Origin: Spirochaetia bacterium
GTDB taxonomy: Bacteria; Spirochaetota; Spirochaetia; UBA9216
Direction: 5' to 3'
Length of the DNA stretch: 64,000 nucleotides
Assembly (NCBI GenBank): GCA_963675665.1
Contig: OY776510.1
Span: 512,001-576,000 of the forward strand
Positions 1-64,000 of the stretch are shown one piece after another. Under the pieces are notes generated by a model, which made no database searches, was not told the origin of the DNA, and saw only the letters and a list, made by a program, of their open reading frames with translations. Every line of letters starts with the position of its first letter. Positions within the stretch are counted from its first letter, which is position 1. Both the position numbers and the translations under genes were made by a program.

Positions 1-712
1 CTTTTCCATCAGAATGAGCTTTTACCATCTCTTCAATATTACCTTCTGTAGGATCAAGTACTATGTCTGCGCCGTAGTTCAAAGCATTTTCTCTTCGAGC
101 CTCTATAGGATCTATCACAATAACCTTTGCCCCTGACTCTTTGCAAACCATTGATGCTGTAAGCCCGATCGGACCACCGCCGACTATAGCACAAACATCT
201 GAAGCATCCGGATTACAACCGTTCCCCCATACACCCCAGTAACCAACGTTGAAAGTCTCTACCCAGGCACCAAGCTCGTAATCCCAATCCTGAGGAATAA
301 CATGAGTATACTTTTCTTCAAGAATCATATATTCGCCCATTCCGCCGGGAGAATTCGGCATAAACCCTGTCTCTCGCATGTTAAGACACGCTGAGGGCAT
401 TTTATCATCTTTACAGTTTGCGCAATTCCCGCAGGCAAGAACACAGTCGCCTACAATCTTGTCGCCGACTTTTACCGAAGTTACAGCACTGCCGACTGCT
501 GCACACTCGCCGGCAAATTCATGACCCGGGGTATAGGGGGCTATATCATAGCGGCCTTCCGCAGAATCACCTTCAAAACATTCAACATCGGAACCGCAAA
601 TTCCACATGCCTTCATTTTAAACAGAACCTGATCAGGCATCAGCTCCGGAAGCTCGATCTCTTCTACTCTAAGATCCTCAGGACCATGTAAAAATGCTAT
701 CTTTGCTTTCAT
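1..712 (-). CDS. Zn-dependent medium-chain dehydrogenase (partial, runs off the window start; not in the ORF track)
   Basis: Manual translation from ATG at 712: MKAKIAFLHGPEDLRVEE...CGICGSD...GHEFAG...CGNCANC...GGGPIG. AGGAG RBS upstream. Confidence 0.9.
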   Translation of the reverse strand, partial: MKAKIAFLHGPEDLRVEEIELPELMPDQVLFKMKACGICGSDVECFEGDSAEGRYDIAPYTPGHEFAGECAAVGSAVTSVKVGDKIVGDCVLACGNCANCKDDKMPSACLNMRETGFMPNSPGGMGEYMILEEKYTHVIPQDWDYELGAWVETFNVGYWGVWGNGCNPDASDVCAIVGGGPIGLTASMVCKESGAKVIVIDPIEARRENALNYGADIVLDPTEGNIEEMVKAHSDGK

Positions 713-728
713 CAATTCATCTCCTAAT

Positions 729-1901
729 TTATTTTCGCGGATATTCTGTGCTGACAAGCACCTTGCCCGTTGTTATCTTCATCCCCTCTTCTATATCTTC
801 AAGGTTATATCTGCCGGTACACATCTTTCTCATATCAATACGACCGGAAGCCATTAGCGAAATTACATCACTGTAGATTCCCGAACCGGACTGACCGTTT
901 GACCCTATTATCTCAGCCGCATTCCACTGCCAATAGAATGTCTCTACGGGAGTAGCACCGATAGGATGACTGATCTGAATAGTCTTGCCTCCTATGGCAA
1001 GAGACTTTGCCATAACAGGATAGGTGAACTTCGATGCGCCCGCGCATTCAACAAACATAGAAATCCCTTGGCCGTTTGTAAGCTCCATCAGCATATCAGC
1101 TTGCTCAAACGCATCAGAATAATCTTGCGGGTTAAAAACATAGTCGGCACCACAGTTCTTCGCCAGTCTCTGCCTCGCAGGGATTGTTTCAAATGCTATC
1201 AGCTTTGCCACACCCGCTGTCTTCATCAGCGAGATTGCAGATAAACCTATCGGGCCAGCACCGAAGACAACAACATGGCCGCCTGGTCTGATACCGCCGC
1301 CGCGAACGAAAAGTCCGTTGTAAGCAACCCCAGTGGGCTCTATCATTGCCCCAAGCTCGAATGCAGTAGTTTTATCTCCGTAAAAGCCTACAATGTCGTT
1401 CAGCAGGTAGCAGTACTTTGCTTTAACCTTAACATATTCAGCGAAACCTCCGTCATAGGTAAGCCCCGGCTCTTCGAGGTTCCGACACTGGTTGAACATT
1501 CCTCTACGGCAGGCGTCGCACTCGCCGCACCAGTTCATCGACTCAACACTGACAAGATCTCCTCTTTTCAGACTTGTAACGCTTCCACCGACCTCAACTA
1601 CTTCTCCGGAAAATTCATGACCGGTGATAATCGGGTACTTGGAATGTCCGTCATACAGTGAATAACCCTGTTCATCCTTCTTTAAAAGGTGGACATCCGT
1701 TCCGCAAATACCTGCGGCTCCAACCTTCAGAATCACTTCATCAGAATTTGTTATTTTAGGCTCCGGCCGATCGGTTACACCAGCGCGGATATCTTTCCAG
1801 ATCTGGTTCCCCCGCAAAGCTCTTTGTGTATTTTTTTCTTTGTCAGACACACGATAGCCGTCCTTCGGAATCCAATCGGCTTCAACATAAAATGCTCTCA
1901 T
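729..1901 (-). CDS. iolM: scyllo-inosose 3-dehydrogenase (Zn-dependent)
   Basis: MDR motifs GICGTD, GHEFSG, CGECDAC, GAGPIG. Long N-terminal extension recalled as typical of Thermotoga IolM. iol context. Confidence 0.82.
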   Translation of the reverse strand: MRAFYVEADWIPKDGYRVSDKEKNTQRALRGNQIWKDIRAGVTDRPEPKITNSDEVILKVGAAGICGTDVHLLKKDEQGYSLYDGHSKYPIITGHEFSGEVVEVGGSVTSLKRGDLVSVESMNWCGECDACRRGMFNQCRNLEEPGLTYDGGFAEYVKVKAKYCYLLNDIVGFYGDKTTAFELGAMIEPTGVAYNGLFVRGGGIRPGGHVVVFGAGPIGLSAISLMKTAGVAKLIAFETIPARQRLAKNCGADYVFNPQDYSDAFEQADMLMELTNGQGISMFVECAGASKFTYPVMAKSLAIGGKTIQISHPIGATPVETFYWQWNAAEIIGSNGQSGSGIYSDVISLMASGRIDMRKMCTGRYNLEDIEEGMKITTGKVLVSTEYPRK

Positions 1902-1930
1902 GTTTCTACATCCTCCATCTAAGTCGGCGG

Positions 1931-2734
1931 TTATAGATACCGCCGGATCGTCTTGATTGCCGTCTCGGCACTTACATCGCTGTTGGGCAGCGGTAGTACT
2001 TCGACCCCAAGATACTGCAGATTCGGCAACTCCTTCGCCGCGCCTATAATCGGACCGAAATCGATATGTCCCATACCAGGCGCAAGTCTGTTACTATCAG
2101 CACAATGCAGTGCACCTACATACTCACCCCCAACCTTGATTGAACCAGCAATCGACACCTCTTCTATATTCATATGAAAAGTATCGGGTAGAATCCGTAA
2201 TGCCGGAGAATCGATGACTCTGGCTTCAGCAAGTCCATCCTCAACCGTATTGAAGATATTCGCCTCATACCTGTTTATTGATTCAAGTAGCATGATTACA
2301 TCCTTCGACGCCGCATAGTCTACAAGCTCTTTAACAACCTCCATACCGGTTATATACTGCTGTTTATTACCGTCCTTATCAAGACTACCCTTTACACCAC
2401 CAAGAATCACACAGCCTTGACTCCTTGCCACCAAATCGATATACCCCATCAATCGCTCAACCACAGCTTTCCGTTTCTCCATGCTGGAAGAAAAAACCGA
2501 TAAGTCGTCTTCAAGATAACTCTGACCAGTAGCTATCGATATCAGTTCCAAATTATACTTATCCAGCATCGCAAAAAGATCATCATGCAGAACATCTGTA
2601 GGCGTCCTCAAACTCAATTCTATACCGTTATAGCCTAGTTCACTAAGCTTTTTTATGCCTCGCTCCAGCTCCCCCGCAAAAAGCAGGGGGCCGAATTTTG
2701 TCTGATTAGGTGTAACACTTGCAGCAATCTTCAT
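1931..2734 (-). CDS. iolO: 5-keto-L-gluconate epimerase-like sugar isomerase (xylose-isomerase-like TIM barrel)
   Basis: LESINRYE, DTFHMNIEE and ADSNRLAPGMGH motifs. Lies between iolN and iolM. Confidence 0.72.
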   Translation of the reverse strand: MKIAASVTPNQTKFGPLLFAGELERGIKKLSELGYNGIELSLRTPTDVLHDDLFAMLDKYNLELISIATGQSYLEDDLSVFSSSMEKRKAVVERLMGYIDLVARSQGCVILGGVKGSLDKDGNKQQYITGMEVVKELVDYAASKDVIMLLESINRYEANIFNTVEDGLAEARVIDSPALRILPDTFHMNIEEVSIAGSIKVGGEYVGALHCADSNRLAPGMGHIDFGPIIGAAKELPNLQYLGVEVLPLPNSDVSAETAIKTIRRYL

Positions 2735-2743
2735 ATTAATTCC

Positions 2744-3718
2744 CTATGTAGGATAAGCAAGTGTATATATGTGCTGCCAACCATCTTCAAGAGGCTTCCT
2801 GCAAACGGCTTCAATATCCTCTTTGTTTCTCATAGTTGATGCTTCAAGTGGCGGAAGCTTACCGGCGGGATACATCTCCATAATGTCGTTATGAAGCTTT
2901 TCAAGGTAATCAAGCATCGCGTAAACGCCTGGCCTTGCCTTCTCGGGATCCGCCAAGGTAGCATCACCTACAACACCTTCGGGTGTCGATACCACCTCGA
3001 TTGCGGAAGCGCCTACCTGGCACCAAAAATCAATCGGAGATTCTTCTTTGTATACACTTCCCGATTTGTTTATATGCCCCTGAGGAAATATCGACATTGG
3101 GGTGGTCTTTTCAGCATACTGCTGATCGATGAGTTCAGGAAACAGAGCCATTGAATAGGAAGTTTCTACTTCATCCGCATGGATGAACGGAGTCTCAAAA
3201 ACACCACCGTGGGCTTTGTCTTTAAGGTACTCAGGAATTACAAACCACCAGTTAACATTGACAAGAATTGACGGAACCTGATACTTCTTTGCGAACTGAT
3301 GTATTGCAAGCGGAATAACATAGTCCTGGCCGTGACCATTAAGAAGAATAATCTTTCTAAATCCGGAATTCCAGAAACCGGCAATTACAGCTCTGATATA
3401 TGCTGCGAGATCCTCTTCGGGAACAACAATCGTTCCGGGCATACCCAGATGGTGGAACGGATGCGATCCGTACCAGATAGGTTCGGCTACAGTACAGCCT
3501 ACTTTTTGAGCAACAGCTTCGGCCAGCCTAGTTACAAGAAAAGTATCTTCACCTGAACAGGCATTTTTCCCATGGTTTTCTGTACTACCTATAGGGAGAA
3601 TCAGCATATCGTTCGTTTTCAACCGTTGTTCAATTTCATGTCCGTTCATAGTTTGATAGTAAAGCCCTGTAGGTCTTTCCATGTGGCCACCTTCCGGCGG
3701 TATAGTCCATTTACTCAT
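2744..3718 (-). CDS. iolN: 3-dehydro-scyllo-inosose hydrolase (creatininase family)
   Basis: GSTENHG, LNGHG and HADEVETS creatininase motifs. iol context. Confidence 0.82.
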   Translation of the reverse strand: MSKWTIPPEGGHMERPTGLYYQTMNGHEIEQRLKTNDMLILPIGSTENHGKNACSGEDTFLVTRLAEAVAQKVGCTVAEPIWYGSHPFHHLGMPGTIVVPEEDLAAYIRAVIAGFWNSGFRKIILLNGHGQDYVIPLAIHQFAKKYQVPSILVNVNWWFVIPEYLKDKAHGGVFETPFIHADEVETSYSMALFPELIDQQYAEKTTPMSIFPQGHINKSGSVYKEESPIDFWCQVGASAIEVVSTPEGVVGDATLADPEKARPGVYAMLDYLEKLHNDIMEMYPAGKLPPLEASTMRNKEDIEAVCRKPLEDGWQHIYTLAYPT

Positions 3719-3857
3719 CGTTTACTCCTGTTTTGTCGGCTTTCTCGCCGGCTTGTCTATATTCTTGTTTTCGTATTCATAAACACAAACAACCAACGGC
3801 ATACCATCTGCATACCGTACTGCACAATAAATTTTTTATGTAATCCGTTTTCCCGGA

Positions 3858-4877
3858 CTACATAATCTCCGACAGCTTAACCGGCCGGCCTACCGCAAGC
3901 GACTTCTTCGCAGCCAACCCCATTACAACCGGCATTAAAGCATCCTGAAATCCGCAGGGGCTTTCGCCGCCCTCTTTCAGATACTTCACAAACCGGTTTA
4001 CCTCTTCAGCATATGCTTCGAAGTATCTTTCCAAAAAGAAATAATGCGGTTTGTCTCCGGTTACGCCGTCTACCGTACTTGTATAAACCATTGTAGGCGC
4101 GTCGTTGCCGGTTTGGCAACAGCCCTTCGAACCGAATACCTCGGCGCGCTGATCATAACCGTAAACAGCCTGTCTCGAATTGTCAATTACTCCCACTGCG
4201 CCGTTTTTAAAGTTAATTGTTACAATGGCGGTATCGACATCACCAACCTTGCCTATCCGTTCATCAACAAGTACAGCACCGACAGCAAAGACGCTTTCAG
4301 CCTCACAGCCCATTAAAAAGCGGGCCATGTCGAAATCGTGAATCATCATATCCATGAACAAACCGCCTGAAACCTTGACGTACTCCATCGGCGGGGGCGC
4401 AGGATCACGCGAAGCAATCTTTAAGATATGCGGTTCACCAATAATTCCAGCCTCTATTGTCTCTCTTATCTTTGAAAAGTTGTGATCAAACCTTCTATTA
4501 AAGCCGATTTGAAACTTAACCCCGTTTTCCTTTACGATATTAAGGGTTTCATGAATGCGATTCAGATCGAAATCAACCGGTTTTTCACAGAAAATGTTCT
4601 TGCCAGCCTTCGCTGCCCTTACAATCAAATCCGAATGTGTATCTGTTGAAGAACAGATCAATACGGCTTCTATTTCTTTATCATTAAAAATGTCATCTAC
4701 GTTATCTGTAATATTCGGAACTCCGATTTCTTCTGAAAAAGCCTTCATATCATCATTAAGAAACGGATCAGCAATCGTCTTTATAGTTGCATCAGGAATC
4801 CTCTGCATCACGCTTTTTCCATGAACACGACCGATCTTGCCAGCTCCAATCATTCCAAGAACTGTTTTCTTTATCAT
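3858..4877 (-). CDS. iolG: myo-inositol 2-dehydrogenase
   Basis: GAGKIG, CEKP, GFNRRFD, DMMIHDFD and YGYDQRAEVFG motifs. Confidence 0.9.
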   Translation of the reverse strand: MIKKTVLGMIGAGKIGRVHGKSVMQRIPDATIKTIADPFLNDDMKAFSEEIGVPNITDNVDDIFNDKEIEAVLICSSTDTHSDLIVRAAKAGKNIFCEKPVDFDLNRIHETLNIVKENGVKFQIGFNRRFDHNFSKIRETIEAGIIGEPHILKIASRDPAPPPMEYVKVSGGLFMDMMIHDFDMARFLMGCEAESVFAVGAVLVDERIGKVGDVDTAIVTINFKNGAVGVIDNSRQAVYGYDQRAEVFGSKGCCQTGNDAPTMVYTSTVDGVTGDKPHYFFLERYFEAYAEEVNRFVKYLKEGGESPCGFQDALMPVVMGLAAKKSLAVGRPVKLSEIM

Positions 4878-4880
4878 TCC

Positions 4881-6032
4881 CTATTCTCCTTTTGCCTGCT
4901 TTTTGCTTGAATAAATATCAAACCATACTGCGGTAACAAGTATTGCTCCTTTGACCATATATTGCCAGTATGCGTCCAAGTTCATCATGCTCATCCCGTT
5001 ATCAATAGAAGCCATAAAGAATGCGCCCAGAATGGCTCCAGCCACTTTCCCGGAACCACCGCTCATACTGGCTCCGCCGATAACTGCGGCAGCAATGGCA
5101 TCAAGCTCCATATTCATACCTGCAGTCGGGGTTCCCGCATTCAATCTTGCAGACAGAATGATACCTGCTATTGCTGCCATCAAACCATTGAGGATATATA
5201 CAATTACCAAATTTCGTTGAACTTTAATTCCGGAAAATAATGTTGCTTCAAGATTGCCACCCATTGCATATATACTGCGTCCAAATACAGTTTTTTCTGC
5301 AACAACAGTGAAAATTACAACCAGAATCATCATAATAAGTACTGGAACCGGTATCCCCTGATAGCTGTTCAGGATATAGACTACTCCAAGAACAATTAGA
5401 CAGGCAACAACTGTTTTAACCAAAAACCAGCCAATTGAATCTAGTGAAAAACCGTATCTCTGTCTGGATTTTCGGTTGCTTAATTTGACTATTATAAATA
5501 TCCCACACACTATAATACCTAATATCCAACCAACAAGTTTTGGAATATAAGCCTGGCCAAGCATTTTATATACTTCTTCAAATGGTGCAATCGAAATACC
5601 CTTGGTGATTGCAAGCAATACACCGCGAAATATGAGCAATCCACCTAGCGTAACAATAAAGGCCGGGACACTTAAATAGGAGATTATCGACCCCTGAATC
5701 AAACCTATCAGAACTCCAGAGAATAATACGATAATGATCGTCAAGTAAGGATTTACACCATTCCATACATGCAATGCGGCAGCCATACCGCCGAGAGCAC
5801 CCATGACAGAACCAACTGAGAGATCAATATTACCGGTTATAATCACCAAAACCATTCCAGTTCCAAGAATACCAACTATCGCCATTTGACGCGTAAGATT
5901 GGAGATGTTTCTTGCAAGCAGGAATTTACCTTCCGTCATAAACGTAAAAAATATCCATATGAGAAATAAAGCCCCTATCATGACATAATTTCGCAAGTCT
6001 ATATTTTTTTTATTGAGCTTTTTATCAGCCAT
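4881..6032 (-). CDS. Sugar ABC transporter permease (XylH-like)
   Basis: IDLSVGS and ELDAIAAAVIGGAS motifs, many TM segments. Start taken at MADKK with GGAGG RBS. Confidence 0.9.
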   Translation of the reverse strand: MADKKLNKKNIDLRNYVMIGALFLIWIFFTFMTEGKFLLARNISNLTRQMAIVGILGTGMVLVIITGNIDLSVGSVMGALGGMAAALHVWNGVNPYLTIIIVLFSGVLIGLIQGSIISYLSVPAFIVTLGGLLIFRGVLLAITKGISIAPFEEVYKMLGQAYIPKLVGWILGIIVCGIFIIVKLSNRKSRQRYGFSLDSIGWFLVKTVVACLIVLGVVYILNSYQGIPVPVLIMMILVVIFTVVAEKTVFGRSIYAMGGNLEATLFSGIKVQRNLVIVYILNGLMAAIAGIILSARLNAGTPTAGMNMELDAIAAAVIGGASMSGGSGKVAGAILGAFFMASIDNGMSMMNLDAYWQYMVKGAILVTAVWFDIYSSKKQAKGE

Positions 6033-7575
6033 TGCTTCCTCCAATTGATGCCTGCATTATTTTTTCCTGCGTTGCATCTTGATAATCAAACTCTCCAGTG
6101 ATTTTCCCCTGACTCATAACAACAATTCGGTCACTCATTCCAAGAATTTCTTCCATTTCAGAAGATATCATGATAATTACAACTCCTTCATCGACAAGTT
6201 GGTTCATGATTTTATATATTTCATATTTAGCCCCAACATCGATTCCTCTGGTCGGTTCATCAAGTATCAATACTTTAGGAGATGTCATTAATGCTTTCTG
6301 CAATACAACTTTTTGCTGATTTCCTCCGCTTAATTTTTTCACTTCAGCTTCAACAGAACTTGTTTTTGTTTTTAAACTTTTAATATACTTTGTAGTCTCA
6401 TAGATTTCTTTATTCACATCAACATATCCAAAGGATGCTACTTTTTCCAGTGATGCCAGGGTTGTATTTTCCTTGACATCCATCCCAAGAACCAATCCAT
6501 ATCTTTTACGATCTTCGGTTACGAGGAAGATTCCATTTTTAAGAGCGTTAACTGTATTTTCTATTTTGATCAGTTCGCCGTCAATATAAACTTCTCCGCT
6601 TTTCTGAGCAGGGAAAGCACCATAAACACTTGTAAAAAATTCTGTTCTTCCCGCCCCCATCAATCCGGCGATTCCAAGTATTTCACCTTTATAGGCTTGA
6701 ATATTCACATCTTTTACAAGCCTTTTTCCCTGAATGTTCGGATCTTTAACTGAATAATTGCGAATCTCAAGAACCAACTCACCCCGCTCATGCTTTACAC
6801 GCGGAAACAGATTTTTCAATTCCCGACCAACCATCATGGAGATAATATCCTGCTTTGTGATTTTTTCTATCTTTTCACTTCCAATCGATTTACCGTCACG
6901 AATTACAGTAACCTGATCAGCAATTCTTATCACCTCATCCAGCCTGTGTGATATATAAATACAGGTGATACCCTTTTTACGTAAACCGTCGATTATTCCA
7001 AGTAGGGTATCAACCTCTTTTTCGGTTAACGCCGCGGTCGGTTCATCCAGAATAAGTATTCTCGCATTCCGGGCAAGCGCTTTCGCAATTTCTACAAGCT
7101 GCTGTTGACCTATCCCAAGGTTAAAAATCTTTTCATTGGGATCAATGTGGTGGCCTGATTTATCCGACTCTTCGCCTAGTCCCACCTGTTTAAGCAGTTT
7201 ATCAGTTTCGGCATAAATCTTGTCCCATTGAATAAACCCATTTTTTACTGGATAATTCCCAAGGAAAACATTCTCACCAACACTTAATTTTGGTATCAGT
7301 TCGAGCTCTTGGTGTATACAGACAATTCCTTTTTTTTCTGCATCGGCCGTATTAATGAATGAACTGTCAACTCCATCAACCAGAATTGTGCCCTCATAAG
7401 AACCGGAAGGATGAACACCGCTGAGAACTTTGATCAGCGTGGATTTTCCGGCGCCGTTCTCTCCACATATTGCATGTACCGTTCCTGCTTCAACATCGAG
7501 ACTGACACTATCAAGGGCTTTTACCCCAGGGAAAACCTTTGTGATGTTCTGCATATTTAAAACATAATTGCTCAT
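6025..7575 (-). CDS. Sugar ABC transporter ATP-binding protein (XylG-like)
   Basis: GENGAGKST, LDEPT and LSGGNQQK motifs. Start at MSNYVL with AGAGGA RBS. Confidence 0.92.
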   Translation of the reverse strand: MSNYVLNMQNITKVFPGVKALDSVSLDVEAGTVHAICGENGAGKSTLIKVLSGVHPSGSYEGTILVDGVDSSFINTADAEKKGIVCIHQELELIPKLSVGENVFLGNYPVKNGFIQWDKIYAETDKLLKQVGLGEESDKSGHHIDPNEKIFNLGIGQQQLVEIAKALARNARILILDEPTAALTEKEVDTLLGIIDGLRKKGITCIYISHRLDEVIRIADQVTVIRDGKSIGSEKIEKITKQDIISMMVGRELKNLFPRVKHERGELVLEIRNYSVKDPNIQGKRLVKDVNIQAYKGEILGIAGLMGAGRTEFFTSVYGAFPAQKSGEVYIDGELIKIENTVNALKNGIFLVTEDRKRYGLVLGMDVKENTTLASLEKVASFGYVDVNKEIYETTKYIKSLKTKTSSVEAEVKKLSGGNQQKVVLQKALMTSPKVLILDEPTRGIDVGAKYEIYKIMNQLVDEGVVIIMISSEMEEILGMSDRIVVMSQGKITGEFDYQDATQEKIMQASIGGSNG

Positions 7576-7598
7576 CTTATTCATCCTCTTAAAAAGAA

Positions 7599-7622
7599 CT
7601 GGAGGGCCATCAAGCCCTCCAG
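7599..7622 (-). other. Intercistronic stem-loop after the binding-protein gene
   Basis: CTGGAGGGC-catcaa-GCCCTCCAG inverted repeat with no U-tract. Typical mRNA-stabilising hairpin. Confidence 0.55.
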
Positions 7623-7634
7623 CAAGCAAACGAA

Positions 7635-8717
7635 CTACTTAGGCCACTGGCTTTTCGGAACGTTCTTGTAAACATCCTCAAGTTTATGAAAACCGTCTTT
7701 AATTATTATATCAACCATATTGTCCTTATCAACTGCTACAACATCAACTGAAAAAGAATCAACATCTTTGGTTCCATTATTGAGCTTTGTCCAGACACCT
7801 AATGAACTATCCATGACATTAAGAGGATTTTTTCCTTCCGCAAGAGCTACTGCTACTTCCATTGCCGCCAGATTCAGTTTGGCAAGAGGTTTATAAACAG
7901 TACCAGTCTGAAGACCTTCAACTATTCTCTGACAAGCTGCAATGTCCGCATCCTGACCGGCTATTGGAACCTTGCCTGCCAGCCCCTGAGCAGCAAGAGC
8001 CTGGATAGCTCCGCCAGCGGTGCCGTCATTGGAAGCAATAACTGCCTGCACATTATTATCCGCAAGTGTCAAACCGTTTTCCGCATGCTTAAGAGCTTCA
8101 CTTGGAGCCCAACCATTACACCACTGTTCAAGTACAATATTTATATCTCCCCTGTCGATATATGGCTGAAGAATATTTTTATGTCCCTGATAGACAAGGT
8201 GTGCATTAAAATCTTCAGGTCCACCCTTTAACCAGATATAATTACCTTTAGGAGCTTTATTTACTACAAATGTCGCCTGTACTTCACCGACTTTGACAGA
8301 ATCAAAAGTGATATAATAATCAAGGTCACCGTTGCGGACAAGCCGGTCGTATGCTATAACCGGAATTCCAGCTTCATGAGCAGGAGCAACAACTGTTCCG
8401 ACAGCCTCCGAATCCAGGGCCTGCACTATTAAAACGTCGATCCCCTGCACAATCAGGTTTTCACACTGAGACACCTGTTTCTGGGCATCATCTTCCGCAG
8501 ATTGTACAAGAATTTCAATTCCGTGAGCATCGCCGTATTCTTTGAACATATCTATCTCACGCTGCCATCTTTCCTGTTTCAGCGTTCCAATAGAAATACC
8601 TATTTTCGTCGTACCATCGTCAGCAGCCTCCTCTTGCTGACCTGTCGAAAATGCGAATCCGCCAAAAAAAATAGCGAAAACCATAAGGATTACTGCGATT
8701 TTAAATCCTTTTCTCAT
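7635..8717 (-). CDS. Sugar ABC transporter substrate-binding protein (XylF-like)
   Basis: Signal peptide. ERWQRE, IAYDRL, ASNDGTAGG and GQDAD motifs. Confidence 0.9.
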   Translation of the reverse strand: MRKGFKIAVILMVFAIFFGGFAFSTGQQEEAADDGTTKIGISIGTLKQERWQREIDMFKEYGDAHGIEILVQSAEDDAQKQVSQCENLIVQGIDVLIVQALDSEAVGTVVAPAHEAGIPVIAYDRLVRNGDLDYYITFDSVKVGEVQATFVVNKAPKGNYIWLKGGPEDFNAHLVYQGHKNILQPYIDRGDINIVLEQWCNGWAPSEALKHAENGLTLADNNVQAVIASNDGTAGGAIQALAAQGLAGKVPIAGQDADIAACQRIVEGLQTGTVYKPLAKLNLAAMEVAVALAEGKNPLNVMDSSLGVWTKLNNGTKDVDSFSVDVVAVDKDNMVDIIIKDGFHKLEDVYKNVPKSQWPK

Positions 8718-8749
8718 AAAATCCTCCTGAATTTATTTAATACACCATT

Positions 8750-8778
8750 AGAGTACCACTGGTATACCGTTATGTCAA
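8750..8778 (-). promoter_or_regulatory. sigma70 promoter of the inositol operon with a palindromic operator in the spacer
   Basis: Minus strand TTGACA-N17-TACTCT with extended TG. GGTATACC palindrome at 8761-8768. Confidence 0.65.
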
Positions 8779-8790
8779 GAAATTATTTAA

Positions 8791-9549
8791 TCAGACTATC
8801 AGGAATATAACAGAAACAAAAGTAGCAATGATAACGAATATCCTGTATGGTTTTTCAGGAATGTATTTAACAAGGAAGAACCCGAGAAGCCCTCCGACAA
8901 TAAGGCCCGGAATCATTAAAAGATCAAAACAAAAAGACTGCAGACTGATAGTTTTCCAGACAAACAGATGAAACGGAACCTTTGCCAGATTCACAAGCCA
9001 GAAAAACCATGCCCTGGTAGAAATGAATTCATTTTTATTCAAATTTATTGAAAGAAAGTAGACTGCAATTATCGGACCTGCTGCATTTCCAATCATTGTA
9101 GCAAAGCCGCCGAGCAGTCCAATCACAGCATTTGTATACCAATGACTTTCAACCTTGATTTCGCGACCGGTAACTTCTTTTATTATCATAAATATCAGAA
9201 CAACAAACACTGCCCCTGCAATTATTTTCTTGAAAACTGAATCATTAACATAATTCCCGATTAAGATTGCTGTAACTATTCCGGCCAGAGCCCACGGAAA
9301 AAGTCCTAAAAGGGCCCGCCATTGTATCGATTTCCGATAGGAAAAAACCGCAATTATATCCGCAAGAATCAGCATCGGAACCATTACCCCGGTCGAAGCC
9401 CTTCCGCCGAAAACAGCGGCAAGAAGGGGTATTGATATCAATTGTATGCTTAGAAGCCCTGTCTTGTTAGCGCCGATCAACGCTGCGGCGCCAAAAACCA
9501 GCAGCCACTGCACCGGGCTGAAGCCGAATGAGTTTAAGAAATCAATCAT
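8791..9549 (-). CDS. TauE/SafE family membrane protein
   Basis: Multi-TM protein with GANKTG, GGFATMIGNAAGP and NLAKVP motifs. Confidence 0.8.
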   Translation of the reverse strand: MIDFLNSFGFSPVQWLLVFGAAALIGANKTGLLSIQLISIPLLAAVFGGRASTGVMVPMLILADIIAVFSYRKSIQWRALLGLFPWALAGIVTAILIGNYVNDSVFKKIIAGAVFVVLIFMIIKEVTGREIKVESHWYTNAVIGLLGGFATMIGNAAGPIIAVYFLSINLNKNEFISTRAWFFWLVNLAKVPFHLFVWKTISLQSFCFDLLMIPGLIVGGLLGFFLVKYIPEKPYRIFVIIATFVSVIFLIV

Positions 9550-9586
9550 CTGAATTATCCTGTAAAAGGCAATGCCCGGTTTTCAA

Positions 9587-11272
9587 TCAGCCCTGCTTCT
9601 CTATTTTGGCCCAGGTGTCGCGAAGGCCTACCGTTCTGTTGAATACCGGCTTTTCAGCCGTTGAATCAGGATCTACACAGAAATATCCCTGGCGAAGAAA
9701 CTGTATGCTCGAGAAAGACTTCTCTGCCGCAAGAGCCGGTTCTACACGGCAGTCGGTAATCAGTTCCAGTGAATCCGGATCAAGATCATCAAGAAAATTT
9801 CCGGTTGCCGCTCCGGGGTTTTCGGCATTAAAAAGATGAGAGTACTGCCTAACTTCAGCCTTTACAGCGTGTTCGGCTGAAACCCAGTGGCTTGTTCCCT
9901 TAACTTTGCGCCCGTCGTCGGTCCAGCCGCCTTTTGATGCGGGATCATAGGTGCAGTGAACTTCAAGGATTTCGCCTGTTGCCTCATCCTTTTTATAGTC
10001 GACGCATGTAACGTAATATGCATGCTTCAGCCTTATTTCTTTACCCGGCGCGAGCCTGAAATATTTTTTGTTCGGGGCTTCTTCCCGAAAATCATCCTGT
10101 TCTATCCAGAGCTCCCCGGAGAAAGGGATTTTCCGTGTGCCGCCATCCGGATCCTCTGGATTATTCTCGCCGTCGAACCATTCTACCTGACCCTCGGGAT
10201 AGTTATCGATTATCAGTTTCAGCGGTTTCAGGACGGCCATTCTGCGCAGCGCGCGTTTATTAAGATCTTCACGCAGACAATGTTCAAGCAGGGCGATATC
10301 CACCGTGCTGTCCACCTTTGCAACGCCGATACGCGAACAAAATTCCCTGATCGATTCGGGAGTATAACCTCGGCGTCTCATGCCGCTGATTGTAGGCATA
10401 CGCGGATCATCCCACCCGTTTACATGATTTTCCTTAACAAGCTGAAGCAGTTTCCGCTTGCTCATTACCGTATAGTTTAAATTCAACCGTGCAAATTCAA
10501 TCTGCTGCGGGTGATGAATGTCGCCGATCCGGTTGATAAACCAGTCATAAAGGGGCCTGTGGTCTTCAAACTCAAGCGTACAGATTGAGTGTGTAATCCC
10601 TTCGATTGAATCTTCAAGCCCGTGGGCCCAGTCGTACATTGGGTATATACACCACTTGTTTCCCTGCCGAGGATGTGAAGCTCTTACAATCCTGTACATA
10701 ACGGGATCCCTCATATTAAGGTTTCCTGATGATAGATCAATCTTTGCCCGAAGGGTCCTTGAACCGTCTTCAAATTCCCCGTTCTTCATTTTCTCAAAGA
10801 GTTCAAGGTTTTCCTCAATACTTCGGTCTCTGTACGGACTGGGTTTTCCCGGAGTTTTCAGGGTTCCGCGGTATTCACGGATTTCTTCGGCTGTCAGGTC
10901 GTCTACATAAGCCTTGCCGTCTTTTATCAGTGCAATTGCCCATTCATACATCTTTTCAAAGTAATCGGATGCATATAGAGCTTCTCCTCCCCAGTCGAAA
11001 CCGAGCCAGGCAACATCGTTCTGTATTGAATCAATGTATTCCTGCTCTTCCTTTGCCGGGTTTGTATCGTCAAAACGAAGGTTGCATTTACCTTTATAAT
11101 CCTGAGCTATACCGAAATTCAGACAGATGGACTTGGCGTGGCCTATATGAAGGTACCCGTTCGGCTCGGGAGGAAACCGGGTAACAACCCCGCTCCGTTT
11201 TCCCGATGCAAGATCGGCGTCTATAATATCGCGAATAAAATTCGACGGTGCTTTTTTTTCGGCGTCAGACAT
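9587..11272 (-). CDS. glnS: Glutamine--tRNA ligase
   Basis: [20 protein letters not shown] and FLRQGYF motifs. Start MSDAE with AGGAG RBS. Confidence 0.96.
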
Positions 11273-11413
11273 AAGATTTCTCCTGTGAAACAATTGTTAT
11301 CAATTACAGTATATTCGTGGCAGGAATTTTAAAAAATCGGAGATTTTCAATCTCTTGAATTTTGAAATTCCCTCAAAAGATTAGCACAAATATCAAGTTG
11401 TGTGGAGTGGGAA

Positions 11414-12772
11414 TCAGCAGATGATCGCTTCCAGATCTATTCCATTGACCCCGGTAATCTCCGAATCAATGAAATCTCCGGCAGAAAGGCTTCCTTCTTC
11501 AGCATGAAGCACCACCAGTCCGTCAACTTCCGGTGCCTGAAGCCATGCGCGGCAGAGGTAAAGGTTTTCCTGTTCGACAGGTTCTTCAACAAGCAGCCGC
11601 TGGCGTGTTCCGATAAATCTTTGAAGCCTCGAAGAACTGATTTCTGTCTGCAGCGCCTGCAGCCGTCCAAGGGTTTTTTGGGCAGATGCTGCCCGTTTTT
11701 TAAGCTTCCTCGGCCCTTCAATATCATAGGCGGCGGTGTCTTCCTCACGGGAGTAAATAAAGAAACCGGCCCATTCAATTTGTGCCGCTGTTATAAATCG
11801 TTCAAGTTCTTCGACATCTTCGCGCCGCTCACCCGGAAACCCGAGCATGAAAGTAGTCCGAATCACAGCATCGGGAAGCTTTGCCCGGATATGATTAATA
11901 AGCTCAAGATATATATCGGCATTTCCTTTCCGGTTCATCGCCGAAAGGACCGGCGCAGAGGCATGCTGAAAAGGTATGTCAAAGTACGGAACAATCCGGC
12001 CTCCGGAAGATGCGCATATATCGAGAATTTCCGCAGGGAATTTATCAGGATGGATATAAAGCATCCTGACGATAAAATCGCCGGGCAGTTTACCAATCCC
12101 GGTCAGGAGACGGGGCAGCAGGCATTCTCCGGAATTAATATCTTCCCCGTAGGACCCAAGGTCCTGTGCAATAAGATTAATCTCTTTAATTCCCATATCA
12201 GCTGTAAGATGTTCTGTCTCTTTTATAATACTTTCAACCTGTCGGCTTCTTACAGAGCCGCGAATTATCGGAATAGCGCAAAAACTGCAGTTGTTGCTGC
12301 AGCCTTCGGACAGCTTTACATAGGAGGAAGAAGCCCCGGAAAGGAGCTCTTTTCTGCTGACGGATAATGAATCGTCAAGCTTTTCGGTGTCCGGAATTCT
12401 GACCAGCATTTTATCCGATGCCGATAACTCTTCCAGGTAATCTGCAATCCATGATACCGCGTAATTTCCGAAAATACCGTCAAGCTCAGGCATCGATTCA
12501 GAAAGTTCCGAATAATAACGCTGGGCAAGACATCCGGCGGCAACAACTGCCGCATCAGGAAATGCATCGCGAAGAGATATCAGCACATCTATCGATTCCT
12601 CTTTTGCAGGTTCAATAAATCCGCAGGTGTTTACGATTATTACTGAAGCAAGAGCCGGTTCATATGCTCTTTTCCAGCCGGCTGAATCAAGCGCCGCAAT
12701 CATGACCTCAGCGTCAACCTGATTCTTGGCACAGCCGAGATTTTCAATATAGTAAGATTTTTCTGAATTCAA
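11414..12772 (-). CDS. rimO: Ribosomal protein S12 methylthiotransferase
   Basis: LGCAKNQVD, NTCGFIEPAKEES, CSNNCSFC and APEVDG (TRAM) motifs. Confidence 0.93.
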   Translation of the reverse strand: MNSEKSYYIENLGCAKNQVDAEVMIAALDSAGWKRAYEPALASVIIVNTCGFIEPAKEESIDVLISLRDAFPDAAVVAAGCLAQRYYSELSESMPELDGIFGNYAVSWIADYLEELSASDKMLVRIPDTEKLDDSLSVSRKELLSGASSSYVKLSEGCSNNCSFCAIPIIRGSVRSRQVESIIKETEHLTADMGIKEINLIAQDLGSYGEDINSGECLLPRLLTGIGKLPGDFIVRMLYIHPDKFPAEILDICASSGGRIVPYFDIPFQHASAPVLSAMNRKGNADIYLELINHIRAKLPDAVIRTTFMLGFPGERREDVEELERFITAAQIEWAGFFIYSREEDTAAYDIEGPRKLKKRAASAQKTLGRLQALQTEISSSRLQRFIGTRQRLLVEEPVEQENLYLCRAWLQAPEVDGLVVLHAEEGSLSAGDFIDSEITGVNGIDLEAIIC

Positions 12773-12808
12773 GTGGTCCTCTTGAAAGAAAAGGATTTTA
12801 TAAGACCT

Positions 12809-13981
12809 CTAATATACCGGTACAAGCTGCAGCTCATAAACTGAGCGGTCCCTGTTGTATTCCCATTGAATACGCCGTGCTGTTACAGCTCCGGAACCGC
12901 CGAGACTGATGTCGACACCGTTAACCTTCGCCGCAAGAGCGCCCGCATTGGAAGCCCGCAACGATACTGCCGAATCTGCATCCAGTCGGAAGGTCTCTCC
13001 CTTATGAAAATACCGCTCTACACGTTCACCGCCGTCCTGCTCATATCTAAACAGACAGTAACCCCTGAAAATAATATTTAAAGTAAAAGGTTCCGTTTCT
13101 TCGGCTTCCCTGATTACAAATGTGTCAACAACACGCGACGGCGCGCCCGCCCGTCCGGTGTTTGTTCCGGAAACCGCTTCCGTACCGGCCCCGGCAGCCG
13201 GAGATTCTGCAACCGCAGGAGTCCCGGCAGCAGCCGGCTCTCTTGGTCCTTCGGATTGTACAAACCGGTCAAGATGCAGAACAAGCGAACCCGTACCGGG
13301 ATTTAAACTTCTGAGAAGCAGCCTGATATCAGCAGAGGAATCTCCGTCGAGATCCAGAAGCGCTTCTTCATCAGCGGCCATCTCCAATTCGCCCTGAGGA
13401 TATATAAATCTGGCTTTTCCTCCGATTTCCGCTATAACAAGCTGATAACTGTTCTCTTTTATCAATACGGAAACTGCATCGTTTTCATCAAATCTTTTTT
13501 CAAGCACCTCGTCGGCAAACTCGTATGTGTTTTTAACAGCAATTTTAACCTGCTTTTCCAATGCGGAGTTTCCGGCCTCGGCAGTTTCCTCTGCAGGTGT
13601 ATTTCGTCCTGCAATAAAATTCGGATAAACAAGAAAATAACCCGCAGCGCCTATTGCAAGCAGAAGGATTACAAGAATTGCAATAACAGCGCCCCTGGGA
13701 AGAGGTTTACGCTGCACAAGCAATTCTTCCATCGGTGCAGGCTGTTCCTGTATCCTGAAATTATGATAGAGATTTATCATTTCCTGCGGATCAAGGCCCA
13801 GAAATTCCGAATAGTTGCGAAGAAAACCCAGAACATATGTTTCCCCCGGAAAAGAATCATAATTCTCCGTTTCAAGAGCAGTCAGATAGCTTTTGGCAAT
13901 GTTGGTTTCCCGGGCAATCTGTTCGATTGAAAAACCCAGAGATTCTCTGGCAGATACAAGTTTCTGACCTATTGATTCCAT
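12809..13981 (-). CDS. RodZ-like HTH membrane protein
   Basis: N-terminal HTH (IGQKLVSARES...GFLRNYSEFLGLD), single TM, C-terminal SNAGAL region. Adjacent to rimO. Confidence 0.8.
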   Translation of the reverse strand: MESIGQKLVSARESLGFSIEQIARETNIAKSYLTALETENYDSFPGETYVLGFLRNYSEFLGLDPQEMINLYHNFRIQEQPAPMEELLVQRKPLPRGAVIAILVILLLAIGAAGYFLVYPNFIAGRNTPAEETAEAGNSALEKQVKIAVKNTYEFADEVLEKRFDENDAVSVLIKENSYQLVIAEIGGKARFIYPQGELEMAADEEALLDLDGDSSADIRLLLRSLNPGTGSLVLHLDRFVQSEGPREPAAAGTPAVAESPAAGAGTEAVSGTNTGRAGAPSRVVDTFVIREAEETEPFTLNIIFRGYCLFRYEQDGGERVERYFHKGETFRLDADSAVSLRASNAGALAAKVNGVDISLGGSGAVTARRIQWEYNRDRSVYELQLVPVY

Positions 13982-13985
13982 TTAA

Positions 13986-14687
13986 TCATCCTTCAGGTTC
14001 AAAGAGAAAATTCTTGATTTCATATGCTGAAGCCGGTGCTTCGTATTCAAAACGAACATCAGGTATATTCTGGTTGATTTCAATTCCCAGAAAATCAAAC
14101 TGAACTTCTTCCATTTCCGGGGTTACAGCTTTCATTCGCCGGATAAGATTATCAGCCCCTACCGACATTTCAATCTGCCTGAACCCCTGGTCGGTTGTTC
14201 GCCACTCAAGTTTGAGCTTTGTAACCATTTCGTCCGAGCCTTCATCAAGCGGCACAGGATCCGGCCCGTCGAGATAACTGATACTGTATCCCTTTTCGAG
14301 CAGCTCAAGTCCCTGGCTGCTGGCCATTGAAGCAAGCGTTGAATCGTTATGTCTTTTCAGCTTCTGGACCATCACAACAGCCTGCGACGGCAGATAAATC
14401 ATCAGATCTTCCCCGGTTACACAAATCACCTGCTCTTCAGGTTCACTGAAATCTATCCTCAGAAGATTGGGGTTTTTGTAGTAGATAGTACCAGTCGAGA
14501 CGGCATCGGTATCCCCTGCGCTCTGGGTTATTACCAGTTCCGCATCATAGTCAAACACTTCACCGTAGCGATCAGAAACCTGTTCAAAGAAACTGACTGC
14601 TGTAACAAGCTCCTGTGAAACAGTTGAGACTACCGACAGTAAAAAAAATGATATGCTGAAAATAATTATTCGTTTTGTTCTGTTCAA
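13986..14687 (-). CDS. lolA: Outer-membrane lipoprotein carrier LolA-like protein
   Basis: Signal peptide, GTIYYKNPNLLRIDFSEP, C-terminal F-x-Y-x-x-P pattern. Confidence 0.75.
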   Translation of the reverse strand: MNRTKRIIIFSISFFLLSVVSTVSQELVTAVSFFEQVSDRYGEVFDYDAELVITQSAGDTDAVSTGTIYYKNPNLLRIDFSEPEEQVICVTGEDLMIYLPSQAVVMVQKLKRHNDSTLASMASSQGLELLEKGYSISYLDGPDPVPLDEGSDEMVTKLKLEWRTTDQGFRQIEMSVGADNLIRRMKAVTPEMEEVQFDFLGIEINQNIPDVRFEYEAPASAYEIKNFLFEPEG

Positions 14688-14765
14688 ATTTCCACTTCAT
14701 TTCAAGGATGATGTTTAATTCAATATTACTGATGAGCTGTTATTTGTCAAGAGAAATCAACCGGT

Positions 14766-17177
14766 TCAGAAGCCCTGCTCATGATACAGATAACGCATCC
14801 ATTTTTCAGACAGCTTTAGCGGAGCGTTGCAGCCTGAACATATCATTCTACCTCCGTCCAGGTTCTCTTTTGCACAACCGATGCAATAGATCTTTCCGCA
14901 GACTGAACAAATGCCTGCAGGCATGTTGTCAGGCGGTTCTCCCACCAGTTTAAGAGGCGGCTGGTTTTCAATTCTTTTCGGTACTATCCATTCTTCTCCG
15001 CAGGCTGAACAGCTGAAGACGCTCATCCTTTTTCTGAAAACGACATCCTTCAGTTTGTTGTAACGGTCGGACGAAATCTCTCCCTTAAACCCGCTGAGAA
15101 GAAGGTCTGCATCGTTCAGCCGGTTTAATGATATATAAAGATCTGAAAGATTACATACAGGCTCACAAAAATCCGGCTCAAGCTCTGCAGCCCTCCGGTA
15201 TGCTGCTTCCGCCCGACTGTATTCTCCCTTAAGCAGGGACAGATTTCCCATCAGATTATAAGCCTGCGCGCTTTCACCTGTATCAAGAACTCTGACAAGA
15301 AGCTCTTCAGCCCGGGCAAAAGAATCATTCTCGATGCAGGCAGCCGCCAGGTTCAGAATAATATCAGTGCTGTTACGATCAATTTTATAAGCAGCCTCGT
15401 ATTCTTTCATTGCACCTGCAAAGTCGTTTTGCTTTGACAGAATATTGCCGCGCTGATTAAGAATTGCCGGAGTTTCACCGTCAAGAAGATTCAGGGCAGC
15501 AGTTGTACGTCCGGACTGAAACAATGCCTCGGATAAATTAACGGTTATTTCGTCGCTATCCGGTTCGGAAGCTGCCGCAGCTGTAAAAAAATCAATCGCG
15601 GCATCGGGCCTTTCTTCCTGAACGGCGGCAAGCCCGGCAAGATTCAGCACCCATGGATCTTCAGGCGCAAGATCAAGAGCCAGTTTAAGGCTGGCTTTAT
15701 AGTCTCCGCCGGTCAGAAAATGATATTCCGCCTGCTTGAAATGATAGAGGTAATACCCGGGCTCTATTTCTGCAGCCTTTTTAAAAGATGAAGAAGCCTT
15801 TCGGTTTCGGCCCTTTCCCGCTTCGATAAGCGCATTAAGATAATATACGGTACTGTCGACTGTTTTATTCTTTATAAGAGCAGTGAAAATTTTATTCGCT
15901 TCATTATAACTGCCGTCATTAAATAAAAGCTTTGCCTTGAGAATACCGGTTTCTACCCCGTCAGTTCCGCTTTTCTTATCAAGCCGTTCAAGAAAAGGAA
16001 GGATACCCTTAAGCTCTTCGTACTCTCCAAGTCTGAAATACTGCCGGGCGGCATTTCCGTACATTACTGATGCATCAGCAGCATCACCGCTTTTCTCCAG
16101 GGCTCTTGCGGCGTTCAGTGCGTACAGCGCCTGCTGTTCATCCAGTTCAAAAGCTGTTTTATATGCTTCATAAGCATTATTCCAGTTTCCCAGCGCATAC
16201 TCTGCATTTCCGAGAAGGTTTGAAGCCGCATGATTTTCCCTGCATAAGTCGGGGTAGTCCGACAGAAAATCGCGCAATTCCAGAAACCTGTTGGTCATAT
16301 ATAATATGCCTGCCCGCTGCAGAAGGTACCGGTTCCCTCGGTTGTCCGGGGGGATTCGTTCAAGAAAAGCTTCAGCCTCTTTATACATTTCCAGATTCAT
16401 GCAACAGTCGGCCGCCATCAGCAGCAATTCCGGTTCTGCCGAATCTTTATTGAGGATTTTCTTCAATTCTATAAGAGCTGCGGAATAATGACCGCTTTTT
16501 AACCGGCTTTCTGCAAAACGGGCAACAGCTTCATCGGTTATAACAGTTGTTTTAAGCCCGGCGACTGCTTTTTCCAGCTCGGCCGGACGGGATTCAATCT
16601 TTATTCTGTCAAGAAAGAAAGCGGCATTATCAGACTCATTATAATTCTGTCCGGCAAAAGAAATTCCCCCGGCAGAAAGCCCCTCATCCGACGCGGAGCC
16701 TACCCATTGGCCTTCGATAAAAAGATTCAGAGCCGCTCCGTCGGCAAGAATTGAGATATTGAACTTTTCCGGATTCATATCCGGAGCGGAAGTCCAGTCT
16801 ATAAGCACCGACGGGGTTCCGTTCAGTACCGTATCCAGCCTGAAATAGCCTTTGTCGGACACAAGAAAATAGTAATAACTGTTTTCAGCTGTTCTTCGTA
16901 TCAGAAAACCTGTTGAAGAATACCCGTTCCCGGGGGCAATACCAATCACTGCAGTCAGCAGAAAATCATCATATCTGTACAGGGGATCATCAGTCCAGGC
17001 AAAAAGATTTTTCCGGAACAGATCAAGCCGCAGTCTTCCGTTTTCAATCCGCGATTTGTAACCGTCGTCATCGAAGGCTTCAAAACGATGATCCTGAAAT
17101 ACTGAAAATGAAGTCTGCCATTTTTCAGCAACAATATCGGTCGGTTCAGCTGTTTGTTTTCTCCGGAAAAGCCTCAT
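14766..17177 (-). CDS. TPR-repeat protein with N-terminal beta-rich domain and C-terminal Cys-rich finger
   Basis: Many TPR-like helices. C-terminal CSAC, CSVC, CIGC and CSGC pairs. Confidence 0.75.
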   Translation of the reverse strand: MRLFRRKQTAEPTDIVAEKWQTSFSVFQDHRFEAFDDDGYKSRIENGRLRLDLFRKNLFAWTDDPLYRYDDFLLTAVIGIAPGNGYSSTGFLIRRTAENSYYYFLVSDKGYFRLDTVLNGTPSVLIDWTSAPDMNPEKFNISILADGAALNLFIEGQWVGSASDEGLSAGGISFAGQNYNESDNAAFFLDRIKIESRPAELEKAVAGLKTTVITDEAVARFAESRLKSGHYSAALIELKKILNKDSAEPELLLMAADCCMNLEMYKEAEAFLERIPPDNRGNRYLLQRAGILYMTNRFLELRDFLSDYPDLCRENHAASNLLGNAEYALGNWNNAYEAYKTAFELDEQQALYALNAARALEKSGDAADASVMYGNAARQYFRLGEYEELKGILPFLERLDKKSGTDGVETGILKAKLLFNDGSYNEANKIFTALIKNKTVDSTVYYLNALIEAGKGRNRKASSSFKKAAEIEPGYYLYHFKQAEYHFLTGGDYKASLKLALDLAPEDPWVLNLAGLAAVQEERPDAAIDFFTAAAASEPDSDEITVNLSEALFQSGRTTAALNLLDGETPAILNQRGNILSKQNDFAGAMKEYEAAYKIDRNSTDIILNLAAACIENDSFARAEELLVRVLDTGESAQAYNLMGNLSLLKGEYSRAEAAYRRAAELEPDFCEPVCNLSDLYISLNRLNDADLLLSGFKGEISSDRYNKLKDVVFRKRMSVFSCSACGEEWIVPKRIENQPPLKLVGEPPDNMPAGICSVCGKIYCIGCAKENLDGGRMICSGCNAPLKLSEKWMRYLYHEQGF

Positions 17178-17241
17178 TGGAATTCAGTATATGCTTCATT
17201 TTGGCCTTGTTTCAAGGGCTTTAAAACCATATATTATTGCT

Positions 17242-17937
17242 ATGGAAGATATTAAGGTTATTTCACTCGGCGGATCCATAATCGCGCCCGACAGAGTAGA
17301 TGTTGATTTTCTTAAAGAATTTCATAAAGAAGTTCTGAGTTATCTGGATAAAGACATCCGCAGAAAACTGATTTTTGTTACGGGGGGCGGCGGCCCGGCC
17401 CGCGCTTACCAAACCGCTTACAGGGAAATCTCTGATAACACCGACAGCGGTCTTCAGGACTGGATCGGTATTGCCGCCACAAGACTTAATGCCCAACTGG
17501 TTAAAGGTATTTTCGGTAATCTCTGCAAAAATGAAGTTGTAACGGACCCTACGGAACCGGGCTCTTTCGAAGGGAGAATAATGGTTGCAGCCGGATGGAA
17601 ACCCGGCTGGTCGACAGATTTTGATGCAGTAGTGCTTGCAGAACGCTTCGGTGCGGATACAGTAATCAACCTGTCAAATATATCGAAGGTGTATTCGGAT
17701 GATCCCAAAACAAACCCGGACGCCGTTCCGCTCGACAGGATGTGCTGGGCTGAACTCAAAGCCCTTGTCGGTGATGAGTGGGTTCCCGGGAAAAACGTGC
17801 CTTTCGACCCGGTTGCGACAAACAAGGCGGCCGAACTCAAACTGAAAGTTATAACGGCTGCGGGAAAAGATATAAAAAATATGGCGGATATTCTTGAAGG
17901 CCGGGAATTTACCGGTACCGAGATAGGCCCGGAATAA
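17242..17937 (+). CDS. pyrH: UMP kinase (archaeal/spirochaete type)
   Basis: ISLGGS, VTGGGGPARAY, DWIGIAATRLNA and PGWSTD motifs. Confidence 0.92.
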   Translation: MEDIKVISLGGSIIAPDRVDVDFLKEFHKEVLSYLDKDIRRKLIFVTGGGGPARAYQTAYREISDNTDSGLQDWIGIAATRLNAQLVKGIFGNLCKNEVVTDPTEPGSFEGRIMVAAGWKPGWSTDFDAVVLAERFGADTVINLSNISKVYSDDPKTNPDAVPLDRMCWAELKALVGDEWVPGKNVPFDPVATNKAAELKLKVITAAGKDIKNMADILEGREFTGTEIGPE

Positions 17938-17955
17938 ACTTCCCGTTTACAGGCG

Positions 17956-17990
17956 CAGGTGCGAACAGCAGCTTCGCACCTGTTATTTAT
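17956..17990 (+). terminator. Hairpin after pyrH (terminator and/or activator site)
   Basis: CAGGTGCGAA-N7-TTCGCACCTG followed by TTATTTAT. Confidence 0.6.
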
Positions 17991-18152
17991 TTACCATGTA
18001 AAGATTTATTTTATAATATCAGTGAATTTCCATTCTTTTTTTCTTTCTTTTTACGCAGCAATCGGATAAATTGCAATCTCATTAAACAGCTAATCAAGGC
18101 TATTTCCTTACAATACAAAGATTTAAGAAATACATAATCCAAAACGCACTTT

Positions 18153-18168
18153 TGGCATAATTTTTGCA
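18153..18168 (+). promoter_or_regulatory. sigma54 (-24/-12) promoter
   Basis: TGGCATAATTTTTGCA gives exact GG-N10-GC spacing, about 55 nt upstream of the ATG at 18224. Confidence 0.8.
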
Positions 18169-18223
18169 ATATTATATTTATAAATGCACAAGTTCAGTAC
18201 TGCATAATGAAGGAGAAGAGAAT

Positions 18224-19699
18224 ATGGAAAAAATGAATAATCCTTTGCTGAGAAGGATTCTGTTCAACAGAATGGTAAAAGGTTTTTCCGGCAAAAGACG
18301 CGACCTTGAACTGCTTGTTGAATATACAAATAAATATCTTGATGCGGATGACACACTCAGCTACTTCATAAACGGCATCGGTAAATCTTTAAATGAAAAC
18401 ACTCCTTTTCATGAAATCTTTTTGAGAGTCGGAAAAGAATTAAGCAACAGCTACAAGAAAAAGATTCTGACCAATCTGGTTTACAATCATTTTTATAAAG
18501 GCGCCGCCGTCAGAAATGAAATAAGAAAGAACCCGCAGGAAAAATGGATGCCGAATTTTGTAACAGTAAGTCCGACGATGCGGTGCAATCTCAGATGCCA
18601 GGGCTGCTACTCCGGGCTGTATTTAAAAGACGGAGAACTCTCCGAGTCCGAACTCGACAGCATTTTTACCCAGTTGAAAGAAAACGGGTCATACTTTGTA
18701 GTAATTTCCGGCGGAGAACCATGGGTAATGAAGGATGTTCTGTTAAGGCTTTTCAGGAAACATAACGATATGTTCTTTTTAACATACACAAACAGCACAC
18801 TTCTTGACAAAGAGACCTGCAAGAAACTTGCAAAACTCGGAAATGTCGCCGCGGCGATATCGGTTGAAGGATGGGAAAAGGAAACGGACGCGCGCCGCGG
18901 CAAGGGGATTTGGCAGAAAATTCACACGGCAATGGCCAACCTCAGGGAACAGGGCGTTCTGTTCGGCATTTCAGTAACTGTAACCCGTAATAATTTTGAC
19001 GTTGTTACCGACGACAAGCTTCTGGAACACTTCCTGGATCTCGGCGCGATCTTCGGCTGGTTCTTCGTTTTCATGCCTGTAGGAAAAGATCCCCTTCTTG
19101 ATCTTGTGCCGACCCCGGAACAGCGTGTAATGACCGGAAAAAGAGTAAAAGCCCTTAGAGCAAAATATCCTCTGTTTCTTGCCGATTTCTGGAACGACGG
19201 AGAGATTGTCGGAGGCTGCCTGGCCGGAGGAAGACAGTACCTGCATATTCTTAATTCAGGAAACGTTGAAGCCTGTGTATTTGCCCACTTCGGAGTTGAT
19301 AATATCAGGGACAAACCTCTTATCGATATCTTCAACAGCCCGTTTTTCAAGGAAATCAGGGGTTCATTTCCGTATAATGAAAGCGCCAACCTGCGAAGAC
19401 CATGCATGATTATAGATAATCCGGAAGTACTCAGAAACGCTGTTCACAAGCATGTGGCCAAAGAAGCACATGCAGGCTCCGAGGACATAGTAAACGATCC
19501 AAAAGTTATGGAATTCATAGACGAATACTCGGAAAAAGTAAAAGCACTTACCGAAACCGGTTGGGAAAAAGACACCAATACTCCGGGTTTCCGGTGGTAC
19601 AAGGAAGAACCCAGGTATGAAAAACTGTGGGAATTCAAGAGTGATGAAGAAATTCCCGCAACAGTTAAAAATGAAGAGGAAAAACCCGTAGAAGTCTAA
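18224..19699 (+). CDS. Radical SAM protein with SPASM/twitch-like C-terminal region
   Basis: CNLRCQGC, SGGEP, YTN, GCLAGG...EACVF and RPCMIID motifs. AAGGAG RBS. Confidence 0.85.
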   Translation: MEKMNNPLLRRILFNRMVKGFSGKRRDLELLVEYTNKYLDADDTLSYFINGIGKSLNENTPFHEIFLRVGKELSNSYKKKILTNLVYNHFYKGAAVRNEIRKNPQEKWMPNFVTVSPTMRCNLRCQGCYSGLYLKDGELSESELDSIFTQLKENGSYFVVISGGEPWVMKDVLLRLFRKHNDMFFLTYTNSTLLDKETCKKLAKLGNVAAAISVEGWEKETDARRGKGIWQKIHTAMANLREQGVLFGISVTVTRNNFDVVTDDKLLEHFLDLGAIFGWFFVFMPVGKDPLLDLVPTPEQRVMTGKRVKALRAKYPLFLADFWNDGEIVGGCLAGGRQYLHILNSGNVEACVFAHFGVDNIRDKPLIDIFNSPFFKEIRGSFPYNESANLRRPCMIIDNPEVLRNAVHKHVAKEAHAGSEDIVNDPKVMEFIDEYSEKVKALTETGWEKDTNTPGFRWYKEEPRYEKLWEFKSDEEIPATVKNEEEKPVEV

Positions 19700-19745
19700 G
19701 CTTAAAAGCTTAAAAGCTTAAGCGAAAGCTTTTAAGCTTTCGCTT
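19698..19745. terminator. Bidirectional hairpin preceded by (AAGCTTAA)x3
   Basis: AAGCGAAAGCTT-TT-AAGCTTTCGCTT at 19720-19745, between convergent genes. Confidence 0.65.
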
Positions 19746-19746
19746 C

Positions 19747-21126
19747 TTAGCTTCTACGTTTGATATTATACTTTTTCATTAAATTCTGCAGATAGCGGCG
19801 GTCGATTCCGGCCGCCGCGGCTGTTCTTGAGACATTCCAGTCATTTTTAATCAATACGGAAAGGATGAAGCGTTTTTCTATTCTTGTAACGGTTTCATTC
19901 TTCAGGATCTTTTTCATTTCCTTAAGTTCTTCATAGGTTCCGGGGATTCCTTCCGCACTGCTGTTTTCATCCATTATTTCAGCCGGCAGACAATCTATCC
20001 CTATAGCCGGGCTTTTTGACAGAAGCGCCATCTGCGTTACAATATTTCGCAGTTCCCTGACATTTCCGGGCCAGCTGTAAAATGAAAAAGCCTCGTAAAC
20101 GCTATCGTCGATTGTATTGGCTGTTGTGCGCCCTTTCTCTCTGAGTTCCTCAAAAAAACTTCGGGCTATCAATACGGCATCGCCGGGTCTTTCACGTAAC
20201 GGAGGAATTCGGACCGGCACAACCGCCAAACGGTAATAAAGATCAGACCGAAAACGCCCGGCTTCCACTTCGGCCTTCAAATCGCAGTTTGTTGCAGCAA
20301 TTATTCTTAAATCAACAGAAACCAGTTTATTATCGCCGAGAGGATAAAAACTTTCGTCTTCAAGAACCCGTAAAAGCTTGGCTTGCAGAGATTCGGACAA
20401 GTCTCCGATTTCATCCAGAAACAGCGTGCCCCCGTCGGCAAGCTTGATCTTCCCTTCATAGGATTGTGCAGCTCCGGTGAAAGCTCCTTTTTTGTACCCG
20501 AATAATTCACCCTCAAGAAGTTCAGCGGGAATTGCCGCACAGTTGATTTTCACGAAAGTCCCGTGCCTGCCGCTTGCCTTATGGACAAGCTCCGAAACAA
20601 TTTCCTTGCCTGTTCCCGTTTCGCCAAGTACAAGCACCGGAACTTTCTGACCGGCAACCCTGGCTGCAAGATTGAGTTGTTCAACAGTTGTACCGTCGGA
20701 GGTAATGAATCCCGAATCAACAGGGAAAAGCGGCGCTTCCTCCGCTATACTCGACCGGAAGGTCCGAACCCGGTCTATGACTTCTTCAATCTGCCTGAAA
20801 GCAACCGGTTTTGTTAGATAGTCATATGCCCCCAGTTTTACTGCAGAGACGGCCTGGTCTATGCTTCCGTATGCAGTCATAATCACAACCGGAACTTCCG
20901 GAGAAACAAGCCTGACTGACTTAAGTATATCAAGCCCGCTTTTCCCCGGGAGCCTCATGTCCGTGATGACCATCAGCGTTTCGTCTGAAACATATTTTTC
21001 CAGAAAATCCTCGGCTGATGTAAAACCCTCAACGGGATATCGGTCGCGCAAATTAAAGATAAAAAGATCAAGAAGCCTGTCTTCATCCTCAACTATTATA
21101 ATTTTTTTGTTTTCATCTTTCATCAC
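19747..21126 (-). CDS. sigma54-dependent response regulator (NtrC family)
   Basis: Receiver (TDMRLPG), GETGTGKE, intact GAFTGA, WPGNVREL and Fis-type HTH. Confidence 0.93.
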   Translation of the reverse strand: MMKDENKKIIIVEDEDRLLDLFIFNLRDRYPVEGFTSAEDFLEKYVSDETLMVITDMRLPGKSGLDILKSVRLVSPEVPVVIMTAYGSIDQAVSAVKLGAYDYLTKPVAFRQIEEVIDRVRTFRSSIAEEAPLFPVDSGFITSDGTTVEQLNLAARVAGQKVPVLVLGETGTGKEIVSELVHKASGRHGTFVKINCAAIPAELLEGELFGYKKGAFTGAAQSYEGKIKLADGGTLFLDEIGDLSESLQAKLLRVLEDESFYPLGDNKLVSVDLRIIAATNCDLKAEVEAGRFRSDLYYRLAVVPVRIPPLRERPGDAVLIARSFFEELREKGRTTANTIDDSVYEAFSFYSWPGNVRELRNIVTQMALLSKSPAIGIDCLPAEIMDENSSAEGIPGTYEELKEMKKILKNETVTRIEKRFILSVLIKNDWNVSRTAAAAGIDRRYLQNLMKKYNIKRRS

Positions 21127-21144
21127 ACAGTTTCCGTGTCTGAA

Positions 21145-23247
21145 TTATCGCATAGAACCGGCTGCTGCTGGAAGAAGAATTTCAAAAACAGTTTCTTTTT
21201 CCGAATCAACCAGCTTTATTTCTCCGGAAGCCTCTCTCAGCAGTCTCTGGGTTATGGACAGGCCGAGACCCGTACCGGTTTTTTTAGTCGTGAAAAACGG
21301 ATCAAAGATTCGGCCCCTGACGTCTTCAGGAATCAGCTCGCCCTGATTGGAAAAAACAATTCTGACTCTTTCATCATCGGTATATTCAGCAGAAACCAGC
21401 AACCGCATACCTTCCGACATTGCATCAATCGCATTTAAAATCAGATTTAAACATATCTGCATAAGCACTTCATTATCAATCACCGCTATGACCGAAGTCG
21501 ATCGCCGTTTAAAATCTGTACTCAGATTCTTTTTTCTGAACTTGGTCGAGACAAGATCAAGTGCCCTCTGAATAACCAGCCCGACATTAACGGGGGTATG
21601 CCTTACTTCACTGTTTACAGATATGGATAATATCCTGTTTAACAGATGAGACATCCTCGTTGTCTCATCCTGGATATAAGAAGCAAAGCGTTTCACTTCT
21701 TCTTCCGACAGAGATCTGACGGCCATCGTCTCTGCTGAGGCGGATATTATCGACAGGGGATTTCTGATTTCATGAGCTATGCCTGATGAGATCTCGCTTA
21801 AAACCGCCATCTTCTCAATTGCAGCCTGTTTTTTCTCAAGAGCTATCGCCTGTTCGTGTGTGTTGCACCTTGCAATAACAACAGGAACTCCCGATAAAAA
21901 GACTTCCAGCTCTTCTATCTCCGAAGGATACCAGGCTCTTGCCGGGCCGGGCTCTCCGAACAGGCAGAAGCCAGTCAATTCATGTCTCTCAAACAACGGC
22001 GCTATCAGTACAATCCTGCGGTTGTAAAGATTTTCCAGTTCCTCGCCCTCGTGCCAGGCCAGGGCGATCTGCTGAATGTTCATAATCCGGCGGTAATTCT
22101 CCAGTTTTCCCGCCAGTTCTCCGTAACCCGGAAAACGAATCTCTTTTCCCGGATCGCTATTGATTGTAATAAAGTCTCCTGACCCGCGCTCCTTTATCAT
22201 CAGATGAAACTCATTCAGTTTCAGTTCTCCGAGGAAGACATCGGCGAGAAAACCGTCGAGCTCTGATAATGTTATAATTCCTACAAGATTTGCAGAATTA
22301 TCCTTCATAAGTTTATGAAAATCACCTGTTGCGGGAGCATTACCAATATAAAGCCTGGACTCAAACATCCTGATAATCGGTTGAAGAAAAAGCATCAGCA
22401 GAAGGATCTCGGAAACAAGGAGAATCTCCAGTTTTAAACCGAGGGTTTGAATAACATAGGCATTTAAATCATTCATTCCGTACTCAAAAAGAATGATTAT
22501 GATAATGATTGTCACCGGATAGGAGAAAAGAGTTCGTACAGCGGCCTTTCGATCAAGATATCCGAAAGACAGCATCAGAATAATGAAATACACCGTGAAA
22601 AAACTTGAAATTACAAGATAAAAATTAATTCCGCTGCGGAGCGGTAAAAAAATAAAATACGCAAAAATCATCGAAAGCGATGTAGGAATAAAACCGGTAA
22701 GAACCATTATTATATTCCGCTTTTCCGCTTTCATCAGGTTGAGTCCGTAAGATTTTGAAAACCTCAGGATTGTAACAGCCAAAAGAGTGAATGCGTAACC
22801 GAACATGATAATATAGATTGAAAAGAAAACCGGATTAATCTTGAAAAACCTGACTACATGAAAGACATCCGCCTGAGTAACGGTTTCATTTTTCAGCAGG
22901 TATGATAAAAAGAGCGCTACACCCAAACCGATTGTTTCAAAATAAATAAAAACAACCTGCCTTTTTTTCCGCCTTGTCATTACATTTCGGGGATAGTAAT
23001 AGGAAAAGTGATAAAAAATAGGGAAAAAGGTCAGCCCGCCCAGGAGAGCCATATTTAATCCGATATCCAGCGACAGACTGCTTTCAACGGTTCGCAGCAG
23101 CAATACCTCGATATTTGAAAGCATAATCGGGATTATCAGCAGGCTTAAAAAACGGTTTATCGTGCCGGAGGGATTATAAAAGTAGATCATATAGATCAAT
23201 GCAAAGTCGAAAACAAATAACACTACAAGAAATACGTTAACAACCAT
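21145..23247 (-). CDS. Multi-TM sensor histidine kinase with GAF-like domain
   Basis: About 8 N-terminal TMs, H-box AHEIRNPL, NLILNA and DPFFTTK-GTGLGL. Confidence 0.9.
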   Translation of the reverse strand: MVVNVFLVVLFVFDFALIYMIYFYNPSGTINRFLSLLIIPIMLSNIEVLLLRTVESSLSLDIGLNMALLGGLTFFPIFYHFSYYYPRNVMTRRKKRQVVFIYFETIGLGVALFLSYLLKNETVTQADVFHVVRFFKINPVFFSIYIIMFGYAFTLLAVTILRFSKSYGLNLMKAEKRNIIMVLTGFIPTSLSMIFAYFIFLPLRSGINFYLVISSFFTVYFIILMLSFGYLDRKAAVRTLFSYPVTIIIIIILFEYGMNDLNAYVIQTLGLKLEILLVSEILLLMLFLQPIIRMFESRLYIGNAPATGDFHKLMKDNSANLVGIITLSELDGFLADVFLGELKLNEFHLMIKERGSGDFITINSDPGKEIRFPGYGELAGKLENYRRIMNIQQIALAWHEGEELENLYNRRIVLIAPLFERHELTGFCLFGEPGPARAWYPSEIEELEVFLSGVPVVIARCNTHEQAIALEKKQAAIEKMAVLSEISSGIAHEIRNPLSIISASAETMAVRSLSEEEVKRFASYIQDETTRMSHLLNRILSISVNSEVRHTPVNVGLVIQRALDLVSTKFRKKNLSTDFKRRSTSVIAVIDNEVLMQICLNLILNAIDAMSEGMRLLVSAEYTDDERVRIVFSNQGELIPEDVRGRIFDPFFTTKKTGTGLGLSITQRLLREASGEIKLVDSEKETVFEILLPAAAGSMR

Positions 23248-23310
23248 AATTCAGTTTACTATCGAAGCTCAAGTTTGACCAGCCCGCGGTTCCTGTGCTA
23301 ATCTCGAATT

Positions 23311-24120
23311 ATGAATCTGATCCTTTTTGAACAGGACGAAATGAAAGAATCCGAAAGCAGGGGCGGAACGGAATTTTATATTTTTCTGAAGCCGGACGAT
23401 CTTCGCTCGGCTCATCTCAAAAAGATACTGAAAGCCGCTGAAGGAACGGTTGTTGATGCCGGGGTAATCAACGGGAAAAAGGGAAAAGCTGTAATTACCG
23501 AAATTAACGAAACCGGAATACGGCTTGTATTCACCCCCCAAAGCGACTCTGTCGGCCTGCATCCGATTACGCTTCTGCTGGGCCTTTCACGGCCTCCCAC
23601 AGTGAGAAAAGTCCTGAAAGAGGCAACAGCGCTCGGCGTAAGCAGGTTTATATTATGCGGTACGGAAAACGGAGAGCAGAGTTATCGCCGGAGCAGCGCT
23701 CTTAAAAATGAGAAAATCCATGAGATTCTGATTGAAGGCGCCCAGCAGGCCTACTGCACCCGGCTGCCTGAAGTAGAAATATGTTATAACGTAAAAAAAG
23801 CGGTGGAGCGCGCTGTTGAACCGTTTCCCGGGGCAACCGGCCTGCCAAAACTGCTTGCGCTTGATAATTACGAAGCGACTGTTTCGCTTTCAAAATACTG
23901 GACTGATTGTGCCCGTAAAGAATCTTCAACCGGCGACACTTCGCCCGTATTACATACTGTCCTGGCCGTAGGCTCAGAACGGGGCTGGACAGATTCGGAA
24001 CGGAAGATTCTTCGTGAAAACGGCTATACCCTGTGCAGCCTGGGACAACGGGTACTGCGGACAGAAACCGCATCTATAGCCGGAACCGCAGTATGTTTAT
24101 CCGGCATGGGTTTAATCTAA
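23311..24120 (+). CDS. rsmE: 16S rRNA m3U1498 methyltransferase
   Basis: ATALGV, AVGSERGW and LGQRVLRTETA motifs. Confidence 0.88.
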   Translation: MNLILFEQDEMKESESRGGTEFYIFLKPDDLRSAHLKKILKAAEGTVVDAGVINGKKGKAVITEINETGIRLVFTPQSDSVGLHPITLLLGLSRPPTVRKVLKEATALGVSRFILCGTENGEQSYRRSSALKNEKIHEILIEGAQQAYCTRLPEVEICYNVKKAVERAVEPFPGATGLPKLLALDNYEATVSLSKYWTDCARKESSTGDTSPVLHTVLAVGSERGWTDSERKILRENGYTLCSLGQRVLRTETASIAGTAVCLSGMGLI

Positions 24121-25076
24121 TCCTTCCAGTGCCAGACAGGCTCCGAATACTTGTCCGGGAAAGGGTTTCTTTTCATAAAATCCGGTACCCAGTCGGATGA
24201 AGCGGCTTCGGGGGCCTGCAGAAAGCCTTCTTCAATCCCAAACTCATCCAGCCATTCAAGCAACTGATCGTAATCTTCATTCGGCATAATATAACCAGGC
24301 CCGGCAACAGCAGCTCCGGCCTCGTTAACAGGAGTGTACTGAACCATTACCGAGATCATTGCTTTGTCCTTAAGATTTCGGCTATACCATTCAAGAACTT
24401 CGCGGCTTGATTCAAGCTCGCCCGGCATAACCAGGTGCCGGACAATCATACCTCGCTTCATCAGACCGTCCTCAACCAGCATTCCGCCCCGTTTGGCCAG
24501 CTGTCGCGCCATGGCTGCCAATGCGGCCTCAACAGCTTTCGGGTATGCAGAAGTGCCGAAAAGTCGTGCGGCAACCCTGTTGTTCAGCGTTTTAATATCA
24601 GGCAGCCAGATATCAACAGTATCTGACAGCATTCCTATGGTTTTCGGGGTTTCATATCCCGAACTGTTCCATATAACCGGAATATTCAGCCCCTGGGTGC
24701 GAGCATCAGCTACCGCAGCTATCACAGAGGGGGCAAACTGTGTGGCTGTAACCAGATTCAGATTGGCAGCGCCGCGGCTTTGCAGTGAAAGAAATATTTC
24801 TGCAAGCTTCTCTTCGGTCAGCGCCGAGCCAATATCGTCACAGCTGATCTGTACATTCTGACAGAACGGGCAACCAAGTGTACAGCCTGAGAAAAACAGG
24901 GCGCCGGAACCGGCGTCTCCGATCAGCGGCGGCTCTTCTCCTTTGTGAAGAACTGCAGAAGCGGCAATTATTTTATCGGGCATCCCGCAGACGCCGCGCT
25001 GTCCTCTTGTTCTGTCTACCCCGCATGCCCTGGGGCAGAGCCGGCAGTTTTCATACTGCTTGAACAGATTTTTCAT
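24117..25076 (-). CDS. PflX-like radical SAM protein
   Basis: CRLCPRACGVDR, GEEPPL, CTLGCPFCQN and VRHLVMPG motifs. Confidence 0.85.
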   Translation of the reverse strand: MKNLFKQYENCRLCPRACGVDRTRGQRGVCGMPDKIIAASAVLHKGEEPPLIGDAGSGALFFSGCTLGCPFCQNVQISCDDIGSALTEEKLAEIFLSLQSRGAANLNLVTATQFAPSVIAAVADARTQGLNIPVIWNSSGYETPKTIGMLSDTVDIWLPDIKTLNNRVAARLFGTSAYPKAVEAALAAMARQLAKRGGMLVEDGLMKRGMIVRHLVMPGELESSREVLEWYSRNLKDKAMISVMVQYTPVNEAGAAVAGPGYIMPNEDYDQLLEWLDEFGIEEGFLQAPEAASSDWVPDFMKRNPFPDKYSEPVWHWKD

Positions 25077-25193
25077 CTCTTATTTATACTCCCTGAATAA
25101 GATTTTGTCATTGTTTACGTGTTTTAAAACAGTTGCAAAAGTCCGGATTATAGTGTAATTTCTTTCTTGTCCTGAAGGAAACTTCAGTCATCT

Positions 25194-25277
25194 GCCGGCG
25201 TGGTGAAATTGGTAGACACAGCAGACTCAAAATCTGCCGGGGGCAACTCTGTATCGGTTCAAGTCCGATCGCCGGTA
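25194..25277 (+). tRNA. tRNA-Leu(CAA)
   Basis: GCCGGCG acceptor, anticodon arm GCAGA-CTCAAAA-TCTGC, long variable arm, GGTTCAAGTCC T-arm. CCA not encoded. Confidence 0.96.
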
Positions 25278-25355
25278 TTCTGTTCACAGCATGAACCAAT
25301 CATGCAAGTCGGGGAATGATGCTGCGCATCATTTTCCGATCGCCGGTATTCTGTT
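25264..25355 (+). repeat. 21-bp direct repeat of the tRNA-Leu 3' end
   Basis: TCCGATCGCCGGTATTCTGTT at 25264-25284 and 25335-25355. Confidence 0.9.
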
Positions 25356-25388
25356 TAATATTTATCCTGATTTATATATAATCAATCC

Positions 25389-26108
25389 ATGTTTGAAGCA
25401 GATTTACACGCACACAGTCTTTTCAGTTCCTGCGGGCTCCATTCAATAATTGAAATGCTCACAAAAGCGGAACAGAGGGGTTTAAAAGCCCAGGCAATAA
25501 CCGATCACGGCCCGTTTCTCGGCAGAAAACCCAGCAGCACCTTTTTCGAAAGACTGGACAATCCTGTTGAAGGCATTCTGCTGCTGAAAGGAATGGAATG
25601 CAACGTAATTAACGAAGACGGCGAGATTGATGTTATAGATAAATTTATGCAATGGTACGACGTTATACTGACGGGGTTTCATTACTTTGAAAAAAAGGAT
25701 TCTTCCCCGTCGTATTATTCGGAAATTATGACAAAGGCAATTATTAAAAATCCATGCATAGATATTATAGTTCACCCTAATGCGCCCGGCTATTTAATGG
25801 ACTTCAGGATAATAACCGAGTCGGCGGCTGAATACGATGTCGCTGTTGAATTGAACAATGCAAAGCTGAACCTCGGTAGATCTTCTGAAGAAGAGACTAT
25901 TGGCCTGATAGAAGCATGTAAAAATGCGGGCTGCAAAGTGGCCGTGAACACCGACGCACATGCCCTAAACGAGGTTGGCTGCCATGAAAAAATTGAAAGG
26001 CTTCTTAATAAAACCGGGTTTCCGGAAGAAAGAATTGTCAACCGGACACTGGAATCAACCCTTAAGTGGATCGAAAATCGCAGGGAACGCCGCAAGCAAA
26101 ACTACTGA
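25389..26108 (+). CDS. PHP-domain phosphatase (YcdX-like)
   Basis: DLHAHS, ITDHGP, VELNN and NTDAH motifs. Confidence 0.85.
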   Translation: MFEADLHAHSLFSSCGLHSIIEMLTKAEQRGLKAQAITDHGPFLGRKPSSTFFERLDNPVEGILLLKGMECNVINEDGEIDVIDKFMQWYDVILTGFHYFEKKDSSPSYYSEIMTKAIIKNPCIDIIVHPNAPGYLMDFRIITESAAEYDVAVELNNAKLNLGRSSEEETIGLIEACKNAGCKVAVNTDAHALNEVGCHEKIERLLNKTGFPEERIVNRTLESTLKWIENRRERRKQNY

Positions 26109-26134
26109 AATAATCCCCCAGCATTTCCCCCTGT

Positions 26135-26164
26135 GAAGTATCAACAGCCTGCTGTTGATACTTC
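26135..26164. terminator. Hairpin between convergent genes
   Basis: GAAGTATCAACAGC-CT-GCTGTTGATACTTC. Confidence 0.7.
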
Positions 26165-26187
26165 TAAAGCAAAATCTTTGATTTTGC

Positions 26188-27390
26188 TTAATTTTCCAGA
26201 ATTATAATTTCTACCCTGCGGTTTTTGCTCATTCCCTCTTCGGTGGAATTATCCGCCACAGGCTTCTGTGCGCCCATACCCTTTATTATAATCTGCTCCG
26301 GCAGTCTTGAGCCTTTTTCCAGAAGATACCCGGCTACCGCCCCCGCCCGCTGCTCGGAAAGCCTGATTCTGCCGGAAGGCGTTCCGGCAAGCGCCGTATG
26401 CCCTTCTACAAGAATGTCACGTTCCGGATACTCACCCAGGATAACAGCGATATGATCAAGCTTGTCAAGTTCGGAATCAAGAAGCCGGAAAGAATCGGGG
26501 GCAAACTGAATATTATTCAGAGTTATCTTGACCCCCTCTTCACTCACGGATACATCCGTGTCCTCCATACCTTCCTCATCAATTTTTCTTTGAATATCTT
26601 CAGCAACAGATTCCTTATCCATCTCGGGGCTCTCAATAATATAGGCGTCCGACAAACCGCGGTATTCGACAGTGACGCCCGTGGAAAGTTCAAAAACAAA
26701 TTCGAAATTCTCTTCATAGGCATGGGGTCTTCCGGCGACGCTGTCCCAATATATAATCTGGTCAGAGCTGCCTGCAATACGGACCGGGTACAGATCTGTT
26801 TCTGCAGGGATCTCAACAGGCCTGTAATAGATATTATATTTTACGGAAATTTTATCAAAAACCCAGTCCTTGTATTTCCCCTTTCCAAGATACGTATAAT
26901 TAACATAGATGGGTATATGATAGGCGTTGGCTATTCCGAAATTATTTCTGAAATCATGAACTTCTTCACCTTTCCACGACCAGCTGTCTCCGGGCTGAAG
27001 ATCACGATCGGGGAAGACAGGCACATCGCGTACAACAGGCATAAAATACTGAGGCGCTATGTCGTATCTGCCTTTATCATCCCGGGTAAATACAGATTCA
27101 TATTCAGTTGCCCACTGGTATGCCCCGATTGTTCCGGAAGTTCTTTCTGAAGTCTGAAATACGGATTCTATCAATCCGCTGCCGTCGACAACCTCTTTAA
27201 CATGCACAGCTATCTTGTTCAGGATATCGGCCCGGTGCGAATACATACCGTCAATATACACATATTCGTCAACAGTCGATAATATCCTGTATCTGTCGCC
27301 AGTTTTATAACAGAACTTGAAAGTTTCAGAATATAACGTTAATATGGTAATAAGGGTAAAAGAGATAATCAGAAAAGCTCTTTTTCTCAT
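26188..27390 (-). CDS. OmpA-family peptidoglycan-binding protein
   Basis: Signal peptide. C-terminal VEGHTA, LSEQRA and KNRRVEI. Confidence 0.88.
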   Translation of the reverse strand: MRKRAFLIISFTLITILTLYSETFKFCYKTGDRYRILSTVDEYVYIDGMYSHRADILNKIAVHVKEVVDGSGLIESVFQTSERTSGTIGAYQWATEYESVFTRDDKGRYDIAPQYFMPVVRDVPVFPDRDLQPGDSWSWKGEEVHDFRNNFGIANAYHIPIYVNYTYLGKGKYKDWVFDKISVKYNIYYRPVEIPAETDLYPVRIAGSSDQIIYWDSVAGRPHAYEENFEFVFELSTGVTVEYRGLSDAYIIESPEMDKESVAEDIQRKIDEEGMEDTDVSVSEEGVKITLNNIQFAPDSFRLLDSELDKLDHIAVILGEYPERDILVEGHTALAGTPSGRIRLSEQRAGAVAGYLLEKGSRLPEQIIIKGMGAQKPVADNSTEEGMSKNRRVEIIILEN

Positions 27391-27435
27391 AATCAATCCT
27401 TAATTAAGGTAAAAAAAATCAGTATTGTTGCGGGC

Positions 27436-28563
27436 ATGTACCAAAAGATGAATACTCCTCAGACTGAAGAAAAAATCCGTTACTATTTGGAAAACGCCGG
27501 CTTTAATACCCCCACCCCACTCCAGAACAAGGTTTTCCCTGTTTTTTTCCAGAAAAAAGACATAATCGCCGGAGTTTACGGAGCAAAAGGAAAACGTACC
27601 TCCTACATTGTTCCTATCCTGGTAAATCTGGGCTCACATGATGAAAGCACCCGAATCATTGTTGTCGTTTCCGAACCGGAAAGTGTTCGGAGGGCCGGAA
27701 GCGAATTTGCCCGGTATATTTCAAAAAACGAACTGGATTTGACTGTAGCCTCACTTATATCCGATTCGATGATTAAACAGGAGCTTAAAGCTTTATCCTG
27801 CCATCCCGATATTATTATCGGAACACCACAAAGGATTATTGACCACATCCGTCGTGAAAATATTGATTTATCCAATGTTGAAACGGCTGTAGTTGATACT
27901 CCCGTTAACCTGGAAGAAAACGGATTTGACCAGGACCTTATTTTTATTTTTTCAAAGATGCCGGAAAGGCATCAGAAACTTTTTTATACTGACAATCCTG
28001 ATTCTGTCAGTTTTATTGAATCCATGGCGCGAAAACCGATCATTATTTCCATGGAAGAAGAACATTTACAGGAGAATCAAAGAATGAAAGACCAGGAACA
28101 GACTGTCGATGCCTCAGTCATTGAGAACAACATTAAAAACTTCATAAAAACAATTGTTGAAAAAGAAGATCCGGATTTACTGGATACATACAGAAAACTT
28201 TTTAAAAAACACACGCCGTTTACAAAACGGGGATATCTTAGCGCATATCTTCTTAAAGAAGCGTGTAACGGTAAGGGGCCTCAAAGCTTCCGGAAGAAAC
28301 AGGCGTCCGACCCAAATAAAACAACACTGTTTGTCAGCGCAGGTAAAAACAGGCGTGTATTTCCCAAAGATCTTGCCAGGCTGTTTCAGTCTAAACTGGA
28401 TCTTGAACAGTCGGACATCGGCACAATAAAAGTCCTCGACAGTTACTCTTTTCTTGAAATTTCAAAAGACCATGCCGAACGGGCAATTGAACTTATGAAT
28501 GGAGAAGATTTTAAAGGACGTAAACTGACAGTAAATCATGCGCGCAAGCGTAACGAAGCTTAA
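27436..28563 (+). CDS. Degenerate DEAD-box-like domain plus DbpA-type RNA-binding domain
   Basis: GFNTPTPLQ and GTPQRIIDH present, but GKRT and VVDTP replace GKT and DEAD. C-terminal DIGTIKVLDSYSF. Confidence 0.75.
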   Translation: MYQKMNTPQTEEKIRYYLENAGFNTPTPLQNKVFPVFFQKKDIIAGVYGAKGKRTSYIVPILVNLGSHDESTRIIVVVSEPESVRRAGSEFARYISKNELDLTVASLISDSMIKQELKALSCHPDIIIGTPQRIIDHIRRENIDLSNVETAVVDTPVNLEENGFDQDLIFIFSKMPERHQKLFYTDNPDSVSFIESMARKPIIISMEEEHLQENQRMKDQEQTVDASVIENNIKNFIKTIVEKEDPDLLDTYRKLFKKHTPFTKRGYLSAYLLKEACNGKGPQSFRKKQASDPNKTTLFVSAGKNRRVFPKDLARLFQSKLDLEQSDIGTIKVLDSYSFLEISKDHAERAIELMNGEDFKGRKLTVNHARKRNEA

Positions 28564-28574
28564 TGGTTTTTTCT

Positions 28575-29699
28575 TTACAGAAACCACATTAAAAAAAGGT
28601 AAAACAGTATAAGATTCAGTACAAAACCGAAACTGATTGAAGCCGCTGCAAGAATTTCCATCCATCTTGCGCGGCTTCTGCATTTTCCGGCCAGGATCTC
28701 GGGATCTCCGGGAATAATCAGATTTTCAAGGAAATGTTTCGGAAGACCGGCAGCATTTTCTTCCGAGGCAATATACACACGACATTCAAGCTCAAACAGG
28801 TCCTCTTCCTGTATTATCCCGCAGCTTCTTATCCTGGCATCAGGATGTTCTTCCATCGCTTCCCGGCATGAAGAATATTCCGAAAACCGGGGGAATCTCA
28901 AAGGCAGTCTCAACAGGTCCCTCTCGCCTCTCAGGTACCTTCCGCTGCGCCAGAATCTTCTGAAAAACATGTACATAAGAAGACCCGGCGGCACAAAGGG
29001 AATTAAAGGGAAGAAGCTCAGGATTAGAGTCTCCAGGGCCAGAAAATCCGCATTCTGCTGTCTGTAATATATGAAGGTCAGGACGAAAAGGGAAAAAGAT
29101 CCGGCCATCAGGGAAAACGGAGTTATCGAATTCCAGTATTCATTCAGTTGCCGGCCGCTCCATATTGAACGCCGCAGTATGGTTTCTTTTCTGCCGTCAT
29201 AAATTACCGCCAGCAGCGGAAAATCTTCAGTATTCCTGAAAACAGGCGTACCGTTTTCAATAAATACTTTACCGGACAACAGGAACCCGGTTCCCTGAGC
29301 AAGAGAGTAAACACTTTCCCATTTGATTTTTTTCGGCATTTCCTGGGGAAGAACAAGCTTGTTTTCTTCGATTCTTCCTTCATTCTCAATAGATTGAGTT
29401 GTCGGGAGCAGGTACAGCTTAATACCTTTCATTTCGGCTCTTACAGTTACTTTTCCGTTATTCAACCAGATTGAACTGTCGTCCTGTATGGCCTGAAGTT
29501 CACCGGTAAAACTATACGAGCCGGCGTCACCTGAGGTTACCCTGACAGGATCCGAATAGGTAATTTCTCTGCATAAACTTGCCTCAACCGCCTGTTTTCT
29601 GAACATCCTCCATCTTCTTCTGACCATAAAAGCGCCTGAGAGCGGTAATACAGCATAGAAGATAACGGCCACAAACAGAGGGGGGATTAGTTCCAACAT
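28575..29699 (-). CDS. Hypothetical membrane protein
   Basis: 374-aa ORF with about 4 TM segments. Confidence 0.7.
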   Translation of the reverse strand: MLELIPPLFVAVIFYAVLPLSGAFMVRRRWRMFRKQAVEASLCREITYSDPVRVTSGDAGSYSFTGELQAIQDDSSIWLNNGKVTVRAEMKGIKLYLLPTTQSIENEGRIEENKLVLPQEMPKKIKWESVYSLAQGTGFLLSGKVFIENGTPVFRNTEDFPLLAVIYDGRKETILRRSIWSGRQLNEYWNSITPFSLMAGSFSLFVLTFIYYRQQNADFLALETLILSFFPLIPFVPPGLLMYMFFRRFWRSGRYLRGERDLLRLPLRFPRFSEYSSCREAMEEHPDARIRSCGIIQEEDLFELECRVYIASEENAAGLPKHFLENLIIPGDPEILAGKCRSRARWMEILAAASISFGFVLNLILFYLFLMWFL

Positions 29700-29701
29700 G
29701 T

Positions 29702-30079
29702 TCAGATAAATAAATCCAGAGACACTCCTCTGGCAGAAATATTCCTGTAATAAGGATTGTTATTGGACAGCTGATGATACAGCTCACGTCGGTATGTTTC
29801 AATCATTTCAGCCACGTCGTTTTTATCCGCGCCTTGAAGATTTAAAGCCTTTCCATCTCCTTTCAGCAGCTTTAACCTGTCGATCAGATTATCCAGATTA
29901 CGCAACTGATTAAACGAATAAGCAGGCTGATTTCCGGAAGTGCCCACCCCGGTAATATGCTTGAAATTGGCATAAACACTGTTGCTGTTAACCGGCAGAG
30001 CTATCCTGCCTGTCCCGACCTGGGCCTTCACCAACTGAGAGATGGCTAATGACTGTTTAGAAATGCTTTGAATATCCAT
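29702..30079 (-). CDS. Hypothetical protein
   Basis: 125-aa ORF filling the gap, 2 nt from the next start. Confidence 0.65.
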   Translation of the reverse strand: MDIQSISKQSLAISQLVKAQVGTGRIALPVNSNSVYANFKHITGVGTSGNQPAYSFNQLRNLDNLIDRLKLLKGDGKALNLQGADKNDVAEMIETYRRELYHQLSNNNPYYRNISARGVSLDLFI

Positions 30080-30144
30080 ACCCTGTTAAATTTATCGGTT
30101 TTACAGGGCCGGAGTTTAGAATCCGTTGATTAATTAATTATCCT

Positions 30145-30501
30145 TCAACGATTTTTTCTTTCGTCGGTAGATTTACATTCAATACACATCAGAGCATAAG
30201 GTATTGCCATAAGCCGTTCTTTTGGAATCTTCTTATTACACCTCATACACAACCCATAGCGTTCATTTTCAATGCGGGATAAAGCTGAATCAATTAAACG
30301 CAATCTTCTGACATCATTTGCACTTAAGGTTTCAAGAGTGTTTCTGTCAATATCATCGGCAGCAATATCTGCCAGGTCTTTGGGCTGCTTTGCTTTAACG
30401 ATAGCATTGAAATCGTCGCTTTCCGACATAAGGGACTGCATAATCTCTTCTTTTTGTTTGATAAGATCCGCTTTCATCTGCTCAACAAACGCTTTGTCCA
30501 T
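30145..30501 (-). CDS. dksA: DksA/TraR family regulator
   Basis: DLADIA coiled-coil tip, YGLCMRC and CIEC zinc finger. Confidence 0.88.
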   Translation of the reverse strand: MDKAFVEQMKADLIKQKEEIMQSLMSESDDFNAIVKAKQPKDLADIAADDIDRNTLETLSANDVRRLRLIDSALSRIENERYGLCMRCNKKIPKERLMAIPYALMCIECKSTDERKNR

Positions 30502-30564
30502 AAAAACCTCATTAAGAACTATTTAGGCCGAAATATCTATGAAAACGCCAAAAAAGTCAACAGG

Positions 30565-30593
30565 TTGACAAAGGATTCTTATTTACTTAGTAT
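30565..30593 (+). promoter_or_regulatory. sigma70 promoter of infA
   Basis: TTGACA-N17-TAGTAT. Confidence 0.6.
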
Positions 30594-30618
30594 CTATTAA
30601 TATTATTTTGGAGGCAAT

Positions 30619-30837
30619 GTGGCTAAAGAAGAAGCTATCGAAGTTGAAGGTATTGTTAAAGAATCTCTCCCTAATACGATGTTCAGGGTTGAGCTTCAAA
30701 ACGGACATGTAATCCTCGCGCATCTATCCGGAAAAATGCGTAAACACTATATCCGAATTGTTCCGGGTGACAAGGTCAGAGTTGCTCTCTCTCCTTACGA
30801 TTTAACCCGCGGAAGAATTATATACAGGGAGCGTTAA
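30619..30837 (+). CDS. infA: Translation initiation factor IF-1
   Basis: [10 protein letters not shown]...[11 protein letters not shown]...[16 protein letters not shown] start with GGAGG RBS. Confidence 0.97.
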
Positions 30838-30845
30838 CCCTGGAA

Positions 30846-31211
30846 TCATTTTAGCAGCACCCATACTGCTCCGCTGCCGCCGTCTTTACGGTCGGCAGTA
30901 CCGAATTCCCCTGCTATGGGACTTTTTTCCAGCAATTTCAGCACCTCTATTTTTAGAACGGGCTTTCCGGCAGAATGGTGACCCTTACCGTGAATTATCA
31001 GTACCTTTTTGAGTCCGGCCCGTTTCGACTGAAGAAGGAAATTTTCAACTTCGGTCTCAGTTTCTTCAACGGTTAATCCGTGCAGATCGAGGCTTTGTTG
31101 TACAGGCATGCGAATAAGCTTTTTTCGGCCGACAGGATTTGGTTTTTCATTGCCCGGCTTTTTATCCTTGTCCTGAGGCGGATATTTATTCAACCATTCC
31201 TCCATTCCCAT
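30846..31211 (-). CDS. Smr/MutS2 domain protein
   Basis: LDLHGLT, IIHGKG and GGSGA motifs. Confidence 0.9.
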   Translation of the reverse strand: MGMEEWLNKYPPQDKDKKPGNEKPNPVGRKKLIRMPVQQSLDLHGLTVEETETEVENFLLQSKRAGLKKVLIIHGKGHHSAGKPVLKIEVLKLLEKSPIAGEFGTADRKDGGSGAVWVLLK

Positions 31212-31213
31212 AA

Positions 31214-33202
31214 CTAGTACTCTCCGGATGCAGGTCTGTCCGGATTCACATTAGCCTCCTCAGCCCAGCCCTTGACTCCCAGCCCTGTCTCGATAAGCAG
31301 AAAATTTTCAGATTCATCCAGAATCCGTACTGCAGTGCCCTCCTGTATATCCATCCAGATTTCCGCGGATGCCCTGGGAATCTTTTTTAATTCGCTTCCG
31401 CCGGAACAGACTATTCCGGTCATCCGGGAACGGGACTTGTCGGAAAAGAACATCATGAATGAAGAAGACAGTATTAAAAATGCCGACAGAATAACAAGTA
31501 CCGAGAGACCCCCGCCCTGCCTTATCCTTTTAAAAAATACGGCGAGAAAAAAAACATTGAAGGCGCATATCAGAATAAAATAGAAGATGTCCGGATGAAG
31601 CCGAATCGAAGGGTCAACCGGGTTAATAAAACCATTCCGGTTTTCTATCCAGTTCAGCATATCCCTGTATTCAACGTTAACCGGATCAAGATATACTGCA
31701 GTTCTCAGATTATGAAGACTTTCAGTAAACTCTCCATTATTATAATCTTCTACGGCCTGATTGTAGAAAAAGGTCGGACTGTTTGCAGAATCATCAGAAA
31801 ATTCACTTATATTTAAAACAAAACGGCCTATTGAAAGAATCAATACTATAATAATAACCGTCAGAAGAGCGGCGGCGGCCGGCCGTTTACCCTTCAACAG
31901 AAGATTAAGAATAAAGAATACCGCACCGGGCAGCAGCCACACATACATATAATATTTTCGATAATAATTTTTCCATCCGTCATTTTTCCCGGCAAGTATT
32001 TCCTTCTTTTCAAAAGGGAAATTTTCTTTTATTGATACATTTGTTTCAGCAGGCACTTCGTTAACTTCCACGGTAAATCTGTTACCGGCTTCCGTTATTA
32101 TTGTGCCTGTCTCTTTATCAAAATAATCAAATTCCGGGACACCTATACTGACTCCGCCGGTATTATCCGCTCTGTATACCCATTGAATTGTTTTGACTCC
32201 GGAAAACCCTGCTTTACTTTGACTGTATCCATTAATTTCATCAGAAGAAACAAGCAGACAGCCTTCTGTTTCAGGAACCGGCATCTTCAGATAATTCAGA
32301 TTTCCGTCTCCTTCAACCGTACATGTCAACAGAATTTCTCCGCCGGCATCAACTGCAGCCCGGTCTATGCTGCAGCTGAATTTGAATTTCCCGACCGCTC
32401 CGCTTTTCAGCTCCGAAGGCAGCTTCTTCACATTAAGAAGAAGGTCTTCGGCCCAGCCTGTTATCCCTTCAAAATCAACTCCGGCAGCAGGGATCTTGAC
32501 CCTGCCGGCAACAGGCGAAGTATAAATATAGACGGCGGCGGGGACATCATAAAGAACGATATCCCCTTCGGTTGCTGAGGTAATATCTCCCAAACCGCCG
32601 GCTTCTTCAAAAAAACCGTCGCGCGGATACGCGACGCGTATTTTATCAAAAAGAGTAACTATTTCCTGTCGTTTTACAGTAAGATAAAGAGGTATTGCTT
32701 CTCCGGCATAAATATCATCAAACCCTGCCTGCCATTCTACTTCCAGCGGCATATAAAGCTGTCTGTTTTTATATAATCCGACCTTGAGAAGTACAGGAGA
32801 CGTAACCAGCCGCCTTGAATCTGCAATAACGGAAAGGGAAGGTATTATCAGCCGTCCGGATTTTCGGGCTTTAAAAGTTGTTGTTATTCTGACCTTTCTG
32901 ACGGATTCACCTTCTTTACTGTTTTCAATAAAACTTCTGATATAAGGCCCGCGCCATAACTGAAGCCAGTCGGGTTGTTCCTTCAAGGGAAAATCAACCT
33001 CTGTTGAATTATTATGATTTACAACAATTGTCATTGTGAAAAGATCGCCGAGGCCGACCGGGTTTGGGGCAATCCCGATGCTTTCTATCGTGGGTTGAAT
33101 TGAACTGAATACTTCCAGCTTCTTCTCTTCAGCCTGCAGCAACGCAACAGCCGACAGCAGAAGGAAAGAAACTGTCAGACATTTAAAGATTTTGGCTGTC
33201 AC
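31214..33202 (-). CDS. BatD-like protein fused to a BatE-like TPR/SH3 region
   Basis: Signal peptide, GAVGKF and VEGDGNL BatD repeats, then TPR, TMs and an SH3-like EGTAVRIL...KGW. bat context. Confidence 0.72.
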   Translation of the reverse strand: MTAKIFKCLTVSFLLLSAVALLQAEEKKLEVFSSIQPTIESIGIAPNPVGLGDLFTMTIVVNHNNSTEVDFPLKEQPDWLQLWRGPYIRSFIENSKEGESVRKVRITTTFKARKSGRLIIPSLSVIADSRRLVTSPVLLKVGLYKNRQLYMPLEVEWQAGFDDIYAGEAIPLYLTVKRQEIVTLFDKIRVAYPRDGFFEEAGGLGDITSATEGDIVLYDVPAAVYIYTSPVAGRVKIPAAGVDFEGITGWAEDLLLNVKKLPSELKSGAVGKFKFSCSIDRAAVDAGGEILLTCTVEGDGNLNYLKMPVPETEGCLLVSSDEINGYSQSKAGFSGVKTIQWVYRADNTGGVSIGVPEFDYFDKETGTIITEAGNRFTVEVNEVPAETNVSIKENFPFEKKEILAGKNDGWKNYYRKYYMYVWLLPGAVFFILNLLLKGKRPAAAALLTVIIIVLILSIGRFVLNISEFSDDSANSPTFFYNQAVEDYNNGEFTESLHNLRTAVYLDPVNVEYRDMLNWIENRNGFINPVDPSIRLHPDIFYFILICAFNVFFLAVFFKRIRQGGGLSVLVILSAFLILSSSFMMFFSDKSRSRMTGIVCSGGSELKKIPRASAEIWMDIQEGTAVRILDESENFLLIETGLGVKGWAEEANVNPDRPASGEY

Positions 33203-33792
33203 CAGTCATTCTCCGTTGTCTCTATATTTTCTTCCCCGTTAGCTCTCCAGATACCGGCATCTTTTTTTCTTATAAACTCAAGTATCCGCTGTATTTCATC
33301 AGGAACCTCTTTCTTTTCGGACGCCTGTGCTCCGGCAGCAGAACCTTCAACCGCATTTGATCCGGCATTCATACGTCTCAGGCTGTATTCCAGATTTATC
33401 TTGGCATTCATGCTTTCCGGCTTTATCTGAAGCGCTTTTTTGAAAGATTCAAACGCATCCTGGTATTTGCCGGTTTCAAAATCAAGAACACCTTTATTAT
33501 ACATTGTCCTGAAAAGCAGTTCCGGGTTGCCGGAAAACGCGGCATTCTTCCATTCTCCGGCTGCAGCTTCACCTTCTCCGAGAGCATAATAAACATTTGC
33601 AAGATTATAGCTGATGTAATCAGTATGCACATTTTTTTTCATTGCTTCCAGATATTCAGTATTGGCAGTCTGATAATCTCCGCTGACAAAAGAATTGTTT
33701 CCGACCCAAACCGACAGATATGCGGACGGATTCGAACAGGAAGCGATCAGAATTACCGATGAGGCTATTATGGTTAAAAATATCTTTTCCAT
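33199..33792 (-). CDS. BatC-like TPR protein
   Basis: YNLANVYY, YNKG and AKINLE motifs, ends in DW. Confidence 0.75.
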   Translation of the reverse strand: MEKIFLTIIASSVILIASCSNPSAYLSVWVGNNSFVSGDYQTANTEYLEAMKKNVHTDYISYNLANVYYALGEGEAAAGEWKNAAFSGNPELLFRTMYNKGVLDFETGKYQDAFESFKKALQIKPESMNAKINLEYSLRRMNAGSNAVEGSAAGAQASEKKEVPDEIQRILEFIRKKDAGIWRANGEENIETTENDW

Positions 33793-34757
33793 TTTACAAC
33801 CTTTACATATTTGGCAGTTAAAAGACCCAGCAGTGCTATAATGAGAAAAAACCGGTAATTTTCCTTTACAACAATTTTATATCCGCTGCTTTTTTCGTCT
33901 ACAGTTCCTGATGCAATTCTGATCAAATCAGGCAACATGGCGCTGTCGTCAACCGGGAAGTATTTTCCGCCTGTGGCTGCCGCAACAGTTTTCAAAGACT
34001 GCTCGTCCAGACGGGAAATCACAATACTTCCCGATGAATCCGTAAGCGACGAGCCGTCCGCTGTAGGGATTTCCGCGCCCTCTGAGGTTCCTGCACCAAT
34101 GCAGAATATTGATACTTCGTTATCCGCTGCCAGGGCAAGAACAGGGTCAAGTTCTCCGCTTAATGCTTCACCGTCGGTAATAAGAATAATGTACTTCTTT
34201 CTTTCCTCAACTTCCGAAAAGGCTGAAAGAGCCGTTGAAATACCTGCCTCAAGATTACTCCCCGGAACAGTCAGAAGATCGGTTCCCAGAAATTCAAGAA
34301 AACTGTATATTGATTCGAGGTCCTCGGTAGACGGTATCATTTTAACACCCTTGCCTTTAAAAACAACAATACCGAACCTTCCTCCGGGCGTATTTTCACA
34401 AACTGAACGTATTATTTTCGCCGCGGAATCAAGCCGTGACGGGGTGATATCACGCGCTTTCATGCTCTCTGAAATATCAACTGCAAAAACAATGTCCGTT
34501 CCCGCCGGCTCATAGCTGACTGGATATTCCTTTCCGGGAAATCCCGAGAGCGCCAAAACGGCAAAAACAATAAATACAAGCAATCCGAGCGATGAAAAAA
34601 AGTTTTTGACCATATACAGATCGTAAAAATTGTCGGGACGCCAGTTGCCTGCGGTATGAACAAGACTGTTTCGCCCGGTACGGTAATTTCTTATCATAAC
34701 AATCAGAACCGGTACGAGAAAGGCAAACAGCCTGAAAAACTCGGGTCGTAAAGGCAT
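33774..34757 (-). CDS. batB: BatB-like VWA protein
   Basis: DISESM MIDAS, PSRL and ITDGE motifs. Confidence 0.8.
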   Translation of the reverse strand: MPLRPEFFRLFAFLVPVLIVMIRNYRTGRNSLVHTAGNWRPDNFYDLYMVKNFFSSLGLLVFIVFAVLALSGFPGKEYPVSYEPAGTDIVFAVDISESMKARDITPSRLDSAAKIIRSVCENTPGGRFGIVVFKGKGVKMIPSTEDLESIYSFLEFLGTDLLTVPGSNLEAGISTALSAFSEVEERKKYIILITDGEALSGELDPVLALAADNEVSIFCIGAGTSEGAEIPTADGSSLTDSSGSIVISRLDEQSLKTVAAATGGKYFPVDDSAMLPDLIRIASGTVDEKSSGYKIVVKENYRFFLIIALLGLLTAKYVKVVKWKRYF

Positions 34758-35759
34758 CTAAAATACCTCCCGAAACAGAAGTTTTTTTAGAAAGAAATCA
34801 GCAAGGATCAGTATAATCGACAGAAGGATAAACTGCCGGTACATCGGCGTCAGACTTGTTTTTATCTTTATCCTTCTTTCTGTACTTTCAAGTGAATCAA
34901 TGGCCTCCATAACGCCGCTCAGGGCATTAAATGAAGAGGCATAAAAGTATTTCCCGTCTGTTTTTTCCGAAATTTCAAGAAGCAGTTCCTCGTCGAAATC
35001 ACTGAGAAACTGACCGGTTATTATCTTGCCGGAATCAGGATCCGTATATTCTATCGGAACTTCACCCTTCGAACCTATTCCTATCGTATAAATTCTTATG
35101 CCCATTCCGGCTGCTATATCCGCCGCTGATTCCGGAACAATTTCTCCCGCATTATTCTCTCCGTCGGTTATGAGTACTATTACCTTCTCCTCCGCCGTCG
35201 AGTCCTGAAGATGAAGCGCCGCTATTGCAATTCCCAGCCCTACCGCTGTTCCGTTTCCAAGCTCCATCAGCCTGAGGCTTTCCAGCTCTTTCAGAAAACC
35301 GTTTTTATCAAGGGTCGGAGGAATCCGAAGCGCTGCTTCCTCTGCAAAGGTAACAAGCCCTACGGGATCATTTTCACGGGTCGAAACAAACTTGCTGATA
35401 ACCTCCTTTGCCGCCTCAAAGCGGTTAACAGGAGTAAAATCCATAGCAGCCATACTCGGCGATTCGTCCAGAACAAAAACAATATCGATTCCGCGCGACA
35501 GGTATATTTTTTCTTTTTTCACGGAGGAAGGCCCGGCCAACGCCAGAATTACACAAATAACCCCTATCCAGAACGCAAAATTTGAAATAAATAAAACCAG
35601 GCGGATAAAGTGGTTTTTGGGTGTAAATCTACTGCTGTTCCACAGCCCGGTGGAAGCGGGGACAACTCCCCCGCGGCCTTTGTACAGATGAGTAAAATAA
35701 ACCGAGGGAATAATCAGTGTAAGCAGCAGCAGCAAAGCCGGACGTTCAAATATCCACAT
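34758..35759 (-). CDS. batA: BatA-like VWA protein
   Basis: DESPSM, GTAVGLG, TDGENNAG and IYTIGIG motifs. Confidence 0.85.
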   Translation of the reverse strand: MWIFERPALLLLLTLIIPSVYFTHLYKGRGGVVPASTGLWNSSRFTPKNHFIRLVLFISNFAFWIGVICVILALAGPSSVKKEKIYLSRGIDIVFVLDESPSMAAMDFTPVNRFEAAKEVISKFVSTRENDPVGLVTFAEEAALRIPPTLDKNGFLKELESLRLMELGNGTAVGLGIAIAALHLQDSTAEEKVIVLITDGENNAGEIVPESAADIAAGMGIRIYTIGIGSKGEVPIEYTDPDSGKIITGQFLSDFDEELLLEISEKTDGKYFYASSFNALSGVMEAIDSLESTERRIKIKTSLTPMYRQFILLSIILILADFFLKKLLFREVF

Positions 35760-36639
35760 GTTCCACACCTCCGGCATCAGCTTTTTCTATCTCGTCTGCT
35801 GTGCTTCGAACAGCTTCAATATCTTCCTCACGCCGGCGGATCATCACCCTCCGGCCCCCGAACCTGACCTCATCGGAAAGCTTGAAAACATTAATCAGGT
35901 TCCCGCTGCCGGAGACCTTCCCGAAGTCGGAAGCTATCATGCGGGCGCCTTCACGCGCAGTTGCTGCTGAATAATCAATACTTCCCCGGGCCGTAAGATA
36001 TATTCTGAGCTCGCTTACAAGCAGGGAATAAAACTCATTGCCCTTTTTATCGTTTACAGTCTCTTCAAGTTCATTCAGAACCTTCAGAAGCCGCCGGTAA
36101 GGTTTCTTTCTCCGCTGTTCATGAATATATAAGTAAATTGCGTTTTTCAGCTTCGCCCAGAAAAAGATGAAGAATACGGGAAGCATGAAAACCAGCCCGA
36201 TAATCAACGCTATATAATATACAGTTCCGGGCAGCAGCATCTGTTCCGCCGGAGGAGCAAACGCCGAAGCTTCCTGTTCCAGAACCGATTTCGTCTGTAT
36301 TTTTATGTCCCTCAGAAGCACATCACCGAATTGAAGCGCAGGCAGAGTTCTGATTCCCGGAGCAAACGGCCGTAAAAAAACACGCAGTTCATACTCATCT
36401 TCAAGCTTTGTGACAACAGTATTTTCTATCCTGACCCAGTATGAATCAGGAAAACTTTCAGGCTTTTTTACTTCTGCACCCTTTTCAGGGGTTATCATAA
36501 CGCGCATCTCTACCAGGTCTCCGACATAAAATTCCTGCGGAAGAAATACGACTTTATCGCTGGTATAATTTTTCTCGGCGACAGCGGAAAACGAAAAAAT
36601 AAAAAACAGAACAAAAACCAGAGAACAGACTTTTCTCAC
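35746..36639 (-). CDS. Hypothetical membrane protein of the bat operon
   Basis: Signal peptide plus one TM. Overlaps its neighbours in the operon. Confidence 0.7.
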   Translation of the reverse strand: MRKVCSLVFVLFFIFSFSAVAEKNYTSDKVVFLPQEFYVGDLVEMRVMITPEKGAEVKKPESFPDSYWVRIENTVVTKLEDEYELRVFLRPFAPGIRTLPALQFGDVLLRDIKIQTKSVLEQEASAFAPPAEQMLLPGTVYYIALIIGLVFMLPVFFIFFWAKLKNAIYLYIHEQRRKKPYRRLLKVLNELEETVNDKKGNEFYSLLVSELRIYLTARGSIDYSAATAREGARMIASDFGKVSGSGNLINVFKLSDEVRFGGRRVMIRRREEDIEAVRSTADEIEKADAGGVEHVDI

Positions 36640-37508
36640 CTTCCCTTTCTCCTCCTGAAAAAGGAAAGCAGGGCTTTCGCAGGATCATCCTCGGTATCAA
36701 TTACAATCGTATCAATTCCGCGCCGCCGGCATTCACGCTGCCAGAAGATATGTTCCGTATGCCAGAAGTCCCTGTATTCCTTTCTGTACCTGGAAGAAAA
36801 ACCGAAAGAAGATGTTATTCTGCCGGATTCTGCATCCTGAAGCTCAAGAAGCCCCGTAGGGGGTATCTTTCTATCTGACGGGTCGGTCACCTTTACTGCT
36901 ATCAGATCGTGCTTTCGTCCCAGCATCGACATCTGCCTGTAGGCCGGTTTGATCCTGAAATCAGAAACAATAGTACAGATTCCCCGGCGCTTCATCGACT
37001 GCTCAACACATGCAATAGCCAGTGAAAGATCAGATCCACGGCCTTTCGGTTCAAGCGATGCCATATCCTGCACCAGTCTCATCAGGTGGTTACGTCCTTT
37101 CATTGGGGGTACCCATTTCTCAATCCGGTCGGAAAAAAATACCGCCCCTACCCTGTCGTTATTATGAACCGCCGAATGCGCAAGAAGTGCTGCCACAATA
37201 GCGGCAGTGTCCGCTTTTCGGTAGGTACCGCTTCCAATCTGAAGAGAGGCTGAAACATCTATCATCAGAAGCAGCGCCATTTCCCTTTCCTCACGGAAAG
37301 TCTTAACATAGGGAGAACCCATCCGGGAAGTAACGTTCCAGTCTATGGCCCTGATATCGTCGCCTTCCGAATATTCACGGACTTCGTCAAATTCCAGTCC
37401 GGGACCGCGGAAAACCGTCCGATAGTTTCCGGATAAAAAACCTTCCACAAGCCGCGATGATACAAGGGGTATATTACGTATTCTGGAAAGCAGCTGAAGA
37501 CTATCCAT
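36636..37508 (-). CDS. DUF58 domain protein
   Basis: GLEFDEVREY-GDDIRAIDWNVT and DVSAS motifs. Confidence 0.9.
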   Translation of the reverse strand: MDSLQLLSRIRNIPLVSSRLVEGFLSGNYRTVFRGPGLEFDEVREYSEGDDIRAIDWNVTSRMGSPYVKTFREEREMALLLMIDVSASLQIGSGTYRKADTAAIVAALLAHSAVHNNDRVGAVFFSDRIEKWVPPMKGRNHLMRLVQDMASLEPKGRGSDLSLAIACVEQSMKRRGICTIVSDFRIKPAYRQMSMLGRKHDLIAVKVTDPSDRKIPPTGLLELQDAESGRITSSFGFSSRYRKEYRDFWHTEHIFWQRECRRRGIDTIVIDTEDDPAKALLSFFRRRKGR

Positions 37509-38488
37509 TATGGAACCGGAATTATTTTCAGTATTCGATCTATTACATCGTCAGTTGTCAATTCTTCGGATTCGGCCTCATAAGAAAGCACGATTCTGTG
37601 ACGCATTACATCATGAACAACCGTTTTAACATCATCAGGTATTACATAGCTTCGGCCTTCAAACAAAGCCTGAATTTTTGCGCAGCGGTATAAATAAATG
37701 CTGGCCCTCGGAGAAGCGCCGAATTCGATGTATTTTGCGTAAGGCACTACTATCTTGTCCTGTTCACGGGTAGCCGCGGTTATTGATACAATATATTTTT
37801 CTATTCTCTCGTCTATTCTGATTTTCTCGGCCGTCCTGCGCAGATCCTTCAGCGCAGTAGGAGTCAAGGCTTTCTTTACCGAAATATTTCCTTCAATCCC
37901 CATACGCCTGAGAATCTCAAGCTCTTCATCCGGCGACGGATATTCTATTTTCAGTTTAAGAATAAACCGGTCAAGCTGGGCTTCGGGAAGAGGGTATGTT
38001 CCTTCGCTCTCTATCGGGTTCTGTGTAGCCAGGACAAAAAACGGATCAGGAAGATTGTGAGTCTGGCTACCGATTGTCACCTGGCGTTCCTGCATGGCCT
38101 CAAGCAGCGCCGACTGAACCTTTGCGGGAGCGCGGTTAATTTCATCGGCAAGAACGATATTTGCAAAAACCGGCCCTTTTCTGACGACGAATTCGCCGCC
38201 CTGCTGCTTGTAAATCATTGTACCGACAATATCCGCCGGAAGTAAATCCGGTGTAAACTGTATTCTCGAAAAAGTTGCGTCGATTACCTCCGACGCGGTC
38301 TTTACCGAAAGGGTTTTCGCAAGGCCCGGTACACCTTCAATCAGAACATGTCCGCCTGCGAGAAGGCCCATAAGAATGCCGTCCACCATAGATTTCTGTC
38401 CGATTACCCGCGCCGCTATCTCTTTTCTGCACTTATCCAGCTGTGCATGCGCTTTTTCAATAAGTTCGTCTATATTTTCGTTTGCCAT
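37508..38488 (-). CDS. moxR: MoxR AAA+ ATPase
   Basis: GVPGLAKT, RIQFTPDLLP, DEINRAPAKVQ and GASPRA motifs. Confidence 0.93.
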   Translation of the reverse strand: MANENIDELIEKAHAQLDKCRKEIAARVIGQKSMVDGILMGLLAGGHVLIEGVPGLAKTLSVKTASEVIDATFSRIQFTPDLLPADIVGTMIYKQQGGEFVVRKGPVFANIVLADEINRAPAKVQSALLEAMQERQVTIGSQTHNLPDPFFVLATQNPIESEGTYPLPEAQLDRFILKLKIEYPSPDEELEILRRMGIEGNISVKKALTPTALKDLRRTAEKIRIDERIEKYIVSITAATREQDKIVVPYAKYIEFGASPRASIYLYRCAKIQALFEGRSYVIPDDVKTVVHDVMRHRIVLSYEAESEELTTDDVIDRILKIIPVP

Positions 38489-38497
38489 AACTTGTCC

Positions 38498-39790
38498 TCA
38501 GGTTCTATAGTCTGCGTTCTCTCTGACATATTCATGCGTGAGGTCGCTGCCGATAATTGTTGATCGGGATTTCCCCATCCCTATATTAATATCAATGTTT
38601 ACAGTTTTTTCATGAACCGGCCAGCCTTTATGCTCGGGAATTGTTCCGCAGTCGTTAAGATACGCCGCCAGTCTTTTTTCTTTTTCCGGATTAAGGTCAA
38701 AACTTCCGTTTGAAAAAATTATCTCTCCGCCAAGTTTGATTTCCATCCTTTCGACAGCAAGCTCAACCCCGTGATTGCCACAGAAATCGCCAATTGACGA
38801 AACAAACCTCCCGACGTTCGGATCATTTCCCGCTATCGCGGTTTTTACCAGCGGCGAATTAACAAGTGCCTTGCCGATTGCCGAAGCTTCGGCCTCGCTT
38901 GAGGCATTGCCGACTGTAACCTTTATCACATGCCCGGTGCCCTCGCCGTTTCTCACTATATCCTCGGCAAGTTCCGAACACACTTGCTTAAGCCCCGTCC
39001 GAAATGCTTCAGCATCATCGCATGGTTTGATTTTGGAACTTGAGACTATAACCATATCGGATGTGCTCTGATCGCTGTCAACCGATATCCGGTTGAATGT
39101 TATATCCACAATACCCGGCAGCATTTCCCTGAGCCTGTCGCGTCCGATATCAAGATCGGTCATAATGAAGCACAGCATTGTGGCCATGTTCGGTTCGATC
39201 ATTCCGGCGCCCTTCGCAATTGCGATTATCTTTCCGCCGCAGACATTCCTGCTTCTGAGCTTGGCAAAACTGTCGGTAGTCATTATCCGTTCAGAAAGAA
39301 GCACCGCGTTTCGCTCAGTATCGTTCTTCGCGGCGCCGACCATTCCGGGAACGGCAGCTATCATCTGCGATACCGGAAGACGCCAGCCGATAACGCCCGT
39401 CGACGAGCCCATCAGTTCTTCAGGACTGCATCCGATATGTTCGGCCGCCGCGGCAAGAACCCTCTCGGAATCATCGACCCCGGTTTCTATGCATACATTG
39501 GCAATCTTGTTATTTATAACTATTCCACGAAAAAGCTTGTTTTCCAGACGCCGGCGACACAGTTTAACCGGAGCACCGGGAAAAATGTTCCTTGTAAAGG
39601 TTCCTGCAAAAGTATCGGTAGGCTTATCAAGCAGAAGCAGCGACAGATTCATTTTCATCAGCTTACCCGTCCCGAGTTCTGCCGGAGAGAATTGCAGCTG
39701 CGTACAACCGGTTGAAAAACCGGCGGGCAAAGCTCCGCGGCTTTCAAGTTCTTTTCTGTAATCCGTTGCACAACTGATTTTGTTCACCAT
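38498..39790 (-). CDS. argJ: Glutamate N-acetyltransferase / amino-acid acetyltransferase
   Basis: SSTGVIG, IMTTD, KGAGMIEPNMATML and YVRENADY motifs. Confidence 0.93.
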   Translation of the reverse strand: MVNKISCATDYRKELESRGALPAGFSTGCTQLQFSPAELGTGKLMKMNLSLLLLDKPTDTFAGTFTRNIFPGAPVKLCRRRLENKLFRGIVINNKIANVCIETGVDDSERVLAAAAEHIGCSPEELMGSSTGVIGWRLPVSQMIAAVPGMVGAAKNDTERNAVLLSERIMTTDSFAKLRSRNVCGGKIIAIAKGAGMIEPNMATMLCFIMTDLDIGRDRLREMLPGIVDITFNRISVDSDQSTSDMVIVSSSKIKPCDDAEAFRTGLKQVCSELAEDIVRNGEGTGHVIKVTVGNASSEAEASAIGKALVNSPLVKTAIAGNDPNVGRFVSSIGDFCGNHGVELAVERMEIKLGGEIIFSNGSFDLNPEKEKRLAAYLNDCGTIPEHKGWPVHEKTVNIDINIGMGKSRSTIIGSDLTHEYVRENADYRT

Positions 39791-40031
39791 ATCTTTATAT
39801 AACGGATTTTAATAATACTCAACACAATGAGAAATAACCGCTATACCTGAACGCTCATTACCGAAAAAAACGGCTTCGCTTTGCTGCAGATGTTTTTCCC
39901 GGCAACAAGCGTTCAGGCACACCACTTACCGCATGGTGTTGAGTATTTTTCAATTTGGCAGTGTTTTTAACCGCAGCCGGGGGCTCCTGCGCAGGGTTGA
40001 AAATTTTACATCCCGCGCCTATTATCACTGC

Positions 40032-40877
40032 ATGATACTTACAAATTACCACTCGCATTTTAACCTTGACGACGGACGCGGAGAGCTTAACGAATATGCC
40101 GACTCGGCACTTGAAAGGGGATTGTCCATAATAGGTATTTCGCCTCATGCGCCGCTCTTTTTTGAAAACGAATGGACCCTGAACGAAGCAGGTCTTGAAG
40201 AATACCTTGAGATGATGCCGGCCTTTAAATCAGCATACAGGGGGCGTCTGGAAATATATACCGGCCTGGAAATTGATTTTATTCCCGGAAAAATGGGTCC
40301 CTCAGACAGCCGCTGGAACAGCCTCGGCCTTGAGTACCGGATTGGTTCAGTGCACTCCATGGAAGACCCCGTCAGCGGAGCTGAACTTTCAGTTGACGGG
40401 CCGCTGGAAGAAATGATTCAGCTGCTTCACAACCGCTTTGGCAATAATATTAAAAGACTGGTAAAAGAGTACTTTGAAAGACAATCGGACATGCTGTGCA
40501 AGGGCGGTTTCGACATTCTGGGTCATTGTGATTTGATAAAAAAACGAAATACAGACGACCGGTTCTTTAACCAGGATGAAGACTGGTACCGGAAAGAAGC
40601 TTTTAACATGCTCAGAACAGCCGCGGAAAAAGATGTTGTGGTTGAAGTAAACACCGGCGGGATGTCCCGCGGAGCAACAACCGAAGCTTATCCTTCACCG
40701 TGGATACTTCAGAAATGTTACGAATTGAATTTGCCGGTAACCCTGTCGGCTGATGCACACAGCCCGGATCATATCGATTTTAAGTTCGCCGAGTCGATTG
40801 AGCTGCTGAAAAACACCGGATACGGTGAAATTTATTTTTTTTCAGGAGGAAAATGGCAATCTCAGCCGATTTATTAG
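40032..40877 (+). CDS. Histidinol-phosphatase, PHP family
   Basis: NYHSH, SPHAP, IGSVH, GHCD, EVNT and SADAH motifs. Start moved to MILTNYH. Confidence 0.85.
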   Translation: MILTNYHSHFNLDDGRGELNEYADSALERGLSIIGISPHAPLFFENEWTLNEAGLEEYLEMMPAFKSAYRGRLEIYTGLEIDFIPGKMGPSDSRWNSLGLEYRIGSVHSMEDPVSGAELSVDGPLEEMIQLLHNRFGNNIKRLVKEYFERQSDMLCKGGFDILGHCDLIKKRNTDDRFFNQDEDWYRKEAFNMLRTAAEKDVVVEVNTGGMSRGATTEAYPSPWILQKCYELNLPVTLSADAHSPDHIDFKFAESIELLKNTGYGEIYFFSGGKWQSQPIY

Positions 40878-40890
40878 GTAGGGACAGGCC

Positions 40891-41724
40891 ATGACGGAAG
40901 AAGAACTTTTAAATGTAGAAAAACTCAAAGCAGAGATAAAGAGATTAAAGGGTATAAAAAAGACCCTGCGACGCAATTTTCAGGATATGGTAGGACTGCT
41001 GACCACGACTATTTCACAGTCAAATAATTTTCTCGGCGGTCATATAAAAAGAACCGCAGTGCTTGCAAAAGCATTTGCGGAATATATGAGATATGACAAA
41101 GACACTATATATCGAATCTATTACGGGGCGCTGCTTCACGACCTGGGAATGGTAGGCCTTCCGGAAAAGCTGATTATTTCTCCGGCAGAATCGCTTTCGG
41201 AAGCGGAAACTGAACTTTTCAGACGTCACACGCTTATCGGCGAAAAAATGATCTCTTCAGCCTATGACTTGCGCCAGACAGCAAAGATTATCCGAAGTCA
41301 CCACGAAGAATTCAGTGGCGACGGTTTTCCCGACGGTCTTGCCGGCTCGGAAATACCTCTGGGAGCAAGAATAACAAGGCTATCAAACGATTACGACAAT
41401 TTCATATATAAAAACAAGATTCAGGCGACCGAAGCTGTTAAACGCCTTAAAGAAAGATCAGGCTATATTTACGACCCAAAATTATGTACGTATTTTATCA
41501 AATTCATTAAAACCAATGTTGAAAAACATGATAATGCATCCGAATCCACCGGAATACTGCTCCGTGATCTTAAAAAAGGAATGTATATCTCGGAAGATAT
41601 ATGCCTTCAGAACGGAATGCTACTTATTCCGAAGGGAGTAATTCTGGACAGTTCGATGCTGGATAAAATCAATTCGTTTGAATCACTGCTTGAAATGGAC
41701 CGTATTGTTTCAGTAGTCGGTTGA
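40891..41724 (+). CDS. HD-GYP domain protein
   Basis: LLHDLG, HHE-FSGDGFPDGL and IPLGARI motifs. Confidence 0.85.
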   Translation: MTEEELLNVEKLKAEIKRLKGIKKTLRRNFQDMVGLLTTTISQSNNFLGGHIKRTAVLAKAFAEYMRYDKDTIYRIYYGALLHDLGMVGLPEKLIISPAESLSEAETELFRRHTLIGEKMISSAYDLRQTAKIIRSHHEEFSGDGFPDGLAGSEIPLGARITRLSNDYDNFIYKNKIQATEAVKRLKERSGYIYDPKLCTYFIKFIKTNVEKHDNASESTGILLRDLKKGMYISEDICLQNGMLLIPKGVILDSSMLDKINSFESLLEMDRIVSVVG

Positions 41725-41808
41725 TTACCAAATATGGGAACCTCTGATATGATGTGACCCATGTCAAGTTAAAATATCCAGGTTTTATCTATAAGATCCC
41801 CCCCCTGT

Positions 41809-42007
41809 CCAGGACAGGAAGAAAGATAGAACAACGTTTATGCGGCGATAGACCACTCTGATATTCGCGGATTGGTTACCGCAGGTCAATGGGATCGTCG
41901 GGAGCTGCCTCTGTCTAAAACCGAGGATCAATATTATTATTGCCTCATAGAGGTGCCGAGGGTTCTCCTTTATCACTGTTGTTGTTCTATCCATCCTTCT
42001 GTCCTGG
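41809..42007 (-). ncRNA. Putative bridge/seek RNA of the IS110 element
   Basis: Nested inverted repeats enclose two loops carrying ACCTCT and GGTTTTAGA (target) and ATTG and ATATCAGA (donor). Ends are approximate. Confidence 0.75.
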
Positions 42008-42031
42008 TAGCTTATTAACCAACTATCGAAG

Positions 42032-43135
42032 TCATGCGACTTCTGTTCTACCTACCATCATTCCCCAAATAAATCCTGATAATTCTCTGGCAACTGCCGT
42101 AACAGTTTTCTGAGGGCATACCCCTCTACGAATCATCCTGAAATATTTCTTACTCAACCTTCTGCCGGCTTTATCAGCATAAGCTATTGTTTCAGCAGAT
42201 TGTCCTTTCCTTCTCGCTGTCAGTCGTTTCGATGGCGAATACCTTTGGTAATGCCAGCTTGATTCCACTAACAGCCGTCGTAGCCTGGAGTTGCCGGCCT
42301 TCGTAATCCCGCCAAGCTTCCGGCCCTCTCCGCTTGAGTATTCTGACGGCACAAGTCCAAGATACGCCATGAAGGATTCCGCTTTTTTAAATCTTCTGAA
42401 ATCTCCTATCTCGCATACAAATGTTAATGCTGTTAATGTCTCTATACCTTTGAAACATCGAAGCCGGGATACCCTTTCTTTATATCTGTCTTCAGCAGCA
42501 ATCTCTTCTATTTTTTCCTGCAACCGTTCAATCTTTTCCTCTAATTCCACAATCGCAAGATAATATTCTTTTAAAACTTCTTTATGCATTACCTGTTCAA
42601 ACTGCAAGTTTTTCAACCAGGTTCGATGCGCCCCTGTCCAGTACTTTTTCCCAATATCATATTTCTTCCCGTTCCTTAGCAGAAACTGTAAGAGCCTCTG
42701 TTTCTGTTTCCTCAAATCAATTTTCATATCGTTACACATCCTCATGTAATCACGAACTGATTCATCTGTGCGTGTCGGTATATTCACCGGTGTTATTTCC
42801 TGATTCCTTAATGCTCTGGCTAATTTGACTGCATCCCTCTTGTCTGTCTTTATTCGGTCTCCGGGTTTCCTCGGCAATAATGATGGTGCTGCTACGTAAC
42901 AGATAATTCCCATATCTTCAAGTAATCTATAAAGTGTAAATCCTGTAGGGCCTGCTTCGTAACAACACAGAATATTTTCTCCATTCTCTTTAAGTCGCTT
43001 GAAGAATCTTTTAATATTTCCGGGTTCGTTCCTGAGCTCTCTTTCAAACTCAGGATTCTGATAATTATCTCTGAATACCGCTACTGCGATTGATTCCTTG
43101 TGGACATCCATCCCTACATAAATTACACTATTCAT
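42032..43135 (-). CDS. IS110 family recombinase/transposase
   Basis: DEDD domain (VGMDVHK, YEAG, KTDKRDA) and GLVPSEYSSG...ITKAGN. GGAGG RBS. Confidence 0.96.
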   Translation of the reverse strand: MNSVIYVGMDVHKESIAVAVFRDNYQNPEFERELRNEPGNIKRFFKRLKENGENILCCYEAGPTGFTLYRLLEDMGIICYVAAPSLLPRKPGDRIKTDKRDAVKLARALRNQEITPVNIPTRTDESVRDYMRMCNDMKIDLRKQKQRLLQFLLRNGKKYDIGKKYWTGAHRTWLKNLQFEQVMHKEVLKEYYLAIVELEEKIERLQEKIEEIAAEDRYKERVSRLRCFKGIETLTALTFVCEIGDFRRFKKAESFMAYLGLVPSEYSSGEGRKLGGITKAGNSRLRRLLVESSWHYQRYSPSKRLTARRKGQSAETIAYADKAGRRLSKKYFRMIRRGVCPQKTVTAVARELSGFIWGMMVGRTEVA

Positions 43136-43236
43136 AGTGGCCTCCGTTCCTTTGTATGTGGCGTGTCTGCGCTTTGCCATTAGCCATTGTGTAGGCTAAT
43201 CCACGATTTTGCAAACACGGCGGTCACTTCATATTG

Positions 43237-43276
43237 TCTAAAACCCCCAATTTAGGGTTTTTAGAGGTCTCCATAT
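43237..43276. repeat. Right part of the REP-like palindrome interrupted by the IS (left part at 41732-41745)
   Basis: ATATGGGAACCTCT plus AAAACCCCCAATTTAGGGTTTTTAGAGGTCTCCATAT forms an imperfect hairpin of about 22 bp. Confidence 0.8.
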
Positions 43277-43314
43277 ATTATTAATTCGATATAATAAAAA
43301 AAAGGATTTTGACA

Positions 43315-45084
43315 ATGTTGTGCGAAATATGTGAATTTGAATGTGATATTCCTGAAAAAGGTACCGGAAAATGCGGAATGTATGAAATAAGAAATGGAGT
43401 CATACAGGAGAGATATCCTGATATGTATCTTATTTCAGTACCCGCCCCAATTGAAGCAATGCCTTTGCTGCATTATTATCCTAATACAAAATTCCTGCAG
43501 GTATGTACTATCGGTTGTAATTTCCGTTGCACCGGATGCGTTTCGTGGCTGTTAACGGAAAATGCCGAATCCATTGATGGAGTAATTGAGACAATAAGTC
43601 CTGATCAACTTATAAAGAAAGCTCTTGATCAGGGATGCTCCGGAATAATGTTCTGCTTTAATGAACCGGCGGTTTCCTTCTTCACTTTTAAGAGAACGGC
43701 AAAACTTGCAAGAGAAAAAGGCCTTTTCACAGGATGCGCTACAAACGGTTATTTTACGGAAAAATCTTTCGTGGAGCTTCTTGAGTATATTGATTTCATT
43801 AACATCGGGTTAAAAGGACATTCGGATAAAGCTTATAGAATTCACGGGGCCTTATCATATAAGCCCATATACCGGAACCTTGAGCTCAGTATAAAAAGCA
43901 AAGTTCATACCGAGGTTTCCCTGGTATATATAAAGGGAATGGAAGATGAAGTCATTGAAACAGTAAAACATATTGCTTCCATATCAAAAGAGACTCCTGT
44001 ACAGCTTATGCGATTTCTGCCCCTTTGCGACACTGATTATGATGACGAGCCTTCAATTAAAGAAGCAGAAATACTTTGTGACGAATTAAGGAAACTACTT
44101 GATTTTGTGTATCTGTTTAATTCCCCCGGCACCGAGTATCTAAACAGTGATTGTCTCCGTTGCGGCAAGCCGGTAATAAGAAGGGGGTTCAACGGCCCCA
44201 TGAACTCAAACGTGACTGAGACCCGGGAAGAAGCGATCTGTGAATGCGGTTACGGCCTGCCGATTAAGGGACAAATCTGCAAGGATAACGGACTGGAGGC
44301 CCTGGGGTTTTCCGGCGGATACAAGAATATAATGGCCCTTGAATTTATTCGGATAATTCTGGCGTTTCTGGGAGAGAACAACAGCAGTACGATAAGCAGG
44401 GTTCTGCTTGAAATAATCAAAACCGATTATATTAAAGACCTGTATTCCAGAATGAAAAAACCGGGAACATATCTCGATACAGTAGATCATTATGCAAGGC
44501 TGGCAGGCAGAGAAAAGGAAGCAGGGAATTTAAGAGCTTTTATTGAAGAAAATGTTGCGGAAATATCTGCTCAGGTTTTAAAAGCAGAAAATCCCCGTGT
44601 ATTTTTTGCTCTTAATCATCCCCTTATAGCTGTTTTCGGGGATAAATTTGACTGCAACCTTGTCGAGATTGCCGGAGGATACAACCTGAACAAGGACATA
44701 AAGCGCGAAGAAATACCGGGAGTGATGATTCCTGTTGAGACGCTAAATAAACTCAACCCCGAAATAATACTGGTATCCGGATCAAACGGGTATCCCGCTT
44801 CGGACGTTTATTCGTTCTATATTGACAAGGGAATGACAGCGGATGCAGTAAAAAACAAAAGAATATACAATGTTCACCCCTATAATACATCGGCTTCCCC
44901 TGACTGGATATTGGGATTAATGTATATTGCCAATATCATTCATCCTGAAATATTCAGTTTCGATCTCGAAAAAACAGCAGATCAGCTTTATCAACAACTT
45001 TTCGGAATCAATTATGATACATTGAACCATAACAGAAGCTTTGACGTATTACGCCTGGAAAGAATAAAAGCGGTACAAAAATAA
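43315..45084 (+). CDS. AmmeMemoRadiSam/PflA-like radical SAM enzyme fused to a periplasmic-binding-protein-like C-terminal domain
   Basis: CEICEFEC...GKCG, GCNFRCTGC, FNEP and TNGY motifs. C-terminal EIAGG...LNPEIIL...AVKNKRIY...ANIIHPEIF. Confidence 0.82.
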   Translation: MLCEICEFECDIPEKGTGKCGMYEIRNGVIQERYPDMYLISVPAPIEAMPLLHYYPNTKFLQVCTIGCNFRCTGCVSWLLTENAESIDGVIETISPDQLIKKALDQGCSGIMFCFNEPAVSFFTFKRTAKLAREKGLFTGCATNGYFTEKSFVELLEYIDFINIGLKGHSDKAYRIHGALSYKPIYRNLELSIKSKVHTEVSLVYIKGMEDEVIETVKHIASISKETPVQLMRFLPLCDTDYDDEPSIKEAEILCDELRKLLDFVYLFNSPGTEYLNSDCLRCGKPVIRRGFNGPMNSNVTETREEAICECGYGLPIKGQICKDNGLEALGFSGGYKNIMALEFIRIILAFLGENNSSTISRVLLEIIKTDYIKDLYSRMKKPGTYLDTVDHYARLAGREKEAGNLRAFIEENVAEISAQVLKAENPRVFFALNHPLIAVFGDKFDCNLVEIAGGYNLNKDIKREEIPGVMIPVETLNKLNPEIILVSGSNGYPASDVYSFYIDKGMTADAVKNKRIYNVHPYNTSASPDWILGLMYIANIIHPEIFSFDLEKTADQLYQQLFGINYDTLNHNRSFDVLRLERIKAVQK

Positions 45085-45097
45085 AAGGAAATCAAGA

Positions 45098-45733
45098 ATG
45101 AAGAAGCAAATGGAAAAATTCAATAAAAAAACAGGCACGGATTTCGACAAGATCTCAAAAACAGTTTTTGCCCCTATATACCCGGTAATTGTCGACCAAT
45201 TGGTAGAACGATGTGAAATCAGCAGGGGAGTTTGCATAGACATCGGAAGCGGAACGGGGCAGCTCGGCATGGCGCTGGCAAAAGCCTACGCTTTTAAGGT
45301 TTACGGCCTTGATTTTTCAGAAGAAATTAACACCATAGCCCTTGAAAATATAAAATCTGAAGGGCTGGAAGGCCGGATGTTGCCGACGTATGGCAGTGTA
45401 GATAAGATTCCTTTCGATGATAATTTTGCGGATATAATAATAAGCCGAGGCTCCCTGTTTTTCTGGAATGATATCGATAAAGCTTTTAAAGAAATTTACA
45501 GGGTATTAAAACCGGGCGGAAAAACATATATTGGCGGCGGCTTCGGAAACGCCGGGCTGCGCGAACAAATTACTGCGGAAATGCGAAAAAAGGATCCCGA
45601 CTGGGAATGCCAGGGCAGCAGGCCGGAGGGGAAAAGCAAGGTGGAAGAATCACGAAAGGCACTGGATAAAATGGATCTGGATTATAAAGTAGTAGATGAT
45701 GAAACCGGTCTGTGGTTTATGATAAGAAAATAA
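45098..45733 (+). CDS. Class I SAM-dependent methyltransferase
   Basis: IDIGSGTG, ISRGSLFFW and IYRVLKPGG motifs. Confidence 0.9.
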   Translation: MKKQMEKFNKKTGTDFDKISKTVFAPIYPVIVDQLVERCEISRGVCIDIGSGTGQLGMALAKAYAFKVYGLDFSEEINTIALENIKSEGLEGRMLPTYGSVDKIPFDDNFADIIISRGSLFFWNDIDKAFKEIYRVLKPGGKTYIGGGFGNAGLREQITAEMRKKDPDWECQGSRPEGKSKVEESRKALDKMDLDYKVVDDETGLWFMIRK

Positions 45734-45739
45734 AACAAT

Positions 45740-46534
45740 TCAGTTCATCAATTTTGGTACACAGAGTTTCAGCTCGCGGTTTGTATCGGGCTCATCCACG
45801 GTCAAAAGACTTACCTCCATATCATAAACCTCAGACAGAGAACTGTCCGTCATCACCTCGGACGGTCTTCCCGTATCAATAAACCGACCGTTTTTCATTA
45901 AAGCAACACGGCTGGAGTAAAGCAGGGCATGATCCGGATAGTGAGAAGTCATCAAGACGGTAATCCCCTGCCGGGCCAGTTGATTAACAATCTGCAGGAT
46001 ATTTGTCTGGTTTTTAAAATCAAGATGTGACGTCGGTTCATCCAGCAGTATTACCTCAGGTTCCTGTGTAAGGGTTCTGGCGATAAGAACCAACTGCCTT
46101 TCTCCTCCGCTGATCTGGGTATATCGATGGTCGCGGTAGTGATACATGCCGACCCTTTCGAGGGCTTCTTCAGCAATTTCAATATCTTCCTGTGAGGGTG
46201 TGGAAAAAAGTTTTAAATGAGGCGCTCTTCCCATAGATACTACATCTATTACTGAGTATGGAAAAGGTGCGCTATGTTCCTGAAAAATATATCCAATCTT
46301 GCGGGCTATTTCAGTTATACTCATACAGGAGATATTGTTACCGTCCAGCATAACTTCACCTGTTTTAAGCTTTAGAGTACCGTTAATACAATTGAGCAAT
46401 GTTGTTTTGCCGCTTCCGTTGGAACCCAAAAGACAGAAGATTTCTCCGGAAGATACGCTCAACTCAAGATTACTGAAAATATTTTTTTCATCATAGCTGA
46501 AAGAGGCATTTTTCAATGCAATTTTAGCTTCCAT
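45740..46534 (-). CDS. Fe-siderophore/cobalamin-type ABC ATPase
   Basis: GSNGSGKTT, ISGGERQ and LDEPTSHLD motifs. Confidence 0.92.
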   Translation of the reverse strand: MEAKIALKNASFSYDEKNIFSNLELSVSSGEIFCLLGSNGSGKTTLLNCINGTLKLKTGEVMLDGNNISCMSITEIARKIGYIFQEHSAPFPYSVIDVVSMGRAPHLKLFSTPSQEDIEIAEEALERVGMYHYRDHRYTQISGGERQLVLIARTLTQEPEVILLDEPTSHLDFKNQTNILQIVNQLARQGITVLMTSHYPDHALLYSSRVALMKNGRFIDTGRPSEVMTDSSLSEVYDMEVSLLTVDEPDTNRELKLCVPKLMN

Positions 46535-46535
46535 T

Positions 46536-47555
46536 TTATCCTGCGCCCCCTTTTGTCTTCCGTAGTATATAGGCAAAATACGGCGCTCCGACAATTGCGG
46601 TCAGTATTCCCAGCGGGATTTCCGCCGCCATCACGGTTCTTGCCAGATCATCAATAAACAGAAGATAAGCGCCGCCGAGAACCAGGGATGCAGGAAGCAG
46701 AACCCGGTGATCCGGCCCAACCAGCATTCGGGCCACATGCGGCATAATCAGCCCTACCCAGCCGATAATGCCGCTGACACATACCGCTGAAGCAGAAACT
46801 ACACTGGAACAGATTATTATAACGCCCTTGATAATTTCTGTATTGATTCCAAGGGCGCGGGCTTCCCTGTCCCCCATCGAAAGGATATTTATCCGCCATC
46901 TTAAAAGTAGAAGTCCGGTTGAACCCAGGAACATCGGCGGGGTTACGGTTATCAAGTCCTTGAAAGAGCTGCCGCTGAGACTTCCCATAAGCCAGAAAAC
47001 AATAGCCGGCAGTTTTTCATGCGGATCAGCAACATATTTTGTAAGTGAAATAAATGCTGAAAAGAGCGCTGTAACAATTGTACCGGCAAGCACCAGCATA
47101 AGCGTTGGGGTAGTTTTATATATACGGCTTACAGAGTATGTAATCGCTACCGCTGCCAGGCCGAACAGCATTGCGAGTCCCTGGATAATAAACCCGCTGC
47201 CGGAAAGCAGGATTCCCAAAGCCGCCCCGAACCCGGCCCCTGCGCAGACACCCAGAATATGGGGACTGACCAGAGGATTCTGGAACATTCCCTGAAAAGA
47301 TGCGCCGCTGATTGAAAGACCTGCTCCTACAAAAAGCGCCAGAATTATCCGCGGCAGGCGGACCTTGAAGATAACTGTTTCTACCGTATCCGCCCAACAG
47401 GGTTCAATAGGGAATATTTTTGAAGCGATAACCTTGATAACCGTCAGAGGAGTTATCGGGTACCGCCCCCAAAAAAGAGAAACAAAAAAAAGAAGCAGGG
47501 GTAATAAAATGAAAAATACTATATTTTTCCTGGACATACAGTTTCTCTGCTTCAC
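46536..47555 (-). CDS. FecCD/BtuC-family ABC permease
   Basis: RLPRI, FQNPLVSP, FWLMGSL and GWVGLIMPH motifs. Confidence 0.92.
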   Translation of the reverse strand: MKQRNCMSRKNIVFFILLPLLLFFVSLFWGRYPITPLTVIKVIASKIFPIEPCWADTVETVIFKVRLPRIILALFVGAGLSISGASFQGMFQNPLVSPHILGVCAGAGFGAALGILLSGSGFIIQGLAMLFGLAAVAITYSVSRIYKTTPTLMLVLAGTIVTALFSAFISLTKYVADPHEKLPAIVFWLMGSLSGSSFKDLITVTPPMFLGSTGLLLLRWRINILSMGDREARALGINTEIIKGVIIICSSVVSASAVCVSGIIGWVGLIMPHVARMLVGPDHRVLLPASLVLGGAYLLFIDDLARTVMAAEIPLGILTAIVGAPYFAYILRKTKGGAG

Positions 47556-48433
47556 CTGACAATCCCGGATGATAAAAATCTTTCCCGCATTCCATCCAGA
47601 CTGTTTTTATTTTTTTCAGCTGAATAAATCGTCGAGAAAAAAGGACTGAAACCGTTAGCTCCCGCCCTGAGCCCCCAGGGAGCAGTATCGGGAGAAACAA
47701 ACAAATCTACATCCGTCATATATATCCTGGTAATAGCGATTATCTTCGACCATTCATAAATATTCGGCGGGGTTATTCTTTCAAGATCGGTATTGGCTCT
47801 CGGCTGAAACATTTGAATCGTAACTGATGATACGCCGAGACTTTTCATCAATTCCAGACCATAAATTATATCATCCTGTGTTTCTCCCAAACCTGTAATA
47901 AAGCTGCTCCAGGTTTTCATTCCCAGATCACGGGCGTTCTTCAGAGTTTCAAGCCTTGCCACAAAATTATCGCCGGGCCTTATCTCCTTAAAAATCTTTA
48001 TATTCGGCATTTCGATACCGCACCAATAACCTTCCATACCGCAGCTTCTCAGCAACTCAAGAGTTTTCCTGCTTAACGGACCAAAGAACCCGTAAACCTC
48101 AAAATTTGCAGTATCTTTTATCAGTTTCAGGTAATCATAAAAATAATCAGGAAGCTCATATCCCATCCATCCCGAAACCATATGTACCCTGTGAATTCCC
48201 TGCTTATTTCCATTCAGAACTCTCTCAATGATGTTTTCTTTTGGATTTATTCTGTTATATTCATCATCCAATGGAGACAGGGATTTCCATGTACAATGCC
48301 GACAGAGCGGTTTGATATTGCAAACGGTTGTAACCGGCATTGGAGAACAGTATACAGTTTCCTTTTTCTCAGCTACTTCTCTTGCCCTTTTAAAAAGAGA
48401 ATCGGCATCTTCTTGAAACAGACTCTTTAGCAT
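47552..48433 (-). CDS. BioB/HcgA-like radical SAM protein with CX5CX2C motif
   Basis: TTVCNIKPLCRHC, GIE...FKEIRPG, ITGLGET and GLRAGAN motifs. Start moved to MLKSL. Confidence 0.8.
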   Translation of the reverse strand: MLKSLFQEDADSLFKRAREVAEKKETVYCSPMPVTTVCNIKPLCRHCTWKSLSPLDDEYNRINPKENIIERVLNGNKQGIHRVHMVSGWMGYELPDYFYDYLKLIKDTANFEVYGFFGPLSRKTLELLRSCGMEGYWCGIEMPNIKIFKEIRPGDNFVARLETLKNARDLGMKTWSSFITGLGETQDDIIYGLELMKSLGVSSVTIQMFQPRANTDLERITPPNIYEWSKIIAITRIYMTDVDLFVSPDTAPWGLRAGANGFSPFFSTIYSAEKNKNSLDGMRERFLSSGIVR

Positions 48434-48469
48434 ATCGTATTCAATCCTTAAAAATTTAACTTTCAAACA

Positions 48470-48502
48470 ACTCACCGGGGTAAGACTGGTTACCCGGTGA
48501 GT
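48470..48502 (-). other. Intercistronic stem-loop after the binding-protein gene
   Basis: ACTCACCGGGGTAA...TTACCCGGTGAGT. Confidence 0.6.
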
Positions 48503-48511
48503 AATCCGTTG

Positions 48512-49648
48512 TTATACTGTTGTTTCCGGCCCCAGGTGCTTCAGGATCCTGTCAGTTTCCTCATCACTGAGTTTGTAATTGTAAAACCTGGAATAGAATT
48601 CCTGTATCTCTTTTTCAATATTTAGATCTTTAAACTTATCCGGGTGAAGAATCTTGGCCATCCACATCACCTCAAGAATCACTTCTGAACCGGCGTCCCA
48701 GAAAAAAGCTCCCATCGGAGTTACATAAATTTCTCCGTTTTTTACAGCGCTTACTTTATCGAACCTGCCGTCTTCCTCGATTAGTGATATAAATGATTCA
48801 AGAGGTGATTCCGAGCTTTCTCCGGAATGCTCCAGAATAATAACTTCGGGATCCCATTTCATGAAATCTTCGTAATTAACATCTGCCGGCCATGTACCGG
48901 GCAGCTCCTTATGAACACAGAGGCCTCCCGCTTTATCTATCAAACTGGGAGTATTTGAATACTTTGTCTGAGCTTTCATCAAAGATCCATGGGCGCAATA
49001 CACCCGGGGCCTTTCACTATTCGGAATCTGTTCGGTAACAGTAGTAATCATTGCCAGTTTCTCATCGAAATAATCACAATATTCCCGGCCGATTTTTATC
49101 TCTGCTTCACCCAGAGTTTCCGCATATACCATAACCTGATCTTTCATATTAGCCAGGTCCTGTACGGCATCTTCCCCGGGATAAACACCAACTACTGATA
49201 TGCCGATGTTCTGCATTTCTTCAACGGCATCGACATTCGTCCAGAAGAAAACAACATCCGGATCAATTTTTAAAAGTTCTTCAACATTTACCTGTTTTGC
49301 TTTCGCGATTGTTGTAGGAACTTCATCTATTCGTGAACACATTACACTCAACCATGGCCAGTAAGTTTTGTGAAATCCCGAACAAAGAACTATCTTGTCC
49401 TCAGCCCCCAGCAGCGCAACCTTTTCATATGCACAGCCGTAAAGGGCTGCAACCCTGTCTACTTCATAGGGGATGGTGAGAATATCACCGTCGAGATTTG
49501 TAACTTCTCTGGTTGTCGGTAACTGCTCTTCCTCTGCCGCCGGAGCTGAAGCCGGGGCTTCTTCTTTGGCACTGCAGCCAAGGATTGTATTTATAATTAG
49601 AACAGATATGATGATTATTAAACATGATTTATTATTTCTTTTAAACAT
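48512..49648 (-). CDS. Fe/B12-type ABC substrate-binding lipoprotein
   Basis: Lipobox ILGC, NVEELLKIDPDVV, AVKNGEIY and MAKILHPDKF. GGAG RBS before MFKRN. Confidence 0.9.
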   Translation of the reverse strand: MFKRNNKSCLIIIISVLIINTILGCSAKEEAPASAPAAEEEQLPTTREVTNLDGDILTIPYEVDRVAALYGCAYEKVALLGAEDKIVLCSGFHKTYWPWLSVMCSRIDEVPTTIAKAKQVNVEELLKIDPDVVFFWTNVDAVEEMQNIGISVVGVYPGEDAVQDLANMKDQVMVYAETLGEAEIKIGREYCDYFDEKLAMITTVTEQIPNSERPRVYCAHGSLMKAQTKYSNTPSLIDKAGGLCVHKELPGTWPADVNYEDFMKWDPEVIILEHSGESSESPLESFISLIEEDGRFDKVSAVKNGEIYVTPMGAFFWDAGSEVILEVMWMAKILHPDKFKDLNIEKEIQEFYSRFYNYKLSDEETDRILKHLGPETTV

Positions 49649-49832
49649 TATCTTCACTCCATAATTTCCTGATATAAAAATAAAAAACATTTCTTTTTCT
49701 GCCTGAGGGTTTTAGATCAACCCACCCTAATCCGTCACCGGAAAAAAATGAGACAGTGAATAAAGAACAGAGACAATTCGATATAATATGGATAAAAAAT
49801 AATGACTAAGAGCTGTCTATATACATTCAGAA

Positions 49833-49928
49833 TCTCCTTTCCAAACACGGGAGGCTATGTCGTTTCCAACAGAACCCTATCGACGCAAGATCCATGGTGT
49901 AACCGGTAGGACGCAAGCGCTCGGAGTT
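49833..49928 (-). ncRNA. Moco RNA motif riboswitch, short P3-less (Tuco-like) form
   Basis: Minus strand ACUCCGAGC...CCUA...AUGG...UAGGGU-UCUGUUG-GAAA-CGACAU-AGCCUCCCGUGUUUGGAAAGGAG matches the hallmark Moco consensus segments as recalled. Confidence 0.85.
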
Positions 49929-49939
49929 ATTACAAATAA

Positions 49940-49968
49940 ATTAAACACGATTTCAACTGATATGTCAA
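49940..49968 (-). promoter_or_regulatory. sigma70 promoter upstream of the riboswitch
   Basis: TTGACA-N17-TTTAAT, placing the start a few nt before the aptamer. Confidence 0.75.
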
Positions 49969-50000
49969 AGAGTTTCTTTTTTTTAACATGTTTGGTTTAA

Positions 50001-50029
50001 TTGACAGCGAGGTTTGTTTTCATTACTAT
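50001..50029 (+). promoter_or_regulatory. sigma70 promoter of tRNA-Arg
   Basis: TTGACA-N17-TACTAT. Confidence 0.75.
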
Positions 50030-50042
50030 ATGTTCACATCAT

Positions 50043-50116
<74 letters not shown>

Positions 50117-50117
50117 G

Positions 50118-50149
50118 AAAAGGGATTGCCGGCGGCAATCCCTTTTTTT
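50118..50149. terminator. Rho-independent terminator (bidirectional)
   Basis: AAAAGGGATTGCC-GGC-GGCAATCCCTTTTTTT. Confidence 0.9.
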
Positions 50150-50190
50150 ATTCTCAGAACGTTTCGATGGAGTTTTTGAGAAAAGACATA

Positions 50191-51657
50191 TCAGACCGAA
50201 TCAAATCTCAATCGGACTGTTGTTCCTTTTCCGGATTCACTCAATATTTCCAGTGTTCCGTCGTTTTCACTGGTAAATTTCTGTATCAGGTATAATCCCA
50301 GTCCTACCCCTTTCTCTCCGGAGGTTCCTCTTGAAGATTTGTTTAGTGGCGACTGAAGCATTCTTTGATCCACTATCATGCCGCGACCATTATCAATTAC
50401 GCTTAAAACAATATCATCTTCTGTATTTTCGCAAACGACCCTGATCTCACCTGATTTATCGGAGAATTTCAACGCATTGGAAAGAATGTTCCGCATTACA
50501 ACTTTAAAGGTGTCCGGGTCAACATTAATATACACATCAGATTCTGACTCAATATTTACTATAATGTCCTTGTCATCAAACATCGACTGCAATTCAAGAA
50601 TGTTTTCATTTATCAAATCTACAGGATTACAACGTTGTTTTCTTATTTTATGACCAGCCAGTTCCAGCCTGGACCATTCAAGCAGATTATTAAGCAGCAT
50701 ATCCGTATTTTCAAGCGCCTTTCTTAATTCAGAAATATACTCTTTTCTGAGGTCATCCTGCAGCGTATCGAATTCATTATCTACCGTTTTTGCAATTGAG
50801 GTTATTCCTGCCATTGGACCTGTCAAATCATGTGCGATAATTGAGAAAAGATGGGTCTTTAGCTGGTTTGCTTCATTCAGCTCTTTAAAAATACTGTCGT
50901 GAGGCTCTATTATATTTTTCCTGATTATCGCACGGTAAATGAAGTAAAACGAAACAATTTTTGCAAAATGACCGACCATATTTGAAACGCCGTAATTATC
51001 AATGTAAAAAATAAAAGCAAACTCGGACAATATTGTAAAGAATACGGACAAAGTCATATAAATGAATGTATCTTTATCAAAAAACTTCTTTTTTCTTATA
51101 AAATTTATCATTGTTAAAGACAATATTAAAATGATGATATACTCGGATATGATTTTAAATTGTGTCTGACCCATACCCTCTATAAAACATTCCGGGAAAA
51201 TATCCGAAAACAGTATTGAATATGTAAAGAGTACCGTAACAGCTGTATATAGAATGATTGTGAAATTAGTGGATATTTTAACTTTTCGATTGATGAAAAT
51301 TGAACCGCTTAGCAAAGTAACCGACTCAATCATTCTGCCGGCAATCCAGAACTGGTTTGCATAATAATCATAGTCTCTGAAAATCGACATGCCCTTATAC
51401 CCGAAGGTGTGAAGCAAATCGATAAATCCTATGAACAGGTATGCTATGCCGTATAATAAAAGATAATTATCTTTTAGATAGCTTCTTCCGTTCCAGACAA
51501 TTATAAATACGCTGAATGCAATTACAATACTGAATATTTCAGCAAAAAGATGAAAAAGAAGATAGTTACCGAGTTGGATAATATATAGAATCGAAAAAAT
51601 AATTGCCGTAAGTATAAGCAGTTTAATGTTTGAATCAAGCTTTGTACCGGTTTTCAT
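50191..51657 (-). CDS. Membrane sensor histidine kinase (MASE3-like)
   Basis: NYLLFHLFAEIFSI and DLLHTFGYKGM sensor. AHDLTGP, NALKFS and GVGLGL kinase motifs. Confidence 0.88.
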   Translation of the reverse strand: MKTGTKLDSNIKLLILTAIIFSILYIIQLGNYLLFHLFAEIFSIVIAFSVFIIVWNGRSYLKDNYLLLYGIAYLFIGFIDLLHTFGYKGMSIFRDYDYYANQFWIAGRMIESVTLLSGSIFINRKVKISTNFTIILYTAVTVLFTYSILFSDIFPECFIEGMGQTQFKIISEYIIILILSLTMINFIRKKKFFDKDTFIYMTLSVFFTILSEFAFIFYIDNYGVSNMVGHFAKIVSFYFIYRAIIRKNIIEPHDSIFKELNEANQLKTHLFSIIAHDLTGPMAGITSIAKTVDNEFDTLQDDLRKEYISELRKALENTDMLLNNLLEWSRLELAGHKIRKQRCNPVDLINENILELQSMFDDKDIIVNIESESDVYINVDPDTFKVVMRNILSNALKFSDKSGEIRVVCENTEDDIVLSVIDNGRGMIVDQRMLQSPLNKSSRGTSGEKGVGLGLYLIQKFTSENDGTLEILSESGKGTTVRLRFDSV

Positions 51658-51754
51658 ATTTAAATATTAATAGATTGAACAAAAGAATGCAAATACCGGC
51701 AGGAATTATATATCACTACTTTATCTATTCATAACGGCAAGCCGGAGAACCGAT

Positions 51755-52798
51755 TTACAACAGATTCAGTTCGGTTACAGCATACTCTACCAACCATTTG
51801 ATCTCGGACCATTTTATTTTAAAAGGCCTGTCGGTATCTACCCTGTGTACAATCACAATCTCATATTCGGGCAGAACCAATAACATATGAACCCCAAGCC
51901 CGTTATGGTAAAAGGCATGTCCATACCCGGCTTCTTCGGGCACAATCCGCCATAAATATCCGTAAGGGTCTCCTGCGGGGTTTTCTACGGGCCGAATCTG
52001 GGTGCTTTCTGCAATCCATTCTTCAGGTACAATTTGCCGGCCATTCCATAAACCGCCCTTCGAATACAATTCCCCGAACAGGGCAAGGTCCCTGCTGGAC
52101 ATGCGGAAAAAATACGAAGGATGCATCGAACGGGTTTCTTCAACAACATACGTACCGTCGGACGGGACAAAATCCTCCATCCCCAACGGGACCGCAATTT
52201 CACGATAAAACGCTTCAAAGATATCTTCACCTGTGAGCCTCCGAAATATCGTTCCAAGCACATTAAAGTCCCAATTATTATAGTAGAAATAAGTTCCGGG
52301 ACTGTGGCTTCCCCGCGGAGGCCGGGCGTCAATCATCGATTGAGCTTCACCGCCGGCCGGATGGTACACCCCCGATCTGGACAAAAGCAAATCCTGAACA
52401 GTTGCCTGCTGCTCTTTTTGTGTTAATGCCGGTTCAATATCGTTAATTCCAAGATCTGCCAAAGTCAGATTCAGATCGATCATTCCCCGTTCCCTGTAGA
52501 TTCCGTAAAGGGCTCCCAAAAACGGTTTTCTGATTGAGTGGCACATATATTTTTTTGATAAATCTCCGTAAGAAAAAACTTCGCGGCCGCCTTTTTTTAT
52601 AAGAAGCACTGCTGTTCCGATTTTCTCAGCTTCGTTAGCAATCCGGTTATTTACAGTCATACTTTCTTTATCCGGACCAGTTTGAACTTCAGAGGTATCC
52701 GATTTTGAACATGCTAAAAGTAAAAATCCAAAGAGAAAAATACAGTTCAACAAGAAATACCGGGGAGTTTTGGAAAATTTATTTTTAATTTGTCTCAT
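51755..52798 (-). CDS. Serine hydrolase, beta-lactamase family (probable lipoprotein)
   Basis: SIRK (SxxK), YYNN and LLAC lipobox-like. Start uncertain. Confidence 0.82.
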   Translation of the reverse strand: MRQIKNKFSKTPRYFLLNCIFLFGFLLLACSKSDTSEVQTGPDKESMTVNNRIANEAEKIGTAVLLIKKGGREVFSYGDLSKKYMCHSIRKPFLGALYGIYRERGMIDLNLTLADLGINDIEPALTQKEQQATVQDLLLSRSGVYHPAGGEAQSMIDARPPRGSHSPGTYFYYNNWDFNVLGTIFRRLTGEDIFEAFYREIAVPLGMEDFVPSDGTYVVEETRSMHPSYFFRMSSRDLALFGELYSKGGLWNGRQIVPEEWIAESTQIRPVENPAGDPYGYLWRIVPEEAGYGHAFYHNGLGVHMLLVLPEYEIVIVHRVDTDRPFKIKWSEIKWLVEYAVTELNLL

Positions 52799-52930
52799 TA
52801 ATAATACTATACCCGTACTATCCATTTCTTCAAACAATATTATTTATATTTTCTGAACAACGAAAAATCAGCATTTTCCAAAAACGTTCTTGCTGAAAAT
52901 GGAATATAGTGTATCCTTAAAAAGAAAACA

Positions 52931-55555
52931 GTGAATATTCCGATTATGCAATCAAGTTTATATATCCCGAAATCAAGAGCTGATTTGCTGGAACGACCCC
53001 GGTTATCGGAAAAACTTGATAACGCCCTCCCTCTCAGGCTTATCCTGATTTCCGCGCCGGCAGGGTTCGGAAAAACCAGCCTGATAAGTTCCTGGACGGC
53101 AAAACTTCCTTATAAATGCTGCTGGTTATCATTAAACGACAGCATTACCGATTCCATCCAGTTTCTGCGTTATTTTATTTCAGCGCTGAGAACAATCAAA
53201 CCCGATGTATGCAATTCGGTATTATCTGCAATCGAGTCTCCGAAAACGCCCGATGCCCTTTCGGTTTTTCCTTTCGTTGTTGATGAATTAGCCGGAATGC
53301 CGGAGCTGGTATTCGTTCTTGATGATTATCACCTGATCAATGATCAGAATACGGATTTTATACTGGAAAAGCTTATAAAAGTAATGCCGCCGCATTTTCA
53401 TCTGGTAATATCCACCAGGTCTGATCCTCTGTTCTCTCTTTCGCTTTTAAGAGGTCGAAGGGAACTGTGTGAAATCCGGGCCGATCAGCTGCGCTTTTCA
53501 AGAGAAGAAACTTTTTATCTTCTGACAGAACTTCATCACCAGGAACTGCAAAGAACTGAAACCGATTCACTCTACCGTAAAACCGAGGGCTGGATTACCG
53601 GATTGCAGATGGCCCTTCTTTCCCTTGAAGAACGTGAGAATAAAAACGACTTTATAAAGGATTTCTCCGCAAGCAACATTTATATTCTCGACTACCTGAT
53701 GGAACAGGTTCTGAGCAGCCAAAAAGCCGAAATGAGGGAATTCCTTCTCTGCACCTCGGTTCTTAACCGGATGTCTGCAGAACTCTGTAAAGAGGTAACC
53801 GAAAATAAAAATGCCGGAATCCTGCTTGAAGAAGCTGTCCGCTCCAATATGTTCATACAGCCGCTGGATTCAAATGGCGAATGGTTCAGATACCACCATC
53901 TTTTCAGAGAGCTGCTTTTAAACAGATTGAAGATTAATGATAATACGCGCATTTCGGTCCTTCATAAAAATGCCATGCGGTGGTTCAGGTCTAAAGGAGA
54001 TTTGTACGATGCGATTAATCACGGCATTGCTTCAAAGGAATTCGATTCAGTTCTGGATCTCCTGTCAAAATATATTAAGGAGATCTGGAGCAAAGGCGAG
54101 CAACAGCAGTTGTCGATATGGAGCTCAAGAATACCGACAGAAAAACTTCATTCCCGGCCCGATATTCTCGCTCAATACGCTTTAACGCTCTCGTTTGCCG
54201 GACGTTTTTCTGAAGCGGAAGAATTGATTAACGTTTTGAATCAAGCCTCTGAAAACAGAATTACCCCGGGCCTTTTTTCTTTGATAAAGGCTTTTCACGC
54301 AATATGGAGGGGGGAAATTGAAGAAGCCAGATTGTACAATAAAGAAGGAATGAAAAAGCTGGCGGAAAATGACCATATTTACCAGACGCTGGCATATTCA
54401 CTGTACGGCGATATTTGTGTTTTCGACGGACTCATGAAAGATTGCGAAACCGTATGGATTAAAGCTATGGACCATGCCATGAAAGCTGAAAATATTTTTC
54501 TTTCACACTGGGCCGGGGCCAAGGTGATCATCAGCAGGAAACGCCTTGGTAAACTGGCAGAAGCCGGGCAGACGTACAATTTGCTCACCACCGAAAGAAT
54601 CGGTATATCCGATTCAGCGGTAAGCGGGGCATATTATTCCGTAGCGGGAGATATTTTTCTTGAATGGCTGAATACCGACAAGGCCCTGAACCTTTTTAAA
54701 AAAGGCCTCTTTCTAAGTGAGCGCCAGGATTATACCGGAGGGATTGCCTGGAGCTCGCTGTCTTTAATTCACGCAAGGTATCTTCTTTCCGAATATGAGC
54801 TTGTTGAAAAAGGAATTGAGACTCTCGAAAGCAGAATCGCCGGCGGAAGGCTCCCCGACTGGACCAACTCCTGGCTTTCTGCCTGGAAGATCAGGTTTTA
54901 TCTCTATTCGGGCGAAATAAAAAAAGCGGAAAATATTCTCAGAGACAGAAAGATTGAGATATCCGGAAAGATAAGTTATCCGCGGGAAATTGAGCACCTT
55001 GAGCTGGCAAGGTATTATCTTGCAAAAGAACCGGAAAAAGCGTCCGGGGTGATCTCCGTATTAAAAAAAAGATTCAGGGAAATTTGCTGGATTGATCGCT
55101 GGTATGAAGCATGCCTTCTTGAAATCCTGCATCTTAAAATAACCGGGAATCAGGCCGACGCTGTTGACAAGCTGAACTCTCTTCTATCGGCAACAGCTCC
55201 GGAAAAATATTCAAGGCTTTATATTATTGAACGACAGCCTGTCGCTGAACTTTTATACAGCCTGATAGAGCAGAAAAAATCAACAGAAGAAGCGGGAAGG
55301 CTGCTCGAATTGGCGCCGCGCTATGCCGGTGAAAAAAAGCATCAGAACTCCGGTATTGAAGAACCGCTCAGCGAAAGAGAGCTTGCAGTACTGGCAGTTA
55401 TAGCTTCCGGCAAAACAAACAAGGAAGCTGCCGACGAACTTTTCATTTCAGAAGGAACAGTAAAAAATCATTTGAAAAGTATCTTCAAAAAAATGAATGT
55501 CGGCAGCAGAACGCAGGCTGCAGCGCACGCAAGAGCTCTGGGACTGATAAAATAG
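52931..55555 (+). CDS. MalT-like large ATP-binding LuxR regulator
   Basis: APAGFGKT, LDDYH, TEGW, FRYHHLF and C-terminal LSERE...TVKNH HTH. Confidence 0.92.
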   Translation: MNIPIMQSSLYIPKSRADLLERPRLSEKLDNALPLRLILISAPAGFGKTSLISSWTAKLPYKCCWLSLNDSITDSIQFLRYFISALRTIKPDVCNSVLSAIESPKTPDALSVFPFVVDELAGMPELVFVLDDYHLINDQNTDFILEKLIKVMPPHFHLVISTRSDPLFSLSLLRGRRELCEIRADQLRFSREETFYLLTELHHQELQRTETDSLYRKTEGWITGLQMALLSLEERENKNDFIKDFSASNIYILDYLMEQVLSSQKAEMREFLLCTSVLNRMSAELCKEVTENKNAGILLEEAVRSNMFIQPLDSNGEWFRYHHLFRELLLNRLKINDNTRISVLHKNAMRWFRSKGDLYDAINHGIASKEFDSVLDLLSKYIKEIWSKGEQQQLSIWSSRIPTEKLHSRPDILAQYALTLSFAGRFSEAEELINVLNQASENRITPGLFSLIKAFHAIWRGEIEEARLYNKEGMKKLAENDHIYQTLAYSLYGDICVFDGLMKDCETVWIKAMDHAMKAENIFLSHWAGAKVIISRKRLGKLAEAGQTYNLLTTERIGISDSAVSGAYYSVAGDIFLEWLNTDKALNLFKKGLFLSERQDYTGGIAWSSLSLIHARYLLSEYELVEKGIETLESRIAGGRLPDWTNSWLSAWKIRFYLYSGEIKKAENILRDRKIEISGKISYPREIEHLELARYYLAKEPEKASGVISVLKKRFREICWIDRWYEACLLEILHLKITGNQADAVDKLNSLLSATAPEKYSRLYIIERQPVAELLYSLIEQKKSTEEAGRLLELAPRYAGEKKHQNSGIEEPLSERELAVLAVIASGKTNKEAADELFISEGTVKNHLKSIFKKMNVGSRTQAAAHARALGLIK

Positions 55556-55638
55556 CCCTTAAATGTCCCTTATGGGATATTCCGCTTTTTCATGGAACCT
55601 TTATAATTTAAAAACACTAAAGAGATTGGTATTGAGGT

Positions 55639-55860
55639 TTGCTGAAAAACTACAGGATAACAATAAAAGAAACACTTGATGATGATTACAGAAAAAGATT
55701 CGAGGACTGGAATTTATTTGTTAATGACAACGGAAGCTCTGAATTGACCGGACCAGCAATAGACCAGTCCGGGTTATACGGGGTTCTGAATTTAATCCAG
55801 AGATTAAACCTGACCTTAATATCGATAACTTCAGAAAAAGAAGAAAATTCAGGAGAATGA
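55639..55860 (+). CDS. Small hypothetical protein
   Basis: TTG start with GAGG RBS. DQSGLYGVL...LNLTLISI pattern recalled from small genes following MalT-like regulators. Confidence 0.65.
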   Translation: MLKNYRITIKETLDDDYRKRFEDWNLFVNDNGSSELTGPAIDQSGLYGVLNLIQRLNLTLISITSEKEENSGE

Positions 55861-56045
55861 TTATGAAAACATCCAAAATTATTAACACAATACTTCAGGC
55901 AGTCGGTTTCGGAATGGGCGTCGCCGTACTTGTGCTGCATATTATGTCGGTGATCACCCCGGAAGCAGCAGTAAGCATGCTCGCAATAGGACTTGTAGCA
56001 ATGGGACTATCAGGGCTGAAACAAGTTGAAACGGAGAAGGAATGA
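55857..56045 (+). CDS. Small two-TM membrane protein
   Basis: AGGAG RBS, two hydrophobic helices, ATGA overlaps on both sides. Confidence 0.7.
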   Translation: MIMKTSKIINTILQAVGFGMGVAVLVLHIMSVITPEAAVSMLAIGLVAMGLSGLKQVETEKE

Positions 56046-56842
56046 ATCGTTATCTTTTTAAAGGAATTCTTTTTGCATTAATACTGAATGCGGCAGGATG
56101 GGCATCATGGTTTCTGGGCGAAGCGGGAATGATGCTCTGGCTTGTCTCTCCGCTTCTTGTTTCTGTTGTTTTCAGATTGGTACAAAAAAACCGGAAGGGA
56201 ACCGGGATTAGGTTAATGTTCAGAGGGAACCTGTTCTCATATTTATTCGGAGTATTATATTTTCCGGCAGCTGTGGCTGTTGTAATCGCAGTCGGAGCAG
56301 TAACAGGGTTGATATTTCTGCGGGATTTCAGGGGTGACATTTTTCTTCAGGCCGCAGCAGCAGGATTCCTGTTCACCTTTGTTAAAAATATTTTCGAGGA
56401 ATTTGCATGGCGCGGTTTTCTGACCCCGACCTTTATTGAAGCAGGTCTTCATCCTCTTGCAAACCATCTGTTAACCGGACTTATCTGGGGAAGCTGGCAC
56501 CTCCCCTATTATCTGGGGCTGCTTGATTCTTCGGTAATTTCAGTTTATTCATCTTTACAATTGCCGGTTTTTGTAATAATCACCCTGGTCAGCATGCTTC
56601 CTGCTGCTATATTGTTTGGTGAATTAAGATTGCTCTCGGGTTCAACCTGGCCTGCCGTGCTGCTTCACACTTTCAGCAATATAATCATCATGAATCTTCT
56701 AACCGGAGGACAACTTGTCTTCAACGGGCCCGGCGAATTATTGTTGAGTCCTGGCTGGCACGGAATAGTAATGATGATTCTTATACTGGCTTCAGGTCTT
56801 GCACTTTACAGGCATAGAACCAAAAAGGAACTATACACCTAG
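56042..56842 (+). CDS. CPBP/Abi family intramembrane metalloprotease
   Basis: EEFAWRG, WGSWH and H-x3-N motifs. Confidence 0.88.
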   Translation: MNRYLFKGILFALILNAAGWASWFLGEAGMMLWLVSPLLVSVVFRLVQKNRKGTGIRLMFRGNLFSYLFGVLYFPAAVAVVIAVGAVTGLIFLRDFRGDIFLQAAAAGFLFTFVKNIFEEFAWRGFLTPTFIEAGLHPLANHLLTGLIWGSWHLPYYLGLLDSSVISVYSSLQLPVFVIITLVSMLPAAILFGELRLLSGSTWPAVLLHTFSNIIIMNLLTGGQLVFNGPGELLLSPGWHGIVMMILILASGLALYRHRTKKELYT

Positions 56843-56863
56843 AAGCTGTGCGTGCTACAAGCT

Positions 56864-56894
56864 GTTAATCCGGAAAAAATTTTTCCGGATTAAC
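56864..56894. terminator. Bidirectional hairpin
   Basis: GTTAATCCGGAAAA...TTTTCCGGATTAAC between convergent genes. Confidence 0.75.
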
Positions 56895-56895
56895 T

Positions 56896-58389
56896 TCAGG
56901 CCCAGTTCAGGCTTCTGCCGACAGCTTTTTTCCACCCCGAGTAAAGAAGCTCCCGTTCATCTTCCGGCATAGCAGGTTCAAAAACCCTGTCCACCTTCCA
57001 CTGTTTTGAAAGCTCATCCGTGTCTTTCCAGAACCCTGTTCCGAGCCCGGAAAAGTATGCAGCGCCCCTTGCCGCCATCTCGGTAATTTTAGGACGCTCA
57101 ACAGGAACCCCCAGTATATCGGCCTGAAACTGCATCAGCAGATCACTTTTTGTTGCTCCGCCGTCTACTCTCAGCATGCTGCACTTTCGGCTGAAATCTC
57201 CTTCCATAGCATCCACAACGTCACGGGTCTGATAAGCCAGCGAATCAAGGCAGGCCCGGGCTATCTGCTCTCTTGAGGAGCCCCTTGTAAGCCCGATTAT
57301 CAAACCTCTTGCATACATGTCCCAGTAAGGGGCACAAAGACCTGTAAAAGCCGGGACAAAATATATTTCATTTGTCGGTTTGACTTTCCGGGCCATGGTA
57401 TTTACCTCGTCCGAACTTTTTATTATTCCCAACCCGTCACGCAGCCACTGGATGGCCGCTCCACCGTTGAAAACAACACCTTCAAGCGCGTATTCAGTCC
57501 TGCCTTTCACCGACCATCCCAAATCAGTAGTCAGCCCGTGTTTTGAGTTAACGATCTCTTCTCCGGTGTTTATAAATAAAGCAAGAGACGTTCCATATGT
57601 GTTCTTGACCATCCCCGGAGAAAAACAGCACTGTCCGAATGTTGCGGCATGCTGATCTCCTGCAACGCCTGCAACCGGAAGAACTTTTTCAAGGAAATCT
57701 CCCTTTACGGTTTCTGCCAGGATGCCGGATGACGGCTTAATCTCCGGCAAAATTTTTTCAGGAATATTCATTATTTCCAGCAGCTCTTTATCCCATTCTT
57801 TCGTATGAATATTAAAAAGCAGAGTCCTTGATGCATTTGTATAGTCAGTAACATGATATCCGCCTCCGGACAGGTTCCAGATCAGCCAGGTATCAATTGT
57901 CCCCATCAAAATTTCCCCGTTTTCCATTCTCCGGCGCAATCCCTTGATATTTTCCATAAGCCAGATGATCTTTGTTCCGGAAAAATAAGCATCAATCAGC
58001 AAGCCTGTTTTCCTGTTTATAATTTCAGAATGCCCCTCCTCTTTCAGCCTCTCGCATATGGAAGCGGAGCGCCTGCACTGCCAAACAATTGCATTATATA
58101 CAGGGCGGCCGGTCTTCTTTTCCCACAGGATAATTGTTTCCCTCTGGTTGGTTATGCCGATTGAATCTATCTCGTCAGCCGTGACCGGACCTTTCATAAT
58201 TCTGTCTATGCATTCACGGAGTGAAGACAGATACTCCATCGGATCATGCTCAACCCAGCCCGGATTCGGGTAAATCTGGTTTATTTCAATGTACTCATTT
58301 GCAAATACCGCCCCGGAACGATCAAAAAGAATTACCCTGGTCCCGGTTGTTCCCTGGTCGATTGCCATAATATATTTTTTATCACTCAT
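56896..58389 (-). CDS. glpK: Glycerol kinase (FGGY family)
   Basis: DQGTT, GITNQRET, DAYFSGTK, PAFTGL-APYWD and LRVDGG motifs. Confidence 0.85.
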   Translation of the reverse strand: MSDKKYIMAIDQGTTGTRVILFDRSGAVFANEYIEINQIYPNPGWVEHDPMEYLSSLRECIDRIMKGPVTADEIDSIGITNQRETIILWEKKTGRPVYNAIVWQCRRSASICERLKEEGHSEIINRKTGLLIDAYFSGTKIIWLMENIKGLRRRMENGEILMGTIDTWLIWNLSGGGYHVTDYTNASRTLLFNIHTKEWDKELLEIMNIPEKILPEIKPSSGILAETVKGDFLEKVLPVAGVAGDQHAATFGQCCFSPGMVKNTYGTSLALFINTGEEIVNSKHGLTTDLGWSVKGRTEYALEGVVFNGGAAIQWLRDGLGIIKSSDEVNTMARKVKPTNEIYFVPAFTGLCAPYWDMYARGLIIGLTRGSSREQIARACLDSLAYQTRDVVDAMEGDFSRKCSMLRVDGGATKSDLLMQFQADILGVPVERPKITEMAARGAAYFSGLGTGFWKDTDELSKQWKVDRVFEPAMPEDERELLYSGWKKAVGRSLNWA

Positions 58390-58397
58390 TTCTTACC

Positions 58398-59441
58398 TCA
58401 AGGTTTTACTATTGCTTTAAAAATCGGCTCTGTTTTAATGTCCTCAAATGCTTTATTAATATCATCCAGACTATAGATTCTGCTTATGTATTTCTTCAGA
58501 TTAAGTTTCCCGCTTTCAACCAGCCCGAGAATCTTTCTGTTTTGCTCCGCAGTAGAAGCATGAACTCCGAACACGCCCAATTCCCTGTAATGAATAAGAT
58601 TACTGTCGAGATATCCGCTTGAAGGCTCCGGCAAACCTCCAAAAAGGCTGATTCTGCCTCTATGCGCTGCAGCCTGCAAAGCCTGTGAATGTGTAATTCC
58701 GGCTGAGCATGCGGTAATCAAAACATCTGCACCGATGCCTTCTGTTAATTCCATGATTTTATTTACAACTTCTGTTTTGCCCGGATCTATTATGGAAATA
58801 CCAGGAATCGTTCTTTCAGCCTGTTCAGCACGGTAACCGGAAAACTCAACCATAATTATGTTCCTGACGCCCTTCAACCCGGCAAGCTCGGCATGAATAC
58901 AGCCTATAAAACCCGCGCCGAAAATAACAACGGTATCGTCAGGGCTTATTTTCAGCAGCTGCTGCCCGTTAAATGCACATGCTACAGGCTCACAGAGAAT
59001 CACATCCTCTACTTCAAGAGGCTCAGAAACAGGAATAACATTTCCCATTCTGAAAGCCTGCAGCGGAATCTCCATAATTTCGGCGAATCCCCCGTCATAC
59101 TGAAACCCCAGAGTCTTCAAATTCGTACAGAGGTTTGTATAACCCTTTCTGCAGGGTGCACATTCGCCGCAACCTATTGCCGGAGCAATCAGGACCCGTT
59201 GCCCCACCGAAAAACCGTTCAACCGCACTGAATCACCAATATGTACAATCTCGGCGCATATTTCGTGGCCGATAATCCTGGGCGGTTCAATCTTGCTGCT
59301 GCCGTTTGCATAAATTCTTATATCCGTACCGCATATTGAACAGGCAAGTACTTTGGATATCACATTCTGCGAAGTCGGCTCCGGCACCTGAACCTCTTTC
59401 AGTTCAGGTTTTCCATTTCCTTCATAAACAAATGCTTTCAT
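58398..59441 (-). CDS. Zn-dependent polyol dehydrogenase
   Basis: ICGTD, GHE, CGECAPC and GAGFIG motifs. Start moved to MKAFV. Confidence 0.88.
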   Translation of the reverse strand: MKAFVYEGNGKPELKEVQVPEPTSQNVISKVLACSICGTDIRIYANGSSKIEPPRIIGHEICAEIVHIGDSVRLNGFSVGQRVLIAPAIGCGECAPCRKGYTNLCTNLKTLGFQYDGGFAEIMEIPLQAFRMGNVIPVSEPLEVEDVILCEPVACAFNGQQLLKISPDDTVVIFGAGFIGCIHAELAGLKGVRNIIMVEFSGYRAEQAERTIPGISIIDPGKTEVVNKIMELTEGIGADVLITACSAGITHSQALQAAAHRGRISLFGGLPEPSSGYLDSNLIHYRELGVFGVHASTAEQNRKILGLVESGKLNLKKYISRIYSLDDINKAFEDIKTEPIFKAIVKP

Positions 59442-59445
59442 CAGC

Positions 59446-60201
59446 TTAATCCATATAATAACCGCCATTAATATTGATGGTTTCTCCGTTAATAAATCCC
59501 GCCTGGTCCGAGGCAAGAAAACACATTAGCCATGACATATCCTGTTCAGTGCCCAGTCTCCCGACAGGGATCTTTTCAGCCATTGCTTTTTTCTTTTCTT
59601 CAGGCCAGTACTGCATCATCGCGGTCATAACTGCATGGGGGGCAATCGCGTTGCACGTCACGCCGAACGGCCCCAGCTGTCTTGCAACTGATCTTGTAAG
59701 GCTTATTACCGCCCCCTTGGTTGCTCCGTAAACAAAGACGGTAGAATTGTCGCCGTTTTTACCGGTTATGGAAGCAACGTTTATAATTCTTCCGTAACGG
59801 GCTTTCTTCATATGGGGAGTTACCGCTCTTACGGTATACAGGACCCCTTTCAGGTTAATTGCAACAGTATTGTCAATTATTTCGTCGGTTGTTTCCTCGA
59901 TTGTTCCGGGAAGAAGAAGCCCTGCATTGTTTATGAGTATATCCAGGCTGCCGGAGCTTTTAACAATTCTGTCAATCAGTTTTTCAACCCGGATTCTGTC
60001 TGAAACATCACAGACTGCTGTTTCAAAACTGTATCCTGCCGACGCGAATTCCTTCTCTGCAGCATCGAGCCCTTCCCGATCAATGTCAGAAATTATTACA
60101 TGGGCCCCTTCTTTTGCCAAATCCAAAGCTGCCTGTTTTCCCATGCCTTTTGCTGCTCCCGTAACCAGAGCAGTCCGCTTTTCAAATCTTTTATCCGGCA
60201 T
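59446..60201 (-). CDS. Short-chain dehydrogenase/reductase
   Basis: TGAAKGMG, NNAG and YGATK motifs. Confidence 0.92.
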   Translation of the reverse strand: MPDKRFEKRTALVTGAAKGMGKQAALDLAKEGAHVIISDIDREGLDAAEKEFASAGYSFETAVCDVSDRIRVEKLIDRIVKSSGSLDILINNAGLLLPGTIEETTDEIIDNTVAINLKGVLYTVRAVTPHMKKARYGRIINVASITGKNGDNSTVFVYGATKGAVISLTRSVARQLGPFGVTCNAIAPHAVMTAMMQYWPEEKKKAMAEKIPVGRLGTEQDMSWLMCFLASDQAGFINGETININGGYYMD

Positions 60202-60361
60202 AAGTACTCCCTTGATGTATTGTATTTAATCATTTGATGTTATTATTTTCACATGTTGTTGTTAATTTGTCAAGTTGTAGTTGTTTTAGCAACAAACCGA
60301 AATACAATATTCCCTTAAACCGGTTCCATACAAAGAGATAAAAAATGATTTTCTGTTGTAA

Positions 60362-61147
60362 TTAAACAATTATAAGATCAATGCCCTTGTTCGTCAGATA
60401 CTCAACATATTTCCCGGGGATTTTATCATCGGTAATGACAGTATCTATATCGTCTATATCACAATAATAGGCCGACAGTACCTTGTCGAATTTTGAAGAA
60501 TCTATAAGAAGTATTTTCTGCTGACTGGTTTCAAGCGCAGCTTTTTTCATTTCAATTTCATAGGAGTCCGCGGTTGTCACTCCAAGGCGGTCACTTACCC
60601 CCCTTGCAGACAGGAACACCTTGTTTGCCCGGTTTTTTTTAATCAGTTCAACCCCTTCCGAAGATTCAAACATAAGCGTATTCTCATGGAAGTACCCGCC
60701 GCCGAAAACAAGTTTGTAGTCTTTTTTCCTGTAAACCGAGATCAGTATATTCAGAGCGTAACATATTATTGCGGAAGGATTTGAACTCTGTATAAATTCT
60801 CCCATAATTTCAGTGGTAGATCCGGAATCTATTATAATAATATCATTATCTTCTATCAGCGAAACAGCCTTTTCAGCAATCCTTCTCTTTTCACTCAGGC
60901 GGGTTGATTCTTCCCGCGGAAGGCTGTATTTATTTCCGGATGAATCTTCAGTGTTCAGTCCCGCACTCTTGTATATTGCTCCGCCGTGGATTAATTTTAC
61001 AATATTCTTTTCTTCGAGTATTGCAAGATCCCTTCTGATTGTCATTTCCGACACATCAAAAGCCGAAGCCATTTCCCTGACGGTCCCTGCATTCTTGAGT
61101 TTTAAGAAATTGATCAGTTCCTTTAGACGAAAATGTCTTGAATCCAT
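60362..61147 (-). CDS. DeoR/GlpR family regulator
   Basis: VSEMTIRRDL, HGGA, DSGST and DSSKF motifs. Confidence 0.93.
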   Translation of the reverse strand: MDSRHFRLKELINFLKLKNAGTVREMASAFDVSEMTIRRDLAILEEKNIVKLIHGGAIYKSAGLNTEDSSGNKYSLPREESTRLSEKRRIAEKAVSLIEDNDIIIIDSGSTTEIMGEFIQSSNPSAIICYALNILISVYRKKDYKLVFGGGYFHENTLMFESSEGVELIKKNRANKVFLSARGVSDRLGVTTADSYEIEMKKAALETSQQKILLIDSSKFDKVLSAYYCDIDDIDTVITDDKIPGKYVEYLTNKGIDLIIV

Positions 61148-61248
61148 GTTATTAAATTACCATATTGTTAATTATATAGCAATGCAAAGAACAAGACTCC
61201 GTATAACGAACTTTACATTCATGCTCTCAGAGTATACAGTTAACAATT

Positions 61249-62187
61249 GTGTACAACAAAGATTATATCCTGATAATAGGCGGCAGCAATGCCGACATCA
61301 CAGGTTTTCCGAATTCCAGGTTTATCCCCCGCGACTCAAATCCGGGAGCAGTTGGAATTTCAGCCGGCGGTGTGGGCCGGAACATAGCTGAAAATATTGC
61401 CAGGCTTCAAATCCCGGTCAAACTGCTGTCGGTAGTAGGGAACGACGCTTTCGGCGATTTAATACTTAATGAAAGCTCGGCTGCCGGCATAGACACTTCG
61501 ACTGTTATACGGTCAAAGACCATGCCTACATCTGCATATCTTTGTATTATGGATGAGGCCCGTGATTTATTTGCAGCAGTCTCGGATATGAAGATAATGA
61601 GTGAACTTACTTCCGAACTGATTCATAAAAACAGCTTTACCCTGAAAAATGCCGCTTCAGTAATAATTGATAACAATATCGATCCGGAAACAATTGCCGC
61701 AGTTAAAAAGGAAAATCCCCGGCGGATCTTGTTTGATGCTGTTTCAGGAAAAAAACTTCGCCGTTCAATAGAACAAATTCGGGATATCGACACCGTAAAA
61801 CTGAACGAAATCGAAGCTGAAATACTGTCAGGCATTAAAATTACCTGCCGGAACGATGCGGAAGAAGCTTCTGCAATTATTTTCGACAGGTGTATAGATA
61901 ATATCTTCATCACCCTCGGCGCAGGCGGTGCTCATTACCGATGCACAAACGGCAGCTATTTCTGCGAGCCGTACAACCTGCCGCTGAAGAATACCACGGG
62001 AGCCGGAGATGCTTTTCTTGCAGGAATAGCCTACGGATATTACAATGAGATTACAGGAAAAGAACTGCTTGAATACGGCAATGCGTGTGCAGCAGCGGCG
62101 GCAGCTTCGGAGGAAACTGTTTCGGACAGGATAACTCCGGAATTAATCAGGCAGATTATTGAAGGAGATAATGATGAAATACAATAA
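61249..62187 (+). CDS. psuK: PfkB kinase, pseudouridine kinase-like
   Basis: [15 protein letters not shown] and TTGAGDAF motifs. Directly upstream of psuG. Confidence 0.78.
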
Positions 62188-63094
62188 ATATCTTGACATA
62201 AAAGCTGATGTCGCAAATGCACTTGAAAACGGAAAGGCTGTTGTTGCGCTTGAATCCACCATAATATCCCACGGAATGCCATATCCACAAAATATAGAAA
62301 CGGCAAAAAACGTGGAGCAGATTATTCGCAGCAACGGGGCGGTTCCTGCAACCATAGCAATTATAGGCGGGAAAATAAAACTTGGGCTTGATAACGAAGA
62401 ACTGGAATACCTCGGCACAGCCGATAATATATTGAAAGCATCACGCAGGGACCTCGGCCATATAATTTCAAACGGTCTCAACGGGGCCACAACCGTTGCC
62501 GCTACCATGATTGCCGCAAACCTGGCAGGCATCAGGATCTTTGTTACAGGCGGAATAGGCGGCGTCCATCGCGGGGCTGAAAACTCCTTTGACATATCGG
62601 CTGATTTACAGGAACTTTCGTCTACCAGCGTGGCAGTAATCTGCGCAGGGGCCAAATCAATCCTCGACATAGGCCTTACTCTCGAATACCTCGAGACAAT
62701 GGGCGTGCCGGTTGCCGGTTTCGGCACCGATGAACTGCCGGCCTTTTACACACGGCGCAGCGGGTTCAAGGTCGATTACAGATACGACAATGCAGCCGCA
62801 GTTGCGGCTGCATTGAAAGCCAAGTGGGACCTCGGCCTGTCCGGCGGAATGGTAATTGCCAACCCGATTCCGGAAGGATACGAAATGGATCACAAGATTA
62901 TCGACGGCGCAATAAACCAGGCGCTTAATGAAGCAGACGCCCGCGGCATCAAGGGCAAGGAAACAACACCGTTTCTCCTGGACCGTATAAAACAGCTTAC
63001 CGAAGGTGATTCTCTTGAATCCAATATCCAGCTTGTTTACAACAATGCACGCGTCGGATCGGCAATAGCTGTCGCGCTTTCAAAGCCCGGTTGA
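62174..63094 (+). CDS. psuG: Pseudouridine-5'-phosphate glycosidase
   Basis: [31 protein letters not shown] and TPFLL motifs. Confidence 0.95.
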
Positions 63095-63095
63095 T

Positions 63096-64000
63096 TTAAC
63101 CCTGCTTGCTTTTCTTTGCCAGCGTATCAAATACAACGGCAATAAGAAGCACAAGCCCTTTTGTAATCTGCTGTGAATACTCGCTTACATCGATAAGAAT
63201 CATTCCGTTTGACAGCACCCCGGTAATCAGTACTCCTATCAATACCCCGAAAAGAGAACCCTCTCCTCCCATAATACTGACCCCGCCCAATACTACAGCG
63301 GTGATTACATCCATTTCATACCCCGTACCGATCTTGGGTTGGCCGGTGTTTATTCTCGAAAGCATAATTATACCGGCAATTCCCGTCAGAAACGACGAAA
63401 TTACAAAAACAAGAGTCTCAATCTTTGCCGTGTTTACCCCCGAAAGCCTGACTGCTTCCTTGTTCCCGCCGAGACCGTATATATACCTGCCGGTTTTGGT
63501 TCTGTTAAGGAAAATCCAGCCTACAATAAAGATACAGAGCATAACGATAACGGGAATAGGAATTGCCCCTACATAACCCTGGCCCAGCACTTTAAAGGAT
63601 TCCGGAAGGCCCCATACGGGCATTCCCTCACAAAGTACAAACGACAGCCCCCGAAGAATCGTCATCATCGCAAGGGTTGTAATAAGCGCCGGCACTCCGA
63701 CGTACGCGACAAGCAAACCGTTTATCAGCCCTATCGACGCCGCTATCAGAAGGGTAATTACTACTGCCGGAAAAATTGGCATCCCTGCGTTTACCATCAG
63801 CATTGAACCGGCTACATTGGTAATTGCCATGACGGAACCTACCGACAGATCAATACCGGATGTTAGAATGACACAAGTCATTCCCACAGCTGAAATTCCG
63901 AGCATTGCCACCTGTCGGGTAACATTAAGCAGGTTGCCGGCTGTAAGAAACGATTCCGAAGCTATCGTAAAAAATAATACAATTGCAAGCAGCACTCCTA
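63096..64000 (-). CDS. Sugar ABC transporter permease, RbsC-like (partial, start outside the window)
   Basis: GIDLSVGS and EMDVITAVVLGGVS motifs. Confidence 0.9.
   Translation of the reverse strand, partial: GVLLAIVLFFTIASESFLTAGNLLNVTRQVAMLGISAVGMTCVILTSGIDLSVGSVMAITNVAGSMLMVNAGMPIFPAVVITLLIAASIGLINGLLVAYVGVPALITTLAMMTILRGLSFVLCEGMPVWGLPESFKVLGQGYVGAIPIPVIVMLCIFIVGWIFLNRTKTGRYIYGLGGNKEAVRLSGVNTAKIETLVFVISSFLTGIAGIIMLSRINTGQPKIGTGYEMDVITAVVLGGVSIMGGEGSLFGVLIGVLITGVLSNGMILIDVSEYSQQITKGLVLLIAVVFDTLAKKSKQG

Follow-up and report, generated by a model that had tools for sequence, protein, structure and literature searches.

A probable IS1111-group insertion sequence with a candidate bridge RNA encoded 3' of its recombinase gene in a Spirochaetia bacterium

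The recombinase gene and its product

The 64-kb stretch of DNA analysed here (the window) contains a gene that encodes an IS110-family DEDD recombinase, together with a structured region on its 3' side and the two ends of an insertion sequence (Table 1). The gene appears in the list of open reading frames and their translations as 367 codons on the minus strand, running from 43135 to 42032. Both Pfam domains, PF01548 (E = 2.7e-13) and PF02371 (E = 3.5e-22), are present in its product, which reaches 240 bits against a cut-off of 140 with the NCBIfam model NF033542 'IS110 family RNA-guided transposase'. Among solved structures, IS621 (chain 8wt6_A, E = 2.2e-10) and ISCro4 were the only sequence matches, and residues D10, E60, D98, D101 and S268 align with the DEDD and Ser positions of IS621, where the roles of these residues have been described (PMC11208158). 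In an alignment of 26 homologues, E60, D101, S268 and G269 are invariant and D98 is nearly so, and every invariant column of the alignment is kept by the copy in the window. A structure model built from the 26 homologues has a pLDDT of 86.5, with residues 264-280 around the SG motif disordered, and its best 10 structural matches are all full-length matches to IS621 or ISCro4 chains, with E-values of 2e-13 to 3e-12 and TM-scores of 0.47-0.61. The motif GL-P----S(t)G, which is characteristic of the IS1111 group (PMC11187229), was found in the C-terminal domain as G260-L-V-P-S-E-Y-S-S268-G269.

Table 1. Features of the element and of its insertion site, with positions numbered from the first letter of the window.
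Feature	Position	Strand	Remarks
Insertion sequence body	41746..43237	minus	1,492 bp; 1,494 bp including one core copy
Left end, start in gene sense	A43237	minus	junction read from sequence
Right end, stop in gene sense	C41746	minus	junction read from sequence
Core AG in gene sense (CT on + strand), left junction	43238..43239	minus	AG in 44/44 tabulated elements
Core AG in gene sense (CT on + strand), right junction	41744..41745	minus	AG in 39/43 readable elements
Left subterminal inverted repeat TATGAAGTGACC	43222..43233	minus	4 nt inside the end
Right subterminal inverted repeat GGTCACATCATA	41748..41759	minus	2 nt inside the end
Recombinase gene	42032..43135	minus	367 aa and stop; DEDD RuvC-like domain and Tnp domain
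Putative catalytic residues	D10, E60, D98, D101, S268	recombinase	alignment to 8wt6_A; S268 inside GLVPSEYSSG
Bridge/seek RNA candidate	41809..42007	minus	about 199 nt, closing stem to closing stem; MFE fold
Conserved RNA core, both loops and stems	41843..41970	minus	family profile, E = 3.1e-31
Target loop, 5' strand GCACCUCUA	41948..41956	minus	complementary to gene-sense top strand T-AG-AGGT.C (core and flank past right end)
Target loop, 3' strand GUUUUAGACA	41912..41921	minus	left flank GTTTT, core AG, ACA
Donor loop, 5' strand UCCCAUUGACC	41884..41894	minus	pairing of ATTG with positions 2-5 of the left end
Donor loop, 3' strand AAUAUCAGAGUG	41854..41865	minus	right end ATATC, core AG, AG
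TTGACA, candidate -35 box of an end-joined promoter	41762..41767	minus	putative
Split hairpin, larger part (rest of proximal arm, loop, whole distal arm)	43240..43274	+	
Split hairpin arm, other part	41733..41743	+	9 nt after stop of HD-domain gene

Borders of the element and the insertion site

The borders were compared with those of relatives, which comprise at least 80 loci from a scan of a genome collection and whose proteins are 38-48% identical among the matches listed. Junctions in these relatives were located from the inverted repeats alone, giving 47 junction calls, of which L050, L057 and L069 were dropped for having no AG-type junction or an impossible length and L019 for having no match to the RNA profile described below; the element of the window was entered by hand in the junction table because its repeat scores 7/10 against a threshold of 8.

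Read in gene sense, the left junction of the window element is ...GGGGGTTTT-AG-ACAATATGAAGTGACC and the right junction is ...GGGTCACATCATATC-AG-AGGTTCC. Along the + strand, ...GGAACCT-CT-GATAT is met first, as the left junction, and ...ATTGT-CT-AAAACC second, as the right junction. The 'target' and the 'donor' are non-contiguous in the window: the former arises when the two flanks are joined, the latter when the two ends of the element are. The original prediction had given the core as TCT/CT, of which CT is upheld and TCT is not, the repeated unit in relatives being a dinucleotide; the third base of the 'TCT' is common to the first base of the element and the first base of the flank. At the right junction, the 43 readable elements carry AG in 39 cases, AA in two and AT in two. 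A spacing rule, in which the core is followed by 5 nt and ATG and, at the far end, CAT is followed by 3 nt and the core, is common to the 44 tabulated elements.

The 12-bp subterminal repeats match at 11/12 positions when the left is compared with the reverse complement of the right, and subterminal inverted repeats of 7-17 bp belong to the published definition of the IS1111 group (PMC11208160). The non-coding ends measure 102 nt on the left and 286 nt on the right, and in 44/44 tabulated relatives the right end likewise exceeds the left in length.

When the body and one AG are excised from the sequence, a hairpin of about 20 bp is rebuilt (fold z = -6.7), which begins 9 nt past the stop codon of an HD-domain gene at 40891..41724. 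The element has therefore split what is probably the terminator of this upstream gene. The distal arm of the hairpin holds a perfect 9-nt copy of the target, unoccupied and in the opposite orientation (43260-43268, +), because the target is a palindrome; it is the sole perfect copy left in the window. Insertion into hairpins as a habit of the family was considered and rejected, with only 4/31 rebuilt sites at z < -2 and the site in the window the strongest of the 31.

The RNA encoded 3' of the gene

An RNA-like structure starts 25 bases past the stop codon of the recombinase. In its outer stem, CCAGGACAG (42007-41999) and GATAGAACAAC (41991-41981) pair with GTTGTTCTATC (41835-41825) and CTGTCCTGG (41817-41809), and the MFE fold of 42035..41790 consists of a long closing stem and two inner arms (-76.5 kcal/mol, z = -2.59, 1/200 shuffles as good). 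This agrees with the original prediction, in which outer stems at these places enclosed two loops. When the RNA sequence of the window is used as the sole query, it matches most of the listed loci, down to E = 2.7e-17, and a 138-position profile of the core finds a match 3' of the gene in 74 of the 77 listed loci with at least 150 nt there, in addition to the window, where it has one match only.

The structure itself is conserved. Both hairpins and the first-loop stems are predicted by RNAalifold from an alignment of 38 sequences, and on the same alignment covariation was tested for 23 pairs in five helices taken from the window fold. Pairing is kept in 94.2% of 874 cells, as against 33-50% when the partners are slid by 1-3 columns, while compensatory change on both sides occurs at 13/23 pairs, with a covariation score that was reached by 0/500 shuffles. 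The strand of the RNA is fixed by frequent G-U pairs (columns 76/112 and 154/189), since these positions could not pair on the opposite strand. The closing stem is variable in sequence, yet its z is below -2 in 71/73 listed loci. An alternative register of the basal stem of the donor loop was rejected, as it fails in the window copy.

In Rfam 15, no family was found to match positions 41400-43500 (E up to 10), nor the RNA in a scan of the whole window, and nothing came near a gathering score; the two weak matches within 41400-43500 (E = 5 and E = 8.7) both lie on the other strand. A 69-codon open reading frame at 41785-41994 (minus strand) lies wholly inside the RNA region, and given the evidence for the RNA it is most likely not a gene. 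Directly after the closing stem there is a run of eight G (41797-41804, minus strand), which is not conserved in the aligned relatives. In one relative, L026, the RNA profile has an additional, incomplete match about 80 nt past the RNA core, covering the donor-loop half only (model positions 58-137, E = 3.3e-18), which may reflect duplication of half of the RNA or be what is left of another element.

Guide strands in the window and among relatives

The four loop motifs of the original prediction, ACCTCT (41954-41949), GGTTTTAGA (41922-41914), ATTG (41890-41887) and ATATCAGA (41864-41857), all on the minus strand, had been placed correctly. In the target loop, the match had been given as 6/6 and 9/9; it is present and exceeds chance, the 9/9 being an overcount that includes a stem base, G41922, and a shared base, A41914, which is common to the element end and the flank. 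As delimited here, the target loop has one mismatch, at flank position +5 (T-AG-AGGT, mismatch, C), and the ACA of its 3' strand is identical to the opening triplet of the left end, as a handshake-type guide would be. In the donor loop, the predicted ATTG and 3' strand do match, with the 5' strand being imperfect: it has one mismatch at left-end position 1, and a C faces the core G, so that it carries two mismatches beside the core. In the donor 3' strand, the core is followed by AG, the same two bases with which the right flank opens.

Could such short matches have arisen by chance in an AT-rich and partly palindromic region? The palindromic target does cause short words to recur near the junction, and ACCTCT is also found at 43268-43263, but the window guides score 4/5 and 5/5 on their own flanks and at most 3 on the flanks of other loci (38 and 36 comparisons), and no family-wide permutation in 10,000 reached the observed match. 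The match between guides and flanks in the window exceeds chance, and coincidence can hardly be credited as its source.

Covariation between guide loops and flanks, which had been proposed as a check, gave a positive result on the related elements. The loop strands of relatives were taken from the profile alignment, with positions in gene sense and mismatched pairs as the control, and flank tests that needed missing sequence left out elements at contig ends as well as L010 and L039, from which too little guide could be extracted. The target 5' strand matches right-flank positions +1 to +5 in 94, 92, 89, 75 and 67% of 36 elements, as against 25-32% for mismatched pairs, and the target 3' strand matches left-flank positions -1 to -3 in 100, 86 and 66% of 29 elements, as against 58, 33 and 24%; for each total, 0/10,000 permutations reached the observed value. 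At left-flank positions -4 to -6 no signal was found among the listed relatives, so part of the earlier 9/9 match may go unread by the RNA, and family-wide the guided target positions number only about 5+2+3.

For the donor loop, the 3' strand and the final five bases of the right end are identical in 42/43 elements (47/10,000 permutations), including four covarying variants in which both sides have changed (ATAAC, ATACC, ATCTC and ATGAG), and the 5' strand matches the first five bases of the left end at a mean of 3.38/5, as against 2.28 for mismatched pairs (0/10,000 permutations). Across 44 elements, both core bases are matched by the donor 5' strand in only three, with C-A facing the core in 27, whereas a full core match is usual in the remaining three guide strands.

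Handshake guides have been described for IS621 (PMC11208158), and the bases after the core in the 3' strands of both loops appear to behave like them. In the target 3' strand, the three post-core bases covary with the start of the left end (2/10,000 permutations), the first base being the main informative one, and in the donor 3' strand the post-core bases covary weakly with the right flank (448/10,000 permutations), with the signal in the first base only (46% vs 23%). As controls, the target-loop handshake bases gave no signal against the right flank (7,212/10,000 permutations reach the observed value), nor did the donor-loop post-core bases against the left end (4,503/10,000).

It might also be held that the conserved region acts as DNA, holding internal copies of the ends and binding sites for the recombinase, and the donor 3' strand, an exact copy of the right end and core, can indeed be read as a DNA repeat. 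This is very improbable, since the stems are maintained by compensatory changes and by G-U pairs, the latter valid on one strand only, and half of the guide strands are complementary rather than identical to their partners; moreover, RNAs of this region have been found to co-purify with the transposase and to be needed for transposition in four IS1111-family elements (PMC11187229).

Separately from these tests, very similar right flanks of the form CAG(G/C)CTG(T/G)TGAA... were seen in L018, L037 and L046, and loosely in L051. The hosts of these elements include an Alcanivorax, a Flavobacteriales and a Thermodesulfobacteriota genome, and the similarity of the L018, L037 and L046 flanks points to one conserved sequence serving as the target in distantly related hosts.

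Relationship to known systems

The layout in the original prediction, that of an IS110 bridge/seek RNA located 3' of the gene as in IS1111-like elements, agrees with published descriptions (PMC11208160; PMC11187229). Several features are shared with the IS1111 elements that encode a 3' RNA. The inverted repeats are subterminal, with a few bases beyond them at each terminus, the left end is short, and the RNA is encoded in a long right end; the GL-P----SG motif, site-specific insertion at a dinucleotide core and a -35-like box in the right end are likewise common to both. Two traits of IS1111-type elements, the placement of the RNA 3' of the gene and a top-strand match that comes before the bottom-strand one (PMC11187229), hold in the window element, where the guide complementary to the top strand stands 5' of the one complementary to the bottom strand. 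The protein differs from those of the IS1111 group in its length, 367 aa as opposed to 330-350 aa (PMC11187229), and the RNA is read here as a two-loop molecule of about 199 nt, whereas for ISEc11 and ISKpn4 RNAs of 82 nt have been reported to predominate, with longer forms also present (PMC11187229).

As in IS621 and ISCro4 (PDB 8wt6-8wt9, 9t56), which share the full-length fold and the aligned DEDD and Ser residues at an identity of about 20%, the RNA has one loop for the target and one for the donor; both strands round a CT core are read by each, and handshake-type bases come after the core. The RNA of IS621, however, is encoded in the left end, upstream of the gene and not downstream of it, and the direction of gene and RNA relative to the CT core is opposite to that in the window element. 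The subterminal repeat of 12 bp also contrasts with the 2-3 bp of the IS110 group (PMC11208160), and unlike IS621 the family of the window element usually mismatches the second core base in the donor 5' strand. Judged by the features of the element and the motif, assignment to the IS1111 group appears warranted, every IS110/IS1111 feature tested having been found.

Among IS1111-group elements, a 3' seekRNA has been tested in ISEc11, ISPa11, ISKpn4 and ISPst6 (PMC11187229), and bridge RNAs have been predicted for ISCARN28, ISAzs32 and ISPa11 (PMC11208160). Since 93% of IS1111 elements have a previously predicted bridge RNA (PMC11208160), the present element joins an already known IS1111 bridge/seek RNA system. 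Its metagenomic protein relatives are 70-77% identical. In a plasmid collection, the best protein match is a Leptospira 'IS110 family transposase' (47.2% over 98% of the protein) and the nearest named relative belongs to the ISEc45 family (43.7%), and at the DNA level only short stretches covering at most 14% of the query were found there. A stretch very similar to PSLLPRKPGDRIKTDKRDA of the window element, PSLIPRKPGERIKTDRRDA, is given for IS1533 in Supplementary Table 1 of PMC11208160, and the Leptospira plasmid matches may be IS1533. A 21-residue stretch of the recombinase does not occur in the available text of the PMC11208160 supplements. Among the sequences searched, the element appears to have no close named relative, the nearest being at most 47% identical.

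Proposed mechanism and state of the copy

It is very probable that the locus is a full-length IS1111-group (IS110 family) insertion sequence, whose long right end encodes a bridge RNA/seekRNA 3' of the gene. In the proposed mechanism, the RNA would fold into a long closing stem holding two internal loops. With GCACCUCUA as its 5' and GUUUUAGACA as its 3' strand, the target loop would read both strands of the insertion site round the CT core, and the donor loop, through ..CAUUGACC and AUAUCAGAG, would read the joined ends of the excised circular element round the same core. A DEDD/serine recombinase bound to each loop would then exchange strands at CT, so that the circle is inserted, and the post-core handshake guides, which match the other partner (ACA the left end, AG the flank), would favour this exchange. 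Strand exchange at the core, in which one loop binds the target and the other the joined ends of the element, has been described for related systems (PMC11208160; PMC11208158). By analogy with these, we infer that the RNA is expressed and processed, that it is bound by the recombinase, that a circular intermediate is formed, and that the element is currently active; the recombinase would presumably also be reprogrammable.

Joining of the ends would place the TTGACA of the right end upstream of the left end and could thereby create a promoter for the gene and, after it, the RNA. This TTGACA lies 22 nt from the right end, and a TTGAC is found 20-23 nt from the right end in 41/43 family members; junction promoters have been reported in the IS110 family (PMC12288879; PMC13626964). 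In the integrated state, no sigma-70-like promoter could be placed for the gene or the RNA (three sites, as against 4.3 expected by chance), and a scan of the integrated element for promoters and terminators gave nothing above chance.

These observations bear on whether the element, although correctly read as IS1111-type with a bridge RNA, is a resting or disabled copy whose guides and ends have drifted and which is immobile. Such a state would fit the guide mismatches (flank +5 and the two in the donor 5' strand), the integrated form without a promoter-like site for gene or RNA, and the single copy in the 64-kb window, where neither a repeat search nor the RNA profile found a further one. It would also fit the second recombinase copy (protein P0121) on the same 5.15-Mb contig, which is identical at 366/367 residues and differs by G281D at a column that is invariant in the 26 homologues. 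On the other hand, one or two guide mismatches are common in natural relatives, both in the family data and in PMC11208160, and silence when integrated, with expression from joined ends, has been described for relatives (PMC12288879; PMC13626964). The frame is open over all 367 codons with its invariant columns kept, and a second copy that differs by a single residue indicates recent copying. A disabled state is judged unlikely; the G281D change suggests that the copy in the window is better preserved than that of P0121, and at the level of sequence the element appears intact.

A broader proposal would join several of the family-wide observations. It holds that the relatives form one widespread clade across many phyla, in which a single RNA scaffold of about 130 nt stays nearly unchanged while the proteins drift to about 40% identity, about ten target positions are read (5 + CT + 3), and the second core base is systematically unpaired in one donor strand, making this a distinct, compact variant of bridge recombination. 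This proposal is doubtful as a whole; if it were true, with the scaffold interchangeable among distant recombinases and the unpaired core base setting direction or efficiency, the variant would be worth engineering.

Implications for annotation and use

The known workings of IS1111-type elements are unchanged by this analysis. What it provides is a natural IS1111-type bridge recombinase annotated to the base, with its ends, core, four guide strands, handshake bases and target, along with a family-wide rule for the loop positions that are actually read, which may serve as a starting point for testing this orthologue as a programmable recombinase. For annotation of the genome, the region 3' of the gene would be entered as an RNA gene in place of the listed 69-codon open reading frame, and the insertion as having split a hairpin that is the probable terminator of the HD-domain gene. 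Elsewhere in the window, a molybdenum/tungsten cofactor riboswitch is found at 49818-49938 (minus strand; 65.4 bits against a gathering score of 36), and tRNA genes lie at 25194-25277 and 50043-50116, both on the + strand.

Follow-up and report, generated by a model that had tools for sequence, protein, structure and literature searches.

In the stretch of DNA analysed here (64,000 nucleotides; the window), a compact gene block starts on the minus strand with a Moco/Tuco RNA, which is followed by four genes encoding a lipoprotein substrate-binding protein (SBP), a radical SAM enzyme with the motif CX5CX2C, a FecCD permease, and an ATPase. This operon converges with a pair of genes on the plus strand, which encode a fusion of a radical SAM enzyme to an SBP-like domain and a class I methyltransferase, and the gap between the converging stop codons is 6 nt (45734-45739). 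The block is bordered by an IS110 transposase on one side and a tRNA-Arg on the other. All of these elements had been named in an earlier, sequence-only reading, and all were found where it had placed them. The features of the region are:

42032..43180, minus strand: IS110-family transposase (DEDD_Tnp_IS110, 50.4 bits; Transposase_20, 79 bits), a flank outside the system
43315..45084, plus strand: radical SAM protein (AmmeMemoRadiSam/PflA-like, CX3CX2C; Radical_SAM, 50.8 bits) fused to a cytoplasmic SBP-like domain
45098..45733, plus strand: class I SAM-dependent methyltransferase, with orthologues 40-43% identical in the related loci L002, L004, L005, and L006
45740..46534, minus strand: FecE/BtuD-like ABC ATPase (ABC_tran, 111.6 bits); its ATG at 46534 overlaps the permease stop codon, with 46594 as the alternative limit
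46536..47555, minus strand: FecCD-family permease of a type II ABC importer (FecCD, 290.7 bits)
47552..48433, minus strand: radical SAM enzyme of a rare CX5CX2C clade, without BATS domain; the start at 48433 is taken from the family alignment, and the longest open reading frame runs from a GTG at 48475
48512..49648, minus strand: class III lipoprotein SBP (Peripla_BP_2, 78.4 bits)
49649..49817, minus strand: leader of 169 nt between the aptamer and the SBP gene
49818..49938, minus strand: Moco/Tuco riboswitch aptamer (RF01055, P3-less variant), from a covariance-model match
49940..49968, minus strand: promoter-like site (TTGACA, 17 nt, TTTAAT), seen by eye and on weaker evidence than the other elements
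50042..50117, plus strand: tRNA-Arg(CCT), a flank

The GC content over the block is 0.39-0.46 and that of the window 0.44, so that composition is silent on horizontal transfer. The stop codon of the operon's radical SAM gene and the start codon of the permease gene overlap by 4 nt. BatA/B-like genes are also present in the window.

The RNA at the head of the operon, previously proposed to be a Moco riboswitch, passes the Moco model: it matches RF01055 over its full length (model positions 1-135 of 135) with 65.4 bits against a gathering score of 36 (E 1.7e-13). This match and the gene set taken together are far beyond chance. Stem P3 is deleted in the alignment of the window RNA to the model, a form that has been proposed to sense Tuco (PMC2408646). 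The RNAs of the related loci described below are mixed in this respect, with P3 present in 5 and absent in 1, so that stem P3 does not point to one metal for the system overall. The promoter claimed for the operon was upheld in part: TTGACA and TTTAAT are visible by eye and are placed as expected for a transcript beginning just 5' of the P1 core, but a promoter scan did not list the site, as its -10 hexamer lacks an A at position 2, and promoter-like sites are no more common in the region than in shuffled sequences (16 versus 15.1).

No convincing terminator or hairpin sequestering the ribosome-binding site was found in the window leader by sequence scan and folding, and folding of the entire 316-nt leader gave a z-score of 0.09. 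In the related leaders, a hairpin with a U-tract 3' of the aptamer was flagged by a script in 5 of 6 and recognized by eye in the sixth. Judging by these terminators and by the precedent of E. coli moaA (PMC2408646), the riboswitch presumably acts as an OFF switch, so that the operon would be expressed when the pterin cofactor is scarce. A permissive Rfam search detected no RNA element 5' of the fusion gene in the window, leaving the fusion and methyltransferase genes without a riboswitch of their own.

With a 6-sequence alignment as the query, six related loci were found, bringing the total to seven including the window. These span four phyla (Chloroflexota, Bacillota, Actinomycetota, and that of the window), and all come from strict anaerobes. 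The SBP gene lies directly 5' of the radical SAM gene in all seven, and inside a FecCD/ATPase operon in all six related loci. Co-occurrence with Moco RNAs in other anaerobes, put forward by the sequence-only reading, was confirmed: 4 of the 6 related loci carry such RNAs (six further RNAs, all on the operon strand), versus 0 of 18 control loci covering ~277 kb. The combination of Moco RNA, importer, and radical SAM enzyme recurs in other genomes and is absent from the 18 control loci. Both related loci without a Moco RNA are actinobacterial, and a permissive Rfam search 5' of the L005 operon was empty.

An orthologous methyltransferase is encoded in 4 of the 6 related loci, and in L002 (Syntrophomonadaceae) all six genes form a single riboswitch-led operon. 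A Fur-family gene adjoins this locus. The six-gene set envisaged earlier is found complete in L002, but the core is five genes, encoding the SBP, the CX5CX2C radical SAM enzyme, the permease, the ATPase, and the methyltransferase. The radical SAM enzyme is a fixed member of the operon and the methyltransferase its usual partner, while the radical-SAM/SBP fusion is accessory, an occasional partner found in 2 of the 7 loci. L004 additionally contains two DUF364 genes and an FmdE gene. DUF364 is described inside a modABC operon, cofit with nifH, in the available part of a preprint (10.1101/2024.03.05.583561), and beside tungstate and molybdate transport genes in the available part of PMC2954201; nothing was found on DUF364 together with FmdE in the literature searched.

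This gene set is conserved and uncharacterised, and probably supplies molybdenum or tungsten to anaerobes. In these organisms, Mo/W enzymes underlie the metabolism of formate, aldehyde, nitrate, and CO2, and where habitats are anoxic and sulfidic, a large share of both metals is in forms other than the free oxyanion. The established routes of Mo/W uptake are, to our knowledge, oxyanion transporters only.

The transporter is a type II ABC importer of the BtuCD/FecCD class, with a FecCD permease, an ABC ATPase, and a class III extracytoplasmic SBP. The SBP carries a signal peptide with the lipobox ILGC, and a GGAG lies 8 nt 5' of its ATG (by eye). Its sequence matches 4ovk (E 2.6e-29) and MolA (3psa, E 1.1e-11), and its structural model (pLDDT 84.7) is nearest in fold to 4ovk, 4hn9, YiuA, 4pag, MolA, and H. 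pylori CeuE. Among these nearest folds (E 1e-19 to 1e-24) are binders of an oxyanion (MolA), of Ni-(His)2 (H. pylori CeuE), and of a small Fe-catecholate (YiuA), while binders of heme, B12, and large siderophores gave weaker fold matches (E 1e-12 to 1e-14).

MolABC of Haemophilus influenzae (HI1470/71 with MolA HI_1472) is likewise a type II importer with a class III SBP, and MolA is a clear relative of the window SBP in sequence and in fold (fold E 1.1e-19). The locus could accordingly be read as an ordinary MolABC-like importer of molybdate or tungstate, with the radical SAM enzyme and methyltransferase as passengers, for example in Mo/W-enzyme maturation. A weak TOBE-like tail on the L001 ATPase (19.3 bits, below the cut-off of 22.3) would fit such an importer, as would the absence of a radical SAM gene from the Eubacterium limosum operons in the available part of their description (see below). 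We nevertheless consider this reading quite improbable, given that the SBP and radical SAM genes are adjacent in every locus across four phyla, that there are overlapping genes and natural ATPase-radical SAM fusions, and that the 1 to 4 SBP paralogues per locus are unusual for a single oxyanion. In the overall comparison, MolA is 20% identical to the window SBP, and 4ovk, 4hn9, and YiuA rank above it. MolABC is not known to have associated enzymes or a Moco riboswitch, and a literature search on MolA brought up nothing but chemistry papers on other subjects.

YiuA, which binds iron, is as near to the SBP in fold as MolA. Homologues are also annotated as iron transport proteins, and, as had been predicted, public sources label parts of the system as 'biotin synthase' and 'iron complex transport'; these are generic family labels. 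Regulation of this transporter type by Tuco RNAs has in fact been published for E. limosum, so that the description of the system as undescribed stands only in part. According to the available part of that report (PMC11725836), P3-less RF01055 RNAs lie directly 5' of Fe/B12-type SBP, permease, and ATPase genes, as in the window, in two 'Fe ABC' operons, FetABC1 and FetABC2, which were read as iron uptake, and lactate-grown cells had a 12-fold higher iron content. The encoded proteins are ~350-365 aa (SBP), ~345 aa (permease), and ~259 aa (ATPase), and a class I methyltransferase gene lies just 5' of FetA1. Compared with the window by description rather than by sequence, these operons have neither a radical SAM gene nor a fusion protein in the part of the report available. 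An XdhC/CoxI gene follows one Tuco-controlled transporter of this type in its supplement.

The importer could take up iron or an iron chelate, co-regulated with the pterin cofactor and feeding the Fe-S clusters of Mo/W enzymes. The counts in SI Table S4 of PMC11725836 agree with this in showing no rise without W: mean counts were 1223/273/198 with W versus 928/127/110 without for FetABC1, and 903/142/116 versus 874/111/83 for FetABC2. The available main text nevertheless states that FetABC1 is up-regulated under W limitation. The table, the sole published expression data on such operons, shows no clear derepression without tungsten. The Fur-family gene beside L002 may also be counted for iron. 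Against it, the neighbours are XdhC, DUF364, and FmdE rather than iron genes, and the conserved radical SAM enzyme and methyltransferase are given no role. In addition, an aptamer with a terminator is the usual OFF design, with which the iron supply would be cut exactly when the cofactor is plentiful. On balance, we regard iron uptake as improbable.

The radical SAM enzyme of the operon carries the cluster motif CNIKPLCRHC, of which the three cysteines and the proline are invariant in all 14 aligned family members. Its clade is rare, with ~22 clusters among 1.84 billion representatives. The best sequence matches in the PDB are HydE (E 4.4e-14) and BioB (E 1.2e-9), but both have the canonical CX3CX2C and a BATS domain, neither of which is present in the window protein, and it scores below the NCBIfam cut-offs. 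Assignment as biotin synthase was rejected (TIGR00433, 86.5 bits against 225; no BATS match; CX5CX2C instead of CX3CX2C). HydE acts on a metal-cysteine complex. For HmdB/HcgA (TIGR03957), the enzyme reaches 83.8 bits against an equivalog cut-off of 320.9, and the tree puts it in a clade of its own (SH-aLRT 96; HmdB clade 99). The clade is distinct from HmdB/HcgA, BioB, and HydE alike.

HmdB/HcgA-type proteins are nonetheless the best-scoring outgroup (P0169, 559.6 bits against the HmdB cut-off of 320.9). HcgA (HmdB) shares the unusual CX5CX2C, a conserved proline, a BioB/HydE/PylB-like core, and a partner SAM methyltransferase; the operon enzyme is ~50 aa shorter, and its context is an ABC importer instead of a hydrogenase. 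HcgA makes a pyridinol, which HcgC then methylates (available part of PMC10100467). By analogy, the window enzyme might make an N-heterocyclic chelator that is methylated by the methyltransferase, secreted, and returned with Mo or W through the importer. Such synthesis and re-uptake of a metallophore, which we hold to be distinctly unlikely, would account for the presence of both a radical SAM enzyme and a methyltransferase in the window and 5 of the 6 related loci, and chelator synthesis beside such transporters has been proposed (available part of PMC2954201). However, none of the 7 operons contains an exporter gene, and the natural fusion to the importer ATPase suggests that the enzyme acts on what is imported. 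For the methyltransferase, an ordinary member of class I, no kinship to HcgC was seen, and the tree does not place the two CX5CX2C clades as sisters (support 77). No hmd or hcg match was found among the window proteins scanned.

For the methyltransferase itself, ArsM-like arsenite methylation was rejected (57.3 bits against a cut-off of 263). ArsM needs several conserved metalloid-binding cysteines, and only one cysteine, located in the SAM-binding motif, is invariant in six aligned methyltransferases. A corrinoid role was set aside (CpaM, a weak match of 36-50 bits against 180), since the RNA is of the Moco and not the B12 type.

Coenzyme riboswitches (B12, TPP, FMN, THF, preQ1) are often found in control of salvage transporters, and cofactors are among the cargoes of type II importers. 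The B12 riboswitch over BtuFCD, a type II importer with a Peripla_BP_2 binding protein, offers an analogy, with another RNA and another cofactor, and with BtuF-type folds being weaker matches to the window SBP. In parallel to this arrangement and to corrinoid remodelling, the importer could take up preformed Moco/Tuco, molybdopterin, a stable precursor, or a breakdown product present in the anoxic environment, which the radical SAM enzymes and methyltransferase would remodel. The hosts are strict anaerobes, in which a labile cofactor could survive; the SBP-like domain of the fusion resembles the cluster SBPs and could hold a cofactor; and the ATPase-radical SAM fusion is consistent with import-coupled processing. 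Still, we think cofactor salvage unlikely: the SBP is closest in fold to binders of small metal species, not of bulky cofactors, no bacterial Moco importer was found in the literature searched, and no pterin-handling gene occurs in the 7 loci, save possibly DUF364.

We tentatively favour the reading that this conserved module under Moco control acquires Mo or W in complexed form, with processing coupled to import. The importer would bring in the metal in a form other than, or besides, the free oxyanion, either as a small chelate or as one of the thiolated or organically bound species that characterise sulfidic anoxic settings. The radical SAM enzyme, stationed on the cytoplasmic side of the transporter, would transform this cargo on arrival. 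The released ligand or metal would be handled by the methyltransferase and, in loci that have it, by the cytoplasmic SBP-like fusion, and the metal would then enter Moco/Tuco synthesis. The reading draws on the Moco RNAs lying on the operon strand, on the constant place of the radical SAM gene next to the SBP gene and its natural fusion to the ATPase, on the links to Mo/W given by DUF364 and FmdE in L004, by XdhC/CoxI in E. limosum, and by the TOBE-like tail of L001, on the small cargoes of the nearest SBP folds, and on the lack of exporter genes in the 7 operons. Counting against it are the Table S4 counts, the two actinobacterial loci without a Moco RNA, the riboswitch-free fusion and methyltransferase genes of the window, the nearness of YiuA in fold, and the small sample of 7 loci. 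The cluster is a compact, conserved, riboswitch-marked candidate for a non-oxyanion Mo/W route or for pterin-cofactor salvage. It also allows the 'iron' transporters published for the Tuco regulon to be read differently.

A bolder and rather doubtful version is an importer with a built-in radical SAM 'unloader', docked on or fused to the ATPase, which would open a complexed cargo on entry, be it pterin cofactor, preformed or degraded, or Mo/W that is thiolated or organically bound. If true, this would add a third means of acquiring Mo/W or Moco to the Mod/Tup/Wtp oxyanion transporters, and it would be the first ABC importer with radical chemistry coupled to it. Two 555-aa proteins on two contigs are natural ATPase-radical SAM fusions; the window ATPase is matched by their residues 2-261 at 40% identity, and the window radical SAM enzyme by their residues 275-539 at 34%. 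Complex prediction for the separate ATPase and radical SAM enzyme (score 0.00, mark 0.32) counts neither for nor against binding.

No published description of an embedded radical SAM enzyme and methyltransferase with a Moco riboswitch and ABC transporter was found in the literature searched. The cluster provides a first functional context for two uncharacterised enzyme families, the rare CX5CX2C radical SAM clade and the radical-SAM/SBP fusion family. For the fusion, the AmmeMemoRadiSam assignment was rejected (TIGR04337, 105.4 bits against 220; no AMMECR1/Memo partners in the window or L002), and no literature on the protein in methanogens was found in a search by identifier. Its Peripla_BP_2 match is 25.8 bits for the whole protein, just below the cut-off of 27.5, and 28.0 bits for the C-terminal 291 aa alone; this C-terminal part is 30% identical to the SBP of L001 (E 1.6e-13). 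The family has ~855 members in one Atlas cluster, mostly archaeal, and a fusion protein 73% identical to that of the window is present in a Spirochaetes MAG.

All of the elements listed by the sequence-only reading were found in the window by the RNA model and by gene and domain scans. They are listed here from the promoter onwards, followed by the flanking features:

49968..49940, minus strand: promoter motif (TTGACA, 17 nt, TTTAAT), seen by eye
49938..49818, minus strand: Moco RNA (Rfam model RF01055), full length, 65.4 bits (gathering score 36; E 1.7e-13)
48512..49648, minus strand: Peripla_BP_2 substrate-binding protein (SBP) with lipoprotein signal, from the domain scan
47552..48433, minus strand: radical SAM protein, motif CNIKPLCRHC (CX5CX2C), from the domain scan
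46536..47555, minus strand: FecCD permease, its start overlapping the radical SAM stop by 4 nt
45740..46534, minus strand: ABC ATPase, from the domain scan
45098..45733, plus strand: class I methyltransferase
43315..45084, plus strand: fusion protein, 589 aa; radical SAM domain AmmeMemoRadiSam/PflA-like, C-terminal domain SBP-like
42032..43180: IS110-family transposase (flank)
50042..50117: tRNA-Arg(CCT) (flank)

The proposed Moco riboswitch thus passes the Rfam model. The promoter fared less well: its motif is visible by eye, but it was absent from the scan list, and promoter-like sites were not enriched relative to shuffled sequences. The plus-strand pair stops 6 nt from the ATPase stop. About 125 nt past that stop, a minus-strand terminator-like hairpin with a T-run (45596-45614) lies inside the convergent methyltransferase gene, so that a 3' overlap of the two transcription units is possible. 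No further Mo- or W-related gene was detected among the 43 other window proteins scanned. In the source annotation these proteins appear as "biotin synthase" and "iron complex transport system", as had been anticipated, and also as "pyruvate-formate lyase-activating enzyme".

One genome per species was scanned, using as query an alignment of the radical SAM protein's six nearest relatives, and 24 loci were returned. Six of these (L001-L006) hold true clade members (32-48% identity, E 1e-51 or lower), and the 18 remaining loci, with other radical SAM proteins, served as controls. Genomic context thus covers seven loci including the window, most homologs being known only from metagenomes. The related loci are arranged as follows:

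L001, Dehalococcoidales: RNA-led run of 11 genes, with a NifH-like and two NifD/K-like genes at its 3' end
L002, Syntrophomonadaceae: on one strand, RNA, permease, ATPase, SBP, radical SAM, SBP, fusion, methyltransferase
L003, Dehalococcoidales: RNA, SBP, radical SAM, permease, ATPase, in the order of the window
L004, Syntrophomonas: two RNA-led operons, four SBPs, two methyltransferases, two DUF364 genes, FmdE
L005 and L006, Actinomycetota: transporter, radical SAM, divergent methyltransferase, without Moco RNA

The predicted co-occurrence was borne out. In the window and all six related loci, the radical SAM gene lies directly 3' of a lipoprotein SBP gene within a FecCD/ATPase operon, and Moco RNAs at the gathering score are present in four of the six, compared with none of the 18 controls. 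These six RNAs all lie upstream of cluster genes on the operon strand. L002 gathers all six window genes in a single operon and, among the six loci, has the only ortholog of the fusion (40% identity). Orthologs of the window methyltransferase (40-43% identity) occur in four of the six; L003 ends at a contig edge, and L001 has a class I methyltransferase of a different kind. L001 also has a second radical SAM paralog, located 3' of a methyltransferase gene.

Several neighbors of these clusters were also recorded. In L001 (9079-12291), a NifH-like gene (CfbC 337.6 bits, NifH 336 bits, both under cut-off) and two divergent Oxidored_nitro (NifD/K/E-like) genes lie directly 3' of a CX5CX2C radical SAM gene, on the same strand of the riboswitch-led run, and may belong to the same pathway. 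At 5402-5806 in this locus, the C-terminal extension of the transporter ATPase, 394 aa in all, gives a sub-threshold TOBE-domain match (19.3 bits versus 22.3, profile positions 2-62 of 64). Next to the L004 cluster (338-4822) are an FmdE/zinc-finger gene and two genes of the DUF364/DUF4213 type, labeled "putative heavy-metal chelation"; one of the latter shares its operon with genes for an SBP and a methyltransferase. DUF364 has been tied to molybdate and tungstate transport in the portions of two reports available (PMC2954201; preprint 10.1101/2024.03.05.583561). An NrpR-type nitrogen regulator gene is divergent from the riboswitch-led operon of L003 (7331-8407).

In the RF01055 alignment, the columns of the aptamer stem P3 are deleted from the window RNA. 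One L004 RNA also lacks P3, while the five other related-locus RNAs have it, which indicates that the system is not bound to a single metal. Such P3-less RNAs were proposed to sense the tungsten cofactor by Regulski et al. 2008, in the part of that paper available (PMC2408646). The related leaders carry a hairpin followed by a U-tract 3' of the aptamer (five of six flagged by script, the sixth visible by eye); the same examination yielded no convincing terminator in the window leader. L002 has a second Moco RNA (9237-9381), a near-copy of the first with its own terminator. No same-strand ORF of at least 30 aa lies between it and a convergent Fur-family gene (9996-10415, minus strand), making it either an orphan or antisense-acting.

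P3-less RNAs also precede two "Fe ABC" operons of Eubacterium limosum, described in 2024 and read as iron uptake (PMC11725836). These have the same transporter type and RNA form as the window but contain no radical SAM gene. An XdhC/CoxI gene lies 3' of one operon, and a class I methyltransferase gene just upstream of the other. One of them, FetABC1, is said in the text to rise under W limitation, whereas Table S4 lists lower mean counts in the absence of W, a positive fold change there denoting lower expression without W. Iron uptake, which that publication proposes, seems improbable to us for the present clusters, given their Mo/W-linked neighbors.

When 1.84 billion representatives were searched exhaustively with a profile of the radical SAM clade, 37 proteins had an E value of 1e-30 or lower, and about 22 scored above 200 bits. 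CX5CX2C is found in 16 of these 22; four are N-terminally truncated, and two span the region without the full motif. Three cysteines, a proline within the motif and one further cysteine are invariant in a 14-sequence alignment. NCBIfam scores of the window protein fall far under cut-off (BioB 86.5 versus 225, HmdB 83.8 versus 320.9, PylB 66.9 versus 348.2), its closest solved relatives are HydE, BioB and PylB, and the domain scan found no BATS domain in it. Among 27 CX5CX2C representatives scanned from outside the 22, three of which later adjoined the window clade, one is a true HmdB (559.6 bits), seven match HmdB under cut-off, and 19 have no match at 1e-45. A quick maximum-likelihood tree of 115 rows was built from the window protein, seven locus proteins and 107 of 150 listed representatives, leaving out 43 fragments, long fusions or sequences without a recognizable motif. 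It places the window protein in a 22-row clade (SH-aLRT 96), separate from a 25-row clade of HmdB-type proteins (SH-aLRT 99); the sister grouping of these two CX5CX2C clades has a support of only 77.

The motif is shared with HcgA, which, in the part of the source available, makes a pyridinol that is then methylated by HcgC (PMC10100467). By analogy, the cluster could synthesize an HcgA-like chelator that is then taken up again. We consider this unlikely, if slightly less so than iron uptake; no exporter gene was found in the cluster operons of the window and L001-L006. In a search of literature outside subscription journals, no paper was found on the radical SAM protein, methyltransferase or fusion in this context.

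The modeled SBP (pLDDT 84.7) is closest in fold to 4ovk, 4hn9, YiuA, 4pag, MolA and Helicobacter pylori CeuE, binders of heme, B12 and large siderophores being weaker matches. Salvage of the pterin cofactor itself, which the Moco RNAs might suggest, is the most probable of the alternatives, yet still unlikely in view of these small-ligand folds. A plain MolABC-like importer, with the enzymes as passengers, would agree with the MolA match and is the least probable of all. Two 555-aa proteins, from two contigs, are natural fusions of a transporter-type ATPase to the clade's radical SAM protein; together with the fixed place beside the SBP gene, they suggest that the radical SAM enzyme acts on arriving cargo. 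The fusion protein of the window belongs to a family widespread in anaerobes and methanogens, with at least 182 matches, scored among the 7,994 candidates sharing the most words, and an Atlas cluster of 855 members. An ArsM-like methyltransferase was ruled out, since the family has a single invariant cysteine.

The analysis establishes the RNA, the gene set, the conservation of this set and its link to Moco RNAs. As to function, we tentatively favor import of complexed Mo or W with processing at import. A shortage of pterin cofactor would switch the operon on, the importer would take up Mo or W, and the radical SAM enzyme may transform the cargo on arrival, in which case the cargo would be more elaborate than an oxyanion alone. 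The absence of exporter genes, the SBP folds and the Mo/W-linked neighbors weakly favor this reading. Against it stand the E. limosum expression data, which are equivocal, and the two loci that lack a riboswitch.

Elsewhere in the window, an inositol catabolism set (IolM, IolO-like, IolN, IolG) with a sugar ABC transporter was found at 729-8717, and a 511-aa radical SAM protein with weak NirJ2/AhbD-like matches at 18164-19699. BatA/BatB-like VWA proteins are encoded in a long minus-strand gene run (28575-38488), along with several proteins without an NCBIfam match at E 1e-20 or lower. Finally, an unrelated control locus from Acididesulfobacillus (L007:13597-13696) contains a PYLIS_3 element, the mttB pyrrolysine insertion sequence.

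Follow-up and report, generated by a model that had tools for sequence, protein, structure and literature searches.

A CX5CX2C radical SAM protein family built into riboswitch-controlled type II ABC importer operons, with a possible role in tungsten and molybdenum acquisition

In a stretch of 64,000 nucleotides from a Spirochaetia bacterium (contig OY776510.1, positions 512,001 to 576,000; hereafter the window), a radical SAM protein carrying the rare cluster motif CX5CX2C is encoded in one operon with the binding protein, FecCD permease and ATPase of a type II ABC importer, and a riboswitch of the molybdenum or tungsten cofactor (Moco/Tuco) class sits directly 5' of these genes. The protein has the fold of BioB and HydE by structure prediction, its family stands apart from both in phylogeny, its place beside importer genes is conserved in other lineages, and one relative is fused to the transporter ATPase. 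Since a riboswitch sensing the tungsten or molybdenum cofactor controls the operon, the module would serve the acquisition of one of these metals, and the radical SAM protein probably marks an undescribed step in that process in anaerobes. The role that we tentatively favour, holding it at somewhat under half of our confidence, is that of a cytoplasmic radical enzyme of the uptake module that acts on the organic ligand of the imported metal.

Tungsten and molybdenum enzymes underpin much of the carbon, nitrogen and sulfur metabolism of anaerobes and, to our knowledge, the two metals enter cells by oxyanion transport through Mod, Tup and Wtp, or by MolBC-A. Here, radical SAM enzymes are built into riboswitch-controlled type II importers, and five of the 11 cofactor-sensing switches (RF01055) in the 5.15 Mb genome of the window precede importers of this FecCD/Peripla_BP_2 kind, which otherwise serves chelates and cofactors. 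If the enzyme handles an organic tungsten or molybdenum complex, anaerobes would acquire these metals in an undescribed chemical form and the rare CX5CX2C branch would gain a second function beside that of HcgA. Our literature searches found no paper joining the Moco riboswitch and radical SAM enzymes, and none on molybdenum or tungsten transport of the kind described here or on HcgA-like or HmdB-like proteins; the CX5CX2C literature, judged by titles and abstract openings, contained no importer-linked bacterial family. Searching for HmdB together with ABC transporters returned metabolomics papers only, a search on the PDB codes 9HRJ, 9HT5 and 9HRP gave nothing relevant, and PMC13119186 concerns a B12 riboswitch only.

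The radical SAM protein and its family

The open reading frame of the radical SAM gene extends on the minus strand from 47552 to 48475 if a GTG start is taken, and the N-termini of relatives match the methionine encoded at 48433, from which the product is 293 residues long. The original prediction of a protein of about this size bearing C-NIKPL-C-RH-C is therefore borne out, residues 38-47 reading CNIKPLCRHC. Radical_SAM (PF04055) matches residues 32-190 with 51 bits (cut-off 29.5) and is the sole domain found by Pfam, the BATS domain (PF06968) being absent. The predicted structure (pLDDT 91.3) has a TIM-barrel-type fold and finds its top matches in HydE, BioB and PylB, with TMq values of 0.78-0.82. 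On the Pfam score, the N-terminal three-cysteine motif and the predicted fold the protein belongs in the Radical SAM superfamily, and the gene can be taken, from its sequence and model, to encode a genuine enzyme whose family has no name.

The family was compared in 27 sequences, namely P0002-P0006, P0009-P0029 and the query itself. Five of them are N-terminally truncated fragments, and C-x3-P-x-C-x-[H/Y]-C occurs in 20 of the 22 that cover the site, with histidine before the last cysteine in 18 and tyrosine in two. The exceptions are P0023, which has a different cysteine pattern, and P0025, which has an unrelated stretch at the site. The motif is not a product of chance. In an alignment of 18 members, C38, C44 and C47 are invariant and C138 is present in 15; no cysteine outside the three of the motif is invariant. 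CX5CX2C is the hallmark of HcgA (PMC10100467), as the original prediction had held, and true HmdB (TIGR03957; P0045, P0047) and HmdB-like proteins share the entire C-x3-P-x-C-x2-C pattern, including the proline at the fourth spacer position. The family has, by structure prediction, the fold class of BioB, HydE, PylB and HcgA, together with the rare cluster motif of HcgA.

Despite this likeness, the protein passes no NCBIfam cut-off, its best scores being 86.1 bits against BioB (TIGR00433, cut-off 225), 83.3 against HmdB (TIGR03957, cut-off 320.9), 66.2 against PylB (TIGR03910, cut-off 348.2) and 29.4 against HydE (TIGR03956, cut-off 254.6), and none of 15 stand-alone family members matched any curated family at E 1e-35. 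In a tree of 59 rows the family forms its own clade with support of 99, apart from HcgA/HmdB, BioB, HydE and PylB, while HmdB and HmdB-like proteins form a separate clade with support of 100; the AU test does not reject a tree in which HcgA and all other CX5CX2C proteins form one clade (p-AU 0.608). These results sustain the earlier proposal of a distinct subfamily that is neither BioB nor HcgA and does not cluster with BioB. An Atlas search returned solely generic 'putative biotin synthase' clusters. CX5CX2C is also carried by 'Megacluster-4-10' of RadicalSAM.org (PMC9477430).

The differences from the nearest known enzymes are consistent with this separation. HydE is the best PDB match both by sequence (55 bits) and by fold (TMq 0.82), and, judging from PDB entries with names like 'Fe(CO)2CNCl species bound HydE', it acts on a small metal-bound ligand, but its motif is CX3CX2C and no hydrogenase genes lie near the gene in the window. 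BioB, with a fold match of TMq 0.78, likewise has CX3 where the window's protein has CX5, and its auxiliary-cluster cysteines are required for function, whereas the window's protein has neither BATS nor extra conserved cysteines for a sulfur-donor cluster. Compared with HcgA and HmdB the protein is about 50 residues shorter, its family typically carries histidine where the HmdB and HmdB-like proteins compared carry tyrosine, and its setting is bacterial, in an operon that encodes an importer and is headed by a Moco/Tuco riboswitch.

The genome of the window (96.4% complete) had no match to HMD (PF03201) or HmdC (TIGR03958) and none to HmdB above cut-off. The original prediction that hcg, hmd and bio genes are missing from the window agrees with Pfam scans of its open reading frames, in which none was seen. 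On the genome-wide absence of Hmd, HmdC and a passing HmdB, a role as an FeGP-cofactor enzyme is rejected. The genome contains a true MoaA (370 bits), so that the protein is unlikely to be a MoaA replacement.

The importer operon and its riboswitch

The features of the operon and its immediate neighbours are collected in the table.

Features of the importer operon and adjacent genes in the window
Feature	Position	Strand	Remarks
Radical SAM protein (CX3CX2C, PFL-activase/AmmeMemoRadiSam-like) fused to cytoplasmic Peripla_BP_2-like domain	43309..45084	+	Convergent
Class I SAM methyltransferase, 211 aa, no curated family reached	45098..45733	+	Methyltransf_11 73.6 bits
ABC ATPase, PF00005	45740..46594	-	111.6 bits; likely start ATG 46534
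FecCD-type permease, PF01032	46536..47555	-	290.7 bits; start overlaps radical SAM stop
Radical SAM gene, uncurated family, 293 aa	47552..48433	-	Motif C38-x5-C44-x2-C47, P42
Inverted repeat, 9-bp stem, 13-nt loop	48471..48501	.	Between binding-protein and radical SAM genes; read directly
Substrate-binding lipoprotein, Peripla_BP_2, PF01497	48512..49690	-	78.4 bits; likely true start ATG 49648 (MFKRNN...)
Moco/Tuco riboswitch aptamer, RF01055, without P3 stem	49818..49938	-	Operon 5' leader

The claim that the radical SAM gene lies inside an ABC importer operon and overlaps the permease start was correct on both counts: Pfam identifies the binding protein, permease and ATPase, all on the same strand, and bases 47552-47555 (tcac on the plus strand) read GTGA on the minus strand, joining the TGA stop of the radical SAM gene to the GTG start of the permease. 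The presence of binding protein, FecCD permease and ATPase in one operon gives the type II architecture of the MolBC-A kind (HI1470/71/72), the molybdate and tungstate importer of Haemophilus influenzae, although we know of no enzyme embedded in that system. The N-terminus of the binding protein contains LGC, read as a lipobox. Its nearest solved chains are 4ovk (105.6 bits), 4hn9 and 4pag, with 4ino and 4ls3, both titled nickel ABC transporter binding protein, as further relatives. HI_1472 (3psa), or MolA, a binder of bare molybdate or tungstate, is related but distant (47.6 bits, E 1.1e-11) and ranks after the first three chains. The link of the window's importer to molybdenum or tungsten comes from the riboswitch. 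Among NCBIfam models, the ATPase and permease come closest to those of heme, corrinoid and siderophore transporters, without reaching any cut-off.

The inverted repeat between the binding-protein and radical SAM genes is followed, in the minus-strand direction, by a T-rich run; a terminator scan that allowed loops of up to 8 nt did not list it, its loop being 13 nt long. Of the two convergent genes beyond the ATPase, the fusion scores 50.8 bits for Radical_SAM, 25.8 for Peripla_BP_2 (under the cut-off of 27.5) and 105 for TIGR04337 (cut-off 220), and the methyltransferase is closest to arsenite methyltransferase (57 bits, cut-off 263) and the DVU_1556 family (56 bits, cut-off 155) among NCBIfam models. 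The module has an IS110 transposase on one side and a gene for tRNA-Arg on the other, as a recently acquired island might, but its G+C content is not distinct.

The leader matches the full RF01055 model (positions 1-135) with 65.4 bits (E 3.5e-14), against a gathering score of 36, and Rfam found no cobalamin riboswitch there. The columns of the P3 hairpin are deleted in the alignment. In the same genome, an alignment, read by eye, places switches lacking P3 before a gene of the AOR family, a TupA-like transporter and the radical SAM operon, and a switch bearing P3 before a ModA-like transporter. This pattern fits the Moco/Tuco correlation described by Regulski et al. 2008 (PMC2408646), whose account of the aptamer ties the form without P3 to tungsten cofactor genes, and on its alignment the window's switch is assigned to this P3-lacking, tungsten-associated type. 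The regulon as outlined in that paper includes MPT genes and 'genes of unknown function' besides transporters of molybdate and tungstate; the word 'radical' is absent from its main text. The riboswitch had been missed by the original prediction, for which it is the decisive context.

Homologous loci in other genomes

Using a five-row family alignment as the query, we compared 12 genome loci, together about 165 kb, and nine metagenome loci. The genome loci contain 10 matches to RF01055 spread over seven of them, where about 0.35 would be expected at the density of the window's genome. In six the switch lies upstream on the strand of the family gene, and in L008 and L009 immediately before it; such switches were found at family loci in five separate lineages. 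Two of the nine metagenome loci have a match. At the gathering score there was none in the other seven, nor in five genome loci (L005, L010, L012, L014, L015), some of these negative loci ending at contig edges.

The family gene directly follows a Peripla_BP_2 gene in the window and in eight of the 12 genome loci, and the compact order of binding protein, radical SAM protein and FecCD permease is shared by the window, L013 (Actinomycetota) and L007 (Dehalococcoidales). In P0024, a protein of 555 residues, an ABC ATPase is fused to a family member; this fusion stands alone, a search for longer or fused forms, itself weak evidence, having found no other. The C-V-P at the C-terminus of the window's ATPase recurs in the ATPase half of P0024.

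Other loci are larger and richer in companion genes. An HmdB-like CX5CX2C radical SAM protein is encoded in five clusters (L005, L008, L016, L041, L046), scoring 114-139 bits against TIGR03957 in L005, L008 and L016, the three that were scored. Methyltransferase genes occur in six of 11 scanned genome loci as well as next to the window's operon; those resembling the window's enzyme have 205-219 residues in L006, L010, L011 and L016 and 272 in L005, and that of L008 is a fragment of 131 residues. Genes of molybdenum and tungsten metabolism are also near neighbours, with MoeA, a MoeA-PBP fusion and a molybdopterin oxidoreductase (FDH-like domains) in L009, XdhC in L012, L016 and L041, and FmdE and DUF364 in L011, L041 and L046. 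In two actinobacterial loci, L014 and L015, no such genes were seen nearby, the former being the one covered by the ORF scan.

The architecture of the convergent radical SAM-binding-protein fusion recurs near the family in L006, L008, L009, L012, L016, L041 and L046. A dependence on this 591-residue protein is unsupported, since a full-length fusion was found in G043 alone of five family-bearing genomes; G041, G042 and G044 gave just matches of the size of the radical SAM domain (29-32% identity) and G045 gave none. Vertical inheritance is similarly unsupported, no family member being found in the 40 genomes of relatives searched, two of which gave matches at E 1e-30 that are CX3CX2C proteins.

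Possible roles of the enzyme

In the role that we favour, the radical SAM protein would be made together with the importer, in an operon that the riboswitch turns off on sensing the tungsten or molybdenum cofactor; the metal is named as one of these two because this riboswitch heads the operon. The cargo would be an organic complex of the metal and not the bare oxyanion. Working in the cytoplasm beside the transporter ATPase, the enzyme would direct its 5'-deoxyadenosyl radical at the small organic ligand arriving with the metal, which may thereby be freed or converted for cofactor synthesis. It counts against the proposal that HI_1472, a relative of the binding protein, takes bare molybdate or tungstate, for a radical enzyme would have no obvious substrate if the cargo were the oxyanion here too. 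The loci without a riboswitch, the lack of molybdenum or tungsten genes seen near the family gene in L014 and L015, and the occurrence of the ATPase fusion in one protein alone also weigh against it.

The enzyme could instead make a ligand, synthesising in the manner of HcgA a small chelating heterocycle that is released as a metallophore for tungsten or molybdenum and retrieved as the complex by the importer, either on its own or with the HmdB-like protein, methyltransferase and DUF364 protein of the larger clusters. We regard this as possible, if on balance somewhat unlikely. The shared motif, proline included, and the unrejected joint clade with HcgA speak for it, as do the HmdB-like proteins in five clusters and the recurrent methyltransferases, given that HcgA forms 6-carboxymethyl-5-methyl-4-hydroxy-2-pyridinol and HcgC then methylates this pyridinol (PMC10100467); one DUF364 enzyme uses a SAM derivative (PMC12930334), and control by the end product would resemble that of iron-regulated siderophore clusters. 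Against it, the compact operons of the window, L013 and L007 contain neither an exporter nor further biosynthetic genes, the translational coupling to the permease and the ATPase fusion better suit an enzyme on the transporter side, and no tungsten or molybdenum metallophore of anaerobes was found in our literature searches. A more specific form, in which the family, the HmdB-like paralogue and the methyltransferase together make a pyridinol-type chelator whose complex is imported, with feedback from the cofactor through the riboswitch, we consider less likely still; if true, it would be the first dedicated tungsten or molybdenum metallophore of anaerobes, and it would share with the FeGP pathway of methanogens a common origin in one ancient chemistry for building metal-binding heterocycles. 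None of the observations discriminates between breakdown and synthesis of a ligand. The interpretation in the original prediction is supported as regards a distinct subfamily; that this subfamily acts on or makes a small metal-binding heterocycle is a hypothesis.

Whole cofactors, B12 and heme among them, are known cargoes of type II importers, and by analogy with BtuFCD and the B12 riboswitch the operon might salvage a molybdopterin-type compound that the radical SAM protein remodels. This would suit a riboswitch that senses the finished cofactor, and the authors of a DUF364 structure proposed a pterin- or flavin-like ligand (PMC2954201). We nevertheless judge it improbable, because the true MoaA means that de novo synthesis is present, the operon has no pterin-handling gene, and those structures closest to the binding protein that are named for a ligand are binders of iron, nickel and molybdate, not of cofactors. 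That the protein is simply BioB in divergent form, or HcgA itself, is scarcely credible: BioB and HmdB are its best NCBIfam matches and the genome has no other BioB above cut-off, but the scores lie far under the cut-offs, the clade is separate, BATS and the auxiliary-cluster cysteines are missing and the genome lacks Hmd, HmdC and a passing HmdB, on which grounds we reject it. It is very improbable, too, that the operon imports iron, heme or B12 with an anaerobic ligand-degrading radical enzyme like ChuW and that its link to molybdenum and tungsten is incidental. The sub-threshold transporter matches noted above and a Fur-family gene on the opposite strand in L006 would favour such a reading; yet the leader carries a Moco/Tuco and not a cobalamin riboswitch, this switch recurs across the five lineages, molybdenum and tungsten genes are among the neighbours, and ChuW is HemN-like, whereas the radical SAM protein of the window is of the BioB/HydE class.

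A radical SAM family beside HcgA

The radical SAM (rSAM) reading frame runs from 47552 to 48475 on the minus strand with GTG as its first codon, and the Met at 48433 is the start seen in relatives, which gives the protein of about 293 aa (exactly 293) that the original prediction had described; its CX5CX2C motif (CNIKPLCRHC, residues 38-47) and its GTGA overlap, the rSAM stop with the GTG start of a FecCD permease frame at 47552-47555, were likewise found. The protein matches Pfam Radical_SAM (51 bits, cut-off 29.5), a Pfam scan detected no BATS domain in it, and its AlphaFold model (pLDDT 91.3, pTM 0.88) is matched structurally by HydE (TMq 0.82), PylB (0.79) and BioB (0.78). All of its NCBIfam scores lie below cut-off: BioB 86 bits (cut-off 225), HmdB 83 (320.9), PylB 66 (348) and HydE 29 (254.6).

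A word-indexed search of 5.8 billion proteins returned only five close relatives, while an exhaustive search of 1.84 billion representatives gave 399 proteins at E 0.001, a number that falls to 55 at 1e-10 and to 21 at 1e-30. A search of 40 genomes related to the source genome found no family member, the two matches at E 1e-30 in those genomes being CX3CX2C proteins, and 15 stand-alone family members matched no NCBIfam family at E 1e-35. C-x3-P-x-C-x-[H/Y]-C is present in 20 of 27 family sequences examined (His in 18, Tyr in two), five of the 27 being fragments without the N-terminus; in two the motif is missing though the site is covered. One of these, P0025, has an unrelated stretch there; the other, P0023 (273 aa), has CX2C-X9-CX3C in the motif region instead of CX5CX2C, which may mean either a variant cluster site or a copy that has lost activity. 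Only C38, C44 and C47 are invariant in an 18-row alignment (C138 is kept in 15 rows), and therefore there is no sign of an auxiliary cluster in the family.

HcgA, also called HmdB, is described in PMC10100467 as having a unique CX5CX2C motif and making the pyridinol from which the FeGP cofactor is built. HmdB proteins (P0045, 559.6 bits; P0047, 338.2 bits) and sub-threshold HmdB-like proteins carry C-x3-P-x-C-x-Y-C, a motif type that they have in common with the family. In a 59-row tree the family forms one clade (support 99), including the fusion P0024 (555 aa), in which a family protein comes after an ABC ATPase, and the motif-less P0036, and stands apart from the clades of HmdB plus HmdB-like proteins (100), BioB (100), HydE (97) and PylB (99); deep branches are weak (69). 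Forcing all 40 CX5-type rows together gave a slightly better tree than the free one (lnL +4.21) and was not rejected (p-AU 0.608). The anticipated distinct subfamily thus stands, with its own clade and no curated model reached, and since it keeps that clade, yet a CX5 grouping is not rejected, the family is, as judged from sequence, a cousin of HcgA and not HcgA.

That the window protein is plain HcgA is very unlikely given its separate clade and sub-threshold HmdB score. Searches of the source genome (a single contig, 96.4% complete) found neither an HMD domain nor HmdC, and no HmdB or BioB above cut-off. Its only other BioB-class gene, a 325-aa frame at G000:C1:3504440-3505372, reaches 85 bits against BioB and 75 against HmdB, short of either cut-off.

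The importer operon and its counterparts

Operon structure was read from gene spacing and strand, and the Rfam scan covered window positions 40000-53000. The riboswitch lacks the P3 aptamer hairpin, which is deleted in the printed alignment, and the inverted repeat might govern how much binding protein is made relative to the products encoded after it.

Features of the window operon and of related loci
Feature	Position	Context	Basis
Peripla_BP_2 binding protein	window 48512-49690	upstream of rSAM gene	Pfam; LGC read as lipobox
ABC ATPase	window 45740-46594	downstream of permease gene	Pfam
Inverted repeat, 9-bp stem, 13-nt loop	window 48471-48501	between binding-protein and rSAM genes; then T-rich run on coding strand	read from sequence
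Moco/Tuco riboswitch (RF01055)	window 49818-49938 (minus)	leader of binding-protein gene	Rfam 65.4 bits, gathering score 36, E 3.5e-14, full model
Possible promoter, TTGACA-17-TTTAAT	window 49968-49940		read directly from sequence; absent from promoter-scan output
Second rSAM, HmdB-like	L005 2382-3323; L008 3942-4979; L016 5795-6778; L041 2595-3650; L046 871-1905	loci with a family gene	C-x3-P-x-C-x-Y-C in all five
Further switches in source genome	G000:C1, L028 ~2.93, L030 ~2.53, L035 ~3.88, L036 ~2.51 Mb	before FecCD/Peripla_BP_2 importers	

The 7-kb module (two rSAMs, a methyltransferase, importer and riboswitch) is bracketed by an IS110-family transposase (42032-43180, minus) and tRNA-Arg(CCT) (50042-50117, plus). 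This bracketing and the patchy distribution hint at horizontal acquisition; the G+C of the module does not differ from its surroundings. Elsewhere in the window, BatD-like, TPR, two VWA, DUF58 and MoxR AAA genes stand in a row (31214-38488, minus) as a Bat/MoxR aerotolerance-type operon, and the presence of LolA and OmpA genes (13989-14687 and 26191-27396) points to a diderm bacterium.

Twelve genome loci with a family gene come from Dehalococcoidales, Syntrophomonadaceae/Syntrophomonas, Desulfosporosinus, Actinomycetota and Propionibacteriaceae/Actinomycetes, and nine metagenome loci were added. Of 126 frames called in the genome loci 106 were scanned, leaving out all 11 of L015 and nine short or peripheral ones. 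A Peripla_BP_2 gene lies within 6 kb of the family gene in 10 of 11 scanned genome loci (the exception is L009) and immediately upstream in eight of the 12 (not in L008 or L009; L012 and L015 are not assessable). An rSAM-binding-protein fusion of about 594-607 aa occurs in five of the 11, and also in L041 and L046, and a class I methyltransferase in six of the 11. Against TIGR03957 (cut-off 320.9), the HmdB-like copies of L005, L008 and L016 reach 114-139 bits.

Genes linked to Mo/W recur in these neighbourhoods: in L009 a molybdopterin oxidoreductase with FDH-like domains together with MoeA and a MoeA-PBP fusion, in L041 again MoeA, XdhC in L012, L016 and L041, FmdE in L011, and DUF364/DUF4213 in L011, L041 and L046. 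RF01055 has 10 matches over seven of the 12 genome loci and is present in two of the nine metagenome loci; in L008, L009 and L045 a match directly precedes the family gene. Several Desulfosporosinus loci are near-copies; independent riboswitch-bearing lineages number about five. P3 is present in nine of 11 riboswitches compared by eye, so the module outside the source genome looks molybdenum-type. No riboswitch was found in L005, a locus of a Dehalococcoidales MAG. There (8938-12147) the family gene precedes a CfbC/NifH-like gene, which scores 337.6 bits against NF033200 (cut-off 402), and a pair of NifD/E/BchB-like genes.

Moco/Tuco riboswitches of the source genome

According to Regulski et al. 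(PMC2408646), P3 is absent from 58 of 176 Moco RNAs, and the P3-less RNAs go with tungsten-cofactor genes. The source genome has 11 RF01055 riboswitches, eight without P3 and three with it (alignment read by eye). Downstream of those lacking P3 are an AOR-family gene with a ferredoxin, a TupA-like ABC system, purine genes, an aldehyde dehydrogenase, a binding protein with a molybdopterin-oxidoreductase-like protein, two other FecCD-type importers (one with a 748-aa rSAM) and the window's operon; those bearing P3 precede a ModA-like ABC system and two FecCD-type importers. Type II importers are therefore controlled by five of the 11. The window's operon probably belongs to the tungsten/molybdenum cofactor regulon.

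The 748-aa rSAM protein opens one of the four other importer operons, and over its first 300 residues it shares 36% identity with the window's 591-aa rSAM-binding-protein fusion. In the 2.53-Mb operon a switch is accompanied by a double binding protein, FecCD and an ATPase; an rSAM match in a 753-aa frame (34 bits to moaA) lies just downstream. Beside the rSAM-binding-protein fusions, the CX5CX2C family is an additional, scarcer part of this tungsten/molybdenum theme. At G000:C1:3452594-3458597 a P3-lacking switch stands before genes for an adenylosuccinate-lyase-like protein, IMP dehydrogenase and GMP synthase, an arrangement that could link the provision of GTP with the making of the cofactor.

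A proposed role at the importer

The enzyme would act on the cytoplasmic face of the importer, because its gene lies between the binding-protein and permease genes, is translationally coupled to the permease, is fused to an ATPase in one case, and because binding protein, rSAM and FecCD recur in this tight order in three distant lineages, with an ATPase gene next in the window and in L013. Enzymes of the family's fold class use small-molecule substrates, metal ligands among them (HydE, HcgA). Together, this placement and fold class lead us to favour, tentatively and at a little under an even chance, a radical reaction of the enzyme with an organic ligand entering the cell alongside W or Mo. 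Ranked next, and rather unlikely, is that the enzyme synthesises the organic W/Mo ligand; pterin salvage follows as improbable, and a role linked to Fe, heme or B12 is very improbable.

This Mo/W setting fits what is written of DUF364: its reported genome context is tungstate, molybdate and vanadium transport (PMC2954201), a DUF364 gene lies inside a modABC operon and is cofit with nifH (bioRxiv 2024.03.05.583561), and a methyl-SAM is the substrate of a DUF364 enzyme (PMC12930334).
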